Below are positions 1 to 64,000 of a stretch of DNA of 64,000 nucleotides, one piece after another. Within the stretch, counting starts at the first letter, position 1, and the number at the start of each line of letters is the position of its first letter. The DNA is from Candidatus Woesebacteria bacterium. Its GTDB lineage: Bacteria; Patescibacteriota; Microgenomatia; UBA12405. The notes beneath the pieces were generated by a model. It was not told the origin of the DNA. It did no database searches and worked only from the letters and a program-made list of their open reading frames with translations. Made by a program: the position numbers and the translations under genes. The stretch is taken from the NCBI GenBank assembly GCA_035402805.1, contig DAONDY010000002.1, positions 49,801-113,800 on the forward strand. The letters run 5' to 3'.

Positions 1-551
1 GTGAGATTTTTAGTGACAATGGCTTTTTCATTGTAAGTGTATTCTTTTTTGGTGTTCGGATTCAAACCACCGGCAGTCATATTATCAAACTCTTCTTGAG
101 CATCAAGAATATCTTGACGGTCTTGCCACATTTGGATGTCAGCGGCAGTTTGATCGGCAATAGCTGATTTATAACCTTGTTGTAAATTTAAATAATTTGC
201 CCAAGCAGTGGTTTTATTGGTTTCACCATCATCATCTAAACTAATCTCGGCTATTTTTTGGCCTTTTTTAACAGAGTCCCCGTTTTTTACATAAACAGTT
301 TTGATAGTACCAGCGGCACCGGTAGTAATCGTGGTTTTATTTGATGAAGTAATAGTTCCGGTGGCAGAAATTGAGGTAATAAGGATACCTTTAGTAACTT
401 CAGTAGTTTTGTAGGTTACTTTTTTATTTGATGATTTTATTTTTAAAAAGGTGAAAAGAAAAATTACACCAATTAAAATGATTAAAATCATTATCTTCCA
501 TATTTTAGGCAGTGATAAAAATTTAGCTTTTATTTTTTTAATTAACTTCAT
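1..551 (-). CDS. Efflux/secretion periplasmic adaptor (HlyD/MFP family), N-terminal part; the gene runs past the window start
   Basis: Reverse-strand ATG at 549-551. The translation MKLIKKIKAKF... has an N-terminal TM anchor followed by a biotin-lipoyl-like beta region (GTIKTVYVKNGDSVKKGQKIAEI) typical of membrane fusion proteins. Truncated by the window edge. Confidence 0.55.
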   Translation of the reverse strand, partial: MKLIKKIKAKFLSLPKIWKIMILIILIGVIFLFTFLKIKSSNKKVTYKTTEVTKGILITSISATGTITSSNKTTITTGAAGTIKTVYVKNGDSVKKGQKIAEISLDDDGETNKTTAWANYLNLQQGYKSAIADQTAADIQMWQDRQDILDAQEEFDNMTAGGLNPNTKKEYTYNEKAIVTKNL

Positions 552-592
552 AGTGGCTGATTTTAAAAATCAAAACTGAAAGAAAACTGAAT

Positions 593-1597
593 TTACAAAG
601 GAAGAATTATTTTAAAAACACTCCCCTGTTCAAGAACACTTTGAACACTGATTAAACCACGATGCTGTTCAACAATTCTTTGAGCAATAGAAAGACCAAG
701 ACCGTAACCTGATGTTTTATCTTTAGTACGAGCGTTATCGGCTCGATAAAAGCGGTCAAAAATACGGGGTAAATCTTTTTGAGAAATACCAATTCCATGA
801 TCAGTAATCTTAAAAATTACGTTTTTTCTAGTCTTAAAGGCAATAAATTTTATTTGGCTATTTTTAGGGCTGTATTTAAGAGCGTTGTCGAGAATAATTA
901 AAAATAATTCCTCTATTTTTTGACTATCAACATTAATGTGGCCACTAACTGTTTTGGTTTTGATAATAATTTTTTTATCGATAGCGGCGGTTGATATTTT
1001 TTTAATAGATTCGGTCATTAAGTTTTTGATGGAAACTGATTCGATTTTTAAAGGAGAGCCACTATTACTTAAGTGATTTAATTCTAAAAGAGAGTCGGAT
1101 AAAGTCTTAAGCTGATTAGTGGCGTGAATAGAATCAGTTAAAACTTTTTTGGATTCAGTTAAATCTAATTTTGGATCACGGAGAGAAACTTCCAACATAG
1201 TTTTTAAGGCGGTAATGGGAGTCTTTAACTCATGCGAAGCATCGCTGATAAACTGTTTTTGATCTTCGGTCATCTTTTGAATAGGAAAGAGAGTGCGGCC
1301 AGCCAAAAAATAGGATAACAACCCAGAAGTTAAAATAATAAAACCATTAATGATTAATAGATTAGTTAAAAGACGTTGTTTACTTTCGATGATTAGATCG
1401 TCATCTATAATGATCTTCGGCGGACGAGGATTATCGTTGATAATAAATTGTTTTTCAAAACGATTTCGCTGAGAATCGGCAAAGCGATTAATTTCTGAAC
1501 TAACCAACTGATAAATTAGGGCACTAAAAGAAAGACTAATAACCATGATTATTAACAGATACCAGGCAGTTAATTTTAATCTAGCTTGTTTAAACAT
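593..1597 (-). CDS. Two-component sensor histidine kinase
   Basis: N-terminal TM segments; HisKA H-box [12 protein letters not shown]; HATPase_c motifs ([19 protein letters not shown]). Confidence 0.85.
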
Positions 1598-1634
1598 AAT
1601 TTAGTTAAAAGTTTATAAAGTTGAAAGTTAAAAT

Positions 1635-2303
1635 TTAATCAGAAATTTTATATCCGAAACCACGAATGGTTTTGATTAATTTAACTTTATAATTTTTATC
1701 GATTTTTTGACGAAGATTTCTAATATAAACTTCAACAGTGTTTGGCAAAATATCTGATTCATAACTCCAAACATGTTGAATAAGTTGATCTTTGTTGAGA
1801 ATTTTATCGGAATGACGCATCAAACATTCTAAAAGAGAATATTCCTTGCTAGATAAAAGAATTTTTTTATTTTGACGAATGACTTCGTAATTGGATAAAT
1901 TTAAAGAGAGATCGCCAACTGTTAAAATTTCACCATCAGTTTTTTGAGGACGACGGGAAAGAGCCCTAATTCTGGCTAAAAGTTCTTCAAAAGCGAAAGG
2001 TTTGGTTAAATAATCATCAGCACCAGAGTTAAAACCTTCGACTTTATCATCAAGTTGAGACTTGGCGGTGAGCATTAAAATGGGAATATGAATTTTTTCT
2101 TGACGGAGATTTTTACAGATTTCTAAGCCATTCATTTGAGGTAACATGAGATCGAGAATGATTAAATCATAATCGCCACTAGCAGCAAAATCATAACCTT
2201 CGAGACCATCAAAAGCGAGATCAACAATGTAATGTTCCTGTTCTAGACCTTTTTTTAGAGCATTGGCAATGAGATGTTCATCTTCGACAACTAAAATTTT
2301 CAT
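1635..2303 (-). CDS. OmpR-family response regulator (receiver plus winged-helix)
   Basis: MKILVVEDE receiver with conserved Asp (LDLMLP) and Lys; C-terminal trans_reg_C (RGFGYKI). Forms an operon with the kinase. Confidence 0.9.
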   Translation of the reverse strand: MKILVVEDEHLIANALKKGLEQEHYIVDLAFDGLEGYDFAASGDYDLIILDLMLPQMNGLEICKNLRQEKIHIPILMLTAKSQLDDKVEGFNSGADDYLTKPFAFEELLARIRALSRRPQKTDGEILTVGDLSLNLSNYEVIRQNKKILLSSKEYSLLECLMRHSDKILNKDQLIQHVWSYESDILPNTVEVYIRNLRQKIDKNYKVKLIKTIRGFGYKISD

Positions 2304-2350
2304 AATAAGTATTATATATCCGAAGCTGAAAATAAACTGAAATTTTTAAA

Positions 2351-2932
2351 ATGATAAAATTAATTAATATGACAAATAAAACACAAGAAAACCTTTTAAA
2401 AGCATTCGCTGGTGAAAGCCAAGCTAGAAATAAATATCGAATTTTTGCCAAAATGGCGAGAAAAGAAAATTTAGAATGGATTGCCAGAGTGTTTGAAGAA
2501 ACGGCTGATCAGGAAGCGGCTCACGCTGAAGAAGAATTTGAAATGATAAAGGAAAAAACCACTACCAGTGATAATTTAGGAATTGAACCATACAGCACAA
2601 AAACAGTGGAAAATTTAAAAATGGCGGCGGCTGGTGAACATCATGAATGGACTGAAATGTATCCTTCTTTTGAAGAACAGGCAAAAATTGACGGTGACGC
2701 GGAAGCAGAAAGATTATTCAGAGAGGTAAAAGATGTGGAGAAAAAACACGAGGAAAGATATATTATTATCGCAACTCATTTAGATAACAACACTCTTTAT
2801 AATAGAGAGACTGAATTGGAATGGAAATGTGTAAATTGCGGTTACATTCATAAAGGAAAAACTCCCCCAACAACTTGTCCGGTCTGTAAAAAACCTTTGA
2901 CTTGGTACATGCCATTGGGATTAGTGAGATGA
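2351..2932 (+). CDS. rbr: Rubrerythrin
   Basis: Ferritin-like diiron region with E..H motifs (EAAHAEEE, AGEHHE) plus a C-terminal rubredoxin-like CxxC...CxxC (CVNCGY...CPVCKK). Confidence 0.85.
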   Translation: MIKLINMTNKTQENLLKAFAGESQARNKYRIFAKMARKENLEWIARVFEETADQEAAHAEEEFEMIKEKTTTSDNLGIEPYSTKTVENLKMAAAGEHHEWTEMYPSFEEQAKIDGDAEAERLFREVKDVEKKHEERYIIIATHLDNNTLYNRETELEWKCVNCGYIHKGKTPPTTCPVCKKPLTWYMPLGLVR

Positions 2933-3354
2933 AAAAAGAGAAAATCGTTTTAGTTGGAGGTTGTTTTGATATTTTGCATTTGGGACATGTAATTTTTTTA
3001 GAAAAAGCTAAGGCCTTAGGTGATAAATTAATAATTTTATTAGAGTCTGATAAGAATATTTTTGAAAATAAGGGAAAAAATAGACCGATTAATAATCAAA
3101 AAAATAGAGCCACATTTTTGTCTAAATTAAGGATGGTGGATGAAGTTGTTAAATTACCCTACATGAAAAGTGATGATGATTATTGGAAATTAATTAAAGA
3201 AATAAAACCAGACATAATTGCGATCAGTGAAAACGATAAAAATTTGGATAAAAAGAAAAGACAGGCCGAAGAAATTGGGGCTAAATTAGTGAAAGTTACT
3301 AAAATAATTCCCCATCAATCGACAAGCCGAATTATTGAAATAATTAAGATATAA
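2929..3354 (+). CDS. Cytidylyltransferase-like nucleotidyltransferase (RibL/TagD-like HxGH family)
   Basis: GGCFDILHLGHVIFLEKAKALGD matches the (T/C)FDxLHxGH nucleotidyltransferase motif. The start was placed at the ATGA overlap with the rbr stop (MKKEKIV...); the ORF track gives 2902. Confidence 0.6.
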   Translation: MKKEKIVLVGGCFDILHLGHVIFLEKAKALGDKLIILLESDKNIFENKGKNRPINNQKNRATFLSKLRMVDEVVKLPYMKSDDDYWKLIKEIKPDIIAISENDKNLDKKKRQAEEIGAKLVKVTKIIPHQSTSRIIEIIKI

Positions 3355-3364
3355 TCGATTACTT

Positions 3365-3886
3365 ATGAAAAACGGGAGAACCGAAATTAATGATGGTTTG
3401 TATTACGATGAGAGATCGGCTGGCGGACTGGTTTATAAAAAAGAAAATAATAAGATATTATGGCTTTTAATAAAAACTATTTCTAACTTTACCAGTGAAA
3501 AAAATAAAAAAAGAGAAAATGATGGAGCGGTTTATAAATTTCCAAAGGGTCATTTAAAAAAGGATGAGTTTTTGAAAGAGGCAGCGTTAAGAGAAGTTGA
3601 AGAAGAAGGCCGGGTCAAGGCAAAAATTGTCACCAAATTGGGATCGAATGATTATTTGATTTGGGATAAAGAACAAAAAAAGAAAATTATTAAGAAAGTG
3701 ACCTTTTTTTTAATGGAATATACTGAACAAAGTAATTTAAAATATTACGATACTGAAATGGTGTTAGAGAGAGAATGGTTTGAATTTGACGAAGCAAGTG
3801 AAAAACTAGCCTATGATAGCGAAAAAGTTTTACTTAAAAAGGCAAAGATTGAATTAGATAAAATATTAAAACCCCTCTGTCGATAA
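3365..3886 (+). CDS. NUDIX hydrolase
   Basis: Nudix box FPKGHLKKDEFLKEAALREVEEEGRV. The last 5 codons and the stop lie inside repeat copy A1. Confidence 0.7.
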   Translation: MKNGRTEINDGLYYDERSAGGLVYKKENNKILWLLIKTISNFTSEKNKKRENDGAVYKFPKGHLKKDEFLKEAALREVEEEGRVKAKIVTKLGSNDYLIWDKEQKKKIIKKVTFFLMEYTEQSNLKYYDTEMVLEREWFEFDEASEKLAYDSEKVLLKKAKIELDKILKPLCR

Positions 3887-3917
3887 ATCGACAGCTCCCC
3901 TTGATGAAAGGGAGCCA
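3869..3917 (+). repeat. Family A two-hairpin dispersed repeat, copy A1
   Basis: ctctgtcgataaatcgacag (hairpin 1) followed by ctccccttgatgaaagggag (hairpin 2). Matches the family consensus. Confidence 0.8.
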
Positions 3918-3941
3918 TATTTTTGATAAAATAGCCAAACT

Positions 3942-3958
3942 GGAGGAGTTGCCTAGTG
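3942..3958 (+). repeat. Duplicated fragment of the tRNA-Ser 5' end (acceptor plus D-arm start)
   Basis: ggaggagttgcctagtg is 16/17 identical to tRNA positions 1-17 (ggaggagtcgcctagtg at 4275-4291). Confidence 0.7.
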
Positions 3959-3960
3959 TC

Positions 3961-4010
3961 CCAAAGGGACCCCTTCGGGGTTCCAAAGGGACCCCTTCGG
4001 GGGTTTATGG
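3961..4010 (+). repeat. Tandem duplicated UUCG-tetraloop hairpins (terminator-like)
   Basis: ccaaagggaccccttcgggg occurs twice in tandem. Each unit forms a cccc-UUCG-gggg stem-loop; a ttt run follows the second. Confidence 0.55.
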
Positions 4011-4025
4011 CGCATAATTAATAAT

Positions 4026-4289
4026 ATGTATTACGTTTACGTATTATTAAATTGGAATAAAAAACATTGGTATATAGGATCGACACAAAATTTTGAGTCG
4101 AGACTTAAACATCATAACGATGGTTATACCTTTTCCACTAAGCCGTATAGGCCGTGGAAAATTGTACATTTAGAAAAATTTGATTCTAGAAAAGAGGCTT
4201 TTAAACGAGAAATGTTTTTAAAGTCTCCTTCTGGATATAAAGAATACTTATCTATTAAAGATAAAATATTAAATGGAGGAGTCGCCTAG
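4026..4289 (+). CDS. GIY-YIG nuclease family protein (small, UPF0213-like)
   Basis: YVYVLL..WYIGSTQNFESRLKHHN...PW; GIY-YIG core motifs. Confidence 0.75.
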   Translation: MYYVYVLLNWNKKHWYIGSTQNFESRLKHHNDGYTFSTKPYRPWKIVHLEKFDSRKEAFKREMFLKSPSGYKEYLSIKDKILNGGVA

Positions 4290-4361
4290 TGGTTCAGGGC
4301 ACAGACCTGGAAAGTCTGCGTTGTAAAAGACTCGTGGGTCCGAATCCCACCTCCTCCGCCA
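4275..4361 (+). tRNA. tRNA-Ser (anticodon GGA) with encoded CCA
   Basis: Acceptor stem GGAGGAG/CTCCTCC; 3-bp D stem; anticodon stem CAGAC/GTCTG with loop CTGGAAA (anticodon GGA); long variable arm; T arm GTGGG-TCCGAAT-CCCAC; discriminator G then CCA. Confidence 0.85.
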
Positions 4362-4369
4362 GAATGTTT

Positions 4370-4831
4370 TTATTTATCCATCCTGCCAACGTATTCTCCT
4401 TCTCTAGGAAAACCAGCTTTGTAATCTTCCAGTAGTTTTTTTGATAAAGCATGGGGAAATAAATTGTCGGGCAAATTATTGATGTCTAACCAAGTACACC
4501 AAACATCTCCGTCTGGATGTTGTGGATCGAGCCAATGTTCTAATTCTTCAAATTTATCAATATCACCAAGAATAAATAATTCGACACTGTGTTCATTTTC
4601 TTTTTCTGGAAATAAAAAGTCACGAATGTAAAGAATTTTTTTAAATTCAAATTTAGCTCCATTACATTCTTCGACTGTTTCTCTAATGCATCCTTCTAAA
4701 ATAGTTTCACCATATTCCAAATGTCCACCAAAATAATGATAATAATCATGTTTTTGACGATATTGGACTAATACTTTTTCATTTTTAATTACTACCAACC
4801 TCAATCGAACATTTATTTTATGATTTTCCAT
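4370..4831 (-). CDS. NUDIX hydrolase (cassette 1)
   Basis: Nudix box GGHLEYGETILEGCIRETVEECNG. Confidence 0.75.
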   Translation of the reverse strand: MENHKINVRLRLVVIKNEKVLVQYRQKHDYYHYFGGHLEYGETILEGCIRETVEECNGAKFEFKKILYIRDFLFPEKENEHSVELFILGDIDKFEELEHWLDPQHPDGDVWCTWLDINNLPDNLFPHALSKKLLEDYKAGFPREGEYVGRMDK

Positions 4832-4846
4832 AGACTTATTATATAT

Positions 4847-4900
4847 GAGTTATAAGGACAGAAAGTTTCCAGACTCAACTGCTCCACACTTCGTGTAATG
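4847..4900 (+). repeat. tRNA-3'-end-like direct repeat R1
   Basis: gagttataaggacagaaagtttccagactcaactgctcc; hairpin AGTT-tccagactc-AACT. Related to R2-R5 and to the tRNA 3' end. Confidence 0.7.
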
Positions 4901-4952
4901 TTTGAGTAGTTTAACTAAAATTTAAAAAAATAGTTAATTTATTTATCTTTAC

Positions 4953-5174
4953 TTAAAAATCAAATCGTTCATAAGGACTCTCACATTTATTACGATCTAA
5001 TTCGATTAATGATTTAGCTGTTTTTGATGAAGTAACATCAATAATTGTTCCACCAACAGTTTCAATATCGTTAACCATTTTTTCTATATTAATTTCAGAT
5101 CCTATAGCATTCCATAGAAGCTGACCATCTTTAGACCTAAAGACAATAGCTTTTTCAAATTCACAATTATTCAT
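4953..5174 (-). CDS. Hypothetical small protein, 73 aa (cassette 2)
   Basis: ORF only; no recognisable motif. Confidence 0.4.
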   Translation of the reverse strand: MNNCEFEKAIVFRSKDGQLLWNAIGSEINIEKMVNDIETVGGTIIDVTSSKTAKSLIELDRNKCESPYERFDF

Positions 5175-5286
5175 ATAATTTTATTATATCAAAATACATC
5201 ACTAATTTAAGACACTCCTTTTTTATAGTGTCTCATTTGTCTTATTTAGCTACAAAAGGCTGATAGAATGAGACATAGGAGTATGG

Positions 5287-5335
5287 GTGTTATAAGGATA
5301 GAAAGGTTCCAGACCCATATGCTCCGCCAGAATTT
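5287..5335 (+). repeat. tRNA-3'-end-like direct repeat R2
   Basis: gtgttataaggatagaaaggttccagacccatatgctccgccagaat. The ctccgccagaat end matches the tRNA 3' end plus its flank. Confidence 0.75.
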
Positions 5336-5364
5336 GAATATTCCCTGTTTTTCCTTATAACTTA

Positions 5365-5433
5365 GGAGGTGAGATTCGAATTATTTTCATAATTTTATAC
5401 GTATTAAGTTCTAAAAAGTTCTAATCTCACTCC
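5365..5433 (+). repeat. Long-range inverted repeat resembling a tRNA T-arm (ggaggtgagattcgaat ... aatctcactcc)
   Basis: 5365-5376 pairs with 5423-5433 (one mismatch). The first arm carries a TTCGAAT T-loop-like motif. Confidence 0.4.
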
Positions 5434-5474
5434 CTAACAGTGATGAGACTATATCGGAATGATAGAATTTAGCT

Positions 5475-6092
5475 ATGAAAATAATTCTTTTCCGTCATGG
5501 AGAAAAACAAAAAGTTGATTCTATAAACATAGATGATAAAAGAGCAGTAAATTTAACAGATTTTGGAATTATTCAAATAAATAAATTGGGAAAAATATTA
5601 TTAGAAAGATTTCCTATGTTAAATTTATCAAAGGTAATTTATTCAAGCCCTTATACCCGAGCAATTCAAAGTAGTGAGATTATTAAATCAATTTTAAATA
5701 TTAAAAATATTGTTATGGTTCCAGAATTTGGTGAATTTTATGCTTCTAATAATTACCAAAAACCCAAGGAGATTAGACAACAAATTCAAGAGATGGCAAT
5801 GCAAAATCCTGGTTGGATTTCACCAGAAACAAATTCTTCTTTAAATGATGAAATCTTAAAATTTAAAAATAAAATAAAAGAAATTTGTCTAAAAAATCAA
5901 GATGATTTGATTTTGATTTCAACTCATGGAGGAATTATTAGAAATACAGTTTATAGTCTTGAACCAAGATTAAGACCAGACAATAATGTAATTTTAGATT
6001 CAAAAATACATGAAGCTGGTTACACCGTCTTAGATTTTGATGGAAAAGATTTTAAAGTTAAAAAGTTTGATGTACATGATTATTTGGATTAG
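5475..6092 (+). CDS. Histidine phosphatase family protein (phosphoglycerate-mutase-like), cassette 3
   Basis: N-terminal LFRHGEK (RHG catalytic motif); a second His in STHGG. Confidence 0.7.
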   Translation: MKIILFRHGEKQKVDSINIDDKRAVNLTDFGIIQINKLGKILLERFPMLNLSKVIYSSPYTRAIQSSEIIKSILNIKNIVMVPEFGEFYASNNYQKPKEIRQQIQEMAMQNPGWISPETNSSLNDEILKFKNKIKEICLKNQDDLILISTHGGIIRNTVYSLEPRLRPDNNVILDSKIHEAGYTVLDFDGKDFKVKKFDVHDYLD

Positions 6093-6140
6093 GGTTATAG
6101 GGATAGAAAGGTTCTAGACTCACCTACTCCGCCAGAATGT
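6093..6140 (+). repeat. tRNA-3'-end-like direct repeat R3
   Basis: ggttatagggatagaaaggttctagactcacctactccgccagaatgt; hairpin AGGT-tctagactc-ACCT. The last 20 nt nearly match the tRNA 3' end plus downstream agaatgtt. Confidence 0.8.
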
Positions 6141-6149
6141 TATTCTAAT

Positions 6150-6809
6150 CTATTGTTCCAATTTATTTATGGTTCTTTGAATGTTATCTCTAGCTGCCTG
6201 CTCATATCTATTTTTAAAAAAATCAGTGGTGTAAATTGGGTGTTTTAAAATTGTTTTGAAAAATTTAGTTCTACCTTTTTGATAATCGGCTTTTGAATAA
6301 AGAGTTGAATATTCTTTGTAGATTTGTTTTTCATATATATCAAAAATATCTGGTTGTTTTCCTAATATGGACATATCAATGTCAGCTAAATATTGTGAGT
6401 CTGAATTATTAATTAGTGAAGTATGTTTAGTGAACAAAATATGATCTTCTACTTGTTTGGTAAAATCGGGAGATAAATTATTTTTTTGACAAAAAGTTTT
6501 AGCCAATTCCGCGCTTTGTTCTTCATTATCACTCTCATAAAGATTATAAACAATATCGTGATACCAGATAGCTAATTCAACTGCTTCTGGATTGTTAAGT
6601 TTATCCTTAATAAGCTCAAATTCTCCAAGAGAATTGTCTATATGTTTTAAATTATGGTAATGTCGATGGCTTTCTGAATAGTTTTTAACTATTTCATTAA
6701 AAGAATTTTGATCTTTATTAATATTTAATCTTTGACACAAATCATTCCAATGTTTATTTAATTTTTCGACTAATGGTTCTGGCTCTAAATTTTGACCAAT
6801 CTCCTTCAT
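6150..6809 (-). CDS. HD-domain phosphohydrolase (cassette 4)
   Basis: H...HD metal-binding pattern (HRHYHNLKH, IWYHDIVY). Confidence 0.6.
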   Translation of the reverse strand: MKEIGQNLEPEPLVEKLNKHWNDLCQRLNINKDQNSFNEIVKNYSESHRHYHNLKHIDNSLGEFELIKDKLNNPEAVELAIWYHDIVYNLYESDNEEQSAELAKTFCQKNNLSPDFTKQVEDHILFTKHTSLINNSDSQYLADIDMSILGKQPDIFDIYEKQIYKEYSTLYSKADYQKGRTKFFKTILKHPIYTTDFFKNRYEQAARDNIQRTINKLEQ

Positions 6810-6831
6810 TAATGCTTAATTTTATCATTTT

Positions 6832-6875
6832 GAGTTATAGAGACATTAAGTTCCAGACTCACCTGTTTCGCACTT
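6832..6875 (+). repeat. tRNA-3'-end-like direct repeat R4
   Basis: gagttatagagacattaagttccagactcacctgtttcgcacttg. Confidence 0.7.
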
Positions 6876-6922
6876 GATAAAATGTGTCCGAGTAATTTTT
6901 AATTTTATTGATAAAATAGACG

Positions 6923-7831
6923 ATGATGAGAGAGATCATCAGGAATCACGGGCAACAATCAAGTTTAATTCCTTCGATTCGAAATGAGTATTCAACCCTA
7001 ACTAAGGTTTTAGTAGTAAGTCCACCAGAAAAATTTACCAGGTTTAATAATCAAATCATTAACCCTATTAGTGATATAAATTCAAAAGGTAAACCTGAAA
7101 TCACGGAACACCCTGAACAAAAAGAAGAATTTGATGGATTATTAAATGCTCTTCAACAACAAGGCATCGAACTACATTTTTCCAATGTTAGACCAAGTAG
7201 ACCAGGCCATACTCCACTTTTTACCCGTGATATCGGGATTATTATTAGTAATCAAGTTTTACCTTCAAGAATGGCTAATACCTACCGAGAAAATGAAGTA
7301 GAAGGTGTTTTCCAAAATATTTCGTTACCTCAAATAATTAGAGACAATCGAGATTATAAAATTGAAGGCGGTGATTTTGCTTTATTAGAGCCAAATTTGG
7401 CTTTAGTCGGGATTGGACCTCGAACTAATGAATTAGGATTAAGAGTTTTACAAGAATATTTCCCAAAAATAGAATTTATTCCGGTTTATCCGGTTTTGAA
7501 TGAAAAAGCTTTTCATATTGATACCGTTATGGGAATTGTTGGAAATAAAATATTGCTGGGAATTTCTGACTTGATTCAGAAAAATGTTTCTGACTTACTT
7601 AAAAGTAGAGGCTATCAGATAATTGAGGCTGATAAAGATGAATATTTTACTTGTGCCACTAATGTTTTAGCGATTGATGATCGAAAAGTTATAGCGGCGG
7701 CAGAGAATCCAAAAACCAATGAAAAATTAAGAAAGGTTGGGGTGGAGGTAATAGAAGTTAAATTATCTGGAATTTTGAAAAGAGGTGGTGGCCCTCATTG
7801 TCTTACATTACCATTAGAGAGGGCGTCGTAA
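6923..7831 (+). CDS. Amidinotransferase-superfamily enzyme (DDAH / arginine-deiminase-like), cassette 5
   Basis: C-terminal catalytic-Cys motif GGGPHCLTLPL; His-containing FHIDTVM. Confidence 0.7.
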   Translation: MMREIIRNHGQQSSLIPSIRNEYSTLTKVLVVSPPEKFTRFNNQIINPISDINSKGKPEITEHPEQKEEFDGLLNALQQQGIELHFSNVRPSRPGHTPLFTRDIGIIISNQVLPSRMANTYRENEVEGVFQNISLPQIIRDNRDYKIEGGDFALLEPNLALVGIGPRTNELGLRVLQEYFPKIEFIPVYPVLNEKAFHIDTVMGIVGNKILLGISDLIQKNVSDLLKSRGYQIIEADKDEYFTCATNVLAIDDRKVIAAAENPKTNEKLRKVGVEVIEVKLSGILKRGGGPHCLTLPLERAS

Positions 7832-7835
7832 GAAT

Positions 7836-7856
7836 ATTCAGACTCACCTACCCTGT
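7836..7856 (+). repeat. Degenerate tRNA-3'-end-like repeat R5
   Basis: attcagactcacctaccc keeps the loop (cagactc) and the cacct stem half of R1-R4. Sits immediately after the cassette-5 stop. Confidence 0.5.
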
Positions 7857-7858
7857 AA

Positions 7859-8275
7859 ATGGTAAACTCGTTTATGGATATGACTGAAAATTTAATAGCA
7901 CCATGTGGAATGAATTGTAGTCTTTGTTTGGGATATCAAAGAGAAAAAAATAAATGCCCGGGATGCAGAAAAGTAGATGCTTATGAATCTAGTTGCGGCA
8001 GAAAATGTATTATAAGAAGTTGCCAAATTTTGAAAGAGAAAAAGATGACATTTTGCTCTGATAAATGTGAAAAATATCTATGTAAAAGACTTAAGGATTT
8101 AGATAAGAGATATAGAACAAAGTATAGAATGAGTATGGTTGAAAATTTGGAAGAAATTAAAAAATTGGGAATAAAAAAATTTTTAGAGAATCAAAAAAAG
8201 AAATGGACTTGTAAGAAATGCGGCGGTTTACTTTGTGTTCATAGAGATTTTTGTTTGAGCTGTAATAGTAAATAA
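7859..8275 (+). CDS. Cysteine-rich putative metal-binding protein
   Basis: At least 16 Cys in CxxC/CxxxC arrays (CGMNCSLCLG, CPGCRK, CKKCGG, CLSCNS). Confidence 0.5.
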   Translation: MVNSFMDMTENLIAPCGMNCSLCLGYQREKNKCPGCRKVDAYESSCGRKCIIRSCQILKEKKMTFCSDKCEKYLCKRLKDLDKRYRTKYRMSMVENLEEIKKLGIKKFLENQKKKWTCKKCGGLLCVHRDFCLSCNSK

Positions 8276-8290
8276 TATTTATATTTTGAA

Positions 8291-9772
8291 ATGAACTTAC
8301 AAATTAATTTAATATCAAAAGGATATTCTGACCATCAAATATTAAAAGATGTCAGTTTTTCTATAAATTCTGGTGACAAAATTGGTTTAATTGGCATTAA
8401 TGGCAGTGGTAAAACTACTCTATTAAAAATAATCTCTGGATTAGAAAATCGTGATAATGGCCAGATAATAAAAAATCCAAGGAATCTATCTGTGGGATAT
8501 GTTCCACAGGTGACTGATTTTTATGAGGATAAAAATGTGGTTGATTTATTGGCAGAATCTCTTAATTTAGAGGAAGATGAAATTTATAAAATTTATGTTG
8601 TTTTAAATAAATTAAATATCGAAGAATTGGCCTTAAAAAGTTTTAAAACTTTATCAAGCGGTCAAAAAACAAAGATATATCTAGCAAGATTATTAATTCA
8701 AAATCCAGATATTTTATTATTGGACGAACCAACCAATCATCTAGATATTGAATCTTTGGAATGGTTGGAAAATTATTTAAGAAATTACCAGGGAGCTTTT
8801 TTAGTAATTTCTCATGACCGAAAATTTTTAGATAATACAGTTACAAAAATATTGGAATTGGAAAATGGGAAAATTAAAACTTATGGTGGTAATTATTCTT
8901 TTTACCGAAATCAAAAATTAATTGAATTTGAATCACAAAAGAGGAATTACATTGCTCAAGAAAAGAAAAAAGAAAGAATCTTAGAAAGAGTTAGAACTAT
9001 GAAAAACCAAACTCAACAATTGGAGGTGATAACGTCCGGGGCCGATCACTATAAAAGACATAAAGCGGCTAAATCAGCCAGCAGGGCTAAATCGACAGAA
9101 AAAATGTTAATTAAAGAATTAAATGAAAGCGGAATTGAAAAACCAGAGGAAGATATTGAGCTATCAATCTTATTTAGAACAAAAAAAGAGAGCAGCAAAT
9201 TGGTAGTATTTTTTGATAAAGTATCAAAAACATTTGATAAAACCCAAGTATTTTCAAACTTTTCTTTAGAAATAAATAGAGGTGAAAGAATAGCTTTAAT
9301 CGGACCTAATGGCAGCGGAAAATCAACATTAATCAACCTAATTTTGAAGAAAATTAATCCAACAGAGGGGAAAATTGAGCTTGGAAGTAATGTAGATATT
9401 GGATATTTACCACAGGAATATAATCAATTAAATTCAGAACTAAATCCAATTGATTATTTAGTAAAGACAAATGAAATTGATAAAACATCCGCATATAAAT
9501 TAGCAAAAAGATTTTTATTTACCGACGAGGATATAAAAAATCCAATTAATAAATTAAGCAGTGGACAAAAGTCAAAAATATTATTGGCTTCAATTATGGC
9601 TTCTGGGTCAAATTTCATCATATTAGATGAACCAACAAACTATTTAGATATTCCTTCAAGAGAAGCTTTGGAAGAGGCTTTGGTGTCTTATAAAGGAACT
9701 TTACTGGTGGTTTCTCATGATCGTTATTTTTTGAACAGAATTAACCTGACAAAAACGGTTAGCTTAGGTTAA
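8291..9772 (+). CDS. ABC-F family ATPase (two ABC domains, no TMD)
   Basis: Two Walker A motifs (GINGSGKTT, GPNGSGKST), two signature motifs (LSSGQKTK, LSSGQKSK), two Walker B motifs (LLLDEPTNHLD, ILDEPTNYLD). Confidence 0.8.
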   Translation: MNLQINLISKGYSDHQILKDVSFSINSGDKIGLIGINGSGKTTLLKIISGLENRDNGQIIKNPRNLSVGYVPQVTDFYEDKNVVDLLAESLNLEEDEIYKIYVVLNKLNIEELALKSFKTLSSGQKTKIYLARLLIQNPDILLLDEPTNHLDIESLEWLENYLRNYQGAFLVISHDRKFLDNTVTKILELENGKIKTYGGNYSFYRNQKLIEFESQKRNYIAQEKKKERILERVRTMKNQTQQLEVITSGADHYKRHKAAKSASRAKSTEKMLIKELNESGIEKPEEDIELSILFRTKKESSKLVVFFDKVSKTFDKTQVFSNFSLEINRGERIALIGPNGSGKSTLINLILKKINPTEGKIELGSNVDIGYLPQEYNQLNSELNPIDYLVKTNEIDKTSAYKLAKRFLFTDEDIKNPINKLSSGQKSKILLASIMASGSNFIILDEPTNYLDIPSREALEEALVSYKGTLLVVSHDRYFLNRINLTKTVSLG

Positions 9773-9788
9773 GTGATATAATTTTTTT

Positions 9789-10259
9789 ATGAAAGAAGAA
9801 ATTTGTTGTCCAAAGTTTGATCCAAAACCTTGGGATGAAAAGGTTTTTGAATGGAAAAATAAAAAATTTGTTAAGGCTAAGGTGTTTACTTTGTTCTTTA
9901 TGCCAGTAAATTTTGGACCAGTTATGTCTAAATTAATGCAGAGAGTAGGAAAAAATATTTCAAAGGAGATGATGTGTTTATCTGATCACACTTCCAAATG
10001 GAATATGAATATTTATGTGTCTGTGGATAAAGAAGTCGATGAAGCTGAAAATGTAACATTAAATGGAAAATATTTAAGTAAAGTTTACGAGGGCGATTTT
10101 AAAGACACAGGAAAATGGTGTGAAGATTATAAAAATTACGCAAAAGCAAAAAAAATGAAAATAAAGAAATGGTATATGTGGTACACCACCTGTCCAAAAT
10201 GTGCAAAAAAGTATGGAAAGAATTATGTGGCGATAATTAATGAGGTCGAGAACGAATAA
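9789..10259 (+). CDS. Hypothetical protein with a putative Zn-binding Cys pair (CC...CPKC)
   Basis: ORF only. Confidence 0.4.
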   Translation: MKEEICCPKFDPKPWDEKVFEWKNKKFVKAKVFTLFFMPVNFGPVMSKLMQRVGKNISKEMMCLSDHTSKWNMNIYVSVDKEVDEAENVTLNGKYLSKVYEGDFKDTGKWCEDYKNYAKAKKMKIKKWYMWYTTCPKCAKKYGKNYVAIINEVENE

Positions 10260-10274
10260 AGTATTATTCGCCTT

Positions 10275-10910
10275 TTATTTATTAGAAAAGAGTTTTACAA
10301 ACCAACCAAATAACCCATTTACTTGTTTTTCACTAGAAATTTTTTCTTCTAAAGAATTGTTTTGATTAAGTATCAGATTAATGGTCTCTTGAAGTTGTTG
10401 TAAATCAGCTTGGTTTTTTGTTTTAGTTTTCATTTCTTCTAATTGCTGAATAGTTTGTTTATTTTCTTCAGTCATTTTTCCTAAAGCCTGAACAATCTTT
10501 TTATCACTACCAACAAAGAGACGGATGAGTTGTCCTCTATTTTTGAGTTCATAATAAGAAGATTTTATTTTTTCCTGAACTTTTTCTTGATTTTGAGCGA
10601 TTTCTCTAACTTGTTGACCAATTCCCCCCTTAGCTCCTACAGTTTCAATTAATTGATGAACCTGATCGGAAACTTTAGTTAAGCTGTCATCAACAGATTG
10701 ATTTAATTGTTCACTTTCTTGGGTTTTAATATTATTTTTTTGACTTTCGCCTTGATTTTGAGTTTTAATCTCGTTAGTATTTTTAACTTGATTACCAGTT
10801 GGAGAAACAACTGTTTGGCCTTGTTGACCTTGAACTTCAGTTGAATTTTTGGCTAAAGCGGGAGTGATGGTTAATAAAAATAAAAAAGACAAAATCAAAT
10901 ATTTTTTCAT
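10275..10910 (-). CDS. Secreted Gln-rich coiled-coil protein
   Basis: Signal peptide MKKYLILSFLFLLTITPALA; Q/E/K-rich heptad-like sequence. Confidence 0.5.
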   Translation of the reverse strand: MKKYLILSFLFLLTITPALAKNSTEVQGQQGQTVVSPTGNQVKNTNEIKTQNQGESQKNNIKTQESEQLNQSVDDSLTKVSDQVHQLIETVGAKGGIGQQVREIAQNQEKVQEKIKSSYYELKNRGQLIRLFVGSDKKIVQALGKMTEENKQTIQQLEEMKTKTKNQADLQQLQETINLILNQNNSLEEKISSEKQVNGLFGWFVKLFSNK

Positions 10911-10992
10911 GATAAAAAATGAATAAATAATTATATTAATAATAGCATTTTACAAAAAAGATTAATAAAAAATTATTTAAATTTAGTAAAAT

Positions 10993-11346
10993 GTGATTAG
11001 TTATATGAAAACAATAAAATGGACAGCTCGAATAATTGCTTTGTGTGTTTTGGCTTTTGCTTTGCCATTTTATTTTGGCTACGGCAATCCTCTACCATTT
11101 ATTAATCCTGATTACTCTTTATGGGAAAACGTGACTTTAACTATGGTTCCATTGATTTTTATTGGTCTAGTTTTGGGTTGGAAATATCCTAAATTTGGAG
11201 GATGGTTGGTAACTATTACTGTAATAATTGTTTTTATTGTTGGATTTTTAACAGAAGCCAATCTTAGTATTAATTTGGCTGTTCCTCTTATCCCAGGAAT
11301 TTTATTTTTAATAAATGGATATAAAAAAAGTAATCAATCTTCATGA
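10993..11346 (+). CDS. Small integral membrane protein (3-4 TM)
   Basis: Hydrophobic segments only. Confidence 0.45.
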   Translation: MISYMKTIKWTARIIALCVLAFALPFYFGYGNPLPFINPDYSLWENVTLTMVPLIFIGLVLGWKYPKFGGWLVTITVIIVFIVGFLTEANLSINLAVPLIPGILFLINGYKKSNQSS

Positions 11347-11360
11347 TAGACTGATTTAAA

Positions 11361-11972
11361 ATGATAAAAGCTATAATTTTTGATTTTGGAAATGTAATTT
11401 GTAGATTTGATAATGATATTTATAGAGCGAAAATTGCCGAGATAACAGGAAAAAAGATAGAAGATATTAAAGATTCAATTTTTAGAAATTCTGATATTTT
11501 ATATAAATTTGAAACAGGGTTGATTTCCAACCAAGATTTTTTTAAAGAATTATCAAAAATTTGTGGACTAAATATTCCATATGATCAATTAAAGGAAATT
11601 TATTCTAAAGATAAATTTACCCATATTGAAGGAATGACCGATTTAATTAAAAAATTGCAAAAAAAATACAAAATCGGATTATTATCTAATACAAGTTCTT
11701 GGGATTATGACTACATTTTAAAAGAGGCACCGATAATAAAAACCTTTGACACAATAACAACTTCTTTTGGAGTAAAAGCAATGAAACCAAGTCCAAAAAT
11801 TTTTGAAGATGCATTAAATAAATTAAAGTTAAAAGCAGAAGAATGTGTTTATACTGATGATATTTTGGAATATATAGAAGCGGCAGAAAAATTAGGGATT
11901 AAAGCAGTTCATTTTACAACAACAGAAAATTTTAAATCTGATTTGAAAAATCTAGGAGTGGAAATAGAATAA
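11361..11972 (+). CDS. HAD-superfamily hydrolase
   Basis: Motif I IIFDFGNVI (DxG), motif II LLSNTS, C-terminal DD. Confidence 0.75.
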   Translation: MIKAIIFDFGNVICRFDNDIYRAKIAEITGKKIEDIKDSIFRNSDILYKFETGLISNQDFFKELSKICGLNIPYDQLKEIYSKDKFTHIEGMTDLIKKLQKKYKIGLLSNTSSWDYDYILKEAPIIKTFDTITTSFGVKAMKPSPKIFEDALNKLKLKAEECVYTDDILEYIEAAEKLGIKAVHFTTTENFKSDLKNLGVEIE

Positions 11973-11973
11973 A

Positions 11974-12558
11974 TTATTGCTGAAATTGATTTATAAATTC
12001 ACTAAAATCAGTGAATTTGATATCTTTGGGAACAGAAAAATCGGCTTCATTAATAGTGGTTGGCTGACAGTTGTAGCTTAGCTCTTGGTCTAAATCAACA
12101 CGATTAGAAGCAACTTGCATATTATCATCACTGGTCGAATCTGATTGTTGATCAAGTTTCATTTTAAAAGCCATATTGTCAGTGGTGGAATCATTTGACC
12201 AGGTATAAAGCCATTCACCGTCACTAACGCTGATAAATTCACTTAGTCCAGTGGGGCTTTCAACTTTAATAGTCTGTTTAAATTTATTACCACTAATTAT
12301 AATTTCGCCTTGACCATTCCCCTGTTCACCAGAGGTTTGCCAGGTACATTTTTGGGCAATATTTTTGGCTAATAGTTCTCTTAAGGAGAAAGTAGATTTT
12401 TCCTGTTTTGGGGAAGAAGTTGGGGTTACAGAGGCAATATTATCGCTTCCCTTTTGGAGACCACAAGCAGAAAATAAAAAAGCGGAACAAAAAATTAAAG
12501 CTAAAGTAGTTAGTTTTTTCATTGTTAATTTAATTTTTAAACTAATTAATTTTAACAT
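11974..12558 (-). CDS. Lipoprotein (lipobox LFSAC)
   Basis: Signal peptide ending AFLFSAC-G. Confidence 0.5.
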   Translation of the reverse strand: MLKLISLKIKLTMKKLTTLALIFCSAFLFSACGLQKGSDNIASVTPTSSPKQEKSTFSLRELLAKNIAQKCTWQTSGEQGNGQGEIIISGNKFKQTIKVESPTGLSEFISVSDGEWLYTWSNDSTTDNMAFKMKLDQQSDSTSDDNMQVASNRVDLDQELSYNCQPTTINEADFSVPKDIKFTDFSEFINQFQQ

Positions 12559-12588
12559 TTTGCTATAGTTGATTTAAAAAGTGTAAAA

Positions 12589-13053
12589 TTGGTTAATATG
12601 ACAACAAATAAAAATTGGAAAACAATATTGATGGATTTAGAAAATAGGCTCTCCGAATTTTTTACTAAAAAATTACCTGCAATACCTGATAAATTTAAAG
12701 AAATGATTGTAAAATACGGACCTTATTTGGCTTTAGTTGGAATAATTTTTTCAATACCAGCGTTATTGGCTTTGGTGGGAATTGGAGCAGTAGCGGCACC
12801 TTGGGCTATAGTTGGTAAAGTAAATTATGGAATAACAGCAATATCATTAGTCTTTGGAGTATTGATGATTGTTTTAGAAATAATGGCAATAAAAGGATTA
12901 TTTGCTAGAAAAATGAAAGCTTGGAAATTAATGTTTTATATTTCTTTAATTAGCGCCGTTTCAAATTTATTGCGATTTAATTTGGGTGGGTTAATTATCG
13001 GAACTGGAATATCTTGGTATATATTGTTCCAGATTAGAAGCTACTATAAATAA
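12589..13053 (+). CDS. Membrane protein (hypothetical)
   Basis: Three hydrophobic helices. Confidence 0.45.
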   Translation: MVNMTTNKNWKTILMDLENRLSEFFTKKLPAIPDKFKEMIVKYGPYLALVGIIFSIPALLALVGIGAVAAPWAIVGKVNYGITAISLVFGVLMIVLEIMAIKGLFARKMKAWKLMFYISLISAVSNLLRFNLGGLIIGTGISWYILFQIRSYYK

Positions 13054-14139
13054 CTAGCGAGTAATCACAAAAGATTCCACTTCATCTTTTAATTTCTTGG
13101 CATCTAAATTATTGGTAAAATAGTCTCTGACTGGAGAAATTAATTCATCTAAGTATCTGGATAAATTTTCTTTTAGATCAAGAGGATAGATCTCCCCTTT
13201 TTGATAGGCCGATTCTAATTCATGGTAAGAATTAAAAACGAGATCGCCACCAAATTTTTCTTCTCTTTTAATTTCAACTTGGGAGAATTTGGCAAAAACA
13301 ATATATTTAAAATATTCTAAAACTGGATTAATCGAAATATCGTTTGGCGGACAATAAGCTTTTTTGATTTTGGAATAAATCTCGTCTTTAGTGTCAGTCA
13401 TAAAAATAGCTGAATCTGGTTTTGATTTAGACATTTTTAAGGCGACAGTCTGATCTTCCTTTGAATCGGCAGAATTAATTTTGTCGACTGGAGGTTGAAG
13501 ACTCATTAACATGTGATGATGGACAGCGGCTGGTTTTTTGAGATTTAGCTCATCAGCGATTTGACGGGCAAGCATATTAACTTTGCGTTGATCCATGCCC
13601 AATTGAGCAATATCGACGTTCAAATAAAAAATATCAGCGGCCTGCATACAAGGATAAATAATTTGGGCTGCAGAAAGAGTGTCTGATTCGTTTCTGCCCA
13701 TAATTTGGGAACAACGAACTATACGATTAAGAGTACTGGCTTTAGCAATCTTTAAAACTAAAAGCCAATATTCTGGATTTTTGACCAAATCTGACGATCG
13801 AATAATTTCAACCTTAGAAATATCAAGACCACAAGCTTTCCAAACTTCAATAAAATACTGGCCGGTTTTTTCAATTTTAGTCATGTCGCCACCAAGTTTA
13901 TTGTTGGCATAAGCATGCCAATCGGCAACTAAAAGTTTAAATTTAACACCAGCTTGAAGAAGTTTTTGAATATTAATGGCACGAAGTAAACCTTGGGCAA
14001 TATGAATTTTTCCAGATGGTTCAAAACCATCATAGGCAATTAACTCTTTACCGGCTTTTAATTTGGATTCGATTTCATCTAGACCAATAATTTCTTCGCC
14101 AACTTCTTGAATTAGTTTTAATTTTTCTTGAATATCCAT
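13054..14139 (-). CDS. tyrS: Tyrosine--tRNA ligase, archaeal/eukaryotic type
   Basis: YDGFEPSGKIHIAQ (HIGH region); KMSKSKPDS (KMSKS); overall similarity to archaeal TyrRS (ADWHAY, IYPCMQAADI, GMDQRK). Confidence 0.85.
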   Translation of the reverse strand: MDIQEKLKLIQEVGEEIIGLDEIESKLKAGKELIAYDGFEPSGKIHIAQGLLRAINIQKLLQAGVKFKLLVADWHAYANNKLGGDMTKIEKTGQYFIEVWKACGLDISKVEIIRSSDLVKNPEYWLLVLKIAKASTLNRIVRCSQIMGRNESDTLSAAQIIYPCMQAADIFYLNVDIAQLGMDQRKVNMLARQIADELNLKKPAAVHHHMLMSLQPPVDKINSADSKEDQTVALKMSKSKPDSAIFMTDTKDEIYSKIKKAYCPPNDISINPVLEYFKYIVFAKFSQVEIKREEKFGGDLVFNSYHELESAYQKGEIYPLDLKENLSRYLDELISPVRDYFTNNLDAKKLKDEVESFVITR

Positions 14140-14157
14140 GAATGTATTATAGCTTAA

Positions 14158-14214
14158 AATCCTCTCTGTCTCTCAACAAGCTCGAGACATCTCCCCTTAA
14201 CAAAGGGAGAAGTC
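14158..14214 (+). repeat. Family A repeat copy A2
   Basis: cctctctgtctctcaacaagctcgagacatctccccttaacaaagggagaagtc. Confidence 0.85.
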
Positions 14215-14234
14215 TTTTGTGGTAATATTCGGCT

Positions 14235-14798
14235 ATGAAATTGCTAATACATGCCTGTTGTGCAGATTGTCTATTAAAAATGGTGGAATCAATTAAATCA
14301 GAAAATAAATTTGATGAAATTCAGGTTTATTATTACAATCCAAATATTCATCCGAGATCAGAATATCAATCGAGATTAAAGGCAATACAATTAATGGTTG
14401 GTGATTTAAAAATGATAGTGGCTGATTGGAAACCAAGTGATTATTTTGAAGTTGTAAACCTCTCTCCGGATAAACCGGGATCTCTCCTTAACAAGGAGAG
14501 AAGTCTTCAAAAAGGGGTAAGATGTGAGAAATGTTGGAGGTTAAGATTAGAAAGGACGGCAAAGTTTGCAAAAGAAAATGGATTCGATGGTTTTAGCTCA
14601 ACATTATTAACAAGTGAATATCAAAATTCAGAAATGATTGAAAAAATTGGTGAAGAAATCTCCAAAAAATATAAAATTAAGTTTTTAATTCCTAAAAAGA
14701 TTTGTAAAAAATTAGAAACTAAGGGATTTTATAAACAAGTATTTTGCGGTTGCTGTTACTCCTTAGTAGAAAGGTTTGAAGAAAAGTTTAAGGGCTGA
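14235..14798 (+). CDS. queH: Epoxyqueuosine reductase QueH (DUF208), carrying an in-frame family A repeat insert
   Basis: LIHACCADC...CEKCWRLR...GFDGFSSTLL match DUF208/QueH Cys motifs. The repeat at 14459-14505 encodes NLSPDKPGSLLNKERSL. Confidence 0.7.
   Translation: MKLLIHACCADCLLKMVESIKSENKFDEIQVYYYNPNIHPRSEYQSRLKAIQLMVGDLKMIVADWKPSDYFEVVNLSPDKPGSLLNKERSLQKGVRCEKCWRLRLERTAKFAKENGFDGFSSTLLTSEYQNSEMIEKIGEEISKKYKIKFLIPKKICKKLETKGFYKQVFCGCCYSLVERFEEKFKG
14459..14505 (+). repeat. Family A repeat copy A3 (inside queH, in frame)
   Basis: cctctctccggataaaccgggatctctccttaacaaggagagaagtc. Confidence 0.8.
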
Positions 14799-16354
14799 AG
14801 ACGATCTTTTAGGTCAGATCTTAACCAATAATTAGTTTTTTTGTCATCTTTAATTACATTAATATAATTAGTTAAAAGATTGGGAAAGAAATCGGCATAG
14901 GCCTTTGGGTTATCTTTGTAAGCGACATTACCATAGTAAATTACAGCTGGCGGATTGTTTTTTAAGGCTGATAACCTCTCCTGTTTATATTCATTAATTT
15001 TTTCATACCAAGGGTACCAATAAGTAAAACGATCTAGAGGTAACCTCTGGGAAAAGAAATAAAGGTCTGGATCGTGAGGATAGACTAAAATTTTTTCGTC
15101 AGGCTTAGTTAATTTATTAATGTCCTCTCCAATTCTCTGACGATAGCTCCAAAAAACATCATAATTGTAAGCTAAATTTAGAGACTGCTTAAAAATTGGA
15201 GAAAAATCATGAGTAACAGTTATGAAACAAACTAAGACCAATATTCCAATAAATATTTTGGGAAATTTATTACGGAAAAAATAAAAAAAACTTAATAAAC
15301 AAACGGAAGAGAAAAGGAGTAAAGGATAAGAACCAAAATTAAAAATTGATCCCGGGTCGACCTTAACCTGACGAGACATTAGAGATAAAAATAAGATTAA
15401 AAAAACAATTTTATGAACAAACTTGGCTTTAAATAAAACAAAAAAAGAAAAGACTAAAAGAGTTAAATTCAAAATGAATTGATAAATTTGGGTGGAAGTG
15501 AAAAAGTGAGTCAATAGATAAAATTCATTTTTAAAAAAATCAATAATATTTTGAATAAACATGGAATTATTTCCTACTTGTTCTGGAAATTCATGCGAGT
15601 AGACATTGGAATTAAATAAAACTGCCTGTTGGAAAAAGCTAACTAATTGACCAGAAAAGGCAAAATAAATTAAAGGAATCAAATTAATGATTAAAGCGAT
15701 TAGAAAAGTTTTTAATCTTTTACCTGGTGGAGAGATAAGAATGGGAATTAAAATCAAAAAGACAAAAAGTGGTTGTGTCCAAGCTGCCATTGAAGCAAAA
15801 ATTATTAAAAGAAAACGGCTGTAAAAATTTAGATTTTGTTTATCAAAAAAAACGGGAATTAAAATCCATAAAATAGAGCTAATTAGAAGGGCGGTAAAAG
15901 TTTCACTTAAAAATAAGTTACCATGATAAAGGCTTAAAATTAGGCTCAAAAATATAATCCAAATAGAAAACATTAATCGAAATGAAGATTTTTTGAAAGT
16001 GAAAAAAGTAGAAATAAAAACCAGAAAATAAAACAAAGTCAAAGTAAAATGAAAATTAGTAATAGCTTTAGCAAAAGAAGCATGAACCCAAAAAGGAGAA
16101 GTTAAATAGGCTAGATAAAAAGGAAAAGGAAAATGGGTGGCAAAAATATTGGTATAGAGTTTCTGACCACGAGACATTAAATAAACAGCTGAAAGATGAT
16201 CCATTTCATCAAAATTGATCATAAAAGAGCGGACTAAATAAAAAACCACGACAAAAATTAAGAGTGAAAGTAAAAAGAAAAGCCAAGAAAACTTAATTTT
16301 CTTTAAAAGATTCATAATTAATATTATAAAGTTTATTTTGGCTATAATACTCAC
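14756..16354 (-). CDS. Polytopic membrane protein (GT-C/ArnT-PMT-like glycosyltransferase candidate)
   Basis: At least 12 hydrophobic helices; 532 aa. Confidence 0.45.
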   Translation of the reverse strand: MSIIAKINFIILIMNLLKKIKFSWLFFLLSLLIFVVVFYLVRSFMINFDEMDHLSAVYLMSRGQKLYTNIFATHFPFPFYLAYLTSPFWVHASFAKAITNFHFTLTLFYFLVFISTFFTFKKSSFRLMFSIWIIFLSLILSLYHGNLFLSETFTALLISSILWILIPVFFDKQNLNFYSRFLLIIFASMAAWTQPLFVFLILIPILISPPGKRLKTFLIALIINLIPLIYFAFSGQLVSFFQQAVLFNSNVYSHEFPEQVGNNSMFIQNIIDFFKNEFYLLTHFFTSTQIYQFILNLTLLVFSFFVLFKAKFVHKIVFLILFLSLMSRQVKVDPGSIFNFGSYPLLLFSSVCLLSFFYFFRNKFPKIFIGILVLVCFITVTHDFSPIFKQSLNLAYNYDVFWSYRQRIGEDINKLTKPDEKILVYPHDPDLYFFSQRLPLDRFTYWYPWYEKINEYKQERLSALKNNPPAVIYYGNVAYKDNPKAYADFFPNLLTNYINVIKDDKKTNYWLRSDLKDRLQPLNFSSNLSTKE

Positions 16355-16375
16355 TTAATTTGCTAAACTATACTA

Positions 16376-17791
16376 GTGAAATCAAAAATTAAAATTGGGG
16401 TTTTAATATTAGGATTGGCGTTATTGATCTGGTCTAGATTTTATAATCTAAAAATCAGTGCTAGGTTTTTATGGGACGAGTCGAGCGATTTAGTGAGAAT
16501 GCAAGAACTTTATCAGAATCCCCGACTAACTATGATTGGACCAATATCCGAAGATAATGTAAAAGTTTTTGGATCTTTAACTTATTATCTAACTTTACCG
16601 TTTGTGGCGATTTTTAAATTTTCTCCGGTCGGTGCGGCTTATGCAACAGCTTTTTTTGGGGTATTAACGGTAATTTTATTAATTTTAGTTTTTAGAAAAC
16701 TTAAAACGCCGATACCTTTAGCGACGATATTTGTCCTGTTGTTAACCAGTTATCCCTTGTTACAATCGGCAAGATGGGCTTGGAACCCTCATTTTGTACC
16801 CTTTTGGCAAGCTTTGGGGTTGTTAAGTTTTATATCTTGGGGAAATGTTGGAATATTTCTCTCGGGATTATTTTTTGGACTGACGATTCATCATCATTAT
16901 TACGCTTTATTTGCAGTAATAGGATTTGGATTAATTGTGGCTTGGAAAAAAGAACTAAGACTTAAAAAAATATTTTTATATTTATTAGGATTGGGAATGG
17001 CCATTTCCCCCTTTGTTTTATTTGATTTAACCCACCCACCGGGATTATTTTTTTCCAGAATGCTCGCCTTTGGCCATATATCAAATCAAGGTGGAGCTTT
17101 TAATGCGACAACGGTTTGGAATAATTTGATAAATACTCCTCTTAAATTTACAAATTATTTAAGCGGGTCTAATCAGATATTGGGGATAATTATTTTGATT
17201 TTAAGTATTTTAAATATTTTAAAATTAAAAAAAGATGAAAACCAAAAATTGATTTTGGTAGTAATAAGTCAATTTTTAGGTTTGGCTTTAATAAGCGGCC
17301 GAGTTGATGATCATTATTTGCTACCAGCGGTTATTTTTTATTATTTATGGATAATTGGTAGTTATAAAAAATCAGTAATTTCCAAAATACTGGTTTATAT
17401 TTTGATCATTTCAGGCATCATAGCCATGCCAGGATTAATTAATAGAAATAATTGGGAAACTAATATTAAAGCCAGCGAAGATATTACAAATTATGTAATT
17501 AGTAAGTGTCAGACTGATTGTAAAAAATATAATTTAGCAGTTTTGAGCAGCCCAGACATGAATACAAAAGGAAGAAGATATCGAGATTTACTTAAATTAA
17601 GTAATATAGAATTGGCAACAATCGATGATTATTCTGGACTTAAAGGAGCTTTTTTTGTTAGCTATGATGATTGGGAAAACTTAAAAAAAGATCCCTCTTA
17701 TGAAATTGATAATTATAGAAATTTAGAGCCGACAGAAATAAAATATATAAGCAATTCAAAATGGATAGTTTATTTTTTTGAACAAAAATGA
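16376..17791 (+). CDS. Polytopic membrane protein (GT-C-like)
   Basis: Multiple TM helices; first of a 5-gene same-strand cluster with overlapping stops and starts. Confidence 0.45.
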   Translation: MKSKIKIGVLILGLALLIWSRFYNLKISARFLWDESSDLVRMQELYQNPRLTMIGPISEDNVKVFGSLTYYLTLPFVAIFKFSPVGAAYATAFFGVLTVILLILVFRKLKTPIPLATIFVLLLTSYPLLQSARWAWNPHFVPFWQALGLLSFISWGNVGIFLSGLFFGLTIHHHYYALFAVIGFGLIVAWKKELRLKKIFLYLLGLGMAISPFVLFDLTHPPGLFFSRMLAFGHISNQGGAFNATTVWNNLINTPLKFTNYLSGSNQILGIIILILSILNILKLKKDENQKLILVVISQFLGLALISGRVDDHYLLPAVIFYYLWIIGSYKKSVISKILVYILIISGIIAMPGLINRNNWETNIKASEDITNYVISKCQTDCKKYNLAVLSSPDMNTKGRRYRDLLKLSNIELATIDDYSGLKGAFFVSYDDWENLKKDPSYEIDNYRNLEPTEIKYISNSKWIVYFFEQK

Positions 17792-19533
17792 GGTTAAAAA
17801 AAGAAAATTTGGGAATAATTTTGGTTATGTTGTTGGCATTAATGTTGAGATTTTGGAGACTAGATTTAAATCCGGTGGGAATAGTTCATGACGAAATACA
17901 TCAATTGGTAAACGCCAAGTCTTTGGCTTTGACTGGAATGGGAGCGGCTGGAACTGGGGCGGGAATTTTTCAAAATGAAGCATATTGTGATGGAAATTGT
18001 ATTTTTGGAGAATTACCAACTTATTTATTAATACCTTTTGCTTTTTTTAAAACTAGTTTCCCTTCGTTAAAAATACCATTTGTATTAGCTTCAGTTTTAA
18101 TGATTTTTTGGTTTATAAAATTATTTGAAAATTTAACTAAAAATAAATGGATAGGAATAATAGTTGGGTTAATGATCGCTATAAATCCTTGGGCAATAAA
18201 TTTTGGGAGAACAGCTTATGAAAATACTTTTGCTTTTATGTTTTACGGCTGGAGTTTTTATCTATTAGCTAAAGAACCATTTAAATTAAAAAATCAAATT
18301 TGGGCAATAATTTTAGGTTTTATGGCTTCTCTTTGTTATTTTGGGGCTAAACCAATTTTTGTACCATTGATATTGATTGGTTTGGGTTATGGATTTTGGA
18401 TAGAAAGAAAAAATATTAAAAAGTATTTATTATTGGCATTAATGACAATTTTATTGATGGGAGGGTATGGATTAATTTTGAAAAATTCAAATGCTGGATC
18501 GAGGTTAAAGGAAACTTCTTTGATAAACGAAGTTGTCAGAAATCAAGTTAATGAAGAAAGAAGAAAATCTTTAGAAATACCTATCGTTAGGGATATTTTT
18601 ATTAATAAATATACCGTTTTAGGAAAAGTTTTGTTGACAAAATATTTTGCTGGATTGGCACCTGATTATTTATTTAATCAAGGTGAAGTTGGTTTTGATC
18701 ATTTTATGATTACTAATCATGCTTTTATGTATCTGTTTGATTTACCAATGATAATTTTGGGGTTTTATGCCTTGGGGACAATATCAGCATCGGCATTGGT
18801 TTTTATTTTGACAACAATTTTGGTTTTACCAATAACATCGATCTTGGGAAATAGCGCCACCACATATGCTTTAAGAAACGGTCTTATTTACCCAATTTTG
18901 GCGGCAATAGTTGGAATAGGAATTTATTTTTTGATTACTAAAATTAAAAATAAAAATTGGAAAAAAGTGATGGAAATTAGTTTGGGGTTGGTTTATTTAA
19001 TATCTCTTATTAATTTTTTGGTGATGTATTGGTATAGAAATCCGGTTGAAAAAAGCGTTGGATGGCTTTTTTATGAAAGAGAGGCAGTTAGGTATATAGA
19101 TTTAGTTAAAGATGAAAATCAAGAAACTAAATTTGAAATAGTAACTGGAGACCCTGTTGATTTAATTTATGCTTATGCTTTATTTTCCGGAAAAATAAAT
19201 GATAAAAATTTTATTTTAAAAATGAACGAAGTTATAAAAAATAGAAGCTATGAAATAGATGGAATTAAATTTTCAAAAAATTGTCCAGTGAAAATAGATG
19301 ACGATGTGGTTTATTTGACGGCAGCAGATAAAAATTGTGTCAAAAATCAAAATAATTTAGTTCAAATTGTAGAAACTAGAGATTATGGAGCTAAATGGCT
19401 GGTTCCAAATGATATTTTATGTAAAGATATTAAATTAGGCCAGCACCCATCTCCAAAGAAAATCGAAGAGTTTAAAATTGAAAATATGGATAAAGAAACT
19501 TTTTGTAAAACTTGGATTAGTAAAACATTATGA
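17788..19533 (+). CDS. GT-C family (ArnT/PMT-like) membrane glycosyltransferase
   Basis: N-terminal TM followed by a DE-containing first loop (GIVHDEIHQ); many TM helices; 581 aa. Confidence 0.55.
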   Translation: MRLKKENLGIILVMLLALMLRFWRLDLNPVGIVHDEIHQLVNAKSLALTGMGAAGTGAGIFQNEAYCDGNCIFGELPTYLLIPFAFFKTSFPSLKIPFVLASVLMIFWFIKLFENLTKNKWIGIIVGLMIAINPWAINFGRTAYENTFAFMFYGWSFYLLAKEPFKLKNQIWAIILGFMASLCYFGAKPIFVPLILIGLGYGFWIERKNIKKYLLLALMTILLMGGYGLILKNSNAGSRLKETSLINEVVRNQVNEERRKSLEIPIVRDIFINKYTVLGKVLLTKYFAGLAPDYLFNQGEVGFDHFMITNHAFMYLFDLPMIILGFYALGTISASALVFILTTILVLPITSILGNSATTYALRNGLIYPILAAIVGIGIYFLITKIKNKNWKKVMEISLGLVYLISLINFLVMYWYRNPVEKSVGWLFYEREAVRYIDLVKDENQETKFEIVTGDPVDLIYAYALFSGKINDKNFILKMNEVIKNRSYEIDGIKFSKNCPVKIDDDVVYLTAADKNCVKNQNNLVQIVETRDYGAKWLVPNDILCKDIKLGQHPSPKKIEEFKIENMDKETFCKTWISKTL

Positions 19534-20618
19534 AAAAATATATATTTCAAGCTGATGTGGTCAGATGTTTAGCAATAATTTTTGCGATTGGTGTTCATCT
19601 AACAACACCCATAACTGCTAGACCTGATTTTTTTGGCGGCAATATTTGGTGGTTAACATTTTTATTAAATTGTTTATTTAGAATAGGGGTGCCTTTGTTT
19701 GTAATTTTAAGCGGATATTTAACCTTAGGAAAAGAAATTAGTATTAAACAAAATTTACAAAAAATAACTAAAAGACTTTTGATACCACTGACAGCTTTTT
19801 ATATTATTTTCAATTTGGCTTATATATTGATGGCAAATTTAAGACATGAAAATTACGACTATCCGTCGATTTTTCATAATTTGAGTATAAACACCCACTC
19901 GATTTTGTATTTTTTAGTAGTTCTTTTATTTATTCAGTTGCTTAACCCATTGTGGAATTTATTGACCCAAAAAAGAAATTCATTATTACTGAAATATGTT
20001 TGTAATTTTTTCTTAATATTAGCCATAACTGCTTATATTTTTTATTATTTAAGCTTGAGAGAGGAAAAAGTTTTTAGCACCTTCACCTTGTGGATAATGT
20101 GGTTGGGATTTTATTTATATGGCTATGTTGTAAAAACGAAAACTGAAATATTAACAAAAAAAGAAGAGTGGTTTTATCGGATAATTTTTATTGTTGGGTA
20201 CACAGTGACAGTCTGTTTGGGATACTTAATATTGTGGTTATTTCATAATAAAGGGAACACCCTTTTTTATATTGGAGGACAAAGCTACCCTGATTCGTAT
20301 CTAAGTATTAGTGTAGTAATGATGTCAATTGGGGCTTTTAATTTATTAATTAGAGGCCGAAAAATCAAAAAAATGGAAAAATGTTGGATAAAAAAACCTA
20401 TTGTTTTTATGGCAGGAATAAGTTTTGCTTTGTATTTATTGCATTTATTAGTAATGGATACTTTTAATAAATTTTTTGGAATAACCCCAGATAGTCCATC
20501 GATGCCAAATTTACCAATTTATTTAATAATCAATACAGTTTTGACTTTTGCAGTGACAATACCACTGGCTTTTATTATTAAAAAAGTTCCGATAATTAAA
20601 AAAATTGTTGGGGAATAA
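19530..20618 (+). CDS. Acyltransferase family 3 (OafA/YrhL-like O-acyltransferase)
   Basis: RCLAIIFAIGVHL start and a 10-TM profile typical of acyltransferase_3. Confidence 0.7.
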   Translation: MKKYIFQADVVRCLAIIFAIGVHLTTPITARPDFFGGNIWWLTFLLNCLFRIGVPLFVILSGYLTLGKEISIKQNLQKITKRLLIPLTAFYIIFNLAYILMANLRHENYDYPSIFHNLSINTHSILYFLVVLLFIQLLNPLWNLLTQKRNSLLLKYVCNFFLILAITAYIFYYLSLREEKVFSTFTLWIMWLGFYLYGYVVKTKTEILTKKEEWFYRIIFIVGYTVTVCLGYLILWLFHNKGNTLFYIGGQSYPDSYLSISVVMMSIGAFNLLIRGRKIKKMEKCWIKKPIVFMAGISFALYLLHLLVMDTFNKFFGITPDSPSMPNLPIYLIINTVLTFAVTIPLAFIIKKVPIIKKIVGE

Positions 20619-21838
20619 TGAAAAACAAGATATTAATAATATTATTGGTAATATGTTTCTTTTTTTTGAGGCTCTATAAAATTGAAGAAAGAGTAAATTT
20701 TTCGATGGATCAGGGAATATTTTTACTTAGAAGTTGGGAAATTTGGCAAAATAAGGAAATTACTTTAATCGGACCGACCGCTTCCCCATTAGTTCATGGC
20801 CACCAGTTTTTTCAGGGGCCATTAATTTATTATTCGATGATTATGGTAATGCTAGTGTCAGGCTGGAATATAATAAGGGCTTCTTATCTTTTAGTACTTT
20901 TAAATTTTGTGGCTTTGGTTTTTTTGTACTTGTCAACTAAAAAAATATTTAATAAAAAAGTAGCCAAAATAGCCTCTTGCTTGTTTATCTTTTTACCAAC
21001 TTCTATTAATTTTTCTAATTTTTTATGGAATCCAAATTTTTTATTAATTTTGATGCCAATTTTTATTTTTTTAGGATCGAAAGCATTTTTTAGTAAAAAA
21101 TATTGGTATTTAATTTGGGGAATTTTGGGTGGAATTTGTCTTCAATTCCATTTTCAAGTTGTTTTGATACTATTTTTTACTTTTTTGTTTTTAATATTAA
21201 AAAAGATAGAATTTAAAAAATTTTTGCTATTTGTAGGAGGAGCAATAATTGGATATTCCCCTCTTTTAATATTTGATTTAAGAAATAATTTTTACAACGT
21301 AAGGACAATGTTGGAGTGGTTACGGTTTGGAGGGGACGAAAAAATGGCATTTCCTCTATATTATTTTTTGTCTTTTGTACCGTTTCTTTGTATGGGATTA
21401 GCCTGGTTGATAGGTAAAATAAAAAATAAAATGATTATAGTTTTGTTATTGAGTGGATTAGTTCTTTATTCTTTTTACATAAAAATTAACCAAAAAGAAG
21501 CTTTGGGAATGCCAAATGGCTGGAATTATGTCTGGCAACAAAAAGTAGTGGATAAAATTTTAGAAAAAGGATGCCCAAAAAATTTTAATATAGCCAGCAC
21601 TATTAGTGGTGATACTAGATCTTATGATTTAAGATTTCTAATGACGGCTAAGAGCTGTAGACCGATGAATGTTGAAGAATATCCAAAAGCTGAAAAACTA
21701 TTTTTAGTGGCACCAATTGACAGGCCACCAGAAACAGAAAAGGTTTGGGAGGTATCATCTTTAAGAAAGTTTAAAATCAATCAAAAAACAGAGATAAATT
21801 CAAATGTATTTTTTTACGAATTGGAAAGAGAAATTTGA
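20618..21838 (+). CDS. Polytopic membrane protein (GT-C-like)
   Basis: Multiple TM helices. Confidence 0.45.
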   Translation: MKNKILIILLVICFFFLRLYKIEERVNFSMDQGIFLLRSWEIWQNKEITLIGPTASPLVHGHQFFQGPLIYYSMIMVMLVSGWNIIRASYLLVLLNFVALVFLYLSTKKIFNKKVAKIASCLFIFLPTSINFSNFLWNPNFLLILMPIFIFLGSKAFFSKKYWYLIWGILGGICLQFHFQVVLILFFTFLFLILKKIEFKKFLLFVGGAIIGYSPLLIFDLRNNFYNVRTMLEWLRFGGDEKMAFPLYYFLSFVPFLCMGLAWLIGKIKNKMIIVLLLSGLVLYSFYIKINQKEALGMPNGWNYVWQQKVVDKILEKGCPKNFNIASTISGDTRSYDLRFLMTAKSCRPMNVEEYPKAEKLFLVAPIDRPPETEKVWEVSSLRKFKINQKTEINSNVFFYELEREI

Positions 21839-22416
21839 GATTTTTTACTTTTTTTAGCTTTAACTAACTTATTATCTGATCTTTCTAGCGCATCATAAAA
21901 ATCTTCTTTAGAATGGGCAATGTGAAAAGCATAGGTAAATTCAAGTTTGTTTGGATTTTGTTCTTTTTTATTAAAAACTTCTAATTTTTGATAGATGGTG
22001 GTTAATTCTTTTGGATCTATATTGGCAACAGGAACAATAAATTCATCACCACCGAATCTGAATTTTTTAGTATCTGGAAAGATTCCATTGACAAATTTAA
22101 CAAAGGAAAGAATATATTTGTTTCCATTGGCGTGTCCACCGATATCAGGATCTGGGTTGTCGTTTATCTTTTTTAGGTTATCTAAATCGAAAGTGAGTAT
22201 GGTTAAAGGAAATTGTTCAGATATTAAATTATCTCTATAGCGCTTAAGACCCCGCCAATTTTCAAAATTAGTTAAAGTATCATTAAAAATTAATTCTGAT
22301 ATTTTGTCGGCAGCTTCAATAACTGGGATAGTACCATCGACCGAATCTTGAGCGTTTTTAAATTCCGCTTGAATTCGCTCTAAAGCTAATGGATTTAAGC
22401 TGATTCTTTCGGACAT
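21814..22416 (-). CDS. GGDEF-domain protein (diguanylate cyclase-like), no sensor domain
   Basis: RFGGDEFIV active-site motif; DLDNLKKIND upstream. Confidence 0.75.
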   Translation of the reverse strand: MSERISLNPLALERIQAEFKNAQDSVDGTIPVIEAADKISELIFNDTLTNFENWRGLKRYRDNLISEQFPLTILTFDLDNLKKINDNPDPDIGGHANGNKYILSFVKFVNGIFPDTKKFRFGGDEFIVPVANIDPKELTTIYQKLEVFNKKEQNPNKLEFTYAFHIAHSKEDFYDALERSDNKLVKAKKSKKSQISLSNS

Positions 22417-22461
22417 AAAGGAAATTTAATCTTAAATAAGTTAGGAGTTAGTATATCACCT

Positions 22462-23034
22462 TTAGTTGAAGATAGAGAAAGCTTTTGACAAGGAAACTAG
22501 CTTTGAAGATTTAGAAACGGTACCAAAATGGAAAACCACGACTTCTTTTGGTCCAGAAGGATAATTGACCTGGCCAATAGCTACACCATAGGCATTGTAT
22601 TTGGGGTTTAAAAGATTTTTTCGGTGAGATGGTGAATTTATCCAGGCGGTAATAATTTTATCGCTGGAAGAGAAATTAGAGGCTAGATTTTCAGCAATGG
22701 CAGTTTTAAAACCGGTTTGTCTAATAAAAGAATCCCATTTTTGTGAAGTAGTGGGGTTATCATGACTCCAATAAAGATATTTTTGCATATCTGCTAATTT
22801 AGCAGCGGCGGCTTGATTAAGTTTAGAATTTTCACTTAAAACAGGAAGAAAGCTTTGACGACGAGTTGCGGTAACTTTCTCAACCAATTCATTTTTAGAA
22901 ACAGCAAAAGAACTCTTGGATAGAGAGAAAAATAAAACAAATAAAATAAAGAAAAAACATTTTTTCATCTTGGGCGATGATAAAATGAAAGAATTATTCG
23001 ATGCTTGATTGGTTTTCTGACATCTTTTTGTCAA
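22462..23034 (-). CDS. Secreted CAP/SCP (YkwD-like) domain protein
   Basis: Signal peptide; NSPSHRKNLLNPKYNAYGVAIG CAP motif. Confidence 0.7.
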   Translation of the reverse strand: MTKRCQKTNQASNNSFILSSPKMKKCFFFILFVLFFSLSKSSFAVSKNELVEKVTATRRQSFLPVLSENSKLNQAAAAKLADMQKYLYWSHDNPTTSQKWDSFIRQTGFKTAIAENLASNFSSSDKIITAWINSPSHRKNLLNPKYNAYGVAIGQVNYPSGPKEVVVFHFGTVSKSSKLVSLSKAFSIFN

Positions 23035-24194
23035 AAATGTCAGAAATGTGGTATATTAAGATGATGTTTGATAGATTGGAAAAAATAACAACCGAGCAAT
23101 ACCAAAAATTAAGCAAAAAATGGCGATCACTTTTGGAGATTGGCGAAAGTGTGGCGGTAATTTTCCCGTATATGAGCGACAGACAGATAAGGTTCAGCCA
23201 ATATTTAGAAGAAAGTAGTAAAGATGAAATACTTATCCCGATTAATTTGGAAATTCAATGGTTTGACGATCTTGAAGATCTTAAAAAATATATAGAAACA
23301 CAGGCTAAAAATTATAAAATAGCAAAGACGGTGACTTTAGTGATGTCAAATGGAGATGAATTATTTAAGCCTCAGAACATCCAAATAATGAAACTATTGC
23401 AGAGATTAATGTTGGATGAAAAAAATATTAGGCTACTTTCGGCTTTTGAGACTGATGTTTTAAAAAAAATCAATAATATTCATGAATATAACCTATTGTT
23501 TCAAAACATTGTTTATTACCCTCTTTATAATCTTGACGATACTTTTTTGTTTGTGGACTATTTATGTAAAAAATGGCAAATTAAAATGCCTCAACCAATA
23601 AGAAAATCTATCGTTTATAACGGCGGAGGTTCTTTTTGGCTAGTAAAAGAAAGTTGCCGTAGTTATCGAGATAAAGGAAAATGGACAACCGAAGATGAAG
23701 GTTTTTTGTTTAGAATTAATTTAATATCAAAGGCTTTTTCAGAAAAAGAAAAGGAAATAATTTTAGCAGCCCCCTATTTAAAAAGTTATGAATTATTAGA
23801 CGAGTTTAAACATCTAAAAAAAATTGGTCTAATTGACAAAAATGACAGAGTGATAATCCCACTTTTGACGAAAATAATAGAAAAAGAGAAAATTCGTAAA
23901 AACCTATTAGAAATAGAAGATGGTGAAGTTTTTTTTAGGGGGATTTCACTGATGGAAGTGATGTCGCCAACTGAATATGTAATACTAAAGTGTTTAATGA
24001 AAAAAGCGAATAATCCGGTTGATAGAGATGAAATTGCTAAAATTATTTGGCCGGAAAAAACTGAGGAATATTATTCTCAATGGGCAATTGACCAATCAAT
24101 AAAAAGATTAAGAAGTCGGTTAAAGGCTTTAAGTTTACCGTCAAAAATTATTGCTTCAATAAGAGGAGTTGGCTATGAATATAGAACAATATAA
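23001..24194 (+). CDS. Regulator with a C-terminal OmpR/PhoB-type winged helix and an uncharacterised 280-aa N-terminal region
   Basis: C-terminus VILKCLMKK...RDEIAKIIWPE...IDQSIKRLRSRL...IRGVGYEY matches trans_reg_C. Confidence 0.6.
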   Translation: MLDWFSDIFLSKMSEMWYIKMMFDRLEKITTEQYQKLSKKWRSLLEIGESVAVIFPYMSDRQIRFSQYLEESSKDEILIPINLEIQWFDDLEDLKKYIETQAKNYKIAKTVTLVMSNGDELFKPQNIQIMKLLQRLMLDEKNIRLLSAFETDVLKKINNIHEYNLLFQNIVYYPLYNLDDTFLFVDYLCKKWQIKMPQPIRKSIVYNGGGSFWLVKESCRSYRDKGKWTTEDEGFLFRINLISKAFSEKEKEIILAAPYLKSYELLDEFKHLKKIGLIDKNDRVIIPLLTKIIEKEKIRKNLLEIEDGEVFFRGISLMEVMSPTEYVILKCLMKKANNPVDRDEIAKIIWPEKTEEYYSQWAIDQSIKRLRSRLKALSLPSKIIASIRGVGYEYRTI

Positions 24195-26001
24195 TATTAG
24201 ACAACAAGAAAATGAGGGAATTAATTTTACTGATTCCTTATGGTATTTTTTAGGTAATCAAGAAAAAAATAAACTAACTGATACGGGGGTGTTTTTTTTA
24301 AATGAATTAGTAAAAGAAATTTTAAAAAATGAAAACGAGATGCAGTTGGGAGGAAGTGCAGCAGAAGTTTTGTCGGGATTAATTACTCCAGAAGAATATT
24401 GGGGCATAAAAGGACAATTTAAAAAATTAAACGATAATTTATCTCAAAAAAATGGAGAGGAAAATAAAATAATTAAATCAGCATTAGAAACTTTAGCTAA
24501 TGGAGATGTAGATTTTGATTTTTATGTTAGTAAAGAGGACCATTTAGAAACCATTTTCGACAATATTTACAAAGAATGGGGCGAGCAAACCCAAATTCAG
24601 GAAAGTGATGTTAGAGGAAGTTTTTTTGAGATAAAGATTACTGAAAAACTAAAGGCTAATATTTTTTATGGACCAATTTATGAGGGAAGTCTAATTAAAA
24701 GGGTTTGTTTGCAATTAAAAGACAATGAAGAAAAAAGAATATTTCATATGGATATAACTTCAAATCCAGAAACGGGAAGCGACCAAGCAATACAGAGGAG
24801 ACATTTTATAGGCGAAATACATGACAATTGTAGGGGTAAATTAGTAGTAGATGATAATCAAATTAAAATTATTTTTGACAAAAACCAATTACCAAAAGCC
24901 AACCAGGAATCAACCCTAAAAATTGATAAAAAAAGTGAAAAAACAAAAATTGAAGTGACTTTAAGAGAAATGCGAAAAAAAATAATGCATTTTGATTCTA
25001 ATAAAAACAAAGAGGGAAGAAAAAATTTTGAAATATCTAGATTATTTCCATTGATGAATGTGGATAGTCTATTTGATTTAAGGGAAATGAGTTTTGGAGA
25101 AAAACCAAAGATAGAAGAAATATTTCAAAAACAAAAACCGGCTCAAAAACAAATGATTTATCAAGAATTATTTTTAATGGCTCAAAAGGATCCTTTTTTG
25201 ACAGTCATTTTTTTACAAGACAGTGGTTTGGATTTAGTATTTTTTGGAAGACATTTGGAAAGAAAGGAAGCATTGGCCCTAATGGCGTCAGAACATTTAA
25301 AATATGACCTGGGAAATAATTCCCCAAGCCAAACAATTAAAAATTCAAGGGAAAAATATTTAGATTTAAAAGAAAATGATTCTAAAAAAAATGGTTTAAA
25401 GAGATTGATAGCGGCAATTGGACAAGTGTTATCGAAGGAAAAAACTGACTTCGATGAACATTTTGAGGAAGGATGGAAAATTTTGATTGATCCAAAAAAT
25501 AAAGTAACTGAGGTAAAACAGCGAGAAATTACAACAGAATTAAAAGAGACAGAAAGAAAAATATTTGAAAAAATAATTTATGGAGGTGGGTTAACCGAAA
25601 GAAGATTAAATGGATTAATAGAAATTAATAAAAAAGAATTTAAGAAAGCACTTTTTAACCTCAAAAAGAAAGGTCTAGTTGAAGCGGCAAGAAGAGAGGT
25701 GTTGATGGATGGAGAAAAAAGGGGTGTTTATTTTTATTATCCATGTTGGACGGAAACAAAAATAGAAACAATCTTGGAAGTAGCTGGCAAAAGTGATCTT
25801 ATTTCCAAGATTTATAAAAAAGCTAGAATTGAAAATCTGGAAGCGGCTTTAGCAATAAAAACCGAAGAGTTACAAACTGGTGATTTTTGGGACAAAATAA
25901 TGGCATTATTTCACCCTCATCTGATTTTGAAATTAATAACCTATCAAAACGAAATTGAAAAAGAAGGCAAGTTTAAAAGGTATTATTTAGACAGAAATTA
26001 A
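24169..26001 (+). CDS. Hypothetical 610-aa protein
   Basis: ORF only. A possible wHTH-like segment lies near residues 470-500. Confidence 0.45.
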   Translation: MAMNIEQYNIRQQENEGINFTDSLWYFLGNQEKNKLTDTGVFFLNELVKEILKNENEMQLGGSAAEVLSGLITPEEYWGIKGQFKKLNDNLSQKNGEENKIIKSALETLANGDVDFDFYVSKEDHLETIFDNIYKEWGEQTQIQESDVRGSFFEIKITEKLKANIFYGPIYEGSLIKRVCLQLKDNEEKRIFHMDITSNPETGSDQAIQRRHFIGEIHDNCRGKLVVDDNQIKIIFDKNQLPKANQESTLKIDKKSEKTKIEVTLREMRKKIMHFDSNKNKEGRKNFEISRLFPLMNVDSLFDLREMSFGEKPKIEEIFQKQKPAQKQMIYQELFLMAQKDPFLTVIFLQDSGLDLVFFGRHLERKEALALMASEHLKYDLGNNSPSQTIKNSREKYLDLKENDSKKNGLKRLIAAIGQVLSKEKTDFDEHFEEGWKILIDPKNKVTEVKQREITTELKETERKIFEKIIYGGGLTERRLNGLIEINKKEFKKALFNLKKKGLVEAARREVLMDGEKRGVYFYYPCWTETKIETILEVAGKSDLISKIYKKARIENLEAALAIKTEELQTGDFWDKIMALFHPHLILKLITYQNEIEKEGKFKRYYLDRN

Positions 26002-26043
26002 GTGCTATAATTGAAATCACCCTTTTAAAAAATTAGTAATTTA

Positions 26044-26697
26044 GTGTCCTTTATGAATGAAAAAATTAAAAAACAATTTGAATCATTTTTTAGTAAATTT
26101 GAAACAATTAAATATAAAAAAGGGCAAGTTTTGTTTAGACCGGGAGAGAATTTAAATACAGCTTATATCGAAAAATCAGGGTTTTTAAGAGCTTATGTGG
26201 TTATTGACGGAAAAGAAGTAAGTTTACCAAGTTTAAAACCACTATTTTTCTGTGCGGCTTTAAATGGATTACATAAAAAAACTAATAAATATTTTGTAGA
26301 GGCAATAACTTCAGTCGAACTTTATGCCGTACCAATGGAAGAATTTGTAAAATTTATCGGAAAAGATGCTTCTCTTTTAAATGAAGTTAATAAACAATTA
26401 ATCGATGATTTAGTTGATCTATCGGTAAATTGGCAACAAATTGTGGTTGGAGACGCAACAAATAAGGTAGCCGGATTAATTTGCATGATTGCAAAAGAAG
26501 TCGGGGAAGAAAAAGGTAATGAAATTTTAATTAATTCCAATACCCCACATCGAGTTTTGGCTAGTATGGCGGGACTTACTAGAGAAACTGTAACTTTACA
26601 AATTTTAAAACTACAGAAACAGGGTTATCTTTATAATAAAAGCAGAAAAATGGTAATTAAAAACATTGAAAAGATTAAAGAAATTGCTAAAATTTAG
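26044..26697 (+). CDS. Crp/Fnr-family transcriptional regulator
   Basis: cNMP-binding-like N-terminus plus C-terminal HTH (RVLASMAGLTRETVTLQILKLQKQGYL). Confidence 0.75.
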   Translation: MSFMNEKIKKQFESFFSKFETIKYKKGQVLFRPGENLNTAYIEKSGFLRAYVVIDGKEVSLPSLKPLFFCAALNGLHKKTNKYFVEAITSVELYAVPMEEFVKFIGKDASLLNEVNKQLIDDLVDLSVNWQQIVVGDATNKVAGLICMIAKEVGEEKGNEILINSNTPHRVLASMAGLTRETVTLQILKLQKQGYLYNKSRKMVIKNIEKIKEIAKI

Positions 26698-27151
26698 TTA
26701 TATGGAAAACAGAAAAATATTTAGATCAATAGATGATTACATGGTGGCTGGAGTCAGCGGTGGTTTGGCAAAATATTTCAAAATAGATAGTTCTTTGGTT
26801 AGAATTATTTTTGTTTTGTTAGCTTTAAGTGGCGGGACTGGTATCTTACTTTATTTAATTTTATGGTTAATAGTGCCAAAAGAAGAAGGAGTAGAAAAAG
26901 AAATTGATAGAGAAGAAAAAATTAAAGAGTTTGCTGAAGATGTTAAAGGTAGAGCTAAATCAATGGCAAAGGAAATTAAGATAGATACAAAAATTAAAAA
27001 ACCGAGAAAAAATATTAATGTATTAGGAATAGTTTTAATCCTAGTGGGAATAGTGGCAGTTTGGAATCAAATATCGCCAATAACCATCCAGTGGAATTTT
27101 TTCTGGCCAGGATTATTAATCTTGGTGGGAATTTTAGTGCTTTTTAGATAA
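26666..27151 (+). CDS. PspC-domain membrane protein
   Basis: DDYMVAGVSGGLAKYFKIDSSLVRIIFVLL PspC motif followed by a TM. Confidence 0.75.
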   Translation: MKRLKKLLKFSYMENRKIFRSIDDYMVAGVSGGLAKYFKIDSSLVRIIFVLLALSGGTGILLYLILWLIVPKEEGVEKEIDREEKIKEFAEDVKGRAKSMAKEIKIDTKIKKPRKNINVLGIVLILVGIVAVWNQISPITIQWNFFWPGLLILVGILVLFR

Positions 27152-27667
27152 TTATTCTCGACAACAATCAAGAATTTTGTTGATTATTTGACCGAAACCA
27201 CCAAGAAGAGTTTTTTTAGGCAAGGGTTTTTCGACAAATTCAACTTTTTTGGATTTTGAATCAACTAAACCTAAATTAAGTCCCCAAAAAAGATTGTATA
27301 AATCAAAAGATTTTTTAAAATAGTCATCAGCTTCTTTTTTATCACCCTTAGTTAAACATTTAGTGCCAACTTCCATAAGCCGCATAGAAGCTGATAAGAG
27401 ATGCTTGCTGGTACACCAAATTTCACCCTCATTTTCTTTAATAATCTTTTTCATGAGCTCTTTTCTCATTTCTCGAGCAGTATTTAAAACCTCAATATAT
27501 TTAGTGTCGCCTAATTTTTGGGAAGTAAAAAACATATGTTCTTCGATGCCAATTAAATTCATAATGGCAACAGAAAGATCTTCGCCCAGAGACAAATCTA
27601 ATTTGTGACCTTTTTCAATTTTTTTAGCTTGGTCAATAAATTTTTGGAGTTCGTTTGGTGTAGTCAT
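27152..27667 (-). CDS. Hypothetical protein
   Basis: ORF only. Confidence 0.45.
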   Translation of the reverse strand: MTTPNELQKFIDQAKKIEKGHKLDLSLGEDLSVAIMNLIGIEEHMFFTSQKLGDTKYIEVLNTAREMRKELMKKIIKENEGEIWCTSKHLLSASMRLMEVGTKCLTKGDKKEADDYFKKSFDLYNLFWGLNLGLVDSKSKKVEFVEKPLPKKTLLGGFGQIINKILDCCRE

Positions 27668-27672
27668 TTTAT

Positions 27673-27719
27673 AATCCTCTCTGTCCTATGGACATCTCCC
27701 CTTAATAAAGGGAGAAGTC
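27673..27719 (+). repeat. Family A repeat copy A4
   Basis: aatcctctctgtcctatggacatctccccttaataaagggagaagtc. Confidence 0.8.
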
Positions 27720-27724
27720 TAAAT

Positions 27725-28183
27725 TTATAATTTAAAAAGTAATTTGAATAATAAAGTAAAAATAATTAAAAAGCCAACAGGAAAAACTACTTTTTGATAT
27801 GGAAAGAGAATCTTCCCATTATTTAATTTTCTGGAATAACGATCTATAAATATACCCAAAAACATAATTAAAAGACCCAAGCTTTGGCCAAAAATAATCT
27901 TATCAAGACCTAGTATTTTATTTGTAGGTAAACCAGTTTGATCAGTGTAAATAAAATAAAAAAGAGTAAATCCAAGCATTAAGAGAGAAAAAACAATAGA
28001 ATTGCCTAAAACTTTATTTTTGATTCTGGGAGCTAACCAAAAAGAAATAGCCGTGTTTAAAGCAGAAATCCATAAAGAAACTAAAAAGTCATCGACTCCT
28101 AAACGTTTAGCTAGAAGCATTCCTCCACCAACAGTAACAATACAGACAGGACATTGAGCATAAGCAGCTTTAACTAGAAACAT
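27725..28183 (-). CDS. Membrane protein (hypothetical)
   Basis: N-terminal CPVC followed by 4 TM helices. Confidence 0.45.
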   Translation of the reverse strand: MFLVKAAYAQCPVCIVTVGGGMLLAKRLGVDDFLVSLWISALNTAISFWLAPRIKNKVLGNSIVFSLLMLGFTLFYFIYTDQTGLPTNKILGLDKIIFGQSLGLLIMFLGIFIDRYSRKLNNGKILFPYQKVVFPVGFLIIFTLLFKLLFKL

Positions 28184-28204
28184 AGTTATTTATTTTAACA
28201 ATTT

Positions 28205-28657
28205 TTAATGTTTTAAACGAGTTTGACAACTAATAATGCGATTATGTTTTTGTTCAAATTCCTGGGAAATTTCTTGACCGGTTTTTTTATAATAATCATA
28301 AATAGCCTCAGTAAGAGCATCGACAGCTAAAAGAGAACAATGAATTTTGATAGTAGGAAGATCGTCAAGGGCTTTGATTACGTTTTCATTTTTAATTTCC
28401 AGAGCTTCTTTTAGAGTTTTCCCTTTAACTAAGTCGGTAACAACACTACTAGTGGCAATGGCGGCGGCACAACCAAGGGTCTCAAATTTAATATCTTTGA
28501 TAAAATCTTGACCTTGGTTATTTTGATCAATTTTTAGATAAAGCTTCATAACATCACCACAGGCTAAGTTTCCAACTTGACCGAGAGAATCGGGGTTCTT
28601 GATGGAGCCAAAATTGTGAGGATTTCTAAAATGTTCTAAAACTTTTTTGGTATACAT
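28205..28657 (-). CDS. iscU: Fe-S cluster scaffold IscU/NifU-like
   Basis: GNLACGDVMKLYL, FETLGCAAAIATSS, HCSLLAVDAL conserved Cys motifs. Confidence 0.85.
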   Translation of the reverse strand: MYTKKVLEHFRNPHNFGSIKNPDSLGQVGNLACGDVMKLYLKIDQNNQGQDFIKDIKFETLGCAAAIATSSVVTDLVKGKTLKEALEIKNENVIKALDDLPTIKIHCSLLAVDALTEAIYDYYKKTGQEISQEFEQKHNRIISCQTRLKH

Positions 28658-28661
28658 AATT

Positions 28662-30182
28662 TTATTTAAATGGCGATATTTGCCTAAATTTATTAACTAC
28701 TTGAGGTAAAACTTTTAACAGATAATCAACATCTGATTTGGTGGTAAAACGACCAAGACTGAAACGAAGAGAACCATGGGCTTGCTCGGGGCGAAGTCCG
28801 GTGGCGAGTAAAACATGACTGGCTTCGAGAGTATTAGAAGAACAAGCTGAACCAGTAGAAACTTCGATACCATAAAAATCTAATTCCAGCAAAAGAGACT
28901 CCCCTTCGACATGATCGAAAGAAAAATTAACATTATTAGAAAGACGATTAGTTGGATGGCCGTTTAAATGGCAATCGGAAACAATCTTGGGGATATTCTT
29001 TATTAAATAATCCCGAAGCTCACATAATTTTTTATTTTCTTGTTCAAAATTTTTAATGGCAATTTGAGCGGCTTTGGCAAAACCAACAATGGCGGGAAGA
29101 TTAATAGTGGAAGAACGAAGGCCGGATTCATGACCACCACCGTGAAGAAGAGGGGTAATTTTACTACCGGATCTTATGTAAAGGAGGGCGGCACCTTTTG
29201 GACCGTAAATTTTATGAGAAGAAGCAGTTAAAAAGTCAATATTTAATTTAGATAAGTCAATAGCAACTTTGGTAAAACTTTGAGAAGCGTCGGTGTGGAA
29301 ATAAACGTTTTTTTCTTTACAAATTTGACCTATCTTTTGGAGATCCTGAATGGTTCCAATTTCATTATTACCATGAATTATAGAAACTAAAATAGTGTCT
29401 TTTCTGATAGTTTTTCGGAGTTCGTCGAGATTTATAAGTCCATATTTATCGACAGAAATTTGACTGACCTCAAAACCTTGGGTTTTTAACCAATTAGCAC
29501 TTTCTAAAACACAATCATGTTCAATGGAAGAAATAATTATGTGGTTACCTTTGGACTTATTAGCAAGGGCGACACCCTTTAAAACAGTATTGTTACTTTC
29601 GGTGGCAGAACCGGTAAAAAATATTTCTTTAGGAGAAACTTTTAAAATGTCAGCAAAAATTTGACGAGATTCTTCGAGGGCTTGAGCTGAGGCAGAACCA
29701 ACCTGATGCATGGAGGCAGTGTTGCCATAATCTTGACCAAAATAAGGAAGCATATAATTCAAAACTTGAGGATCGACAGGAGTGGTAGCGGCATAGTCAA
29801 GATAAATTTTTTTATTTTTGGAACTTAAATCTTTTAAAGTAATAGAATTTAAAACATAATTAAAACCAGATTGAATTTTTTGCCAGGCGGATTTACTTTG
29901 GCAGGAACAGAAATCGGGACAAATAAATTCAGCTTTTTCTAAAGCATTAACAATTTGACCAAGAGTAATTTTTTTGGGATCGCCATTGATGGAATAACCA
30001 CCGCAAGCTCCCCGATCAACTTTTAAGATTCCAGCTTTTTTTAATTTAGAAAAAATTTTTTCTAAATAATCACTGGAAATATGTTCGGCTTCAGAGATTT
30101 TTTTGACAGAGCAACAACAGTCTTGACCCAAAAGATTAGCAAGAGCACGAAGGCCATATCTGGTTTTAGTTGATAATTTCAT
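28662..30182 (-). CDS. Rrf2-family regulator fused in frame to a class-V cysteine desulfurase (IscS/NifS)
   Basis: N-terminus MKLSTKTRYGLRALANLL (Rrf2 HTH) with CPDFCSC. The desulfurase part follows from KIYLDYAATTP, with the PLP-Lys motif SSHKIYGPKG and the active-site Cys GSACSS. Confidence 0.8.
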   Translation of the reverse strand: MKLSTKTRYGLRALANLLGQDCCCSVKKISEAEHISSDYLEKIFSKLKKAGILKVDRGACGGYSINGDPKKITLGQIVNALEKAEFICPDFCSCQSKSAWQKIQSGFNYVLNSITLKDLSSKNKKIYLDYAATTPVDPQVLNYMLPYFGQDYGNTASMHQVGSASAQALEESRQIFADILKVSPKEIFFTGSATESNNTVLKGVALANKSKGNHIIISSIEHDCVLESANWLKTQGFEVSQISVDKYGLINLDELRKTIRKDTILVSIIHGNNEIGTIQDLQKIGQICKEKNVYFHTDASQSFTKVAIDLSKLNIDFLTASSHKIYGPKGAALLYIRSGSKITPLLHGGGHESGLRSSTINLPAIVGFAKAAQIAIKNFEQENKKLCELRDYLIKNIPKIVSDCHLNGHPTNRLSNNVNFSFDHVEGESLLLELDFYGIEVSTGSACSSNTLEASHVLLATGLRPEQAHGSLRFSLGRFTTKSDVDYLLKVLPQVVNKFRQISPFK

Positions 30183-30250
30183 AATTTAATTCGGAGTTTT
30201 TTAGTCCGAATTGATTGTAACCTGAGAAATAAAGAGTGTCAATAATGAAG

Positions 30251-31093
30251 TTATTTTTGGCATTTAGGACAAAAGAAGGTGCCACGGCCGCCAATTTTAA
30301 GGCGTTTAATTTTGGTTTTACAGATCAAACAAGGTTCGCCATCACGCTGGTAAACACGAAAATTGAACTGATTTTGACCACTGGTGCCATCTGGACGAAC
30401 GTATTTGTTGTCCTTGGCAGTAGAGCCACCAGCAAGAATTGATTCTTTCATTATTTTTATGAGACTTTGACGAAGTTGATTTGATTTTTGGAGAGTAATT
30501 TTATTTGATGGAGTTTTGGGGTTAATTTTAGATAAAAAAAGAGCGTCGTTGGCATAAATATTACCAATGCCAGCAAATTTATTTTGATCGAGTAAAACTG
30601 ATTTGATGGGACGAGAAGTGAACTGAAGTTGATTATAAAAATATTTGGAAGTAAATTTACGATCTAAAATATCAAGGCCGAGTTCTTTTTGGATTTCCGT
30701 AAGCTCAGGGCGGGTTAATAATTTTACCCAGCCAAATTTGCGTTGATCATTAAAAAATAATTGAGAACCATTGGAAAACTTAAAAACTAATCTGGTTGAT
30801 TTATTGGGTAAAATTGATTTATCTTCTTTTGGGGTGGGATGACCAAAAACAAACTCCCCTAATATTATTTGACCAGTCATTTTGAGATGAAAAAGGAGAA
30901 TTAAATTATTTTCTAAATAAATCGAAAGTTGTTTACCGATACGAGAGGTTTTGGTTATTGTTTGGTTTTCGGCTAATTTAGGATCGCCAATAAAAGATTT
31001 TGGAGTGAGAATTTCTATATTGGTAATAGTTTTACCAATGAGGTGCTGGTCTAAAAATTGACGGACAACCTCAACTTCGGGAAGTTCTGGCAT
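30251..31093 (-). CDS. mutM: Formamidopyrimidine-DNA glycosylase
   Basis: MPELPEVE N-terminus; C-terminal zinc finger CLICKTKI...CPKCQK. Confidence 0.85.
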   Translation of the reverse strand: MPELPEVEVVRQFLDQHLIGKTITNIEILTPKSFIGDPKLAENQTITKTSRIGKQLSIYLENNLILLFHLKMTGQIILGEFVFGHPTPKEDKSILPNKSTRLVFKFSNGSQLFFNDQRKFGWVKLLTRPELTEIQKELGLDILDRKFTSKYFYNQLQFTSRPIKSVLLDQNKFAGIGNIYANDALFLSKINPKTPSNKITLQKSNQLRQSLIKIMKESILAGGSTAKDNKYVRPDGTSGQNQFNFRVYQRDGEPCLICKTKIKRLKIGGRGTFFCPKCQK

Positions 31094-31099
31094 GAATTA

Positions 31100-32020
31100 T
31101 TATACTAAATCATCAAAATCGATGGCAGTGATGGACTTGTTTTTGGCAAGATGATTAACGGCAACAAACATATCAGCAAGGCTATCTTTGATTTCAGAAA
31201 AGGAATTTAAATAGCTTTGAGTGGAACCGACATAACTCATAATTAAAACCAGCTCAGAAATTAATTTAGTGCCGCCAGAAACAGACAAAATGAGATAAGA
31301 AAAAATCAAAATATAAAAGAAAACGGCCGTGTTTTGAAGAGTAAACCATTCAGTAAAACACCAATTGGAAAGACGAGTAAAATGACGACTAAAAGTTTTC
31401 TGTTCCAAATCAACATCATCAGTTTCTTGGAGTTTAGCATAATAAGTTTCAGTTTTAGTATTTTGAATATCCTTTAAATTAACATAGTGTTGAGTGGTGT
31501 AGTAATCGATTACATAGTAAACAATGATATAGGCAATGACTAAAACAAAAACCTTAAAATCAACAAAAAGGAGAATGGCTGGAATAGAAATTAAAGAAAT
31601 GATACTGTCGATTCCGGGTTGACGAAAAAGTCTAAGAGTCCAACTAGTGGCGTCAGCAAAATTACGGATAGCTTGAACACTTTCGTGTCTTTCTAATTTA
31701 TTTTCAGGCTTGATGTCACCAATAAAATAATTGTGAATATCAAAACTGATATCACTAATACATTCATCTAACTTAGCGACCGATTTAATTCTAGTAAAAT
31801 TATCAACAATTCTAATGACAAAAATCATAACAATAGAAAAAAAGATGGTAGAGAAATCGGATTTAGTTTCGACTAAATTGATGGTTTTAGAAAAAAGATA
31901 AATCGTAATTAAAGGGAAAATAGCGGAAATAAAACGAATGACCACCCAAAAAACAAAACGTGACTTGTTTTGAATTATTTGAAAAATCAATTTTATAACT
32001 AGAAGTGTGGTCTTGGACAT
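31100..32020 (-). CDS. Membrane protein (hypothetical)
   Basis: Six hydrophobic helices. Confidence 0.45.
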   Translation of the reverse strand: MSKTTLLVIKLIFQIIQNKSRFVFWVVIRFISAIFPLITIYLFSKTINLVETKSDFSTIFFSIVMIFVIRIVDNFTRIKSVAKLDECISDISFDIHNYFIGDIKPENKLERHESVQAIRNFADATSWTLRLFRQPGIDSIISLISIPAILLFVDFKVFVLVIAYIIVYYVIDYYTTQHYVNLKDIQNTKTETYYAKLQETDDVDLEQKTFSRHFTRLSNWCFTEWFTLQNTAVFFYILIFSYLILSVSGGTKLISELVLIMSYVGSTQSYLNSFSEIKDSLADMFVAVNHLAKNKSITAIDFDDLV

Positions 32021-32075
32021 TACTTTAATAATAGAGTATTAAATTTACAAATTCCAATTTTCAATTTTTAAAAAT

Positions 32076-33047
32076 ATGAATGGGTTTGATAGAATGGTGA
32101 GTATGGAAGAAAAAATAATTTATGACTGCGTAATTATTGGTTCTGGACCAGCAGGCCTGACAGCAGCAATTTATAATGCCAGGGCTGACATAAAAACGAT
32201 AGTAATTGCAGGAAATCAACCTGGAGGTCAATTAACCATTACCCCAATGGTAGATAATTACCCAGGTTTTCCAAATGGAATAGGTGGATTCAAGCTAATG
32301 ATGGACATACAGACTCAGGTAAAAAATTTTGGGGTGGAAATTAGACAAGGATTGGTTAAACAAGTTTATAAAGTTGAAAGTTTATCAAGTTTTAAAGTGG
32401 AGTTGGAAAATGGTGAAACATTGGAAACAAAATCGATAATTGTAGCAACTGGAGCAGCGGTTAAATGGTTAAATCTACCGAGAGAAAAAGAATTAATAGG
32501 TCATGGATTGAGTAGTTGTGCAACTTGTGATGGAATGTTTTTCAGGGATAAAACAGTGGCGGTCGTTGGCGGTGGAGATACGGCTTGTGAAGACGCAGTG
32601 TTTTTATCAAAATTTACAAAAAAAGTTTATATGATAGTTAGGAGAGAAGAATTCAGAGCTAGTATGGCGGAACAAAAAGGGGTTTTTAAAAATGAAAAAA
32701 TAGAAATTCTTTGGAACACTGAAGTAAAAGAATTAAATGGATTGGAAAAATTAGAGTCTATAAAAATTATTAATAATAAAACTAACGAAGAAAAAACATT
32801 AGAATTAGATGGGTTATTTATCGCAATCGGCTACTCTCCGGCCACAAAATTTTTGGAAGGAATGGTTGATTTGAGAGAAACTGGGCAAATAATTACCGGT
32901 AAAAATGAAAAATTAGCAACTATGACAAATGTGGAAGGAATTTTTGCGGCTGGTGATTGTGTAAACGAAAATCATCGACAAGCAATTATTGCCGCTGGTG
33001 AAGGGTGTAGAGCGGCGTTGGAAACGCAAAAATGGTTAAAGGGTTAG
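32076..33047 (+). CDS. trxB: Thioredoxin-disulfide reductase
   Basis: FAD motif IIGSGPAG; redox CATCDG; NADPH motif VVGGGDTA. Confidence 0.85.
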   Translation: MNGFDRMVSMEEKIIYDCVIIGSGPAGLTAAIYNARADIKTIVIAGNQPGGQLTITPMVDNYPGFPNGIGGFKLMMDIQTQVKNFGVEIRQGLVKQVYKVESLSSFKVELENGETLETKSIIVATGAAVKWLNLPREKELIGHGLSSCATCDGMFFRDKTVAVVGGGDTACEDAVFLSKFTKKVYMIVRREEFRASMAEQKGVFKNEKIEILWNTEVKELNGLEKLESIKIINNKTNEEKTLELDGLFIAIGYSPATKFLEGMVDLRETGQIITGKNEKLATMTNVEGIFAAGDCVNENHRQAIIAAGEGCRAALETQKWLKG

Positions 33048-34223
33048 CTTTTTTATTTTAGAGACAAACTTTTCAGTAGAAAATTCCCGAGCGCGAAAAA
33101 TACAATCTTTTGGATTTATTTTTAATTTTTGAAGCTTTTTAATAGCTAAAATACAAGAATCAGCGGTTAATTTTTCAAAAAAGACACCAGTTTTACCGTC
33201 AATAACAGTTTCGGTGGTTCCGCCACTTTTATAGCCAATTACTGGACAGCCATAAGCCATGGATTCAACCGGAACTATACCAAAATCTTCGTTATCGGAA
33301 CAAAAAATAAAAGCTTTAGCATTTGAATAAAGACTGGCTTTTTGTTCTTGACTTATTTCGCCTAAAAATTCAATAGTGGGACCAGCCAGAGCTTTTAATT
33401 CTTCTGAAAAATTAGCAAAGTCACGACCGAATATTTTAAGTTTTAAACCTAATTGATTACAAGCTTGGATAGCAATATCATAGCGTTTAGCACGAGCCAA
33501 TCTGCCACCAGTTAGATAATATTGCTCAGATAATTTTTTACCGTGCTCACGCCCTTCGGTATTACACCTCGGATGTTGCGCGCGGAAAAAATCATCGTTC
33601 GCAATGTTTATTGTATCGATTGGTGGATTAATTATAAGGGCGTCGCGATGATAGAATTTTTGGATACGATCGGCAGTGGTCTGAGAATTAGCAATAAATT
33701 GATCAACATTTTGGGCTGACTTAAAATCAACTTTTCTTAAAAAGTGATTTAAAACCGAAACTAAGGCATAAATAATTTTATTTTGAGTGAAATTTCTAGC
33801 AGTAGGAAGACCATAGAGGTAACGAGGTGGAGTGTGACAATAACAAATTAATTTGGCATTTTTTTTATTGATTAAATTGGGGAAATAGGCACCAGTGGCA
33901 GAAGTAATGATAATGTCAAAGTTGGAAAAATCAAAAGATTTAAAAGCTAAAGGAGATAAAAGACGAAGTGGACTGATAATTTTATGGGCGAAGGGAATAT
34001 GCTGAAAAAAACTTTGATGAATTCGATTCCCCCATTTTTTTTCTAAGCGATCACGATGAGGGCCGAGAAATTCCGGTTTGTAGAGGGTAGTAAAAATTGG
34101 AGCATCGGGAAAAATTTCCGATAAATTTTCTAAAACCGATTCGGCACCACCAAATTCCTTAATATAATCGTGAACAAGAGCAATTTTAAATTTAGAAGAG
34201 TGATTGTTGATTGGAGATAACAT
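33036..34223 (-). CDS. GT4-family glycosyltransferase carrying an in-frame family B repeat insert
   Basis: C-terminal EDFGIVPVESMAYGCPVI. The repeat encodes RAQHPRCNTEGREHGKK. Confidence 0.75.
   Translation of the reverse strand: MLSPINNHSSKFKIALVHDYIKEFGGAESVLENLSEIFPDAPIFTTLYKPEFLGPHRDRLEKKWGNRIHQSFFQHIPFAHKIISPLRLLSPLAFKSFDFSNFDIIITSATGAYFPNLINKKNAKLICYCHTPPRYLYGLPTARNFTQNKIIYALVSVLNHFLRKVDFKSAQNVDQFIANSQTTADRIQKFYHRDALIINPPIDTINIANDDFFRAQHPRCNTEGREHGKKLSEQYYLTGGRLARAKRYDIAIQACNQLGLKLKIFGRDFANFSEELKALAGPTIEFLGEISQEQKASLYSNAKAFIFCSDNEDFGIVPVESMAYGCPVIGYKSGGTTETVIDGKTGVFFEKLTADSCILAIKKLQKLKINPKDCIFRAREFSTEKFVSKIKKLTL
33537..33602 (+). repeat. Family B repeat copy B1 (GC-rich ~65 bp; inside the GT4 CDS)
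   Basis: ccgtgctcacgcccttcggtattacacctcggatgttgcgcgcggaaaaa is about 88% identical to the copy at 52816-52880. Confidence 0.8.
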
Positions 34224-35145
34224 TTTCTTTTTTATCTATTTTAACTGGATTTTGTTTTTGAATGCGAGAAATTAGAGATTTGAAATTGTAGATTTTAAAA
34301 AGAGAAATCAAATTTAAGAAGGAAGTTTGATCAAATTTTGATTGGGAAAGTTTAAAATTAAGAGGGATATTGCTGACTAATGTAGCTAATTTTTGCGAAA
34401 GATAGGCATTGTCTTTATTTTTTTCTAGTTTTTCTTTAACTGAAACTTTAATCTGATCTAAATTTTTATAAATATTATCTAAATTCTGATATTTATTAAG
34501 CAAATCAATGGCAACTTTGGGACCAATACCGGCAACGCCCGGATAATTATCAGACATATCCCCCATTAAGGCCTTTAAATCGATAACTTGTGTTGGAAGA
34601 ACACCTAATTTTTCTTGAACATCCTTAGTTTTAAATATTTTAGTTTCGGAAAGGCCACGAATAGGAACAAAAAGAGAAACTTTTTCGTTAACAAGCTGCA
34701 TTAAATCCTTGTCACCAGTGATGATAATAACCTCATCAACTATTTTTCTTTTATGTTTGGTTTTCTTTTTAAGAGCTTTGATAGTAAGAGTGGCAATTAA
34801 ATCATCAGCCTCAAACCCACCCATAGAAAAAGTATTAATTTTAGCTTCTTTTAGGGTTGATTCTAATAAAGGAAGCTGAGAGATTAATTCATGGTCGGCT
34901 GGTTTACGTTTAGCCCGATAACCTAAAAATTCATGATTTCTAAAATTTGGACCTGGAGAATCAAGACAGACGGCTAAATATTTAGGTTTAAGAATGTTAA
35001 TGGCAGTAAGAAGCATGGAATAAAAACCATAAAGAGCGTTAACTGGTTGACCATTGGAATCTAGCGGCGGAATGGAGTGATAGGCACGATGAATGACGGC
35101 ATGACCATCGATAATAACAAGTTTAGACATATAGTAGTTTATCAA
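34192..35145 (-). CDS. 5'-3' exonuclease (Pol I N-terminal-like / FEN family)
   Basis: LVIIDGHAVIHRAYHS; acidic clusters (GFEADD, ITGDKDL); C-terminal helix-hairpin-helix region. Confidence 0.8.
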   Translation of the reverse strand: MINYYMSKLVIIDGHAVIHRAYHSIPPLDSNGQPVNALYGFYSMLLTAINILKPKYLAVCLDSPGPNFRNHEFLGYRAKRKPADHELISQLPLLESTLKEAKINTFSMGGFEADDLIATLTIKALKKKTKHKRKIVDEVIIITGDKDLMQLVNEKVSLFVPIRGLSETKIFKTKDVQEKLGVLPTQVIDLKALMGDMSDNYPGVAGIGPKVAIDLLNKYQNLDNIYKNLDQIKVSVKEKLEKNKDNAYLSQKLATLVSNIPLNFKLSQSKFDQTSFLNLISLFKIYNFKSLISRIQKQNPVKIDKKENVISNQQSLF

Positions 35146-35173
35146 GTTAAGGATTTGCTGGTAGAATTAAAAG

Positions 35174-36088
35174 ATGGAACAACACCCTATTCCACAGCAG
35201 ATATCATCCTACGAATTTAAACTTGTGGGAGATATGACCTTGAAACAATTTTTAAAGGCAGGAGCAGGAATAATTTTAGCAATACTGATTAATTCGACTA
35301 AATTAATAGTCTTGGTTAAATGGCCATTGATGCTTTTGTTTGGTGCTGGTGGTTTATTGTTGGCGTTTGTACCGTTCGCAGACAGACCTTTGGAGTCTTG
35401 GATAGTTTCTTTTATAAAAGCAATTTATTCACCAACGATTTATACCTATCAGAGAAAAGGTAATAAAAATTGGCTAGATTTAGATTTGACAAAAACAACG
35501 AAACAAAGCGAAGAAGATATTGTAGTTTCTAAAACTAGATCACCGTCTTTAGGAAGTAAAATAAAAGACAGTATCGCCACAATGGGGATAAAAATTAACA
35601 AGGAAGAAAGACAAACTGAAGAGACTGAAGCAACTGAAAATATAAAAACAGAGACTAAAGTAATTCCAAGACAAGCAAAAGTTGAAGAAGTTAAAAAGGG
35701 AGCTGTTAATGAAATACAAAAAGATGATTGGAGGGATCAAAAAGTTGATCTAAACTTAAAAACAGAAAAACTTGGAGCAACCGGTGAAGTTATTTTTGGA
35801 AGTATACCAATGCCAGATATTCCAGAAATTCCAAATGTAGTGGTGGGAATGGCAACGGATAGAGATGGAAAAATAGTTGATGCAGTTATTGTGGAAATTC
35901 AGGATGAAAATGGAAATCCATCAAGAGTATTAAAAACAAATTCCTTAGGGCAATTTAAAACAACTACCCCATTGGCTAATGGTAGATACCTGATAATTGC
36001 AGAGAAAGACGGTTATAATTTTGATAGAGTTAATATAGACTTGAAAGGACAAATAGTTCAACCGGTCAAAATAATTGCTAATAGTTAA
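35174..36088 (+). CDS. T4SS-associated membrane protein: N-terminal VirB3/PrgI-like TM hairpin plus C-terminal CarbopepD_reg-like beta domain
   Basis: Two adjacent TM helices (GIILAILIN..., LMLLFGAGGLLLAFVPF); C-terminus GRYLIIAEKDGYNFDRV. Lies immediately upstream of VirB4. Confidence 0.45.
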   Translation: MEQHPIPQQISSYEFKLVGDMTLKQFLKAGAGIILAILINSTKLIVLVKWPLMLLFGAGGLLLAFVPFADRPLESWIVSFIKAIYSPTIYTYQRKGNKNWLDLDLTKTTKQSEEDIVVSKTRSPSLGSKIKDSIATMGIKINKEERQTEETEATENIKTETKVIPRQAKVEEVKKGAVNEIQKDDWRDQKVDLNLKTEKLGATGEVIFGSIPMPDIPEIPNVVVGMATDRDGKIVDAVIVEIQDENGNPSRVLKTNSLGQFKTTTPLANGRYLIIAEKDGYNFDRVNIDLKGQIVQPVKIIANS

Positions 36089-36797
36089 AAATAAAATGCC
36101 AACAGATCCATTAAAAATCGCCATTAAGGGAAGCACTCAAGAACATTTACCAATAGAGGATATTATAGATGGGATTGTGATGTTAAAGGATGGTTCTTGT
36201 TCGATAGTTTTGAGCGTTTCTTCGGTCAATTTTGATTTATTATCAGAGCAAGAACAATCTGCTTTGGTTTTTGCTTATGGCGGAATTATAAATTCTCTAA
36301 ATTTTCCAATTCAAATTATTATCCAATCACACTCTAAAGATGTGAGCTCTTATCTAAAAAACTTGGAAAACATACAAGAAAAACAAGTCAATCCTCAGCT
36401 AAAAGAGAGAATTAAACAATATCGAAAATTTATAGAAGAAACGGTCAAGAAAAATAATGTGTTGTCTAAATCTTTTTATATTGCTGTTAGTTTTTCGACC
36501 TTAGAATTGGGAATCAAAAGTGGCGGAGTTAAAGGGGCAATGATGTTTTTGCCAAAAAACAAAAAACAGGAACTGCCTTTTACTAAAGAGTATATTTTAG
36601 AAAAGGCTAAAGCTAGTTTAGAACCAAAAAGAGATCATTTAGTTAGACTATTTTCAAGATTAGGACTGGAAATAGAACCATTAAACAATAAAAAATTGAT
36701 TGACCTTTTTTATAGAACTTACAATGAAGAAACAGCTATTAATCAAAAAATTCAAAACGTAAACTATCAAGCACCGGTAGTAAATGGAGAAAAATAA
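36075..36797 (+). CDS. Hypothetical T4SS-associated protein
   Basis: ORF between the VirB3-like and VirB4 genes on the same strand, with overlapping ends. Confidence 0.4.
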   Translation: MLIVKNKMPTDPLKIAIKGSTQEHLPIEDIIDGIVMLKDGSCSIVLSVSSVNFDLLSEQEQSALVFAYGGIINSLNFPIQIIIQSHSKDVSSYLKNLENIQEKQVNPQLKERIKQYRKFIEETVKKNNVLSKSFYIAVSFSTLELGIKSGGVKGAMMFLPKNKKQELPFTKEYILEKAKASLEPKRDHLVRLFSRLGLEIEPLNNKKLIDLFYRTYNEETAINQKIQNVNYQAPVVNGEK

Positions 36798-39207
36798 AAT
36801 GAAATTATTCAACAAAAAAACACCACCAGCAAATAATCCGACTCCAGTAAAAGAGAACGAAAATCAAAGAGATTTTACGTCTGGATTGGTAACAACCAAA
36901 GATATAATTGCCCCCGCCTCTTTAGAGGTAGATTTCAATCATATTAGAATTGACAATAAATATTACCGAACCTTATTTGTGGCAGCATATCCGAGATTTG
37001 TAGGGATTAATTGGCTGTCATCATTAATTAATTTTGATTCATCTTTAAACATTTCGATGTTTATTTATCCGACTGATGGAAAAGAAGTTTTAGATGATTT
37101 GAGAAGAAAAATTACGGAAATGGAGGCTGAATTGAGCACTGATATTCAAAGAGGAAGATTGATTAATCCAGCAACCCAAGCAAAATTGGAAGATGCCTTA
37201 AATTTACAAGCCAACTTGGTCAAAGGAGAGGAAAGATTTTTTCAATTCGGGCTTTATATCACGATAACCGCAGACACAGTGGCAGAATTGGATAGAACCA
37301 ATAAAAATTTAGAGGCAGCTTTAGGATCGCTTTTGATTGTGAGTAAAAGGGCCACTTTGCAAATGGAAGACGGTTTTATAACAACATTGCCAATTTGTCG
37401 AGATAAATTGTCGATTAGTCGAAACATGGATACAACATCTTTGGCAACAACTTTCCCTTTTGTATCTTCTGATTTATCCGATGATAGGGGTGTTATGTAT
37501 GGGGTTAATATGCACAATGGGTCGCTGGTTATTTTTGATCGATTTTCAATGCAAAATTACAATTCAGTAGTTTTTGCGACAGCCGGTGCTGGTAAGTCTT
37601 ATTTAATTAAACTGGAAGTGCTTCGATCATTAATGATGGGGACTGAAATTATTGTCATCGATCCAGAAAATGAATATAGAGAATTATGTGTTAGTTCTGG
37701 TGGTCAATATATTGCTTTTGGTTATGGAGAGGGTTCTAAAATTAATCCATTTGATTTAACTTTAGCCGAAGAAGAGGGTGAAAATGGTTTAAATACTAAA
37801 ATTCTATCGCTTCATAAATTATTAAAAGTAATGTTGGGAGAAATGGATCCAATCGAAGAGTCAATTATGGATAGAGCAATGATGGATACCTATAAAATGA
37901 AGGGTATTACACCAGACCCAGCAACTCAAAATAAGGAGGCACCACTAATCGAAGATTTATATAAATCACTGATTGGGATGGAAGATGAAAAGGCAAAGAG
38001 CTTGGCTGCTAGATTGGAAAAATATATCAAAGGATCTTTTGCTGGAATTTTTAACCAAAAAACAACAGTGGAGTTAAATAATAAATTTGTGGTTTTTGGA
38101 ATTAAAAATCTAGAAGACGTGTTGAGACCAGTGGCTATGCAAATTATTTTGGACTATATTTGGACGGTAGTTAAAAAGACACTTAAAAAGAGAATACTGG
38201 TGGTTGATGAGGCTTGGTATTTAATGCAACATGAAGATTCGGCAGAATTTTTAAGAGGAATTGTTAAGAGAGGAAGAAAATACTATTTAGGAGTAACAAC
38301 AATTACCCAAGATGTGGATGATTTCTTGGAAACTGCCTATGGTAAGGAAATTGTTACTAATAGCGCAATCCAAATCTTATTAAAGCAACACAGTGCAGCA
38401 ATTGATCAAATTGGAGAAGTTTTTTATCTAAGTCAAGGGGAAAAACAGTTGTTATTATCGGCAAACAAGGGAGAAGGGATATTTTTTGCTGGACAAAATC
38501 ATGTGGCGATACAAGTAATTGCGTCAGAAGATGAACATAACTTAATTACATCGAATCCTGAGGATGTGTTAAAAAAACAAAATCTGTTGGGTAACTCCAA
38601 ACCAGATAATGGTTTTAAGGCGCCGATTCAAAATCCCTCTGTCAATAAATTGACATCTCCCTTTGATGAAAGGGAGAAATTAAAAATAGAAGAAGTTAAA
38701 AAAGTTGAAGTGGTACCTAAAATTAATATTCCAGAAATAAAAACCATAGAAATTGAAAACAAAATAAATAAACCGGTTGAACTTGAAGAAAAAAAGCCTT
38801 TAGTACCAGAAAATCAAATTAAACCAGAAATAAAAGATGAATCGGTTTTATTTAAAAAACCAGAAGTGGTAGTAATTCAAAACCCCTCAGTCCCCGATAA
38901 ATCAGTGACAGCTCCCCTTGATAAAAGGGAGCCATTAAAACTAGAAATAAATAAACCTGTTGAAATTAAAGTTGAAGAAGTTAAAAATGAAATCAAAAAA
39001 CCAATTTTTATAAAAAACGAGGAAAAGAGTATTCCCCAACCACCACAATTAAGCAAAAAACCACAACCAGTGTTTGACTTAAACCCACCTGCCCCCGTCG
39101 GGGCACCCTCCCTTGAAAATGGAGGGCAAAAAAATATAAGTGAAACGAAAAAAGATAATTCTGGAAAGATGGATTATGATAAATTGTTTGGTAACGGAAT
39201 AGTCTAG
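36784..39207 (+). CDS. virB4: VirB4/TrbE/CagE-like conjugation-type ATPase with a ~200-aa repeat-derived low-complexity C-terminal tail
   Basis: Walker A VFATAGAGKSYL; Walker B ILVVDEAWYLM; 807 aa. The tail contains repeats A5, A6 and A7. Confidence 0.85.
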   Translation: MEKNKMKLFNKKTPPANNPTPVKENENQRDFTSGLVTTKDIIAPASLEVDFNHIRIDNKYYRTLFVAAYPRFVGINWLSSLINFDSSLNISMFIYPTDGKEVLDDLRRKITEMEAELSTDIQRGRLINPATQAKLEDALNLQANLVKGEERFFQFGLYITITADTVAELDRTNKNLEAALGSLLIVSKRATLQMEDGFITTLPICRDKLSISRNMDTTSLATTFPFVSSDLSDDRGVMYGVNMHNGSLVIFDRFSMQNYNSVVFATAGAGKSYLIKLEVLRSLMMGTEIIVIDPENEYRELCVSSGGQYIAFGYGEGSKINPFDLTLAEEEGENGLNTKILSLHKLLKVMLGEMDPIEESIMDRAMMDTYKMKGITPDPATQNKEAPLIEDLYKSLIGMEDEKAKSLAARLEKYIKGSFAGIFNQKTTVELNNKFVVFGIKNLEDVLRPVAMQIILDYIWTVVKKTLKKRILVVDEAWYLMQHEDSAEFLRGIVKRGRKYYLGVTTITQDVDDFLETAYGKEIVTNSAIQILLKQHSAAIDQIGEVFYLSQGEKQLLLSANKGEGIFFAGQNHVAIQVIASEDEHNLITSNPEDVLKKQNLLGNSKPDNGFKAPIQNPSVNKLTSPFDEREKLKIEEVKKVEVVPKINIPEIKTIEIENKINKPVELEEKKPLVPENQIKPEIKDESVLFKKPEVVVIQNPSVPDKSVTAPLDKREPLKLEINKPVEIKVEEVKNEIKKPIFIKNEEKSIPQPPQLSKKPQPVFDLNPPAPVGAPSLENGGQKNISETKKDNSGKMDYDKLFGNGIV
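38631..38678 (+). repeat. Family A repeat copy A5 (inside the VirB4 tail, in frame)
   Basis: aaatccctctgtcaataaattgacatctccctttgatgaaagggagaa. Confidence 0.75.
38881..38931 (+). repeat. Family A repeat copy A6 (inside the VirB4 tail)
   Basis: aacccctcagtccccgataaatcagtgacagctccccttgataaaagggag. Confidence 0.7.
39087..39130 (+). repeat. Degenerate family A-like copy A7 (inside the VirB4 tail)
   Basis: cctgcccccgtcggggcaccctcccttgaaaatggagggc keeps the two-hairpin architecture. Confidence 0.5.
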
Positions 39208-39223
39208 AGAAGATTGCTATAAT

Positions 39224-41068
39224 TTGATGATGGCAAATGGTGTTAGAGATAAAATTAACGAGCTTTCTGGTGATAGCAGATTTTTGTCTGCAGTTATTGA
39301 AAATATCTTTCAAGAAAAAGAAATAAAAACCAGTAGGGAGGAGGTTGGTGAATTGGTAAGGGTTATTGGGCAAGAATCTAGAGGTAAAAGCGAGAGTGAA
39401 ATTCAAATAGAGGCAAAAAAAATCAGTTTAGAAATTGAAAGGTGGAAAGAAAAAAATCCCGATTTGTCAAAAGAATATAAAAAAGAAGAATTCAAAAAAA
39501 ACTTTCACGAAGAGGCAAAAAAAATAAACCCTAGTTTAAGCGAAGAACAATCAAAAAAAATTGAAGAATATGGTGAATTAGTATCAGATAACTCCTTTGA
39601 TAAAAACGTTTTAGATGGTTATCAGAACGAAGCCTTAGAGGCTAACAAAGATTTTGGACCGGGAAAATTAGAAAACTCATGGTCTGATTTAAAACAGGTA
39701 GTTAATTTTATACAGAAAAGTCCAGAAGAAATAAAAAATATCAAAGATAAATACAATTCTTTAAAGGAGGGTTTAAAAGACGTTAAGGTTCCAAGTAATT
39801 CGAAAGAGGTTAGATCTTTTGAAAAGATTGTATCTAGTTTAAATAACCCAGGGACAGATCAATTATTTTCTAAAACAAAAAATTTTTTAGGTCGGTTGGA
39901 TAAAATAGATAAACTGACTGGTGGATGGTTAAATAAAACGGTAACTGACGCTGGAATGAAAATGGTGAGTAAGATTGGGAATCAGACAATACAAGAATTT
40001 GCAACGAATTCATTAAATGTATTAGTAAAGGAAGGATTTCAACAAGGATTTTCGACAGTTTTGAATGGAGTTTTAAGCGGAGGAGTAAAAGCAGCGGCAA
40101 CAACTGGAACAACAGGTGGAGTGGCAACAGCAACTGGAGTAGCAGCAACCAGTGCAACTGGAGCTGCGGCTGGTGCAACTGGAGCTGCGGCTGGTGGAGC
40201 AGCGGCGGCAACTGGAGCAGCGGCGGCAGGATTATCAGCGACTGGAATTGGAGCAATTGTTGTAGCTGCAGCGGCGGTTCTTAAAGTTGTAAAAGATGTG
40301 GGAAATAAAATAGCAGAAAAATTAGGAATTGATACTAAACAATTTTTTGAAGAAAAATTTGGAAAAGTAGGAGGATTTTTTGTTAAACAAACTATAAAAA
40401 TAACAACGATAACAACAATATCGTTAATACCAATAATTGTTGTTGGATTGGTTATTTTTTTGTTTATCAATGCAATATCTACGGGTTCTTCAGTTTCTAG
40501 TTTAGTGCCACCGGGTGATGAAGTTCAAATATCTGAGACATTGTATGATGAAACCTATGTTTCATCTAATGAACCAATTGTTTTACCGACAGTAATTAAA
40601 AACCAAAAACCAACTGGACAAATGATTGTAGATATGGCTCGATCTCTGTCGGCTAAGGTTTGTTATTATTGGGGCGGAAAAAGTAATGTTATTGGTATTG
40701 ATCCAAAATGGGGTCAAAAAATAACTCCTGATCATATGGGAAGAGATATTGCTGGGCTGGATTGTTCTGGTTTTGTTAATTGGGTTTATCACCAATATGG
40801 ATATAGTCTGGGAAAAATTAAAAGTATGTATGATAATTACACACCAATTAGTGAAAATGATTTACAACCTGGCGATATAGGAATTATAGGTTATGAAATA
40901 AATGGTAAAAATGGATGGCATGTAGGAATATTTACAGGAAGAGATGCTGAAGGTAAATCGATGTGGATTCACTCAGGGTCAACGTCAAAAAGTTTAGGTG
41001 TTTGTAAATCTGGTTTTGTGGCTGAAACTCATGATCCTGGATTTACAAAATTTGCGAGAATATTATAA
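39224..41068 (+). CDS. T4SS-associated cell-wall hydrolase: coiled-coil and Gly/Ala/Thr-rich region, TM, and C-terminal NlpC/P60 (CHAP-like) peptidase
   Basis: C-terminus GLDCSGFVNWVYHQYG...GDIGIIGY...WHVGIFTG (catalytic Cys/His). Low-complexity stretch AATTGTTGGVATATGVAATSATGAAAGATGAAAGG. Confidence 0.7.
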   Translation: MMMANGVRDKINELSGDSRFLSAVIENIFQEKEIKTSREEVGELVRVIGQESRGKSESEIQIEAKKISLEIERWKEKNPDLSKEYKKEEFKKNFHEEAKKINPSLSEEQSKKIEEYGELVSDNSFDKNVLDGYQNEALEANKDFGPGKLENSWSDLKQVVNFIQKSPEEIKNIKDKYNSLKEGLKDVKVPSNSKEVRSFEKIVSSLNNPGTDQLFSKTKNFLGRLDKIDKLTGGWLNKTVTDAGMKMVSKIGNQTIQEFATNSLNVLVKEGFQQGFSTVLNGVLSGGVKAAATTGTTGGVATATGVAATSATGAAAGATGAAAGGAAAATGAAAAGLSATGIGAIVVAAAAVLKVVKDVGNKIAEKLGIDTKQFFEEKFGKVGGFFVKQTIKITTITTISLIPIIVVGLVIFLFINAISTGSSVSSLVPPGDEVQISETLYDETYVSSNEPIVLPTVIKNQKPTGQMIVDMARSLSAKVCYYWGGKSNVIGIDPKWGQKITPDHMGRDIAGLDCSGFVNWVYHQYGYSLGKIKSMYDNYTPISENDLQPGDIGIIGYEINGKNGWHVGIFTGRDAEGKSMWIHSGSTSKSLGVCKSGFVAETHDPGFTKFARIL

Positions 41069-41087
41069 ATTAGTTTAAAATAGATAG

Positions 41088-41468
41088 ATGATTGATTTTT
41101 TAAAAAGATATTTTATCTTAATTGTTTTGGTTATTTTAGTAATAATTTTAATTTTTTTAAAGATTTTTTATGGAAACAATGATAAAAATCCTGATAATTA
41201 TTCCACAAAAATAACACCAACTGAAGTACCAGTACAAACATCTTTTGAAACCGAAAGTGAGGATATTGTTCCAGCTGAAGATTATGTATCAGTATTGCCA
41301 TATTTGGGTAAAAAAATGAAAATATTAGGAATTAAACGTCCAGGAGTTTTAGAGATAATGATTGGAGATGAAGCAGATAAAGATGAAGCTATAAAAGAAA
41401 TAGAGTTATGGAAAACAAAATATCCAACATTTAAGGAATACACTTCTGAATTTACGATTCGTAATTAA
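41088..41468 (+). CDS. Small membrane-anchored protein
   Basis: N-terminal TM followed by a soluble domain. Confidence 0.4.
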   Translation: MIDFLKRYFILIVLVILVIILIFLKIFYGNNDKNPDNYSTKITPTEVPVQTSFETESEDIVPAEDYVSVLPYLGKKMKILGIKRPGVLEIMIGDEADKDEAIKEIELWKTKYPTFKEYTSEFTIRN

Positions 41469-42587
41469 TTAGTCTTGTAATCTTACCGGCATAATAATGT
41501 GAGAAAAATCTGGATCGGATTGATCGCGGAAAAAAGCTGGAGTTAATGATTCATTCAATTCAATAATAATTTCTTGACTCTTACAAACATTTAAGAAATC
41601 CATTAAAAATTTGTAATTAAAGGCAATTTCTAAAACTTCACCATCAACTTTAGCATCAACAGTAGCTTTGTTTTGACCAATTTGGGGAGCATTGGCGGTC
41701 AATTCAATAGAATTGGATTTAATATTAAAACGAACGACATTAGCTGATTCTTTAGCAAAAACAGAAGCCATTTTAACCGCTTGAATAAATTCATCTTTGT
41801 TTAAAAAGACTTTAGTAGAAAAAGATTCAGGAACAATTCTTTGATATGCTGGATATTCGCCCTCTATAAGTCGAGAAACCAGCTCTATATCGTCTAAAAC
41901 GAAGACAACTTGATGTTCGTCGGTAGTTAAACCAATTTTGACTTTAGAGTTAGTTTTAGCGAGTTTAGTGACCTCTAAAAGGGATCTGGCGGGGATAAGA
42001 AAAGTGATTTGTTCGGTTTTTAAATCAATAGGATTAATTAATTTAATTTCTTTAAAAGATAATCTAAATCCATCAGTGGCAACTAGTTTTAGACTATCAG
42101 ACGTAAATTGACAAAGGATAGCGGTTAAAACTGGACGACTATCATCAACAGCAGCAGAAAAAGCAATTTGAGAAACGGCCTGAGTTAAAACATTTAAATC
42201 TAATTCAAAACAAGTATTAGGATTTAAAGAGGGAAAATCAGGATAATCTGTTGATGGATTAGTGGTAAAAGTTGATTCGGTTTTAGATGAAGATAAATTT
42301 AATAAATTATCACCTTTTAAAGAAATATCTATTTTTCCTGGAGTTAAATAAGAAACAAATTCAGTAATTTCACGCGAAGGAATAGTAATTGTCCCCTCTT
42401 CTTCGACTTTAGCACCAATCCAATAATTAATACTTAATTCTAAATTAGTGGCAGATAATTTAAGACGACCATTATCTGTGGATAATAAAATATTATTTAA
42501 AATAGGAAGTTGATTTTTAGAAGAAACAAATCGAGAAACGTTAGTTAGAGCAGTATTTAAATTTTCTTGTAAAAGGGAAAGTTTCAT
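41469..42587 (-). CDS. dnaN: DNA polymerase III beta sliding clamp
   Basis: 372 aa with a three-domain clamp architecture (MKLSLLQENL...); sits immediately downstream of dnaA. Confidence 0.85.
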   Translation of the reverse strand: MKLSLLQENLNTALTNVSRFVSSKNQLPILNNILLSTDNGRLKLSATNLELSINYWIGAKVEEEGTITIPSREITEFVSYLTPGKIDISLKGDNLLNLSSSKTESTFTTNPSTDYPDFPSLNPNTCFELDLNVLTQAVSQIAFSAAVDDSRPVLTAILCQFTSDSLKLVATDGFRLSFKEIKLINPIDLKTEQITFLIPARSLLEVTKLAKTNSKVKIGLTTDEHQVVFVLDDIELVSRLIEGEYPAYQRIVPESFSTKVFLNKDEFIQAVKMASVFAKESANVVRFNIKSNSIELTANAPQIGQNKATVDAKVDGEVLEIAFNYKFLMDFLNVCKSQEIIIELNESLTPAFFRDQSDPDFSHIIMPVRLQD

Positions 42588-42895
42588 TGTCTTATATTAT
42601 CAAAAAATGATTTTAATTTAAAGCTTTTATAAAAATGATTTATCAAAAAAATAGTAGTAATGGTTAGTAGAGGGTGTTGATAAGTGGAATAAAAATAAAA
42701 TTGACGGAAAGATATAGAAAAATTTATTTTTAATGGGAGTGAATTAATTAAAAATGATTCTAAAATAGGCATAATTTGATTTTTTGTCTTATAATTTGAT
42801 TTGGAGTTTGGGTAAGTTTCGGGGGAAAAATAAAAAATAAATTGTGGATAAAATTGTGGATAAGTGGTCTTATTAGGTGGATAACTTTTAAATAA
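42588..42895. other. Candidate oriC (dnaA-dnaN intergenic): AT-rich with clustered DnaA boxes
   Basis: tgttgataa at 42676-42684; tgtggataa at 42844-42852 and 42856-42864; gtggataac at 42877-42885. An AT-rich stretch lies at 42600-42660. Confidence 0.6.
42843..42886. promoter_or_regulatory. Cluster of three DnaA boxes (TTATCCACA on the reverse strand)
   Basis: attgtggataaaattgtggataagtggtcttattaggtggataac. Confidence 0.65.
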
Positions 42896-44233
42896 TTAAA
42901 AAGCACTTTTAATTTGGTTAATAAGTTGACGGGTTTGTGAATTAGTGGAAAAGTCACTGTGGATTTTGTCTCGAGCATGCATAATACTGGTGTGGTCACG
43001 ACCACCAAGGAGATGTCCAACTTCTTCTAAGGGTAGGTTTATTTGGGTTAGAAGTAGATAAGCAGTAATATGGCGGGCAGTAACTAAATCTTTTTTACGA
43101 CTTTTTCCACAAAGGTCACTAGTTTTGATATTAAAGTGTTTAGCACAAACTGAAATAATATGACGAGGATTTAGTTTAGTAGTTAGTTCAAAATTATTAG
43201 TTTGTAAATTAGGATTAAAAAAGTTTTGAACAAAAGGAAGATCAATATCCCCTATTTGTTGAGCCATAGCTTGAACAGAAATTTGTTGAAGTTTACCTTC
43301 AATTTCGCGGATATTTGATTCAATATTATTAGCTAAAAATTCGACAGCTTCGGGAGTAATTTTAATTCCCTTTTCTTCTATTTTTTGACTAATTATGGCA
43401 ATCCGCATTTCATAATCGGGAAGTTGAATATCAACAGTTAAACCACCCATAAAACGAGAAACGAGACGGTCTTCAAGATGATCAATTTCACTGGGTTTAC
43501 GATCAGAAGTTAAAATAACTTGTTTACCGTTCATGTGAAGAGAATTAAAAGTGTGAAAAAATTCTTCTTGGGTATATTCTTTTCCAGCAATAAATTGAAT
43601 ATCATCAACTAAAATACAATCTAAATTACGGTATTTATCTTTAAATTGGTTCATAGTTTTGCTCTTAAGAGCATTAACCAACTCATTACCAAAAGTTTCG
43701 GCGGAGAAGTATTTTATTTTTAAATCTGGATTTTTTTTGAGAAGTTCATGACCGATAGCTTGCATTAAATGAGTTTTACCAACACCTACCCCGCCCCAGA
43801 TAAAGAAAGGATTATAAGAAAGACCCGGGTTTTTTATAATTCCTTGGGCGGCAGCATAGGCAAAATTATTACTATTACCAACAACTAAAGTGTCAAAGGT
43901 ATATTTAGGGTGAAGATTAGAGTTATTAGTTTTATTTGGATTGTAGGAAAAAAGCGGAGTGGAATTGGTATCAGTATCAGTTTTGATAATTTCTTGAACA
44001 ATAAAATTAAGGGTATTATCGGCTTTAGTTTGATTATCGAGAGCGTTTTTGATGATGTCGTAATGGCGTTTTTTATTGAAATCAACAGAATAAGTGTTGG
44101 GACAACCAATAGTGGCAATATTATTTTCAATGTTTACGAGTTGGGTTTTTAAAACAAAAGTTTGAAAGATGGCTGGTGCAAGATTAATTTTCAACTCTTC
44201 TTGAGTATTTTTCCAAATTCGGTCAATATCCAT
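42896..44233 (-). CDS. dnaA: Chromosomal replication initiator DnaA
   Basis: AAA+ Walker A GGVGVGKTHLM; Walker B ILVDDIQF; C-terminal DNA-binding domain (RHITAYLL...GGRDHTSIMHA). Confidence 0.9.
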   Translation of the reverse strand: MDIDRIWKNTQEELKINLAPAIFQTFVLKTQLVNIENNIATIGCPNTYSVDFNKKRHYDIIKNALDNQTKADNTLNFIVQEIIKTDTDTNSTPLFSYNPNKTNNSNLHPKYTFDTLVVGNSNNFAYAAAQGIIKNPGLSYNPFFIWGGVGVGKTHLMQAIGHELLKKNPDLKIKYFSAETFGNELVNALKSKTMNQFKDKYRNLDCILVDDIQFIAGKEYTQEEFFHTFNSLHMNGKQVILTSDRKPSEIDHLEDRLVSRFMGGLTVDIQLPDYEMRIAIISQKIEEKGIKITPEAVEFLANNIESNIREIEGKLQQISVQAMAQQIGDIDLPFVQNFFNPNLQTNNFELTTKLNPRHIISVCAKHFNIKTSDLCGKSRKKDLVTARHITAYLLLTQINLPLEEVGHLLGGRDHTSIMHARDKIHSDFSTNSQTRQLINQIKSAF

Positions 44234-44238
44234 TTGAT

Positions 44239-44288
44239 ATCCCTCTTCCGCCGAAAGCGGATTTCCCCTTTTGATGAAAAGGAGACAA
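44239..44288 (+). repeat. Family A repeat copy A8 (variant)
   Basis: atccctcttccgccgaaagcggatttccccttttgatgaaaaggagac. Confidence 0.7.
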
Positions 44289-44332
44289 AATAATAATTAG
44301 GCAGTAAGATGGGCAAAAGTTTTAAATCGAAA

Positions 44333-44383
44333 TTGTGGAAAAATCGATTTGGTAATGTCTATATTAGATGAGTTTTCCACAAA
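44333..44383. promoter_or_regulatory. Inverted pair of DnaA-box-like 9-mers (TTTTCCACA) in the dnaA-rpmH intergenic region
   Basis: ttgtggaaaa at 44333-44342 and ttttccacaa at 44374-44383. Confidence 0.45.
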
Positions 44384-44400
44384 AGAAAAGATATCAAATG

Positions 44401-44450
44401 AAACCCCTTTGTCGATAAATCGACATCTCCCCTTGATGAAGGGGAGAAAT
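44401..44450 (+). repeat. Family A repeat copy A9
   Basis: aaacccctttgtcgataaatcgacatctccccttgatgaaggggagaaat. It produces the spurious N-terminal extension of the ORF called at 44349. Confidence 0.8.
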
Positions 44451-44489
44451 TATTTTTCTAATATAAAAAATAGATTTTGTGTTAAAATA

Positions 44490-44636
44490 ATGCCTATGGC
44501 TACAAAACAAACATTACAACGAAAAGCAAAAAAACATGCTCGTGTTCATGGATTTTTAAAAAGAATGATGGATCATGATGGTAGAAACGTGCTTAAAAGA
44601 AGAAGAACTAAGGGTAGAAAGAAAATAACTGCCTAA
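44490..44636 (+). CDS. rpmH: 50S ribosomal protein L34
   Basis: MPMATKQTLQRKAKKHARVHGFLKRMMDHDGRNVLKRRRTKGRKKITA. The start is ATG at 44490 or 44496. The ORF track's 44349 start runs through repeat A9 and is not credible. Confidence 0.8.
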   Translation: MPMATKQTLQRKAKKHARVHGFLKRMMDHDGRNVLKRRRTKGRKKITA

Positions 44637-44640
44637 AAAC

Positions 44641-44698
44641 AAATCCCCTCTGTCTCTCGACAGGCTCGAGACACCTCCCCTTAACAAAGGGAGAAGTC
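44641..44698 (+). repeat. Family A repeat copy A10
   Basis: aaatcccctctgtctctcgacaggctcgagacacctccccttaacaaagggagaagtc. Confidence 0.85.
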
Positions 44699-44722
44699 AT
44701 TATAAAATGATAAAATTTAGGT

Positions 44723-45070
44723 GTGTTAAAAAGAGAAAATAGAATTAGATCTAAGAAAGAATTTTTAGAAATTAAAAACAAAGGGAGAGTTTTGTACTCT
44801 CCCCTTTTTGGTTGGTTATTTTATAAAGAAAATGATGATCAAAAGAAATTTGGCTTTATTGTTTCTAAAAAAATTTCCAAAAGAGCAGTTGACAGAAATA
44901 GAATTAGAAGAATTTTATCGGAAATTATCAGAAATAATCTAGATAAATTTGAAGATGGAACAAGATTAGTCTTTTTAACAAAACAAGAAATTTTAGGAAA
45001 AAAGAAAGAAGAGGTTGAAAAAGAAGTTGATAAGTTTATCAAGTTGAAAGTTTATAAAGTTGAAAAGTGA
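44723..45070 (+). CDS. rnpA: RNase P protein component
   Basis: LKRENRIRSKKEFLEIKNKG...KKISKRAVDRNRIRR; follows rpmH. Confidence 0.85.
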   Translation: MLKRENRIRSKKEFLEIKNKGRVLYSPLFGWLFYKENDDQKKFGFIVSKKISKRAVDRNRIRRILSEIIRNNLDKFEDGTRLVFLTKQEILGKKKEEVEKEVDKFIKLKVYKVEK

Positions 45071-45270
45071 AAAAGCTGGTATTAAAAATATTGGTCTTTT
45101 ATAAAAAACATATTTCACGGGGAAATTATTGTCGATTTGTGCCTAGTTGTTCGGAATATACTTATCAGGCAATAAACAAATATGGAGTGACTAAAGGGCT
45201 GTTTTTGGGTTTTAAAAGAATAATGAAATGTAACTCCTTTTTTAAAGGCGGAGAAGATTTGGTAAAATGA
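45067..45270 (+). CDS. yidD: Membrane protein insertion efficiency factor YidD
   Basis: CRFVPSCSEYTYQAI...G...RIMKCNSFFKGGED. Confidence 0.8.
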   Translation: MKKLVLKILVFYKKHISRGNYCRFVPSCSEYTYQAINKYGVTKGLFLGFKRIMKCNSFFKGGEDLVK

Positions 45271-46052
45271 GTTCTATGAATCTATTCATTGCACCATTTG
45301 TTAACGCCCTTTTTGGGGTTTATTACTTAGTAGGAAATTTTGGTTTAGCCATTGTTTTGGTAACCATTTTAATCAGGCTAGTTTTATTACCATTAATTTT
45401 GCCAAGTTTAAAATCAGCCCAAAAAATCAGGGATTTACAGCCTAAATTAAATAAACTAAAAGAAAAATATGGAAATGACAAGAAAGCCTTGGCGACAGCT
45501 CAAATGGAACTCTATAAAGTGGAAGGAATTAATCCAATGTCAGGGTGTTTACCTCAAATATTACAGATAGTGGTTTTACTTTTATTCTTTTCGGCTTTCA
45601 ATATGGTAACTAATTTTTCGAGTGGAAAAGGAAGTTTGGATCAAGTTAACACTCAATTAATTCAATCTTTTAAGATTGACCAAAATTTTAAATTTGATTT
45701 AAGTTTTTTGGGATCTGATTTGCTGCAAACTCCGGCAAAAATATTTACACAGGGGTTTGGCATTGGTTGGATAATTCCCTTTATCTTATTAATAGGTTCA
45801 GGAGCTTTACAATTTTGGAGTGCTAAATTGATGATGCCGGCTCCAGCGGTTGATAAGTCAATCGTTAAAGCAACTAAAGATAAAGAAGATGACATGATGT
45901 CGGCAATGAGAACTCAATCAACTTATTTCATGCCTTTGATGACAATTTTTATTGGATGGAATTTTTCACTAGGGTTACTTTTGTATTGGTTTACCACCTC
46001 GGCCTTGATGATAGTTCAGCAATTGGTGGTTAATAGAATGAATAAGAAATAA
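45267..46052 (+). CDS. yidC: Membrane protein insertase YidC (short form)
   Basis: Five TM helices; conserved position in the rnpA-yidD-yidC cluster. Confidence 0.8.
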   Translation: MSSMNLFIAPFVNALFGVYYLVGNFGLAIVLVTILIRLVLLPLILPSLKSAQKIRDLQPKLNKLKEKYGNDKKALATAQMELYKVEGINPMSGCLPQILQIVVLLLFFSAFNMVTNFSSGKGSLDQVNTQLIQSFKIDQNFKFDLSFLGSDLLQTPAKIFTQGFGIGWIIPFILLIGSGALQFWSAKLMMPAPAVDKSIVKATKDKEDDMMSAMRTQSTYFMPLMTIFIGWNFSLGLLLYWFTTSALMIVQQLVVNRMNKK

Positions 46053-46074
46053 AAGCCGTGTTAAAATAGCCACT

Positions 46075-46542
46075 ATGAATAATAAAAAAAGAAATGAAAC
46101 AATCTTAAAACTCACCTGTGAATTATTGGAAAAAATGAATTTTGAAGTGGAAAAAGCTTTTGTGGAAGATATGGATGGAGAAGAAAACCAAGTGATGGTG
46201 GGAATTACGGTTAATAATCCAGCTGGTTTAATTGGTTTTAGAGGTCGAAATTTGGCTTCAATTCAATTTGTTTTATCTTTAATTATTAGATCTCAAGTTG
46301 GAGAAGGAATCAGAGTTCTTTTGGATGTAAATAATTATCGAAGCGAACAAAAAGTTAGACTGGAAGGAATGGTAAAAAATTTAGCAGAAAAAGTTTTAGC
46401 AACTGGAAAAGAAGTATCTATGGCTAATATGAGTTCATATGAAAGAAGAATTTGTCATATGGTTTTAGCAGAGATGGAAGGAGTGATAAGTGAGTCTGAG
46501 GGTGAAGGCGAAGAAAGGCATATAGTGATAAAAAAGTGCTAA
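46075..46542 (+). CDS. jag: Jag-like KH/R3H RNA-binding protein
   Basis: Position after yidC; R3H-like C-terminus (YERRICHMVLAEMEGV). Confidence 0.65.
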   Translation: MNNKKRNETILKLTCELLEKMNFEVEKAFVEDMDGEENQVMVGITVNNPAGLIGFRGRNLASIQFVLSLIIRSQVGEGIRVLLDVNNYRSEQKVRLEGMVKNLAEKVLATGKEVSMANMSSYERRICHMVLAEMEGVISESEGEGEERHIVIKKC

Positions 46543-46551
46543 GATAGGGCT

Positions 46552-47799
46552 GTGTGGCTATTTCTGTTTTTACTTTTAATTCCAACTCAATTAGGTCGAC
46601 ATTTTTGGCCTGATTGGAGTTATGTGTTGGGAATTAGGGTTGATTACCTATCCCCTACTTTATATTTATTGGATTTGGTTTGGATTGGAATATTAGTTAA
46701 AAGTTTAAAGTCGAAAGTTGGTCAAATAAAAAACTTTTTTAATTTTAAAAATTTACTAATTTTGGGATTTATAGCGATAAATATCCTAATAGCAGTAAAT
46801 CCATGGGTGGCAGTTTATAAATGGCTTAGAATAGGGCAACTATTAATCAGTTTTTGGTATTTTAGAGAAAATAAAAAAATAATAAAAGAAAAGTTAATAA
46901 AAATCATTCCTTGTTGGATTGTTTTTGAAAGCTTATTGGCGGTGGCGCAAATAGCAAAGAATGGAAGTTTAAATGGGATTTTTTATTGGCTGGGGGAAAG
47001 AAGTTTTACTTTTAGCACGATTGGAATTGCTCAGATTTCAGTTTTAGGACGGGGTTTGATTAGGGCTTATGGAACTTTTTCACATCCGAATAGTTTGGCT
47101 GGATTTTTATTAGTAAGTTTGTTGTTGTGGTATTGGATAAAACCTCTCTGTCTCGATAAATCGAGACATCTCCCCTTAAAAAAGGGAGAAGTCTTTTTAA
47201 ATATTTTTTGGTGGGCGGTGTTTTGGTTGGGGTTATTGGGAATATTAGTTTCTGGAAGTAGAACTGTTTGGGTTTTAAAGTTAGGATTAATTTTATTTTT
47301 GGTTTTAAGGAATTTGAAAAATAAGAAAAACATTATTGGTTTTATTTTATTATTTTTGGGAGTAGTGGCTTTTGTCTTAAGATTGGTAAATATGGAATAT
47401 CATGTTTCAGATTTTTTGGGAGGGTGGGATTCTGATGGAATTGAAAAAAGAATCCAATTAAATATTTCCGGGTTAAAAATGATTAAAGAATCCCCTTGGT
47501 TTGGGGTGGGTTTAGGAAATTTTTTGGTAAGATTACCTGAATTTCAAAAAAATAATGGAATTTTTTGGCTACAGCCAGTACATAATATTTTAATTTTAGC
47601 TTTGAGCCAGGTGGGAATATTGGGACTAGTAATATTAATTTATAATTTTCGATTTCTAATTTTTGAAAATAAGAAAAGAGATAATTTTGTTTTTAAAATA
47701 ATTTTGGGAATAGTGATAATAACAGGAATGATGGATCATTATTGGCTGACGTTACCCCAAAATTGGTGGCTATTAACTTTGGTTTTGGGAATGATTTAA
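46552..47799 (+). CDS. O-antigen ligase-like (Wzy_C) membrane protein with an in-frame family A insert
   Basis: Polytopic, with a Wzy_C-like loop (GSRTVWV...). The repeat at 47141-47193 encodes KPLCLDKSRHLPLKKGEV. Confidence 0.6.
   Translation: MWLFLFLLLIPTQLGRHFWPDWSYVLGIRVDYLSPTLYLLDLVWIGILVKSLKSKVGQIKNFFNFKNLLILGFIAINILIAVNPWVAVYKWLRIGQLLISFWYFRENKKIIKEKLIKIIPCWIVFESLLAVAQIAKNGSLNGIFYWLGERSFTFSTIGIAQISVLGRGLIRAYGTFSHPNSLAGFLLVSLLLWYWIKPLCLDKSRHLPLKKGEVFLNIFWWAVFWLGLLGILVSGSRTVWVLKLGLILFLVLRNLKNKKNIIGFILLFLGVVAFVLRLVNMEYHVSDFLGGWDSDGIEKRIQLNISGLKMIKESPWFGVGLGNFLVRLPEFQKNNGIFWLQPVHNILILALSQVGILGLVILIYNFRFLIFENKKRDNFVFKIILGIVIITGMMDHYWLTLPQNWWLLTLVLGMI
47141..47193 (+). repeat. Family A repeat copy A11 (inside the CDS, in frame)
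   Basis: aacctctctgtctcgataaatcgagacatctccccttaaaaaagggagaagtc. Confidence 0.85.
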
Positions 47800-47847
47800 T
47801 CCTCTCTCCGGATAAACCGGTATCTCCCCTTAACAAAGGGAGAAGTC
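47798..47847 (+). repeat. Family A repeat copy A12 (overlaps the stop codon of the ligase gene)
   Basis: aatcctctctccggataaaccggtatctccccttaacaaagggagaagtc. Confidence 0.85.
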
Positions 47848-47878
47848 TTTATTTTGTTATTTTAAGTTAAAATAAATT

Positions 47879-49096
47879 ATGTTGAAAAAGACGCTTTTGA
47901 ATACTTGGGTGCAAATTGTGGCAAAAGCAATTACGATTTTAATAAGTTTAGTAACAACTGGTTTATTAACCAGAAAATTGGGTGCTAATGTTTATGGTAG
48001 TTATACTTTGGTGGTTTCAGTTTTTTTGCTTTTGGATTCAATTTCTGATTTTGGAACCAAAGTAATAGGAGTAAAAGAAGCGGCAAACAAAGAAGGAGAA
48101 GAAAGAAATAGGTTGTTTATGCAAGTGGCTTGGACAAGGTTGTTGACTACCCTACTAGCTTTTATTTTAGGGTTGATTTTGATCTTTGGCTGGAAAGGAT
48201 TTGGTGAAATTAAAGGAGAGGCCTTGGTGGCCTTGATAATGATTTGGTTTACTTCAGTTGCAGGAAGTTTGGAGATAATTTTTCAAACCGAGCTGAGGAT
48301 GGAACTCAAAGTTATAATGGATATTATTTTCCCTTTGATATTTTTAATAATTCTTTTGTTTTGGAATAGTCCAATTACTTTAATGTGGGTATTTGGGGTA
48401 TATTTATTAGCAAGAATTTTGAGCTTAAGTATTGGCTGGAGACTTTTAAAACGGGTTTTAAAATCATTTAAATTGCAATTTTTTAATAAAAAATTTGTAC
48501 TTTCTTTTTTGAAAGAATCATGGCCAATGGGAGTATATCTGTTGGTTTTTACCGGTTATGATAGAGCAATTGATTCATTGATGATTGATAGATTTATTGG
48601 AATTAAAGAGGTGGCTTTTTATGGTTTGGCTTATAAAATTTATTCTAATTTAGTCCAACCTGCTTACTATTTTGTTAATAGTATTTTTCCAATTTTATCG
48701 GGCAAATCGCAAAATAAAAAAAGTATATTTAAATGGTCAATAGTGATCTTGTTAGGGGTTTTGATGATGGGTATTCCAATTGCCTATTTATTGGCACCAT
48801 TGGCGATAAAAGTATTAGCTGGAAGTGGTTTTGATTCTTCAGTAAAGATATTAAGAATATTACTGATTCCCCTGTTTTTTTCTTATTTTAGCCACTTGAT
48901 TGGCTTTACTTTAATAGCTAAAGGTGGACAAAAACAAGTATTAGTGTTGGGATTGATAACTTTAGTTTTTAATTTTGTCGGCAACTTAATAATGATTCCG
49001 AGATTTGGAATTGTTGGGGCAGCTTGGATAACTGGAGCTAGTGAAGCTTTGGCTTGCGGATTGATGGTTTTGGCCTTGAAAAGAAAAGTAAATTAA
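47879..49096 (+). CDS. Polysaccharide flippase (Wzx/MOP family)
   Basis: 405 aa with about 12 TM helices; N-terminus VQIVAKAITILISLVTTGLLTRKLG is typical of Wzx. Confidence 0.7.
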   Translation: MLKKTLLNTWVQIVAKAITILISLVTTGLLTRKLGANVYGSYTLVVSVFLLLDSISDFGTKVIGVKEAANKEGEERNRLFMQVAWTRLLTTLLAFILGLILIFGWKGFGEIKGEALVALIMIWFTSVAGSLEIIFQTELRMELKVIMDIIFPLIFLIILLFWNSPITLMWVFGVYLLARILSLSIGWRLLKRVLKSFKLQFFNKKFVLSFLKESWPMGVYLLVFTGYDRAIDSLMIDRFIGIKEVAFYGLAYKIYSNLVQPAYYFVNSIFPILSGKSQNKKSIFKWSIVILLGVLMMGIPIAYLLAPLAIKVLAGSGFDSSVKILRILLIPLFFSYFSHLIGFTLIAKGGQKQVLVLGLITLVFNFVGNLIMIPRFGIVGAAWITGASEALACGLMVLALKRKVN

Positions 49097-49119
49097 ATTT
49101 ATTTTTTAAATTTTCCTCA

Positions 49120-49183
49120 CAAATTTTTTACGTCTGGTGAATGTGCGGCGCACGTTCAAGGCCGTAAAAAATTGCGATTTCAA
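49120..49183 (+). repeat. Family C hairpin repeat copy C1
   Basis: aattttttacgtctggtgaatgtgcggcgcacgttcaaggccgtaaaaaattgcgattt; core stem-loop gaatgtgcg-g-cgcacgttc. Confidence 0.7.
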
Positions 49184-49498
49184 CTTTAAAAAATATATAT
49201 TTGATATATTCCCCTGTTTAAAATTATTACAGATTTTGTATCTATATTTTGGCCACTGGAATCAGATTCTGACGAATTTTAACTTAATGATTAGCTTCGG
49301 AACAATTACTTTTTGTAAGTAAAACCAACCTTTTTATTTAATAAATAATGACAAAAACGATCACTCAAGTTATGACGTTTTTTCACGTTCTAGGGGAGGT
49401 AAACTTTAGCGTCTGAACCTTTTTAAGAGGAAATAACCGCATAATAACCGAAAGATAACCGCAAGAAATTTTTGGGAAGATTTAAGTTAAAATAAACT

Positions 49499-52450
49499 AT
49501 GAATTCTGCACTGCCCTTCGCTTTAATTATTGGAATAGAACATTTTGCGGCCAAAAAATTGGCCGAAGAGTTGTCGGAGAAAGATATAAATGTGGTGGGA
49601 GTGGGGGATTATGTAGCCGGATTAAGCGAAATCAAAAATTTTGAATGGCTAATGGATTTGTCTGAAGTTAACGGTAAATTTAACTATGTTTTTGATTTTA
49701 AAGGAGACGAAGAACTTTGGGAAACAGAACAGTTTAAGGGAGAAAAAATCACTCTAATCTGCATTAATGATAAAGAAAAAGCAAAACAAATTGGAAATGA
49801 TCTGGATAACTTAAATTTAAATTGGAGAATGGTGGAAGCGAATGGGGTTTATGGCCCAGGGATGGGAGAAAATAATTTTTTGGCTGAAGCGATAAAACAG
49901 GCAGTGGTTAATAAGAATTTAGTATTGCCTGATTTAAAAAGTAAATTTAGAATTTTGGCGATAGATGATTTAGTCGAGGCAATTTTGAGGGCGAGTTTTT
50001 TATCGGGAACAGAAAAAGAAAAATTTTTAATAATGGGTGATAGAATAAACAGCGAAGAAGTGGCTAAAGTATTGATAGATGAGGCAAAAATGACCAGATA
50101 TAAGGTGCTTCAGGAGGAAATTGAAACCGAGGAAATTGATGAGGAAAGATTAAAAGAAAGTAATCGAAAATTGAGATGGGAGCCAAAAATTGATTTTAAA
50201 AATGGAATAAAAGAAACTTTACAATATTTTTTTTCAAAAGCTGATGAGGAAAACAGAAAGAAGAAGCCAGAAAAAAAAGAAGTTACAAAAAAAATGGAAG
50301 TTATTGAACCTGAACCGATTAAGAAAGAGCCAAAAAAAAGAGAAATGGAAGTAGTCGTGGAAGAGGAAATACCTAAAGAAAAAATTAAAAATGAAGATGT
50401 TTTGGAAGAAATAGAGAGTTTTTATAAACAAAAAAAGACGAGCTTGGAAGTGAAGGAGGTTGAAAAAGAGCAAAAAGAAGACAAAATCGAAATAGTAGAT
50501 GAATCTTTTGATGAGGAAATTAATCTGCCAATAGTTTCGCAGCCTATTCAGATAGAAGAAAAAAAAGAAGAAATAAAATTGGAAGAGAAAAAGAAGCCAG
50601 TTAAAAAAAATAGGTTTAAATGGAAATTACCTTTGTTATTTTTGGCGATTTTTATGCTTTTAGTAGTGCCGATAAATTGGACGATATCAACGATTTTGGC
50701 AGCAAATAATATAAAGCAAAATTTAACCTTAATTGAGGCAAAAAAATATAAACAAGTAGAAGAATTGTCGAATAAAAACTTGTCGAGAATCAAAAAGATT
50801 GATCAACAAATAGATGATTGGGGATTGAATAAATTAAAAATAATTAGAAATTATCAGACTTTATTAAAAATTGGAGAGGATGTATTTAAATTGGAAAAAG
50901 ATTCAATTGCAATGAGTCAAAGTGCTGATTTAATTAGCCAGGCAATTTTTAAGGAAAGAAAAATTAATTTTATTGACGAGTTGGATAAAGAAGAAGAATT
51001 GTTAATAAATTTTGAAAATGAATTAGGTTTGATTTTAGCAAGATTAAATGGCGATTATGGTTGGTTACCAGCAAAGTGGAGGTTAAGTTTACAAAAACAG
51101 GCCCAAGAGATGAAGGAAATAAAAGAAAAAATGGGATTAATATCAAAGGCAATTAAAATATTGCCGGAGATGTTGGGGTTAGATGGAAAAAAGAGGGAAT
51201 ATATGGTGTTGTTTCAAAATGAATCAGAATTGAGAGCCACCGGAGGATTTATTGGAAGTTATGGAATATTAAGTTTTCAAGGAGGGCAACTTTTAAATTT
51301 TGATATAAAAGATGTTTACGAAGCTGATGGCCAAATGAAGGGACATGTGGAGCCGCCAATAGAAATAAAAACTTATCTAAATGAAGCCAATTGGTTTATG
51401 AGGGATGCAAATTGGAGTCCAAACTTTACTAGGGCTTCGGCAGATATTCAGTGGTTTTTAGATAAAGAAATTAATCGAAAGGTCGATGGAGTTTTTGGGG
51501 TTAATTTGGCCGTAGCAAAAGCAATTGTGTCGGTGATGGGAGAGGTGGAAGTGCCTAGCTTTAATGAAAAAATTACCAAAGACAATTTATATGAACAGGC
51601 GGAATATTATTCGGAAAATAAGTTTTTTCCTGGGTCAACTCAGAAGGCTAGCTTTTTAGGGGCTTTAGGAAAACAAATTTTTGAAAATATAAAAGAGTTA
51701 AAGGTGAAACAGCAATTAAATTTAATAACGACCTTGGTTGAATTATTAGAAAAAAATGAAATCCAATTAGCTTTTAATAATAAAGAAGTGGCAGTAATAG
51801 TAGCTAATTTAGGTTGGAATGGAGCCATTTATAACGGAAAATGTTCGGAAGAGAATTGCTTTTCAGATTATTTATTTATAGTCGATTCTAATTTGGGAGT
51901 AAATAAGTCCAATTATTTTTTGTATAGAAATGTGGAACAAATGGTTGATATTAGCGCAAATTCGGTAGGAAGAATTTTAAAAATTAATTATGAAAATACA
52001 GCTAAAAATAATAATTTTCCGGGCGGAGATTATAAAAACTATTTAAGGGTCTATTTACCAATAAATGTTAACTTGTCTCAAATCAGCCTTATTGACAGCA
52101 ATAATGCTAGTTTGAAAAAAGTTTACACTAATGATGAAATTAGAATTAAAGAAGTGGATGGGAAGAAAGAAGTTGGGTTTTTGGTAACAGTGCCAGTAAA
52201 CAGTAAAAAAATAGTGGAAATTAGGTATTCAAGTGAAAATAATTTAAGCGATAAAAATAAATTTTCTTACCTAAATTATATTCAGAAACAATCTGGTTTC
52301 GGGGATACTGGCTTGGTAACTTTAGTGTCATTTCCTAATGATTGGCAACCTTTACAAGTGGAGCCACAAGCAAGTATTGTGGGAGGTAAATTACTTTTTA
52401 ATCAGAAGTTAGATAAAGATATTAAAATGGGGTTAGAATTGGGAAAATAA
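49499..52450 (+). CDS. Large (983 aa) membrane-anchored protein with a Lys/Glu-rich central region
   Basis: A single TM near residue 380, a charged low-complexity linker, and a large C-terminal extracytoplasmic domain. Its position after the flippase suggests a polysaccharide-associated role; any family assignment is tentative. Confidence 0.45.
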   Translation: MNSALPFALIIGIEHFAAKKLAEELSEKDINVVGVGDYVAGLSEIKNFEWLMDLSEVNGKFNYVFDFKGDEELWETEQFKGEKITLICINDKEKAKQIGNDLDNLNLNWRMVEANGVYGPGMGENNFLAEAIKQAVVNKNLVLPDLKSKFRILAIDDLVEAILRASFLSGTEKEKFLIMGDRINSEEVAKVLIDEAKMTRYKVLQEEIETEEIDEERLKESNRKLRWEPKIDFKNGIKETLQYFFSKADEENRKKKPEKKEVTKKMEVIEPEPIKKEPKKREMEVVVEEEIPKEKIKNEDVLEEIESFYKQKKTSLEVKEVEKEQKEDKIEIVDESFDEEINLPIVSQPIQIEEKKEEIKLEEKKKPVKKNRFKWKLPLLFLAIFMLLVVPINWTISTILAANNIKQNLTLIEAKKYKQVEELSNKNLSRIKKIDQQIDDWGLNKLKIIRNYQTLLKIGEDVFKLEKDSIAMSQSADLISQAIFKERKINFIDELDKEEELLINFENELGLILARLNGDYGWLPAKWRLSLQKQAQEMKEIKEKMGLISKAIKILPEMLGLDGKKREYMVLFQNESELRATGGFIGSYGILSFQGGQLLNFDIKDVYEADGQMKGHVEPPIEIKTYLNEANWFMRDANWSPNFTRASADIQWFLDKEINRKVDGVFGVNLAVAKAIVSVMGEVEVPSFNEKITKDNLYEQAEYYSENKFFPGSTQKASFLGALGKQIFENIKELKVKQQLNLITTLVELLEKNEIQLAFNNKEVAVIVANLGWNGAIYNGKCSEENCFSDYLFIVDSNLGVNKSNYFLYRNVEQMVDISANSVGRILKINYENTAKNNNFPGGDYKNYLRVYLPINVNLSQISLIDSNNASLKKVYTNDEIRIKEVDGKKEVGFLVTVPVNSKKIVEIRYSSENNLSDKNKFSYLNYIQKQSGFGDTGLVTLVSFPNDWQPLQVEPQASIVGGKLLFNQKLDKDIKMGLELGK

Positions 52451-52451
52451 T

Positions 52452-52772
52452 ATGAAAAATGTAATAGAAGATTTTGTCTGTGAAGTTTGTGGAGAAAAAG
52501 TGGTCGGTAATGGAACAACTGATCATTGTCCTAATTGCTTATGGGGAAAACATGTAGACGAGGCGATTCCAGGAGACAGAGCTAGTAAATGTCGAGGATT
52601 AATGAAACCAATTGCGGCCGAATATCGAAATGAAGGCTTTAGAATTTTTTATAAATGTGAAAAATGTAATCATGAATTTTGGGTGAAAGCGGCGGAGGAT
52701 AATAGGGGAAAGAAGGATAATAGAGAAATATTAATGGAATTAACAAAGAACCCTTATTCAGTTGCGGAATAA
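52452..52772 (+). CDS. RNHCP-domain zinc-ribbon protein
   Basis: CEVCGE...TDHCPNCLWGKHVD...RNEGF...CEKCNHEF matches the RNHCP domain pattern. Confidence 0.6.
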   Translation: MKNVIEDFVCEVCGEKVVGNGTTDHCPNCLWGKHVDEAIPGDRASKCRGLMKPIAAEYRNEGFRIFYKCEKCNHEFWVKAAEDNRGKKDNREILMELTKNPYSVAE

Positions 52773-52815
52773 AAACGGTTTATTTGCGGAGAATTTCTTG
52801 GCTCGATAACATTTT

Positions 52816-52880
52816 TACCGTGTTCACGCCCTTCGGCATTGCACCTCGGATGTTGCGCGCGGAAAAATATTATCTTCGCC
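52816..52880 (+). repeat. Family B repeat copy B2 (intergenic)
   Basis: ccgtgttcacgcccttcggcattgcacctcggatgttgcgcgcggaaaaatattatcttcgcc. Confidence 0.8.
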
Positions 52881-52936
52881 CTGATTTTGTTTTAAATTAG
52901 CTTAGAGGGAGAACTAATTGATGTTATAATATCAAG

Positions 52937-54868
52937 ATGAAAATTTTTGAAGAAATAAAGAAAAAAATAGGGTTAGATAAAAACAAAACAGAAAAGAAAA
53001 AAGCTGAGAAAAAAAATACCATACCTAAGGAATTGTTGGATAATTTGCCGCCAGGGGTGAAGATTAAAAGAATTGAAATTGGGCCAAAACAAATTGTAAA
53101 ACTAGTGATTTATTTAATATTGGGTTATTGGATTTTATCGACCTTAGTTTCGGTTTTATTGCCAGAAACTGTGTCTTCGGTACCAATTTCTGATGTGATT
53201 ACAGCCGTTAAAAAAGATGAAGTGGAAAAAATTGTGGTGGCAGATAACCAGATAATAGCGACTTTAAAAAGTGAGGATAAAACGATGGTGGCTTCCAAAG
53301 AAACAGCGATCTCCATGACAGAAATTTTACAAAAAGAAGGGGTTGATTTAGAAAAAGTAGATTTGCAAATTGAAAATAGAACTGGTTGGAAAATGTTGGG
53401 TGAAATTTTAACCTTATTTTTATCCTTTGGGTTACCAATTCTTTTTATTTTATGGATTTTTAAAAAACAAAGCGGGGGAGCCGGTGGCGGAGTTTTTGGT
53501 TTTGGAAAATCAACAGCTAAACTTTTTATCAAGGGAAAACAAAGTTTGACTTTTAAAGATGTAGCTGGGGTTGAAGAGGCAAAAAATGATTTAGTGGAAG
53601 TGGTTGATTTTTTAAAACATCCAGAAAAATATCATAAAATGGGAGCAAGAGCCCCCAAGGGAGTGCTTTTGGTAGGTCCAAGTGGGGTTGGTAAAACTTT
53701 GTTAGCAAAAGCAGTGGCAGGCGAGGCTGGGGTGCCATTTTATTCAATGGCCGGATCGGAATTTATGGAAATGTTGGTGGGAGTGGGAGCTAGTCGTGTT
53801 CGAGATTTGTTTGGAACAGCTAAAAAGGCTGGTAAAGCAATTATTTTTATTGATGAAATTGATGCCATAGGTCGAGTTAGAGGAGGAATGGATGGTGGTC
53901 ATGGAGAAAGAGAGCAAACATTAAACCAAATTTTAGTGGAAATGGATGGATTTGAAGCAAATACGGCGGTGGTGGTGTTAGCGGCAACTAATAGGGGAGA
54001 TTTATTGGATCCAGCCTTATTACGACCTGGTCGATTTGATAGAAGGGTAGTGTTGGAATTGCCAGATTTAGAGGCCAGAAAAGAAATTTTAAAAATCCAT
54101 GCTCGAGGAAAACCGTTTGATGAAGATGTAAATTGGGATTTGGTAGCAAAATCAACAGTAGGATTTTCTGGAGCAGAATTGGAAAATATGTTAAATGAGG
54201 CAGCAATTGGGGCGGCTAGATTTAATAAAACAAAAATTAGCAGAAAAGATATTGATGATGCCAGTTTAAAAGTGAAATTAGGAGCAGAAAAAAAGAGGAG
54301 TCAAAGTGATGAGGATAAATTAATGACAGCTTATCATGAAGCTGGACATGCAATTGTCAACTATGTAGAAGAACTAGATCCGGTTTCGAAAATTTCGATA
54401 ATTTCCCGAGGAATGGCATTAGGATTTACCTTAGTTCCACCACAAAAGGATGAAATTCATCATACAAAAAGTAAATTAATAAAGAAAATGGCGATGGCGA
54501 TGGGAGGAAGAGCGGCCGAAGAAATAATCTTTAAAGATATTACAACGGGAGCGTCTTCAGATATTTCTCATGCAACTAACATTGCTAGAAATATGGTGGT
54601 GGAATGGGGAATGAGTGATTTAGGACCAGTTAACTTGGGTCCACAAATTGACATGGATGATTTTGGTAAAGCTTATATGGAACCATCAAAAATTTCTGAC
54701 AGCATGCAAGGAAAAGTTGATGAAAAAATTAAAGACTTTGTAGAGACTGCCTATTCTGAGGCTAAAAAAGTTTTAACTAAAAATAAAATTAAATTAGACA
54801 AAGTGGCCAAGGCGTTGGCAGAAAAAGAAAGTTTAGATCAGGAAGAGTTTGAAGAATTAATGAAATAA
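52937..54868 (+). CDS. ftsH: ATP-dependent zinc metalloprotease FtsH
   Basis: Two N-terminal TM helices; AAA Walker A GPSGVGKT; Walker [10 protein letters not shown]; SRH; HEAGHAIV zinc motif. Confidence 0.9.
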
Positions 54869-54891
54869 AGTCTTAAAAAAACTCTCGCTAT

Positions 54892-54958
54892 GAATTTTTT
54901 ATAATCGGCGAATGTGCGTCGCACGTTCGATATTACAAAAAATTATAGCTTCGATTTA
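54892..54958 (+). repeat. Family C hairpin repeat copy C2
   Basis: gaattttttataatcggcgaatgtgcgtcgcacgttcgatattacaaaaaattatagcttcgattt. Confidence 0.7.
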
Positions 54959-56647
54959 TTTATTTTCCTCAAGGTTGATGATGCGCTGGAGAATGGCCAG
55001 GGAACCAAGAGTGACAGGTTCGATGCCGTTGATGCCAAGATTAGAATCGCCAAGATTTTGGAGGCTAGAATAGGGAGTATCAGAGGAATAATTAATGATA
55101 CCTAAATCAAAAGGACAATTATTTAAATCAATAATGGTGCCTTTAGGGGCTTGTTGATCATAACAACTCTCAGTGATAGCACTTAGATAAGGACCAGATT
55201 CCATTTCGATGACGGTAATATTATTTTTGAAATAATAATTTAAAAGAGCTTTGTTTTCCAAAAAAGTACCTAGAACAGAAACAGCCTTTTGGCGAGTTAA
55301 AATTGAACCTTGATTATTGATGAAAGGAAAATCATCATTAAAACAATTTTTGAAAAGATAAGAATTTTGAGTATGTTCGTCAAAAACTAATCTGGGAATT
55401 TGGATATCACCGATTTCACCGTTTAAAATAGCCGCTTTACCGAGGACATAAACGCCTTTAATACTTTTGACGTTTTCCATGATTTCAGTAAGAACATGAT
55501 AGGCAGAAAATCCTAAAGGATAGTCAATATTAAAGATTAGAGCATTAGATTTTTCAATTTTTAGGTGGTTTTTTATTTTGAGACGAGGGTCAATGTTTTT
55601 TGACTTAACTAGATTTTTAACAGGAAAAATTTGGACGGTGAGATCGAGATAATTGGGATTAGGAATAGTTAAAATTCCCAGTTTTTTTTGGAGGTCTTGG
55701 TAGGCGGTTTTGGTTTCTGGATGAGAAAGAAAATATTTGGAAGCAAAATAGATAAAATCGTTGGGATTTAAAATAGATTTTTTAGATTGAATCTGAGTCC
55801 AAATTTGATAAAGCGAAGGGTGGTCAGTTTTTAGATTAGATAAGATTTCAAATTGATGAGCCAGAGGAAAACCAGTGAAGGCGTTTAAAAGACTGTGATT
55901 ATTACTGGAAACGAAATAAATCTCTTGACGAGAAATATGAAAAGCGGGGGAAACGGTGGTGGCAATGTTTTTCCACCATTTTTGGGTGGACTTAGTGTAA
56001 TTTAACCAGGAAGCAGAGAGAAGCTGAATTTTTAAATTAAGAGTTGATTTGTAGATTTTTTTTAATTTTTTATCCCAATTTGGGCCAAGTGATGAGGTAA
56101 AATTTTGCCATTCTTTTTCGGTGACTTTAAATTTTTTATAAAAATGTTTTGACTCTAAATCTTTTTTAAAAAGTGAATAGAGAGAATAATGCTTATGAAA
56201 AAGCTGGTTAAATTTATTCCATTCAGTTTGAATAGTGATAAGGATATTAGCGATATCGTCGATATCGGAAATTGAAGCGATAAGATAGGCAAGAATATTT
56301 TTTTGGGAATTAAAATGGGCAACTCGGCGGCGACTTTTGGATTCGACTCTTTTCCAATTAGTAACATTTTTATAACCATTATCTTCAAAAATTTCTGGGC
56401 TTTGACCAAGAATTATTTTTTCAACTTCGTCAATAATTTTGGGAAGACGATCCAAAGAGTAAACGAGGGCGGAAAAATCGACTTCTTTGGGATTATCACC
56501 GAGCGGGTGAAGAAGAGAATGCATTTTTAGATGAGAGGCAGAGAGAGAATGAATGGTGACTTCGAGATTGGATTTAAGAGCACTGCGATAAGAACGAACA
56601 TGGTTTTCGATGGAAGAAATATTTGAAGTGGGTAAAAGAGAAGACAT
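54956..56647 (-). CDS. Hypothetical 563-aa protein with a C-terminal nucleoside phosphorylase/nucleosidase (PNP_UDP_1, MTAN-like) domain
   Basis: The C-terminal ~190 aa carry IGKAAILNG, IPRLVFDEH and VIEMESGPYL, which resemble the MTAN motifs GIGKVAAA / VVSD..HD / AVEMEATA. The N-terminal ~370 aa are unassigned. Confidence 0.45.
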   Translation of the reverse strand: MSSLLPTSNISSIENHVRSYRSALKSNLEVTIHSLSASHLKMHSLLHPLGDNPKEVDFSALVYSLDRLPKIIDEVEKIILGQSPEIFEDNGYKNVTNWKRVESKSRRRVAHFNSQKNILAYLIASISDIDDIANILITIQTEWNKFNQLFHKHYSLYSLFKKDLESKHFYKKFKVTEKEWQNFTSSLGPNWDKKLKKIYKSTLNLKIQLLSASWLNYTKSTQKWWKNIATTVSPAFHISRQEIYFVSSNNHSLLNAFTGFPLAHQFEILSNLKTDHPSLYQIWTQIQSKKSILNPNDFIYFASKYFLSHPETKTAYQDLQKKLGILTIPNPNYLDLTVQIFPVKNLVKSKNIDPRLKIKNHLKIEKSNALIFNIDYPLGFSAYHVLTEIMENVKSIKGVYVLGKAAILNGEIGDIQIPRLVFDEHTQNSYLFKNCFNDDFPFINNQGSILTRQKAVSVLGTFLENKALLNYYFKNNITVIEMESGPYLSAITESCYDQQAPKGTIIDLNNCPFDLGIINYSSDTPYSSLQNLGDSNLGINGIEPVTLGSLAILQRIINLEENK

Positions 56648-56667
56648 ATAAAAGTTTAACAGAAATT

Positions 56668-56724
56668 AAACCTCTCTGTCTCTCGATAAACTCGAGACAT
56701 CTCCCCTTAAAAAAGGGAGAAGTC
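56668..56724 (+). repeat. Family A repeat copy A13
   Basis: aaacctctctgtctctcgataaactcgagacatctccccttaaaaaagggagaagtc. Confidence 0.85.
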
Positions 56725-56773
56725 GTTAATGCAATAGATTGCAGAAAAAAGTAGGTAAAGGTATAATTGGAGC

Positions 56774-58705
56774 ATGAGTGAAAGACCATCTGCAATAGAG
56801 TTTATGAAACAAGCAGCTGAGACTGATAGATTAAAAGAAAATTCTAGAAGAACTCAGGAAATAACGAAAAAATTAGTTGAAAATAGTGGAGTTTTTGGTG
56901 GTCAAATTGAAGAAGAAAGATCACAAGTTGTTTGTCAAGAGGTTTTGGCTGTTTTTGGTTCAAAATATGAGTCGGTTAGAAAGATGGAAGAGATCGCAGA
57001 ACCAAGCAACGCAAGTAGTACGGATAGACAAAAAGCTATGGCGACAGAAAATTTAGGAGTTTTGGGAACAGCAGCTTTTAGGGCAATAAATTTTTCTTTT
57101 AAAGAATATCCGGAGGGTTTAATTACATCAGCTCTTACGGCTGAACAAATAGATGATTTTTTACCAGAGGAAATGAAGGGATTGGGGAAATTTGTGGTCG
57201 AAGCAGATAAAAAGGCAACGGACGAAGAAAGAAAGGCTATTTTTGAAATGGATTTCCCTGGTGATAAAAATAATGTTTTAAATAATGAAAACGGTAAAAA
57301 TCACGAAGCCACAAGAAGATCAGAAGAAATAGTGAGAAAAAAAACCGGTAAGGAAGATGATTCTTATACTGATGTTAGAGGTGAAATAAAAGAAATTGAT
57401 TTTAACAATAGAGATCAAGTTCTAGAGTATAGTCGTGAGTTATTGGACTATCTAGAAAATTCTAATTATCCCAGTGAAGATTTAAATATCTCTGGTGAAA
57501 CAACTAAATTATTAAACTATATTCTAAATAAAAAAATTATAGGAAAAGATGGATTTGAAATTATAAATAAGGAAATAAAGGCTAGATTGGCTTTACATGA
57601 TACTGCAATTTTTATGACTAGGGCTGGGGGAAGTTTGTCTGATAGGAGTAATGAAAGCATTCCGAACATAATGAGTAAAATTGCGGAACACGACAGATTT
57701 TTGACAAGAGATGTTATGAGATTCTTTTTTGACAATGAAGGATCTATGGGGGTACCCTTTACTAAAGCTTGGGATCTGCTTCAAGACGCAAATTTTAATT
57801 ACAGAGATATGCTAAAAAGAGCAGGATTATCGGAAGATAGAATTAATGTTAAATTTAGAGAACCGGTGACCAGTGATCGTTTTTTTGGTCAAAAATATAC
57901 AAATTATGAATACGATACAAAGGAAGCTGATAAAGAAATGGTCTATTCATATATGTTAGAACAATTAGGTGGGGGTGAAAAAGCGAGAAAAGCATTACAG
58001 CTGGCACAAAAAATGTTTGTAGCTACGGACGAGGCCTCTGTTGTTAATGTTGGCTTTATTGGTGGTGATGATTTTTCTGAAGCCATACACTTTGGTCGTT
58101 TTAGAGAAGATGATGCGAAGCCTGGGAAGACAAAAAATGCTGGCCCCGATGTACACAGAGGATGGATTAAGAGTTTGACTCCTGGTTGGCTCAGAAACTT
58201 TTCTAATATTAGTGACCCTGATAAAAGAATAAGTGCAGAGGCGATTAGGACTCATTTGGATAATCTGGAAGGTAAAAAAGATTTTTATACTTATCACAGT
58301 GTTATTGTTGGCAAAAAAACTGGTCCTTTAAAAGAGTTGCTTTTAGATAAATCGCTTAAAAAACCGGAAGAAATTGTGGAATTAGATTTTTTTAAAAGTA
58401 AAATAGATTTGTTTAATAAATTGGACAAAGATAATAAAAAAGGGTTAAGAGCATATTGGGTAGCTGGTTTGTTACAATCCAATATGATGAATAGAAGTAA
58501 TCTGTGGGATGCAGACCATATCTCTGCTCTCAGAAAAATTTTAACTCGGGAAAGCCTCACACTAAAAGGTCAGAAAGAAGAGTTCTTTTTGACTAATGAT
58601 GAATGGAAATGGGTGGTTAAAAGTATAAACCTTAACAGGTACTTTAGAATGGATTTTATTGCGGATGTTATTGGAGACATGTATAAAATAAAAAAGAAAA
58701 GATAG
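56774..58705 (+). CDS. Hypothetical 643-aa soluble protein
   Basis: ORF only; no TM and no recognisable motif. Confidence 0.45.
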   Translation: MSERPSAIEFMKQAAETDRLKENSRRTQEITKKLVENSGVFGGQIEEERSQVVCQEVLAVFGSKYESVRKMEEIAEPSNASSTDRQKAMATENLGVLGTAAFRAINFSFKEYPEGLITSALTAEQIDDFLPEEMKGLGKFVVEADKKATDEERKAIFEMDFPGDKNNVLNNENGKNHEATRRSEEIVRKKTGKEDDSYTDVRGEIKEIDFNNRDQVLEYSRELLDYLENSNYPSEDLNISGETTKLLNYILNKKIIGKDGFEIINKEIKARLALHDTAIFMTRAGGSLSDRSNESIPNIMSKIAEHDRFLTRDVMRFFFDNEGSMGVPFTKAWDLLQDANFNYRDMLKRAGLSEDRINVKFREPVTSDRFFGQKYTNYEYDTKEADKEMVYSYMLEQLGGGEKARKALQLAQKMFVATDEASVVNVGFIGGDDFSEAIHFGRFREDDAKPGKTKNAGPDVHRGWIKSLTPGWLRNFSNISDPDKRISAEAIRTHLDNLEGKKDFYTYHSVIVGKKTGPLKELLLDKSLKKPEEIVELDFFKSKIDLFNKLDKDNKKGLRAYWVAGLLQSNMMNRSNLWDADHISALRKILTRESLTLKGQKEEFFLTNDEWKWVVKSINLNRYFRMDFIADVIGDMYKIKKKR

Positions 58706-58756
58706 TGGATCAGTGGAGAATTGATGTTTTGATATTATAATTTTTTAAAATTCTGA

Positions 58757-60406
58757 TTACCCTGATGTTTCAGTACCGTCGTCGTCGTTTCTTGATGTTG
58801 TGTCTGATGGAGCTGGCGTGCTTGCTTGTCCAGCAGTTTCTTTTCTATTTTTTCCTTTTATTGAAAGTGAAATAGCATTAGTAGCTTTGCCGGCTGCTGA
58901 ACTTGCCATTTCTTTGCCAAAAGATCCGACGCTTTTAATAGCAGTGTTACTACTGACTGCTTCACCAATGGCTTTGCCAAAGGCAGATGGTTTTAACATA
59001 AATATAGCTTCGGGAACGAGGTTTGGAAGCTTAGAAATCATAGCAAGACCAGCAAGACCAATGGCGGCTCTTATTACAGCTCCACCACCAAGAGCACCAG
59101 TGTTTAATAAGGATGGTCGCCAGAGATCTATTCCAGCAACATTGTCGATAATGTAGTTAATGAAAACGACCGCGATTAAAACGACTGGGAAAACGGCGAC
59201 TTTAGAAATTAAATTAATCAACCAAGAGGAAAATCCTGCTTTACTGTTGGGAAAAGCTCCGATACCAATCATAATGGGAGCGGTAATTATTTGGATAATA
59301 ATAGTGACATAGGCAGTGAGAAGGCCGAAAAATAATTTTATTAACCAAATAGCGATTATAATAAACAAAACAATCATTAAAACAACTCCACCGACAGCAC
59401 CAACTAACCAACTAATTGCACCGCCACCCCAATTTAAAGCCCCACCAACACCACTACCAAAAAGACCACCGAGACCACCAATTATACTGCCTAAAACTAC
59501 CTGGCCGACAAGTCCACCAAGAGCTAGCATTGATCCACCAGGAACGGTGGCATTGGCTAACATAGAAAGGGTGACAAAATCAGCATTGGCTAAATTCTTA
59601 AAATTATAAAATGAGTTAGTTCCAATGAGGTCGACTGGAATAAGATTAGCCCATTTAGCTCCAGTAAAAAGAGACGAATCTAATCCTATTCCCTTAGCAG
59701 AGAAAAAGATCATAAGAACCATACCTTGGATCCAATAGCTTAAATCGATGATTAAACCGGCAATAGCATAAGAAAAAGTGACTAAAACTAGAGAGGTAAC
59801 CAATTTGGGAATACTGTTTTGAAGGGTGATGACGGCTTGGGGACTGATTTTTACCCGGAGCATAATCATAATACCAATTACAATAAAAATAACCGAAGCT
59901 AGGGCGTAAATAACGTTTCTTAAAATTTTCCATAAGGGAAGCAATGGTTGAAGACTTTCACCAGATTTAAAAGCAACGCCTTGAGCATAAGTGGGTTTAC
60001 CTAGAAAATTATTTTTGACTTGAGCAATATACTCGACACCAGAAGCTTGCGGCTGATAAAAAGCAGTAGCCATTTTAGTGGAAGTGCCTAAAAGCCCTGA
60101 TAATTGATATTTTGATTCATCAATTGAGCCATCCTCATTGAAAGGTAGTGGTCCGGTTAAAGTGGTTAAAAGATTAACAGCGTTGGTATTCCAAGAGTTT
60201 AATTGCCAAGATTCGGCGTTATTTTGTTTAGTTTGGGCGTCTTGAGTTTGTTTGATTATATTGTTGGCGGCAAGGATTTTTTTTACAGAGAAGATCGCAG
60301 TGATGGCAATAAGGGCAATAAAAATTATTTTAGTTAGAGTATTTATACTTGGCAAAAGACGAGTATCGCGGGAGTTGAGTTTTTTAAAAATATTAGCGAT
60401 GGACAT
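58757..60406 (-). CDS. TrbL/VirB6-like polytopic T4SS membrane protein
   Basis: 549 aa with at least 8 TM helices and Gly-rich helices (GGLVGQVVLGSIIGGLGGLFGSGVGG); Ser/Thr/Asp-rich C-terminal tail; heads the operon that ends with the pilin-like array. Confidence 0.55.
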   Translation of the reverse strand: MSIANIFKKLNSRDTRLLPSINTLTKIIFIALIAITAIFSVKKILAANNIIKQTQDAQTKQNNAESWQLNSWNTNAVNLLTTLTGPLPFNEDGSIDESKYQLSGLLGTSTKMATAFYQPQASGVEYIAQVKNNFLGKPTYAQGVAFKSGESLQPLLPLWKILRNVIYALASVIFIVIGIMIMLRVKISPQAVITLQNSIPKLVTSLVLVTFSYAIAGLIIDLSYWIQGMVLMIFFSAKGIGLDSSLFTGAKWANLIPVDLIGTNSFYNFKNLANADFVTLSMLANATVPGGSMLALGGLVGQVVLGSIIGGLGGLFGSGVGGALNWGGGAISWLVGAVGGVVLMIVLFIIIAIWLIKLFFGLLTAYVTIIIQIITAPIMIGIGAFPNSKAGFSSWLINLISKVAVFPVVLIAVVFINYIIDNVAGIDLWRPSLLNTGALGGGAVIRAAIGLAGLAMISKLPNLVPEAIFMLKPSAFGKAIGEAVSSNTAIKSVGSFGKEMASSAAGKATNAISLSIKGKNRKETAGQASTPAPSDTTSRNDDDGTETSG

Positions 60407-60436
60407 TGAATAATTTTAGCATGGACTAATAAAAAA

Positions 60437-61234
60437 TTACCATCCCTCTGGTCGGAGACCTTCGAGGCCATTGGCATTATTAGCATCGATATTAAGCTGG
60501 GATGAGAAAAAATTATTTAATTTAATTTTTTGACTTTCGACTGTTTTATTTTGATCTTGGTTTTGATAGGGGATTGGCTGATCCATTATTTTAATAGTAT
60601 TGGCCTTGTCGCTGCTGTCGTTGGAAATATCTTTGATTGGAGTTAAAAAGAAATCATTATAAATTCCTTCATAACAAGGTAATTCGTAATCGGGAATTGA
60701 TGGTTTGGTTTCGATTTGAGCCAAAAGATCGGCTGGAGTATCTATTTTGGTATCATTTTCATCACAGATGAATTTTTGATTGGTTTGAGTAAGATAAAGA
60801 GCTAAATCACTAATTTTTTTTTCGAGACATTCATTAGAATCGGAACAAATTTTGCCAAGGATTTTATCCTGAGCTTTACCGTTAAAAACGTCATTAATAA
60901 TTTTACCTTTAAGACAGTCTTGAGTGTTGCTGGCGGTGGTTCGAGAACCAACGTAGGAGTGTTTATTTTTATATTCATCAGAAAGAGAGATATTTCCATA
61001 ATCAGAAAAATCTTCAACTTTTTCATTTTCACCACGATTGATATCGATATCGTAAGGTTTTTCAAAGAGACTGGTGATCCATTCCCAAATTATTTCAAAA
61101 ATATTGGGATTATATTTTTCAAATTTACAAGTATAAGTAGGAGTGGAAGTGGAAGTTGAATTTTGGGCAGAAACAAAAATGGGGGTAAATAGGGGAACGA
61201 TTAAAAATAATAAAACAATTAGAAAACGTTTCAT
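60437..61234 (-). CDS. Secreted Cys-containing protein (T4SS-associated surface protein candidate)
   Basis: Signal peptide MKRFLIVLLFLIVPLFTPIFVSA; 10 Cys. Confidence 0.5.
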   Translation of the reverse strand: MKRFLIVLLFLIVPLFTPIFVSAQNSTSTSTPTYTCKFEKYNPNIFEIIWEWITSLFEKPYDIDINRGENEKVEDFSDYGNISLSDEYKNKHSYVGSRTTASNTQDCLKGKIINDVFNGKAQDKILGKICSDSNECLEKKISDLALYLTQTNQKFICDENDTKIDTPADLLAQIETKPSIPDYELPCYEGIYNDFFLTPIKDISNDSSDKANTIKIMDQPIPYQNQDQNKTVESQKIKLNNFFSSQLNIDANNANGLEGLRPEGW

Positions 61235-61623
61235 TAGCTGGGAATGATAAAGTCGGTGACATTAACACCGGTGAAAGTACCGATAAATTTGATGATTATA
61301 AAAGAAATAATAACACCAACTAGTCCAATAATAGAGGTGGTGAGAGTGGAAGTGGCTTTGGCAGTTTTTTTGGGATCGCCGCCAGAAGTAAGATATTCGA
61401 AACCACCTTTGAGAAACATAATAAAAAAAACAATTCCAGCAAAATAAACGATAACTTGGGCAACGTTGGCAAAAATACATTCAAAACCCTTAATATTGGC
61501 AATCTTGTCACCGTTGCTATCAATTTGATAACAAGAACTTTTCCAATCTTCTTGAGCGTAAATTGGAGAAGGAAAGAAAATTTTTAAGAGTGAATTCATA
61601 AGCTGATTATACAGTAAAAACAA
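61234..61623 (-). CDS. Pilin-like two-TM protein, paralog 1 (VirB2/TrbC-like candidate)
   Basis: Signal peptide-like N-terminus, TM1, loop TSGGDPKKTAKATS, TM2 (IIGLVGVIISFII..IG). Same architecture as the next five genes. Confidence 0.5.
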   Translation of the reverse strand: MFLLYNQLMNSLLKIFFPSPIYAQEDWKSSCYQIDSNGDKIANIKGFECIFANVAQVIVYFAGIVFFIMFLKGGFEYLTSGGDPKKTAKATSTLTTSIIGLVGVIISFIIIKFIGTFTGVNVTDFIIPS

Positions 61624-61672
61624 AAACCCCTCCAGTTTGTTTTGGAGGGGTTTAAAAATCAGTTTGATTTAA

Positions 61673-62050
61673 TTAGAAAGGTTTGATGGTTAGATCACCA
61701 AGGATGCTAATACCAAAGACAGTTCCAATTAATTGCATTATGGCCCAAGCGGCAAAGACAATCACTAAACCGATTAAAGCGTTAGTAATTTGAGAACGAG
61801 CGGCAGCAACTTTCTTTTCATCACCACCAGAAGTAATCCATTTAAGACCACCAATGACGAGAATGAAGAAAAAGATTAAAGAAACGATAATTAAAACTAA
61901 GCTAATAGCGCCAGAAACCATGCGGTTGACGGTTAAACCTTCAAGGTTTTTGAAAGTTCCTTCTCCAGCGGTTAATTTTAAATTTTCAGCTGCATAGATA
62001 GGAGCGGCAACTGCAGCGAACTGAATTTTTTCTTTGATTTGTTTGATCAT
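61673..62050 (-). CDS. Pilin-like two-TM protein, paralog 2
   Basis: Signal-like AAPIYAAEN; loop TSGGDEKKVAAARSQ; TM2 LIGLVIVFAAWAI..IG. Confidence 0.5.
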   Translation of the reverse strand: MIKQIKEKIQFAAVAAPIYAAENLKLTAGEGTFKNLEGLTVNRMVSGAISLVLIIVSLIFFFILVIGGLKWITSGGDEKKVAAARSQITNALIGLVIVFAAWAIMQLIGTVFGISILGDLTIKPF

Positions 62051-62102
62051 TTTAATTTAATAATTATTAATATTAACTAATTTTAACAGTAAATTTTATA
62101 TT

Positions 62103-62459
62103 TTAAATAGTTGGCCAGCTAATTTCTAAATTACCCAATCCTTCAATACCAAAAATGTAGCCAACTAGCTTGAGAAGGGCAAGGACTGAAAAAATAATAA
62201 CAACACCGATTATGGAATAAAGAAGAGCATGTTGGGCTTCTTCGTATTTTTTGGGATCACCTTGTGAAGAAATCATTTTGTAGCCGGCGAGAATAAAATG
62301 ATAAACAAAATAAATGACACCAAAAACAAATAAAACAGAGATTAAACTTTGAACAATGCTGTTAACATAGGTTTTGGGATTGTTTTGGATTTTACTTTCA
62401 CAATCGGTTAAAACTGGGTTGCAAACAATGGCGCGAACTGGTTTGATTAGATTTATCAT
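62103..62459 (-). CDS. Pilin-like two-TM protein, paralog 3
   Basis: Loop SSQGDPKKYEEAQHA; TM2 IIGVVIIFSVLAL..VG. Confidence 0.5.
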   Translation of the reverse strand: MINLIKPVRAIVCNPVLTDCESKIQNNPKTYVNSIVQSLISVLFVFGVIYFVYHFILAGYKMISSQGDPKKYEEAQHALLYSIIGVVIIFSVLALLKLVGYIFGIEGLGNLEISWPTI

Positions 62460-62461
62460 AA

Positions 62462-62821
62462 TTAATTTATTGGTTGGAAAATGGTAGTTAAATCAAAAAT
62501 ACTGTTCATACCCAATAGAGAGGCGATTAAAGCGCCTAATCCGTAGGCAATAACTATGATGGCTAATCCAAGAAGGTTGGTGGTTAATCTTTTTTTTGCA
62601 GATTCCAACTCTTTTGGATCACCTTGAGAAGATATCATAGCAATCCCCGCCATAATTATTTGAATGGTAAAGTAAATAACACCGACTAAAGTTAATATAC
62701 CAATAACAGCACTAATTATTTTTTCGATCTGACCGGCTGATCCACCAGTTGAATCAGAGATTGGTTGAATACCTGGACCCTCAAGGACATTGGCTAATAA
62801 TTTATTGTTTAATTGGTTCAT
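62462..62821 (-). CDS. Pilin-like two-TM protein, paralog 4
   Basis: Loop SSQGDPKELESAKKR; TM2 LLGLAIIVIAYGLG. Confidence 0.5.
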   Translation of the reverse strand: MNQLNNKLLANVLEGPGIQPISDSTGGSAGQIEKIISAVIGILTLVGVIYFTIQIIMAGIAMISSQGDPKELESAKKRLTTNLLGLAIIVIAYGLGALIASLLGMNSIFDLTTIFQPIN

Positions 62822-62830
62822 AAATTTAAA

Positions 62831-63151
62831 TTAAATAGTTGGATTAAGAATATCTAAACCAAGCCAGTTACCAATGGTGTTAGCAAGAATGAAAGCTGAG
62901 GCAACAATGGCGATACCAATAAGGCTTTGCCAGATAGTGGCCCAAGCTGCAGAAGTTTTTTTCTCGTCACCATTGGCGGTAAGATAGCCATAACCAGCAA
63001 GAATAATTTGAATGATAAAATAAATACCAGCGATAGTGCCGGCTAATTTGAAAATAGCGTTTAAAAACAGAAAGAGGCCGGATCCATCATCTTTAGCAAA
63101 AAATGGACTATTTTCTATTGGTGGTTTGATTTCGCCGAATATTGAAAGCAT
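62831..63151 (-). CDS. Pilin-like two-TM protein, paralog 5
   Basis: Loop TANGDEKKTSAAWAT; TM2 LIGIAIVASAFIL..IG. Confidence 0.5.
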   Translation of the reverse strand: MLSIFGEIKPPIENSPFFAKDDGSGLFLFLNAIFKLAGTIAGIYFIIQIILAGYGYLTANGDEKKTSAAWATIWQSLIGIAIVASAFILANTIGNWLGLDILNPTI

Positions 63152-63152
63152 T

Positions 63153-63497
63153 TTATAAATTTGAATTTAAAATATTAACTCCGGTAATTTTTCCTATAAT
63201 TTGGATTATGGTATAGGCGAGGAGCACTATAATAAATCCAATTGCGGCATTGGTAATAGCAGATTTGCCTTGATCGGCTTTTTTAGAATCACCTTTACCT
63301 GCGTTCATTATAAAGGTAATTCCGCCAAAAATCAAAAGAGAGAGCAGTATAATACCGGCAAGCATTAGAGAATATTTTAAAATAATCGAAATAAGAGTAC
63401 TGACACCGCCGTTTCCATAAGCGGCTTCAAGATTTTTACCTGTTCCTAGATTGATATCACCTATATTGAAGGCTAATAATGATTTCATACTTGCCAA
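63153..63497 (-). CDS. Pilin-like two-TM protein, paralog 6
   Basis: Loop NAGKGDSKKADQGKSA; TM2 AIGFIIVLLAYTI..IG. Confidence 0.5.
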   Translation of the reverse strand: MASMKSLLAFNIGDINLGTGKNLEAAYGNGGVSTLISIILKYSLMLAGIILLSLLIFGGITFIMNAGKGDSKKADQGKSAITNAAIGFIIVLLAYTIIQIIGKITGVNILNSNL

Positions 63498-63621
63498 ATT
63501 ATACTATATTTAAGGCTTAAAAAGAGGATTGATTTTAGGGAAAAACAAGAGGTTTTGTTTAGACTATTGATTGAATAAAAATGATGTTATAATACGCAAC
63601 AAATTAGTTTAAAATGAATAT

Positions 63622-64000
63622 ATGAAAAAAATAGTCGCCCCACTATTAATAGTATTTGGTATTTGGTATTTAGCATTTGGTATAAAAACTGCTGAAGCAA
63701 AAACGGTAAAGATTAACCCAACTGAAGTGGCAACGCCAACAGCAACTTTAGCGCCAACGGCAGTACCAACGGTGGCTAATATAACTGAGTTTAATGGCAA
63801 TAAAATTGATTATGAAGTGAATAAATGGAACGGTCTTAATAGTTTTAGGTGGATGATTAAATTGGCAATTGACAGAGGAGTATCGACAAACACAATAGTC
63901 TTACTATTATTATTGCCGTTAATTGCAACCTTAGTGTCGTTTTTACATTATGTGGTGGGTTTGTCGGGTTATGGAATTTTTATGCCAACAATGATTGCAG
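63622..64000 (+). CDS. Secreted/membrane protein, N-terminal part; the gene runs past the window end
   Basis: ATG at 63622. MKKIVAPLLIVFGIWYLAFGIKTAEA signal peptide, a Thr/Pro/Ala-rich linker, then hydrophobic helices. The ORF is open to the window end. Confidence 0.5.
   Translation, partial: MKKIVAPLLIVFGIWYLAFGIKTAEAKTVKINPTEVATPTATLAPTAVPTVANITEFNGNKIDYEVNKWNGLNSFRWMIKLAIDRGVSTNTIVLLLLLPLIATLVSFLHYVVGLSGYGIFMPTMIA

Follow-up and report, generated by a model that had tools for sequence, protein, structure and literature searches.

Within the window, by which we mean the whole 64-kb stretch of DNA that was analysed, the gene considered here is, judging by its sequence, that of a chromosomal VirB4-type motor ATPase belonging to the monoderm-like T4SS of a Microgenomatia (Woesebacteria/Shapirobacteria) CPR bacterium (Table 1). 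Among Pfam families, the P-loop_TraG / AAA_10 profiles PF19044 (score 111.2 bits, curated cut-off 25.8) and PF12846 (score 52.8 bits, cut-off 27.5) match the ORF, as does PF01935. The Walker A (ATAGAGKS, aa 265-272) and Walker B (ILVVDEAW, aa 471-478) motifs can be read from its translation, and their residues G268, G270, K271, S272, D475 and E476 are invariant across 64 VirB4 homologues. It stands among genes for a PrgI-like protein (35174-36088), a TraC-like protein (36075-36797) and an NlpC/P60 hydrolase (39224-41068), and a T4SS pilin array occupies positions 61234-63497 of the same window. The P-loop TraG/VirB4 domain, Walker motifs and gene neighbourhood are alike in the VirB4/PrgJ/TraE ATPases of monoderm conjugation systems and in the T4SS of Patescibacteria, which in Microgenomatia lies near dnaA, dnaN and rnpA (PMC12102498). 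Public annotation places the start five codons downstream, which gives a protein of 802 aa; a 100% identical protein (P0001) is present in NCBI, JGI, ENA and Logan, and the exact ORF for it is found on five contigs, each from a separate assembly.

A first, sequence-only reading of this DNA had put the end of the ATPase core near residue 600 (nt 38580), and every line of evidence agrees: the Pfam domain ends shortly before this point, the nearest VirB4 ATPase domain of known structure, PDB 4AG5, covers aa 229-589 in an alignment with E 3e-49, and the final helix of the predicted structure stops at residue 603. Canonical and solved VirB4 ATPase domains thus stop where the core stops here.

Table 1. 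Positions of the VirB4 gene, of the parts of its tail and of the twin-hairpin elements in the window
Feature	Position	Strand	Residues and remarks
VirB4-type T4SS ATPase gene	36784..39207	+	807 codons plus stop; ORF uninterrupted
P-loop ATPase domain (TraG/VirB4)	37546..38475	+	aa 255-564, Pfam coordinates
C-terminal tail of VirB4	38594..39204	+	aa 604-807; 204 residues, K/P/E-rich, predicted disordered
A5, family-A twin-hairpin element	38627..38684	+	both hairpins intact; translated (Q)NPSVNKLTSPFDEREKL(K)
Conserved tail motif VPKINIPEIKTIEIENKI	38713..38766	+	aa 644-661, from tail alignment; not element-derived
Conserved tail motif ESVLFKKPEVVV	38839..38874	+	aa 686-697; F690 nearly invariant
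A6, family-A element	38875..38939	+	hairpin 2 intact, hairpin 1 degraded; translated (Q)NPSVPDKSVTAPLDKREPLK
Conserved tail motif KKPIFIKNEEKSIPQPPQLSKKPQPVF	38995..39075	+	aa 738-764
A7, sister-subfamily element	39075..39137	+	stems TGCCCC/GGGGCA and CCCTCC/GGAGGG; translated LNPPAPVGAPSLENGGQKNIS
Conserved C-terminal motif KMDYDKLFGNGIV	39166..39204	+	aa 795-807; Y798 and F802 invariant (64 homologues)
Family-A copy at 3' end of NUDIX gene 3365-3886	3865..3924	+	provides last codons (KPLCR) and stop
Family-A copy, intergenic, between divergent genes	14156..14219	+	
Family-A copy inside QueH gene 14235-14798	14451..14510	+	in frame, translated NLSPDKPGSLLNKERSL
Family-A copy, intergenic, between two minus-strand genes	27672..27725	+	
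Family-A copy, intergenic, dnaA-rpmH spacer	44397..44456	+	
Family-A copy, intergenic, rpmH-rnpA spacer	44638..44704	+	
Family-A copy inside O-antigen-ligase-like (Wzy_C) gene 46552-47799	47137..47199	+	in frame, other register: KPLCLDKSRHLPLKKGEV
Family-A copy beginning at Wzy_C stop codon	47793..47853	+	
Family-A copy, intergenic, between divergent genes	56664..56730	+	

The VirB4 tail and its conserved framework

Past residue 603 the structure model contains no secondary structure and has a pLDDT of 26-43, although confidence in the model as a whole is low (mean pLDDT 51.5) and the tail is disordered by prediction only. No Pfam family matches within the tail. Its composition is biased (K 17%, P 13%, E 12%), in keeping with the K/E/P/V-rich repeats that had been described between its hairpin elements, but these spacers are only weakly repetitive.

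We compared tails in related genomes, as had been proposed. The best 120 homologues measure 743-960 aa and nearly all terminate in ..KMDYDKLFGxGIV. Between variable spacers, these homologues and a set of 46 distinct tails from orthologues, 170-342 aa long, have a conserved framework in common: PKINIPEIK, ESVLFKKPEVVV, KKPIFIK..IPQPPQL..PQPVF and the terminal KMDYDKLFGxGIV. Within the motif VPKINIPEIKTIEIENKI, which is doubled in longer orthologous tails, P650 is nearly invariant; the segment encoding ESVLFKKPEVVV has a nucleotide identity of 0.75-0.92 to its orthologues; and in KKPIFIKNEEKSIPQPPQLSKKPQPVF residues F742, Q752, P753 and Q755 are invariant in the 64 homologues, with differing codons that are mostly synonymous. 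The C-terminal motif ends 49 of the 55 orthologous tails that we extracted. Not one residue of the three hairpin elements in the tail (A5, A6 and A7) is conserved across the 64 homologues, and synonymous changes make up 212 of 309 differing codons (69%) in the tail motifs versus 62 of 307 (20%) in the element segments. The framework thus appears to be under purifying selection, of which its codons bear a clear signature. Orthologous tails differ by many indels, every one a multiple of three. Translation of the tail is supported at the sequence level by the recurrence of the exact ORF on five contigs together with the high share of synonymous codons in its motifs.

The distribution of this tail is narrow. 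VirB4 proteins at 44-46% identity end 2-7 residues beyond the core, and other Microgenomatia-like VirB4s have unrelated low-complexity tails of 50-130 aa. Unlike canonical VirB4, then, it is a Microgenomatia sub-clade alone that has the conserved, predicted-disordered tail with the IPQPPQL and MDYDKLFGxGIV motifs, which are probably docking sites and might form a docking module on the T4SS motor. A term search of the Patescibacteria T4SS survey (PMC12102498) found no mention of a VirB4 tail.

A dispersed twin-hairpin element

The elements in the tail belong to a dispersed twin-hairpin mini-element of 45-66 nt, here called family A, with 12 copies in the window, or about one per 5 kb. A 5' AAAyCCyCTC box is followed by a variable hairpin 1 and a conserved hairpin 2, the arms of which are TCTCCCCTT..AAGGGAGA or CCCTCC..GGAGGG. 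We analysed the hairpins by folding each copy, by iterated nhmmer and by comparing stem lengths with those of shuffled sequences. All 12 window copies fold as predicted (z -2.1 to -5.7), and 100 distinct copies display 43 different arm sequences in hairpin 1, with a mean perfect stem of 5.0 bp versus 2.8 bp after shuffling. RNAalifold, run on a MAFFT alignment of the 12 copies, recovers hairpin 2 alone, since the differing lengths of hairpin 1 cause it to be misaligned. A sister subfamily follows the pattern AAACCCACC, hairpin 1, CACCCTCCCTTGA..GGAGGGC, and has 28 members in related loci, intergenic ones among them.

The sequence-only reading had recognised three in-frame family-A copies in the tail, the last of them degenerate. 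Two of these are firmly placed by a profile built solely from the nine non-tail window copies, which finds A5 (E 1.5e-10, 36.7 bits) and A6 (E 1.4e-10, 36.8 bits); A7 is absent from its matches even at E <= 10 and belongs instead to the sister subfamily, in which it is far from degenerate, folding as intact twin hairpins at -11.8 kcal/mol. The DNA of A5 folds at -12.1 kcal/mol (z -4.9). The peptides first quoted for the three elements are all in frame: NPSVNKLTSPFDEREKLK at aa 617-634 in A5, NPSVPDKSVTAPLDKREPLK at aa 700-719 in A6 and PPAPVGAPSLENGGQKN at aa 768-784 in A7. Together the elements supply 51-65 of the 204 tail residues (25-32%), and they occupy the variable spacers between the conserved motifs. 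Three of the 12 window copies thus fall within 0.61 kb of 64 kb, a density about 26-fold over expectation (Poisson P ~2e-4), and three is also the maximum for a tail among the orthologues examined.

Six of the 12 window copies overlap coding sequence and six are intergenic. The region of the Wzy_C gene around its internal copy differs in length among orthologues, and in relatives the reverse complement of the element is translated in the linker of a GT4 glycosyltransferase. The element is free of stops in several frames, the commonest of which encodes the hydrophilic, proline-rich NPSVPxxxxxAPLDKREPLK; at least three registers are used in VirB4 tails, where 35 of 38 distinct copies share one. 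In Wzy_C, in QueH and at the NUDIX C-terminus the sequence is read in a frame other than that of VirB4. As it occurs between genes, in other frames and in both orientations relative to genes, it behaves as an element of the DNA, prone to insertion and deletion. Relative to the DNA strand there is one orientation: all 113 element matches lie on the + (G-rich) strand whatever the direction of the gene, as do 28/28 copies of the sister subfamily, and 11 element copies sit inside minus-strand ORFs.

Searches for kin of the element were negative within their scope. Rfam at gathering thresholds found only a tRNA-Ser in the whole window, and at relaxed thresholds only sub-threshold noise in the VirB4 tail. 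Two element patterns gave 0 matches among the viral contigs of IMG/VR, with no sign of carriage by phage. Concatenated element peptides in frames other than that of VirB4 retrieved nothing at E <= 10 from a collection of 5.8 billion proteins, because the motif is too short for a database of that size. A scan for intrinsic terminators flagged the copy at 44426 alone; as the tail copies have no T-run, we rejected a terminator reading for them. In the literature that we searched, no elements of this kind are described from CPR bacteria.

Among relatives with ATPase cores that are 94-96% identical, elements have come and gone, been exchanged for others and decayed. The A7 site is empty in L001 and L040, with cores 96.5% identical, and it is filled by other variants in L002, L005, L006 and L012, with at least six different hairpin-1 variants among orthologues. 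At the A6 site, L001 carries a different hairpin-1 variant and L040 keeps only the flanks CAAAAT|GAACCTGTAAAA, without the hairpins. Orthologous intergenic sites likewise exist in clean filled and empty states: the element at 27672 is absent from L002, L033 and L011 and present in L012, that at 44638 is absent from L004 and L033, and that at 47793 is absent from L004, L005 and L012, with the sister subfamily in its place in L001 and L033. Some of these empty sites may be deletions, as the A6 site of L040 clearly is, and the balance of gain and loss is therefore uncertain. Across the 46 distinct tails there are 0-3 recognisable elements, with none in 17, and the correlation of tail length with element number is r = 0.25.

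Origin of the tail and standing of the elements

In our view the tail is probably an ancestral disordered extension with conserved linear motifs, in which the elements are near-neutral passengers, neither its origin nor its functional core. The VirB4 of this lineage would bear an ancestral, intrinsically disordered extension of ~170-340 residues, with three to four conserved linear motifs strung along it and unconstrained spacers between them. New element copies would appear and vanish at A-rich sites genome-wide, always pointing the same way with respect to the G-rich strand, and coding insertions would survive where the product tolerates 15-22 added residues and the frame stays open. Because insertions need such tolerance and an open frame, and because the element is stop-free and its peptide hydrophilic, the lysine/asparagine-rich, structure-free spacers of the tail may serve as a permissive sink, in which A5, A6 and A7 would alter the length and sequence of spacers between conserved motifs. 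We infer the neutrality of the elements, disorder as the cause of tolerance and the mode of mobilisation discussed below. With regard to neutrality, the perfect hairpins that A5 and A7 keep within coding DNA could mean that these copies inserted recently, or that the structure of DNA or RNA is under selection. The suggestion that the tail might be a variable surface region is unlikely because VirB4 ATPases lie on the cytoplasmic side of the machine; its other suggested role, as a variable spacer, fits the data once it is confined to the stretches between the conserved linear motifs.

The sequence-only reading held that the ~200-residue tail had itself arisen as the hairpin element inserted and duplicated time and again, and would thus be essentially repeat-derived. 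Several in-frame insertions did take place, and three copies in 0.61 kb far exceed the genome density. The element-derived share is also underestimated because the profile misses further copies in other frames of related tails, of which KPFPNPSLDRAGQI and ETLRPADTSLDRAA are examples, and ancient copies may have decayed beyond recognition, as might be the case for DSPSPKATEEQ, which recurs behind PQPVF in distant orthologues. However, the orthologues have a conserved framework that is unlike the element and bears the signature of purifying selection, which for the framework is the outcome that the reading itself had named as its refutation; the element-free tails fall within the same 170-342 aa series, and length is nearly independent of copy number. 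Most residues of the tail lie outside the elements, and other Microgenomatia-like VirB4s carry low-complexity tails of an unrelated kind. We therefore consider it improbable that the tail was built from repeats.

It also seems improbable that the hairpins work as RNA in the virB4 message, as a stabiliser, pause or processing site, and are kept for regulation. A5 and A7 keep perfect hairpins within coding DNA, and hairpin 1 varies in sequence yet stays self-complementary across copies, both as an RNA-level role would have it. Yet orientation tracks the DNA strand and not transcription, antisense copies being found in and between minus-strand genes, and presence differs between very close relatives. 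The Rfam searches returned no family at either threshold, and no T-run lies 3' of hairpin 2 in the tail copies.

A further alternative, which we regard as very unlikely, is that protein-level selection acts on the NPSV..PLDKREPLK segments as a functional peptide repeat, such as a binding motif, and that their intergenic look-alikes are incidental. Their shared register in most tail copies and a hydrophilic, proline-rich character like that of the remaining tail would suit this idea. Against it, no element residue is conserved in the 64 homologues and only one in five differing codons is synonymous; copies are present or absent between 96%-identical cores; identical DNA is noncoding, read in other frames or reverse-complemented in unrelated proteins; and the property that is retained, hairpin complementarity, is a trait of nucleic acids. 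Finally, the chance is negligible that an overlooked stop or a frame shift close to nt 38580 mimics a tail from an untranslated, repeat-rich 3' region, for which nothing speaks bar the L011 tail, which ends after 116 residues, presumably by a frameshift, and against which stand the exact ORF on five independently assembled contigs, the 49/55 tails open to the same C-terminal motif, the indels in multiples of three and the purifying-selection signature of the tail motifs.

Proteins of CPR/Patescibacteria carry lineage-specific insertions and extensions of obscure origin. One source of such insertions is visible here, namely a twin-hairpin repeat that inserts in frame into coding DNA and that disordered spacers tolerate, and the conserved parts of the VirB4 tail can now be told apart from its noise.

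Mobilisation and likeness to known elements

To our knowledge these organisms have no cultured representatives and few recognisable mobile elements; the perfect strand lock offers a handle on mobilisation and possibly on replication direction or chromosome polarity. The GC skew of the + strand at four-fold sites is +0.27 in plus-strand genes and +0.76 in minus-strand genes. A replication origin at dnaA/rpmH (~44.3 kb) was considered but finds no support in the four-fold-site skew, which has the same sign on either side. Because all strand-lock loci were obtained through VirB4, and so represent one syntenic region with no region of opposite skew, the lock may stem from replication or from a region-specific cause. 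Among the ~60 ORFs of the window, no transposase or HUH family matched at E <= 1e-6. Comparing filled with empty sites, we saw TTAA, TTAAA and TTTATAAT duplicated at three intergenic positions; these differ in length and lie in very AT-rich DNA, and they may be coincidence. If real, they would argue against a single-strand peel-and-paste mechanism.

By analogy with IS200/IS605- and REP/RAYT-type systems, we tentatively suggest that a trans-acting enzyme might mobilise the element on single-stranded DNA of the lagging-strand template at the replication fork, which, if true, would explain the perfect strand lock. A broader proposal, about which we are equally doubtful, is that the element represents an undescribed, non-autonomous class in Patescibacteria, moved as ssDNA at the fork and continually inserting or excising at A-rich codons of disordered segments, and that this class might be a main source of lineage-specific insertions and of variation in tail length in CPR proteins, the essential T4SS motor included.

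In form, the closest analogue of the element is the Rickettsia palindromic element (RPE). RPEs, reportedly described by Ogata and colleagues in 2000, are said to be small noncoding palindromic repeats that are both intergenic and in frame in many unrelated Rickettsia genes, where they add short peptide segments to permissive sites in the proteins of a reduced genome. The element considered here is likewise a small palindromic dispersed repeat, intergenic and in frame in unrelated genes (VirB4, QueH, Wzy_C, NUDIX, GT4). Architecture sets the two apart: an RPE is one long palindrome of ~100-150 bp confined to Rickettsia, whereas ours comprises 45-66 nt with two adjacent short hairpins, belongs to Patescibacteria, and has a variable first stem, a conserved 5' box and a single orientation on the G-rich strand. 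RPEs are treated in a review of MITEs (PMC10969869).

Other families of short repeats share individual traits. REP elements and BIMEs, which RAYT transposases mobilise, are also short dispersed hairpin repeats with a conserved box beside the stem and many copies per genome, and current models have REP elements processed in single-stranded form on the template of the lagging strand (PMC3116915, PMC6006769). REP elements are, however, extragenic by definition and have a 5' GTAG-type tetranucleotide, a REPIN being an inverted REP pair, whereas in our element, of which six of the 12 window copies overlap coding sequence, the box reads AAAyCCyCTC and the two hairpins are dissimilar; a Pfam search of the ~60 window ORFs found no RAYT (HUH Y1) gene. 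Insertion of IS200/IS605 elements is strand-specific, the active strand moving from and into the lagging-strand template (PMC5027513), and such specificity would produce an orientation lock like the one seen here. Palindrome-associated transposable elements (PATEs), which derive from IS200/IS605, resemble our element in bearing hairpins without terminal inverted repeats, but their left- and right-end hairpins are similar, both are read by TnpA and there is no target duplication, whereas here hairpin 1 is hypervariable, hairpin 2 is conserved, A/T-rich flanks are possibly duplicated and no TnpA is encoded in the window. Unlike a MITE, the element has its self-complementarity inside, in the two hairpins, and lacks terminal inverted repeats, its 5' end AAACCTCTCTGTC and the reverse complement of its 3' end AAAGACTTCTCCC agreeing at 7 of 13 positions.

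A probably ancestral framework of the VirB4 tail

Our analysis addresses how a repeat-bearing C-terminal extension came to stand on a VirB4 ATPase. The best-supported reading is that the three copies of a twin-hairpin mini-element found there (A5 and A6 of family A, A7 of a sister subfamily) are passengers in an ancestral tail, which did not itself originate from them. A disordered extension with conserved linear motifs would have served as a permissive sink for a mini-element that is dispersed genome-wide and locked to one strand, and the three copies present here would have changed the spacer length between motifs.

The open reading frame comprises 807 open codons, and its TraG/VirB4 P-loop domain occupies residues 255-564 (PF19044, 111 bits; AAA_10 and DUF87 also match); a Pfam search of the ORF returned no assignment for the last 240 residues. 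Among solved structures the nearest is 4AG5, a VirB4 ATPase domain, whose alignment covers residues 229-589 and stops there. In an AlphaFold2 model built with 64 homologues as input, a final helix spans residues 592-603, beyond which secondary structure is absent and pLDDT stays at 26-43 up to the C-terminus. Because the model is weak as a whole (mean pLDDT 51.5), disorder of the tail after residue 603 is a prediction and falls short of proof.

Comparison of VirB4 lengths and tails among relatives, as the sequence-only reading had proposed, revealed that length varies and element copies differ around a shared framework. The 120 best homologues are all 743-960 aa long, with query coverage of 97-100% for most, and have in common PKINIPEIK, ESVLFKKPEVVV, KKPIFIKxEExIPQPPQLxxKPQPVF and the terminal KMDYDKLFGxGIV. 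In a 64-sequence alignment, six tail residues are invariant (F742, Q752, P753, Q755, Y798 and F802), with some 15 others nearly so; A5, A6 and A7 contain zero conserved residues. In comparison with 13 orthologues, synonymous changes account for 69% of the codons that differ in the motifs, versus 20% in the element segments. This codon pattern indicates translation of the tail and purifying selection on its motifs, with no protein-level constraint on the element segments. A functional repeat at the protein level is thus an unlikely account of these segments. More distant VirB4s at 44-46% identity end 2-7 residues past the core, and those of intermediate identity carry unrelated low-complexity tails of 50-130 aa. 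Two related loci have tails of a different appearance: that of L011 (11777-12127) is cut off after 116 residues, ending LQLQLQ.., probably through a frameshift, and that of L010 enters a (TP)n low-complexity tract at the 3' end of its contig.

Gain, replacement and loss of element copies

The window contains 12 element copies of 45-66 nt, spread between positions 3865 and 56730 and laid out as AAAyCCyCTC, hairpin 1, and (G)ACATCTCCCCTT-loop-AAGGGAGA(AGTC). Folded as single-stranded DNA, each copy forms two adjacent hairpins (z -2.1 to -5.7 versus shuffles). Hairpin 2 is conserved across copies, and hairpin 1 varies among 100 distinct copies (43 different arms) with self-complementarity kept (mean perfect stem 5.0 bp, versus 2.8 bp in shuffles). 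Rfam holds no family matching the element. By our own arithmetic, the presence of three of the 12 copies within 0.61 kb amounts to an enrichment of about 26-fold (Poisson P ~2e-4).

The sequence-only reading had described three in-frame copies in the tail, and all three are borne out. A leave-out profile trained on the nine non-tail window copies recovered A5 at 38629-38678 (E 1.5e-10) and A6 at 38877-38931 (E 1.4e-10). A7 was not recovered by this nine-copy profile; it matches the pattern of a sister subfamily, AAACCCACC-[hairpin 1]-CACCCTCCCTTGA..GGAGGGC, of which a pattern search found 28 copies in related loci, including several between genes. Rather than degenerate, as it had been called, A7 is an intact relative with both stems whole (TGCCCC/GGGGCA and CCCTCC/GGAGGG, -11.8 kcal/mol). 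At the site equivalent to window position 47793, two related loci (L001 and L033) carry the sister subfamily and the window carries family A.

Codon alignments place the copies at three recurrent tail sites, after ..PIKPIQN (site 1), ..KKPEVVVxQN (site 2) and ..KPQPVF(D/E)x (site 3). The ATPase core of the closest relatives is 96.5% identical to that of the window, yet their element content differs. Site 3 is empty in L001 and L040; at site 2, L001 has another hairpin-1 variant, GTCCCAAC/GTTGGGAC, and in L040 the element flanks alone remain (CAAAAT|GAACCTGTAAAA), so the hairpins have been deleted. Across orthologues, at least six different variants of hairpin 1, and both subfamilies, occupy site 3, and in L003 and L045 a hairpin-containing segment (..TTTCCGCCAAAGGCGGATCAGCCTGTGGCTGA..) is nested in the hairpin 2 loop of the resident element, adding about 11 residues with the frame kept. 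The mechanism first envisaged, whereby a mobile hairpin element inserts in frame, is right.

The further claim, that the element generated the tail, is not upheld. Among 46 distinct tails of 170-342 aa, an iterated profile recognised 0-3 copies per tail (mean 0.83), with the maximum in the window tail and none in 17, counts that are lower bounds because the profile overlooks degraded and other-frame copies such as KPFPNPSLDRAGQI and ETLRPADTSLDRAA. Copy number correlates weakly with tail length (r = 0.25), and elements make up 51 (profile envelopes) to 65 (peptide spans) of the 204 residues in the window tail. Together with the conserved framework, the copy-free tails and the weak correlation argue against an element-derived origin. 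The VirB4 ATPase is cytoplasmic, which makes the suggested variable surface unlikely.

A DNA-level unit locked to one strand

The element acts as a DNA-level unit. Six window copies are intergenic; the copy in a Wzy_C-type membrane protein gene is read in a different frame, giving KPLCLDKSRHLPLKKGEV, and the QueH copy is read in the VirB4 frame, giving NLSPDKPGSLLNKERSL. In a NUDIX gene the element supplies the final five codons and the stop, and its reverse complement is translated in relatives as part of the inter-domain linker of the upstream minus-strand GT4 glycosyltransferase. In silico, three to five of the six frames are stop-free in most variants. Orthologous intergenic sites are cleanly filled or empty among genomes, and three such comparisons have duplicated A/T-rich flanks (TTAA, TTAAA and TTTATAAT), which may represent target duplications or, the DNA being AT-rich, may match by chance.

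Every copy lies on the plus strand: 12/12 in the window, 113/113 profile matches (E < 0.01) across the window and 84 related loci (L001-L084), all syntenic, and 28/28 sister-subfamily copies in the related loci. The 39 strong non-tail matches fall in no long ORF (19), in plus-strand ORFs (10) and in minus-strand ORFs (11), and orientation is therefore independent of transcription. A regulatory role of the hairpins at the RNA level, to which their kept self-complementarity might point, is improbable beside this independence.

The plus strand is also G-rich throughout; at four-fold degenerate sites its skew amounts to +0.27 where genes lie on the plus strand and +0.76 where they lie on the minus strand. 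Mutational strand asymmetry of this type is associated with the leading strand (lagging-strand template). The skew keeps its sign on either side of dnaA/rpmH, so that either the skew-defined origin lies elsewhere or something else causes the skew. Single-strand transposition at the fork gives such a strand lock in IS200/IS605 elements and has been proposed for REP/RAYT (PMC5027513, PMC6006769); selection on a polar motif, for example the G-rich run GGGAGAAG, would be expected to give an equal lock. Among about 60 window ORFs, none matches a transposase or HUH family (E <= 1e-6). The perfect strand lock and its implication for mobilisation are the chief new aspect of our findings.

Known systems and genomic setting

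Rickettsia palindromic elements are small palindromic repeats that occur in frame in many genes of a reduced genome. They are the functionally closest known case (treated in PMC10969869), although our element differs from them in length and form. The mechanistic analogues are REP/REPIN (PMC3116915) and IS200/IS605-derived hairpin elements; unlike REPs, our element is not confined to extragenic positions, and it has neither terminal inverted repeats, as MITEs do, nor a pair of similar hairpins at its ends, as PATEs do. Full-text literature searches yielded no account of repeats of this kind in CPR/Patescibacteria, and a term search of a Patescibacteria T4SS survey (PMC12102498) found no mention of the VirB4 tail.

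That survey describes chromosomal, monoderm-type T4SSs in Patescibacteria, located in Microgenomatia near dnaA/dnaN/rnpA. The genes adjoining virB4 (PrgI-like, TraC-like and NlpC/P60 hydrolase), with dnaN, dnaA, rpmH, rnpA, yidC, ftsH and a tandem T4SS pilin array elsewhere in the window, fit this type. An identical VirB4 protein is annotated in MAGs of Woesebacteria/Shapirobacteria. Five independently assembled contigs encode the exact 802-aa product, so an assembly artefact is excluded.

Coordinates of features in the window
Feature	Position	Strand	Remarks
VirB4 ORF	36784-39207	plus	
A5	38627-38684	plus	
A6	38875-38939	plus	
A7	39075-39137	plus	sister subfamily
T4SS pilin array	61234-63497	minus	six small paralogous tandem ORFs, five match PF18895
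Origin-type gene cluster	41469-46542		dnaN, dnaA minus; then rpmH, rnpA, yidC, R3H/Jag-like gene plus
tRNA-Ser	4275-4361		
Partial copies like tRNA-Ser 3' half	4849-4914, 5289-5354, 6094-6159, 6851-6885		
Motif AAGTTTATMAAGTTGAAAGTTTAT	1593-1633, 32359-32391, 35116-35148, 45026-45077		AT-rich, short, repeated
ORF preceded by AGAGAGG	27152-27667	minus	AGAGAGG region 27660-27690
GT4 glycosyltransferase gene	33036-34223	minus	
Family B repeat	33535-33590, 52812-52867		GC-rich, 56 nt; two copies, 95% identical

The pilin array, at a distance of 22 kb from virB4, is similar to VirB2 arrays that have been reported in Microgenomatia. One element copy is present in each of the dnaA-rpmH and rpmH-rnpA spacers. 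The motif AAGTTTATMAAGTTGAAAGTTTAT stands directly upstream of the PrgI-like gene, the first of the T4SS cluster (copy at 35116), and another copy sits between rnpA and yidC; the motif may serve as a promoter or operator, or may recur by chance because the DNA is AT-rich. The four partial copies that follow tRNA-Ser are interleaved with small genes; they could have been left behind by serial integrations at the tRNA, or represent tRNA genes that have decayed. A Shine-Dalgarno-like AGAGAGG, which the element's 5' box gives when reverse-complemented, lies 8 nt upstream of the ATG of a minus-strand ORF and is missing from the empty orthologous site in L002. One copy of family B is intergenic, upstream of ftsH; the other is inside the GT4 glycosyltransferase gene, in the same inter-domain linker that holds the reverse-complemented family A element in relatives.

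Follow-up and report, generated by a model that had tools for sequence, protein, structure and literature searches.

A tandem array of six VirB2-like genes in a Patescibacterium probably encodes distinct subunits of a monoderm-type type IV secretion system

Six small tandem genes on the minus strand of the window (the whole 64 kb stretch of DNA analyzed here) probably encode six distinct, non-redundant VirB2-like subunits (PF18895) of a chromosomal, monoderm-type type IV secretion system (T4SS). We give a probability of about 0.7 to this reading, taken jointly with the assembly module, the mechanism and the division of labor described below. The host is a Patescibacteria MAG of the Woesebacteria/Shapirobacteria, a likely epibiont. 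The one genetically tractable Patescibacterium cannot grow as an epibiont without its T4SS.

The pilin array

Six adjacent pilin-like ORFs of 106-129 aa occupy 61234-63497 on the minus strand, where the original prediction had placed them. Positions are numbered in the direction of transcription.

63153..63497, minus strand: pilin position 1; 114 aa ORF with two TM segments; PF18895 35.4 bits.
62831..63151, minus strand: pilin position 2; 106 aa; PF18895 30.9 bits, PF04956 19.7 bits; position-specific orthology.
62462..62821, minus strand: pilin position 3; 119 aa; PF18895 22.7 bits, under the cutoff of 26.6; aligns with its paralogs.
62103..62459, minus strand: pilin position 4; 118 aa; PF18895 42.5 bits, PF04956 18.7 bits (weak).
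61673..62050, minus strand: pilin position 5; 125 aa; PF18895 43.0 bits; candidate major subunit.
61234..61623, minus strand: pilin position 6; 129 aa ORF; PF18895 36.2 bits; N-terminal extracellular Cys pair.

Successive genes, from position 1 to position 6, are separated by 1, 9, 2, 52 and 49 nt. Kyte-Doolittle profiles (window 19) show exactly two hydrophobic segments in each product, connected by a loop with a G-D-x-K-K core, and every loop motif listed in the original prediction (TSGGDPKK, TSGGDEKK, SSQGDPKK, SSQGDPKE, TANGDEKK and NAGKGDSKK) is present. The common (I/L)IG ending that it gave for the second TM helix holds for four of the six; the helix ends in LVG in 62103-62459 and in LIA in 62462-62821. 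Pairwise identity among the six is 26-30%, and the N- and C-terminal tails differ from paralog to paralog. A search with an HMM built from the six found no seventh copy in the 64 kb window. The true starts of positions 1 and 6 are probably the ATG codons at 63488 (giving 111 aa) and 61599 (giving 121 aa), because orthologue alignments and conserved TATAAT-N6-9-ATG motifs point to these shorter forms. Cys31 and Cys49 of position 6 are kept in 97-98% of orthologues, and the loop G, D and K in 89-100% of the orthologues of positions 2-5. A P-(I/V)-x-A motif precedes TM helix 1 in positions 4-6; leader hydrophobicity lies below the level at which a TM or signal segment is called.

Family assignment and predicted fold

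The family and structure searches support the assignment of the six genes to the VirB2-type T4SS pilin-like proteins. Five of the six pass the gathering threshold of PF18895 (Pfam T4SS_pilin, 26.6 bits), position 3 falling just under it, and all 144 scanned orthologues and paralogs match this family at E≤0.01. PF04956 (TrbC/VirB2) is the recurrent second-best family, matched at the same level by 19 of the 144 (best 1.5e-6), and any other secondary family is matched by five or fewer. The gathering threshold of PF04956 (27.9 bits) is missed in the window, where two pilins score 18.7 and 19.7 bits and the other four give nothing; judged from these scores, the relation of the six to TrbC/VirB2 is one of distant similarity, not membership. 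All six also give sub-threshold matches to NF045849, a pilin-like conjugal transfer family of Mycoplasma ICEs.

AlphaFold2 predicts position 5 to be a helical hairpin (helices 34-73 and 78-111, core pLDDT 83-92) whose helices are joined by the four-residue loop SGGD. The VirB2/TrbC-type pilin layout of the original prediction, including its two-helix hairpin, is supported by this model, by the PF18895 matches and by the recurrence of TrbC/VirB2 as second-best family; the match to PF04956 itself stays below cutoff. Foldseek with the monomer model was uninformative, with a best E of 1.5 and an archaeal conjugation pilus no higher than rank 29. The pilin profile has no sequence match to any solved structure, and hhalign found no match to PrgF, PrgH, TrwL or TrwI, each used as a single sequence.

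Neighboring genes and the separate T4SS core

Two genes on the same strand adjoin the array.

60437..61234, minus strand: secreted Cys-rich protein; 265 aa, Sec signal peptide, 6 Cys.
58757..60406, minus strand: VirB6-like polytopic membrane protein; 549 aa.

Both agree with their earlier description, except that the pilins, said there to lie downstream of the VirB6-like gene, are upstream of it by direction of transcription.

The Cys-rich protein has no match in Pfam or NCBIfam. Its slot holds a signal-peptide protein of 240-1093 aa in most loci, 47 of 58 slot proteins are linked by iterated HMM, and relatives bear SLT, SpoIID or GH5 modules. The gene has the highest dN in the module. By these comparisons 60437-61234 is a short form of a fast-evolving modular family, and host- or wall-specific adaptation is likely sited in this variable protein, not in the pilins. 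No VirB5 signal was detected in this middle gene; the lytic-transglycosylase modules of its relatives place it closer to VirB1 than to VirB5.

The 549-aa protein has no sequence-family match, including to PF04610 (VirB6/TrbL), and its profile has no sequence match to any solved structure. Within its family, PF04610 matches were found in 1/30 members (E 0.0019) and 2/42 (E 7.2e-6), below the gathering threshold. Its predicted fold ranks VirB6 (R388 TrwI) and DotA at the top among solved structures. At least seven hydrophobic segments were counted in it, TM1 is followed by a loop of 109 aa, and pilin genes lie beside it; VirB6/TrbL proteins are likewise polytopic (at least five TM segments), with a large extracytoplasmic loop and pilin neighbors. 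Sixty related loci have 5 kb or more of upstream sequence and form the sample for the counts out of 60; in 59 of them a pilin array precedes the VirB6-like gene. The family, overlooked by HMM searches, may be the VirB6 that has seemed "missing" from Microgenomatia.

A VirB3/VirB4/hydrolase core lies 22 kb from the array, beside dnaN/dnaA; the array starts about 18 genes from VirB4.

35174..36088, plus strand: PrgI/VirB3-like protein; 304 aa; PF12666 26.5 bits (cutoff 27); length class of SEML1_0010 (S. epibionticum).
36075..36797, plus strand: TrsD-like protein; 240 aa; resembles an N-terminal domain split off from VirB4; the CD1110 VirB4 model (N-terminal part) and TrsD NF041427 both match below threshold.
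36784..39207, plus strand: VirB4-like ATPase of the CD1110 (monoderm) family; NF045971 386.7 bits (cutoff 325); PF19044 111 bits.
39224..41068, plus strand: NlpC/P60 cell-wall hydrolase adjoining VirB4; PF00877 39.4 bits; in the slot of PrgK (VirB1-like) in pCF10.

The best NCBIfam families for VirB4 are those of monoderm CD1110 and of Mycoplasma ICE VirB4, consistent with a place in the Patescibacteria clade related to MPF-FATA. Outer-membrane T4SS components are absent from the window.

Position 5, transcription units and assembly

Four putative regulatory elements were predicted on the minus strand.

63498..63503, minus strand: putative promoter P1; -10-like box TATAAT, 9 nt before ATG 63488.
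62080..62088, minus strand: putative promoter P5, from a promoter scan; extended -10-like box TGTTAAAAT in the 52-nt spacer before position 5.
61624..61653, minus strand: intrinsic-terminator-like hairpin; 11-bp stem then T-run, 19 nt past the position 5 stop.
61606..61611, minus strand: putative promoter P6; -10 box TATAAT, leaderless-type, 6 nt before ATG 61599.

The promoters and the terminator are motif predictions in AT-rich DNA, and P1 is a putative near-leaderless start. Their motifs recur among relatives. TAnAAT-N5-10-ATG occurs at the position 1 start in 36 of 58 arrays (background 5%), and TAnAAT-N5-8-ATG at the position 6 start in 51 of 58, with N6 in 33. TGnTAnA[AC]T is found in the spacer upstream of position 5 in 45 of 57 related loci, compared with 1/57 in the position 5 coding sequence. 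The hairpin folds as RNA at -20.3 kcal/mol (z -3.9; 0/200 shuffles equally stable), and a GC-rich hairpin with a T-run follows position 5 in 49/57 loci, with differing stem sequences, as against 2-10/57 at other positions. Because the hairpin after position 5 and the -10 boxes before positions 1, 5 and 6 are conserved, the pilins and their neighbors are probably not one simple operon, and the single operon of the original prediction is too simple a description.

Position 5 is the most conserved pilin (median identity 59%, dN/dS 0.05-0.19) and the only one duplicated, with three copies in locus L078 and two in L018. Because it combines these features with its own extended -10 box and terminator hairpin, it is, by analogy with other pilus operons, probably the major subunit. 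In Pap/chaperone-usher and type IV pili, an abundant subunit gene is followed by a terminator or attenuator, and conserved low-copy subunits are encoded in fixed order; folds and assembly machines are unrelated, so that the analogy is limited to regulation and stoichiometry.

The pilins, the Cys-rich protein and the VirB6-like protein probably form a pilus- or conduit-assembly module, physically apart from an energizing core of the VirB3-like and TrsD-like proteins, VirB4 and the cell-wall hydrolase. If R388 and pCF10 are a guide, each pilin would insert into the membrane as a helical hairpin whose Lys-rich G-D-x-K-K loop faces the cytoplasm; VirB4 would then power its extraction and its polymerization on a VirB6-like platform, and the loop would come to line the lumen. 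Position 5 would be produced in excess from its own promoter and terminator, and the other five would be low-copy initiation, adaptor or tip subunits. What the analysis shows is family membership, conservation, gene order, selection and a predicted fold; polymerization, the major and minor roles, the transcription units and any cargo are inferred from these. Every characterized VirB2 pilus known to us, with or without VirB5, is a homopolymer.

To our knowledge a T4SS pilus has been seen on no Patescibacterium, nor by microscopy in Gram-positive T4SSs, and we count this against a polymer. The six could instead be T4SS components that do not polymerize. They would then remain in the cytoplasmic membrane, surrounding the VirB6-like protein and VirB4 as a hetero-oligomeric ring or channel lining, or would build no more than a very short stub across the thin wall. 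Six fixed subunits would equally suit a complex of defined stoichiometry, and two-TM hairpins are generic membrane modules among which the fold search did not discriminate. We consider this explanation unlikely, since the architecture and loop chemistry match those of VirB2-like proteins, whose loop lines the lumen, and the promoter and terminator belonging to one member suggest a large stoichiometric excess, as for a polymer subunit. The wall-cutting modules in relatives of the secreted neighbor also point to a structure that crosses the peptidoglycan.

Conservation and selection

Exactly six pilin genes in the same order are present in 54 of the 60 related loci. More than 98% of best matches are position-to-position (position i to position i in 3102-3306 of about 3306 comparisons), and orthologues at the same position share 46-59% identity, compared with about 32% for pilins of different positions and 40% for the VirB6-like gene, which evolves faster than the six pilins. 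The position 1 orthogroup, for example, occurs in 57 related loci, with a median identity of 52% to the window copy. dN/dS is 0.05-0.39 for every pilin, with dS close to saturation in several comparisons. The comparison thus shows six ancient orthogroups, each tied to its own array position and subject to purifying selection. Together they make up a fixed set of distinct subunits of long standing and are not variants that could replace one another.

The heteropolymeric pilus, the first of two alternatives in the original prediction, fits these data. The second, antigenic or host-range variation among the paralogs, is not supported by them. A version of it has been raised in the literature by analogy with Bartonella and Anaplasma (PMC12102498), with the six as interchangeable alternative major pilins diversified for antigenic variation or host-strain matching. 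Their low identity within the array, in line with the published average of 25%, their dissimilar tails and the probable host dependence of the organism would agree with such a role. The fixed number and order, the position-to-position matches, orthogroups better conserved than the VirB6-like neighbor and the low dN/dS nevertheless make it very unlikely, and the fast-diverging gene of the module is the Cys-rich one. Moreover, the six homologs in S. epibionticum are each essential and hence not redundant. The comparative data thus largely refute this explanation.

Relationship to known systems

The original prediction presented the array as new, but loci of this type are already published (PMC12102498, PMC10633639, PMC12857230), and the basic finding is not novel. 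Quinonero-Coronel et al. (2025, Microb Genom; PMC12102498) described Patescibacteria "VirB2 arrays" of 2-11 genes with about 25% identity, abundant in Microgenomatia, in genomes with monoderm-type VirB4 and often near dnaA. They define an array as at least two PF18895/PF04956 genes, in tandem or with one gene between, in a genome with VirB4; the window has six in tandem and VirB4 at 36784-39207, and also shares the identity level, VirB4 type and dnaA proximity. It differs in two respects. Array size is treated as variable in that study, which proposes host-strain versatility, whereas this lineage has a fixed, ordered six with its own predicted internal promoter and terminator; and the study found few VirB6 homologs in Microgenomatia, whereas here a putative VirB6-like fold is encoded directly after the array.

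A close parallel is Southlakia epibionticum ML1, of the class Saccharimonadia, in which six pilins are individually essential (Wang et al. 2023, Cell, PMC10633639 supplement). SEML1_0006-0019 likewise comprise six tandem PF18895 pilins (there 103-185 aa) beside a VirB6-like gene near dnaA/dnaN, with VirB4, a PrgI protein of about 300 aa and hydrolases, and the widest intergenic gap between pilin genes is also that between the fifth and sixth. Its VirB6-like gene, in contrast, is 1088 aa long and divergently oriented, and its pilins directly adjoin the core, from which the array of the window is separated by 22 kb. The window adds a second class in which the pilin array is a fixed, conserved six, one member bearing a major-subunit regulatory signature, and is coupled to a VirB6-like gene. 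Because both classes have six genes, with the widest gap ahead of the sixth, the set may predate the split between Microgenomatia and Saccharimonadia. We tentatively extend this to a general possibility, that the Patescibacteria T4SS is an ordered filament or conduit of one major and five minor VirB2-like subunits, with host specificity residing in the hypervariable, hydrolase-bearing Cys-rich partner. The comparative results replace a vague "variable array" with testable predictions on six-subunit stoichiometry, assembly order and a host-adapting partner.

In pCF10, the VirB2-like PrgF is encoded near the VirB6-like PrgH and has been modeled and tested as a pilus assembling on PrgH (ter Beek et al., bioRxiv 10.64898/2025.12.18.695078). 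As in the window, the pilin-like protein is small, has two TM segments and a short charged loop, and is encoded just upstream of the VirB6-like gene with a single gene intervening, VirB4 belongs to NCBIfam family CD1110, and the gene orders prgF-prgG-prgH and prgI-prgJ-prgK are mirrored by the two window modules. pCF10 differs in being a plasmid conjugation system with a relaxase and coupling protein and in having one pilin, the 75-aa PrgF, which lacks an N-terminal extension and has no detectable sequence or profile similarity to those of the window. The diderm MPF-T systems of R388 and Agrobacterium (VirB2/VirB5/VirB6) share the helical-hairpin pilin, and their solved VirB6 platform ranks with the structures that best match the 549-aa protein, but they have a single major pilin plus VirB5, and sequence similarity to the window is below threshold.

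That the six are small proteins unrelated to type IV secretion (holin-like, bacteriocin-immunity or generic two-TM proteins under a misleading Pfam name) is hardly credible: the PF18895 name does rest on prediction, weak matches to unrelated TM families are scattered, and the array is 22 kb from virB4, with no related locus having a VirB4 closer than 10 kb to its array, but TrbC/VirB2 is the sole recurrent secondary family (19/144), all six reach NF045849 below threshold, the array is linked to a VirB6-like gene in 59/60 loci, and the homologous array of S. epibionticum lies inside a T4SS cluster, adjoining a VirB6-like gene that is equally essential.

The pilin genes and their family

Six short pilin genes, a gene for a Cys-rich secreted protein and one for a VirB6-like protein lie together on the minus strand and most likely constitute the pilus/conduit module of the T4SS of Patescibacteria. 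The host organism is a Patescibacteria MAG. A convergent and a divergent gene bound the unit. Its features are as follows, with pilin positions numbered in order of transcription.

63622-64000, plus strand: divergent 7TM_transglut gene (PF14402, 25 bits) with a signal peptide; only the domain start is present, as the gene leaves the window end
63153-63497, minus strand: pilin, position 1 (114 aa)
62831-63151, minus strand: pilin, position 2 (106 aa)
62462-62821, minus strand: pilin, position 3 (119 aa)
62103-62459, minus strand: pilin, position 4 (118 aa)
61673-62050, minus strand: pilin, position 5 (125 aa)
61234-61623, minus strand: pilin, position 6 (129 aa)
60437-61234, minus strand: Cys-rich secreted protein with a signal peptide and six Cys, flanked by the sixth pilin and the VirB6-like gene
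58757-60406, minus strand: 549-aa polytopic protein, 3' of the Cys-rich gene
56774-58705, plus strand: convergent gene

The original prediction had placed six pilin-like ORFs here, and the boundaries agree exactly; searching the 64 kb window with an HMM of the six revealed no further copy. Each of the six has exactly two strongly hydrophobic segments. They align at 26-30% mutual identity, with no variation in the loop residues G, D and K or in three further glycines. The reading of these genes as a pilin array is borne out by Pfam family PF18895 ('T4SS_pilin'): five score above its gathering threshold and the remaining one falls slightly under it (22.7 vs 26.6 bits). The same family is matched by all 144 orthologues and paralogues, which were drawn from the window together with 23 related genomes. 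TrbC/VirB2 (PF04956), the family that the original prediction had in mind, is the sole recurrent second family (19/144, best E 1.5e-6), every other family being matched by five sequences at most. The window sequence had suggested that the position 4 pilin has a conserved Cys pair; its conservation across orthologues proved to be below 50%.

The AlphaFold2 model of the position 5 pilin is a helical hairpin (helices 34-73 and 78-111, four-residue loop, core pLDDT 83-92). Foldseek with the pilin monomer found no significant match in the PDB and was uninformative because a two-helix hairpin is too generic; the pilin-family profile gave only noise against PDB sequences. Probabilities were ≤2% when hhalign was used to compare the profiles of the pilin and 549-aa families with the single sequences of PrgH and PrgF of pCF10 and TrwL and TrwI of R388. 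The searches for solved pilins being negative or uninformative, the label 'VirB2-like' therefore reflects the architecture and context of the proteins and their weak profile similarity, and does not denote VirB2 family membership.

The VirB6-like protein

The 549-aa protein has no match in Pfam, NCBIfam or PDB sequences, and its family profile gives only noise against PDB sequences. The top Foldseek match of its structural model is an R388 stalk chain (prob 0.87, E 0.18), TrwI/VirB6 chains of 7o3v stand at ranks 3 and 4, and weak matches to TrbL (PF04610) occur in 3 of 72 family members. These fold and TrbL matches are why we call the protein VirB6-like by fold, with moderate confidence; the original prediction had named it TrbL/VirB6-like. 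The family is large, an exhaustive profile search giving 3459 clusters at E≤1e-3; the best 150 of these are all in-family, so that annotated VirB6 proteins were not reached. The protein is 100% identical to one from 'Candidatus Woesebacteria', and its relatives are mostly from Shapirobacteria.

Conservation of the array

Scanning GTDB species genomes for relatives of the 549-aa protein gave 223 stretches, from which 80 loci were retrieved. Upstream sequence of at least 5 kb is available for 60 loci, and exactly six pilin genes are present in 54 of them. The remaining six comprise two loci with eight pilins, three cut by contig ends or Ns, and one with zero. In 3102-3306 of about 3306 comparisons, a pilin has its best match in another locus at its own position. 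Pilins at the same position are 46-59% identical to the window copy, and the VirB6-like genes 40%; between positions within a genome the figure is about 32%. The dN/dS of each pilin against three relatives lies between 0.05 and 0.39. Fixed number and order, positional orthology and low dN/dS together argue that the six paralogues are ancient, ordered and individually constrained.

Arrays of this kind have been described. Quinonero-Coronel et al. 2025 (PMC12102498) reported 441 'VirB2 arrays' of 2-11 genes each in Patescibacteria and suggested that they provide host-strain versatility; the supplement of that paper gives no array-size distribution. Wang et al. 2023 (PMC10633639) found that the T4SS cluster of S. 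epibionticum has a run of essential pilin genes; six PF18895 genes (SEML1_0014-0019), all scored essential and adjoining a VirB6-like gene, appear in their tables. A 2025 review puts the spotlight on this array. The window array is a further instance of a phenomenon already known; what remains new is that the set is fixed at six subunits and carries a regulatory signature. The original prediction had raised antigenic or host-range variation, in which the paralogues would be interchangeable variants. The constraint on each position and the individual essentiality of the S. epibionticum pilins argue against it.

The Cys-rich protein

Almost every related locus has, in the slot between the pilins and the VirB6-like gene, a Cys-rich protein with a signal peptide (240-1093 aa, 2-25 Cys). 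BLASTP from the window copy finds it in 11 of 57 loci, and an iterated HMM connects 47 of 58. Within the module, dN is highest for this gene. It, rather than the pilins, is the component that adapts rapidly. Longer members carry an SLT lytic transglycosylase (7/58), SpoIID (8/58) or GH5 cellulase (2/58) module; the window copy is a short form without any of the three. A role as a VirB5-like tip adhesin was considered, but no VirB5 evidence was found and the relatives carry the SLT, SpoIID or GH5 modules instead. The protein resembles a VirB1-type or wall-breaching accessory more than it does VirB5.

The fifth gene and predicted transcription signals

Position 5 is the best-conserved pilin (median identity 59%, dN/dS 0.05-0.19) and the sole position ever duplicated, with three copies in one related locus (L078) and two in another (L018). 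The only sizeable spacers of the array flank it. Predicted signals are as follows.

63486-63503, minus strand: predicted TATAAT box and start of the first gene; box 9 nt 5' of ATG 63488
62088-62080, minus strand: predicted extended -10 motif TGTTAAAAT in the spacer 5' of the fifth gene; kept in 45/57 loci
61653-61624, minus strand: terminator-like hairpin 19 nt past the fifth-gene stop (-20.3 kcal/mol, z -3.9)
61597-61611, minus strand: predicted TATAAT box and start of the sixth gene, directly after the hairpin; box 6 nt 5' of ATG 61599

An equivalent hairpin follows position 5 in 49 of 57 loci, with differing stem sequences, and follows other genes in 2-10 of 57. An Rfam scan of 58-64 kb returned nothing but a sub-threshold chance match on this hairpin. 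At the sixth gene, 51 of 58 arrays have the TAnAAT-N5-8-ATG arrangement; the first gene has a similar one in 36, and at positions 2-5 it is found in 0-6, against a background of 5% of ATGs. Conserved boxes only 6-9 nt from the starts of the first and sixth genes suggest that this lineage has leaderless or near-leaderless mRNAs.

The single operon originally proposed is doubtful. The internal -10 motifs and the hairpin point to three putative transcription units: genes 1-4; gene 5 with its own terminator; and gene 6 with the Cys-rich and VirB6-like genes. From the same motifs we infer that gene 5 encodes the major subunit.

The core module and a possible mechanism

A second T4SS module, the energising part of the system, lies about 22 kb from the pilins, directly beside replication genes.

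35174-41468, plus strand: T4SS core module
35174-36088, plus strand: PrgI/VirB3-like protein
36075-36797, plus strand: TrsD-like split VirB4 N-domain
36784-39207, plus strand: VirB4, monoderm CD1110 family (386.7 bits, cutoff 325)
39224-41068, plus strand: NlpC/P60 hydrolase
41469-42587: dnaN, directly after the core module, followed by dnaA (42896-44233)

The two modules keep the pCF10 orders prgF(B2)-prgG-prgH(B6) and prgI(B3)-prgJ(B4)-prgK(hydrolase), but in the window about 18 genes separate them. The second-best family of the window VirB4 is the Mycoplasma ICE VirB4 family (Mbov_0397), and all six pilins match, below threshold, NCBIfam family NF045849 ('Mbov_0395 pilin-like conjugal transfer protein' of the Mycoplasma ICE). 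These matches hint that the VirB2-like proteins may have arrived with a monoderm (FATA-type) system rather than having been co-opted from diderm systems.

The pilins would reside in the membrane as hairpins with the Lys-rich loop on the cytoplasmic side, and would be extracted and then polymerised on the VirB6-like platform, following the model put forward for R388 and pCF10 PrgF/PrgH. One subunit would be major and five minor. The data show family identity and conservation; polymerisation, the subunit roles, the transcription units and a cargo are what we infer.

Variation among related loci

Two proteins encoded beside the module are syntenic with it in related loci: a DUF6909 protein (54956-56647, minus strand, 530.8 bits) in 40 of 80 loci, and the 643-aa product of the convergent gene, which has no family match, in 27 of 80. 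Three loci depart from the standard layout. In L018 (2040-11569) there are two copies each of the Cys-rich gene and its VirB6-like neighbour. Locus L076 has two extra pilin-like ORFs (14369-15039) about 9 kb downstream of the canonical six, and in L070 the 10 kb upstream of the VirB6-like gene contain no pilin. Many loci (among them L003, L004, L008, L009, L074 and L080) come from public MAG records titled 'uncultured Gammaproteobacteria', 'Candidatus Methanoperedens', 'Clostridia' or 'Bacteroidales'; the contigs with the Patescibacteria module under such titles have probably been mislabelled or mis-binned.
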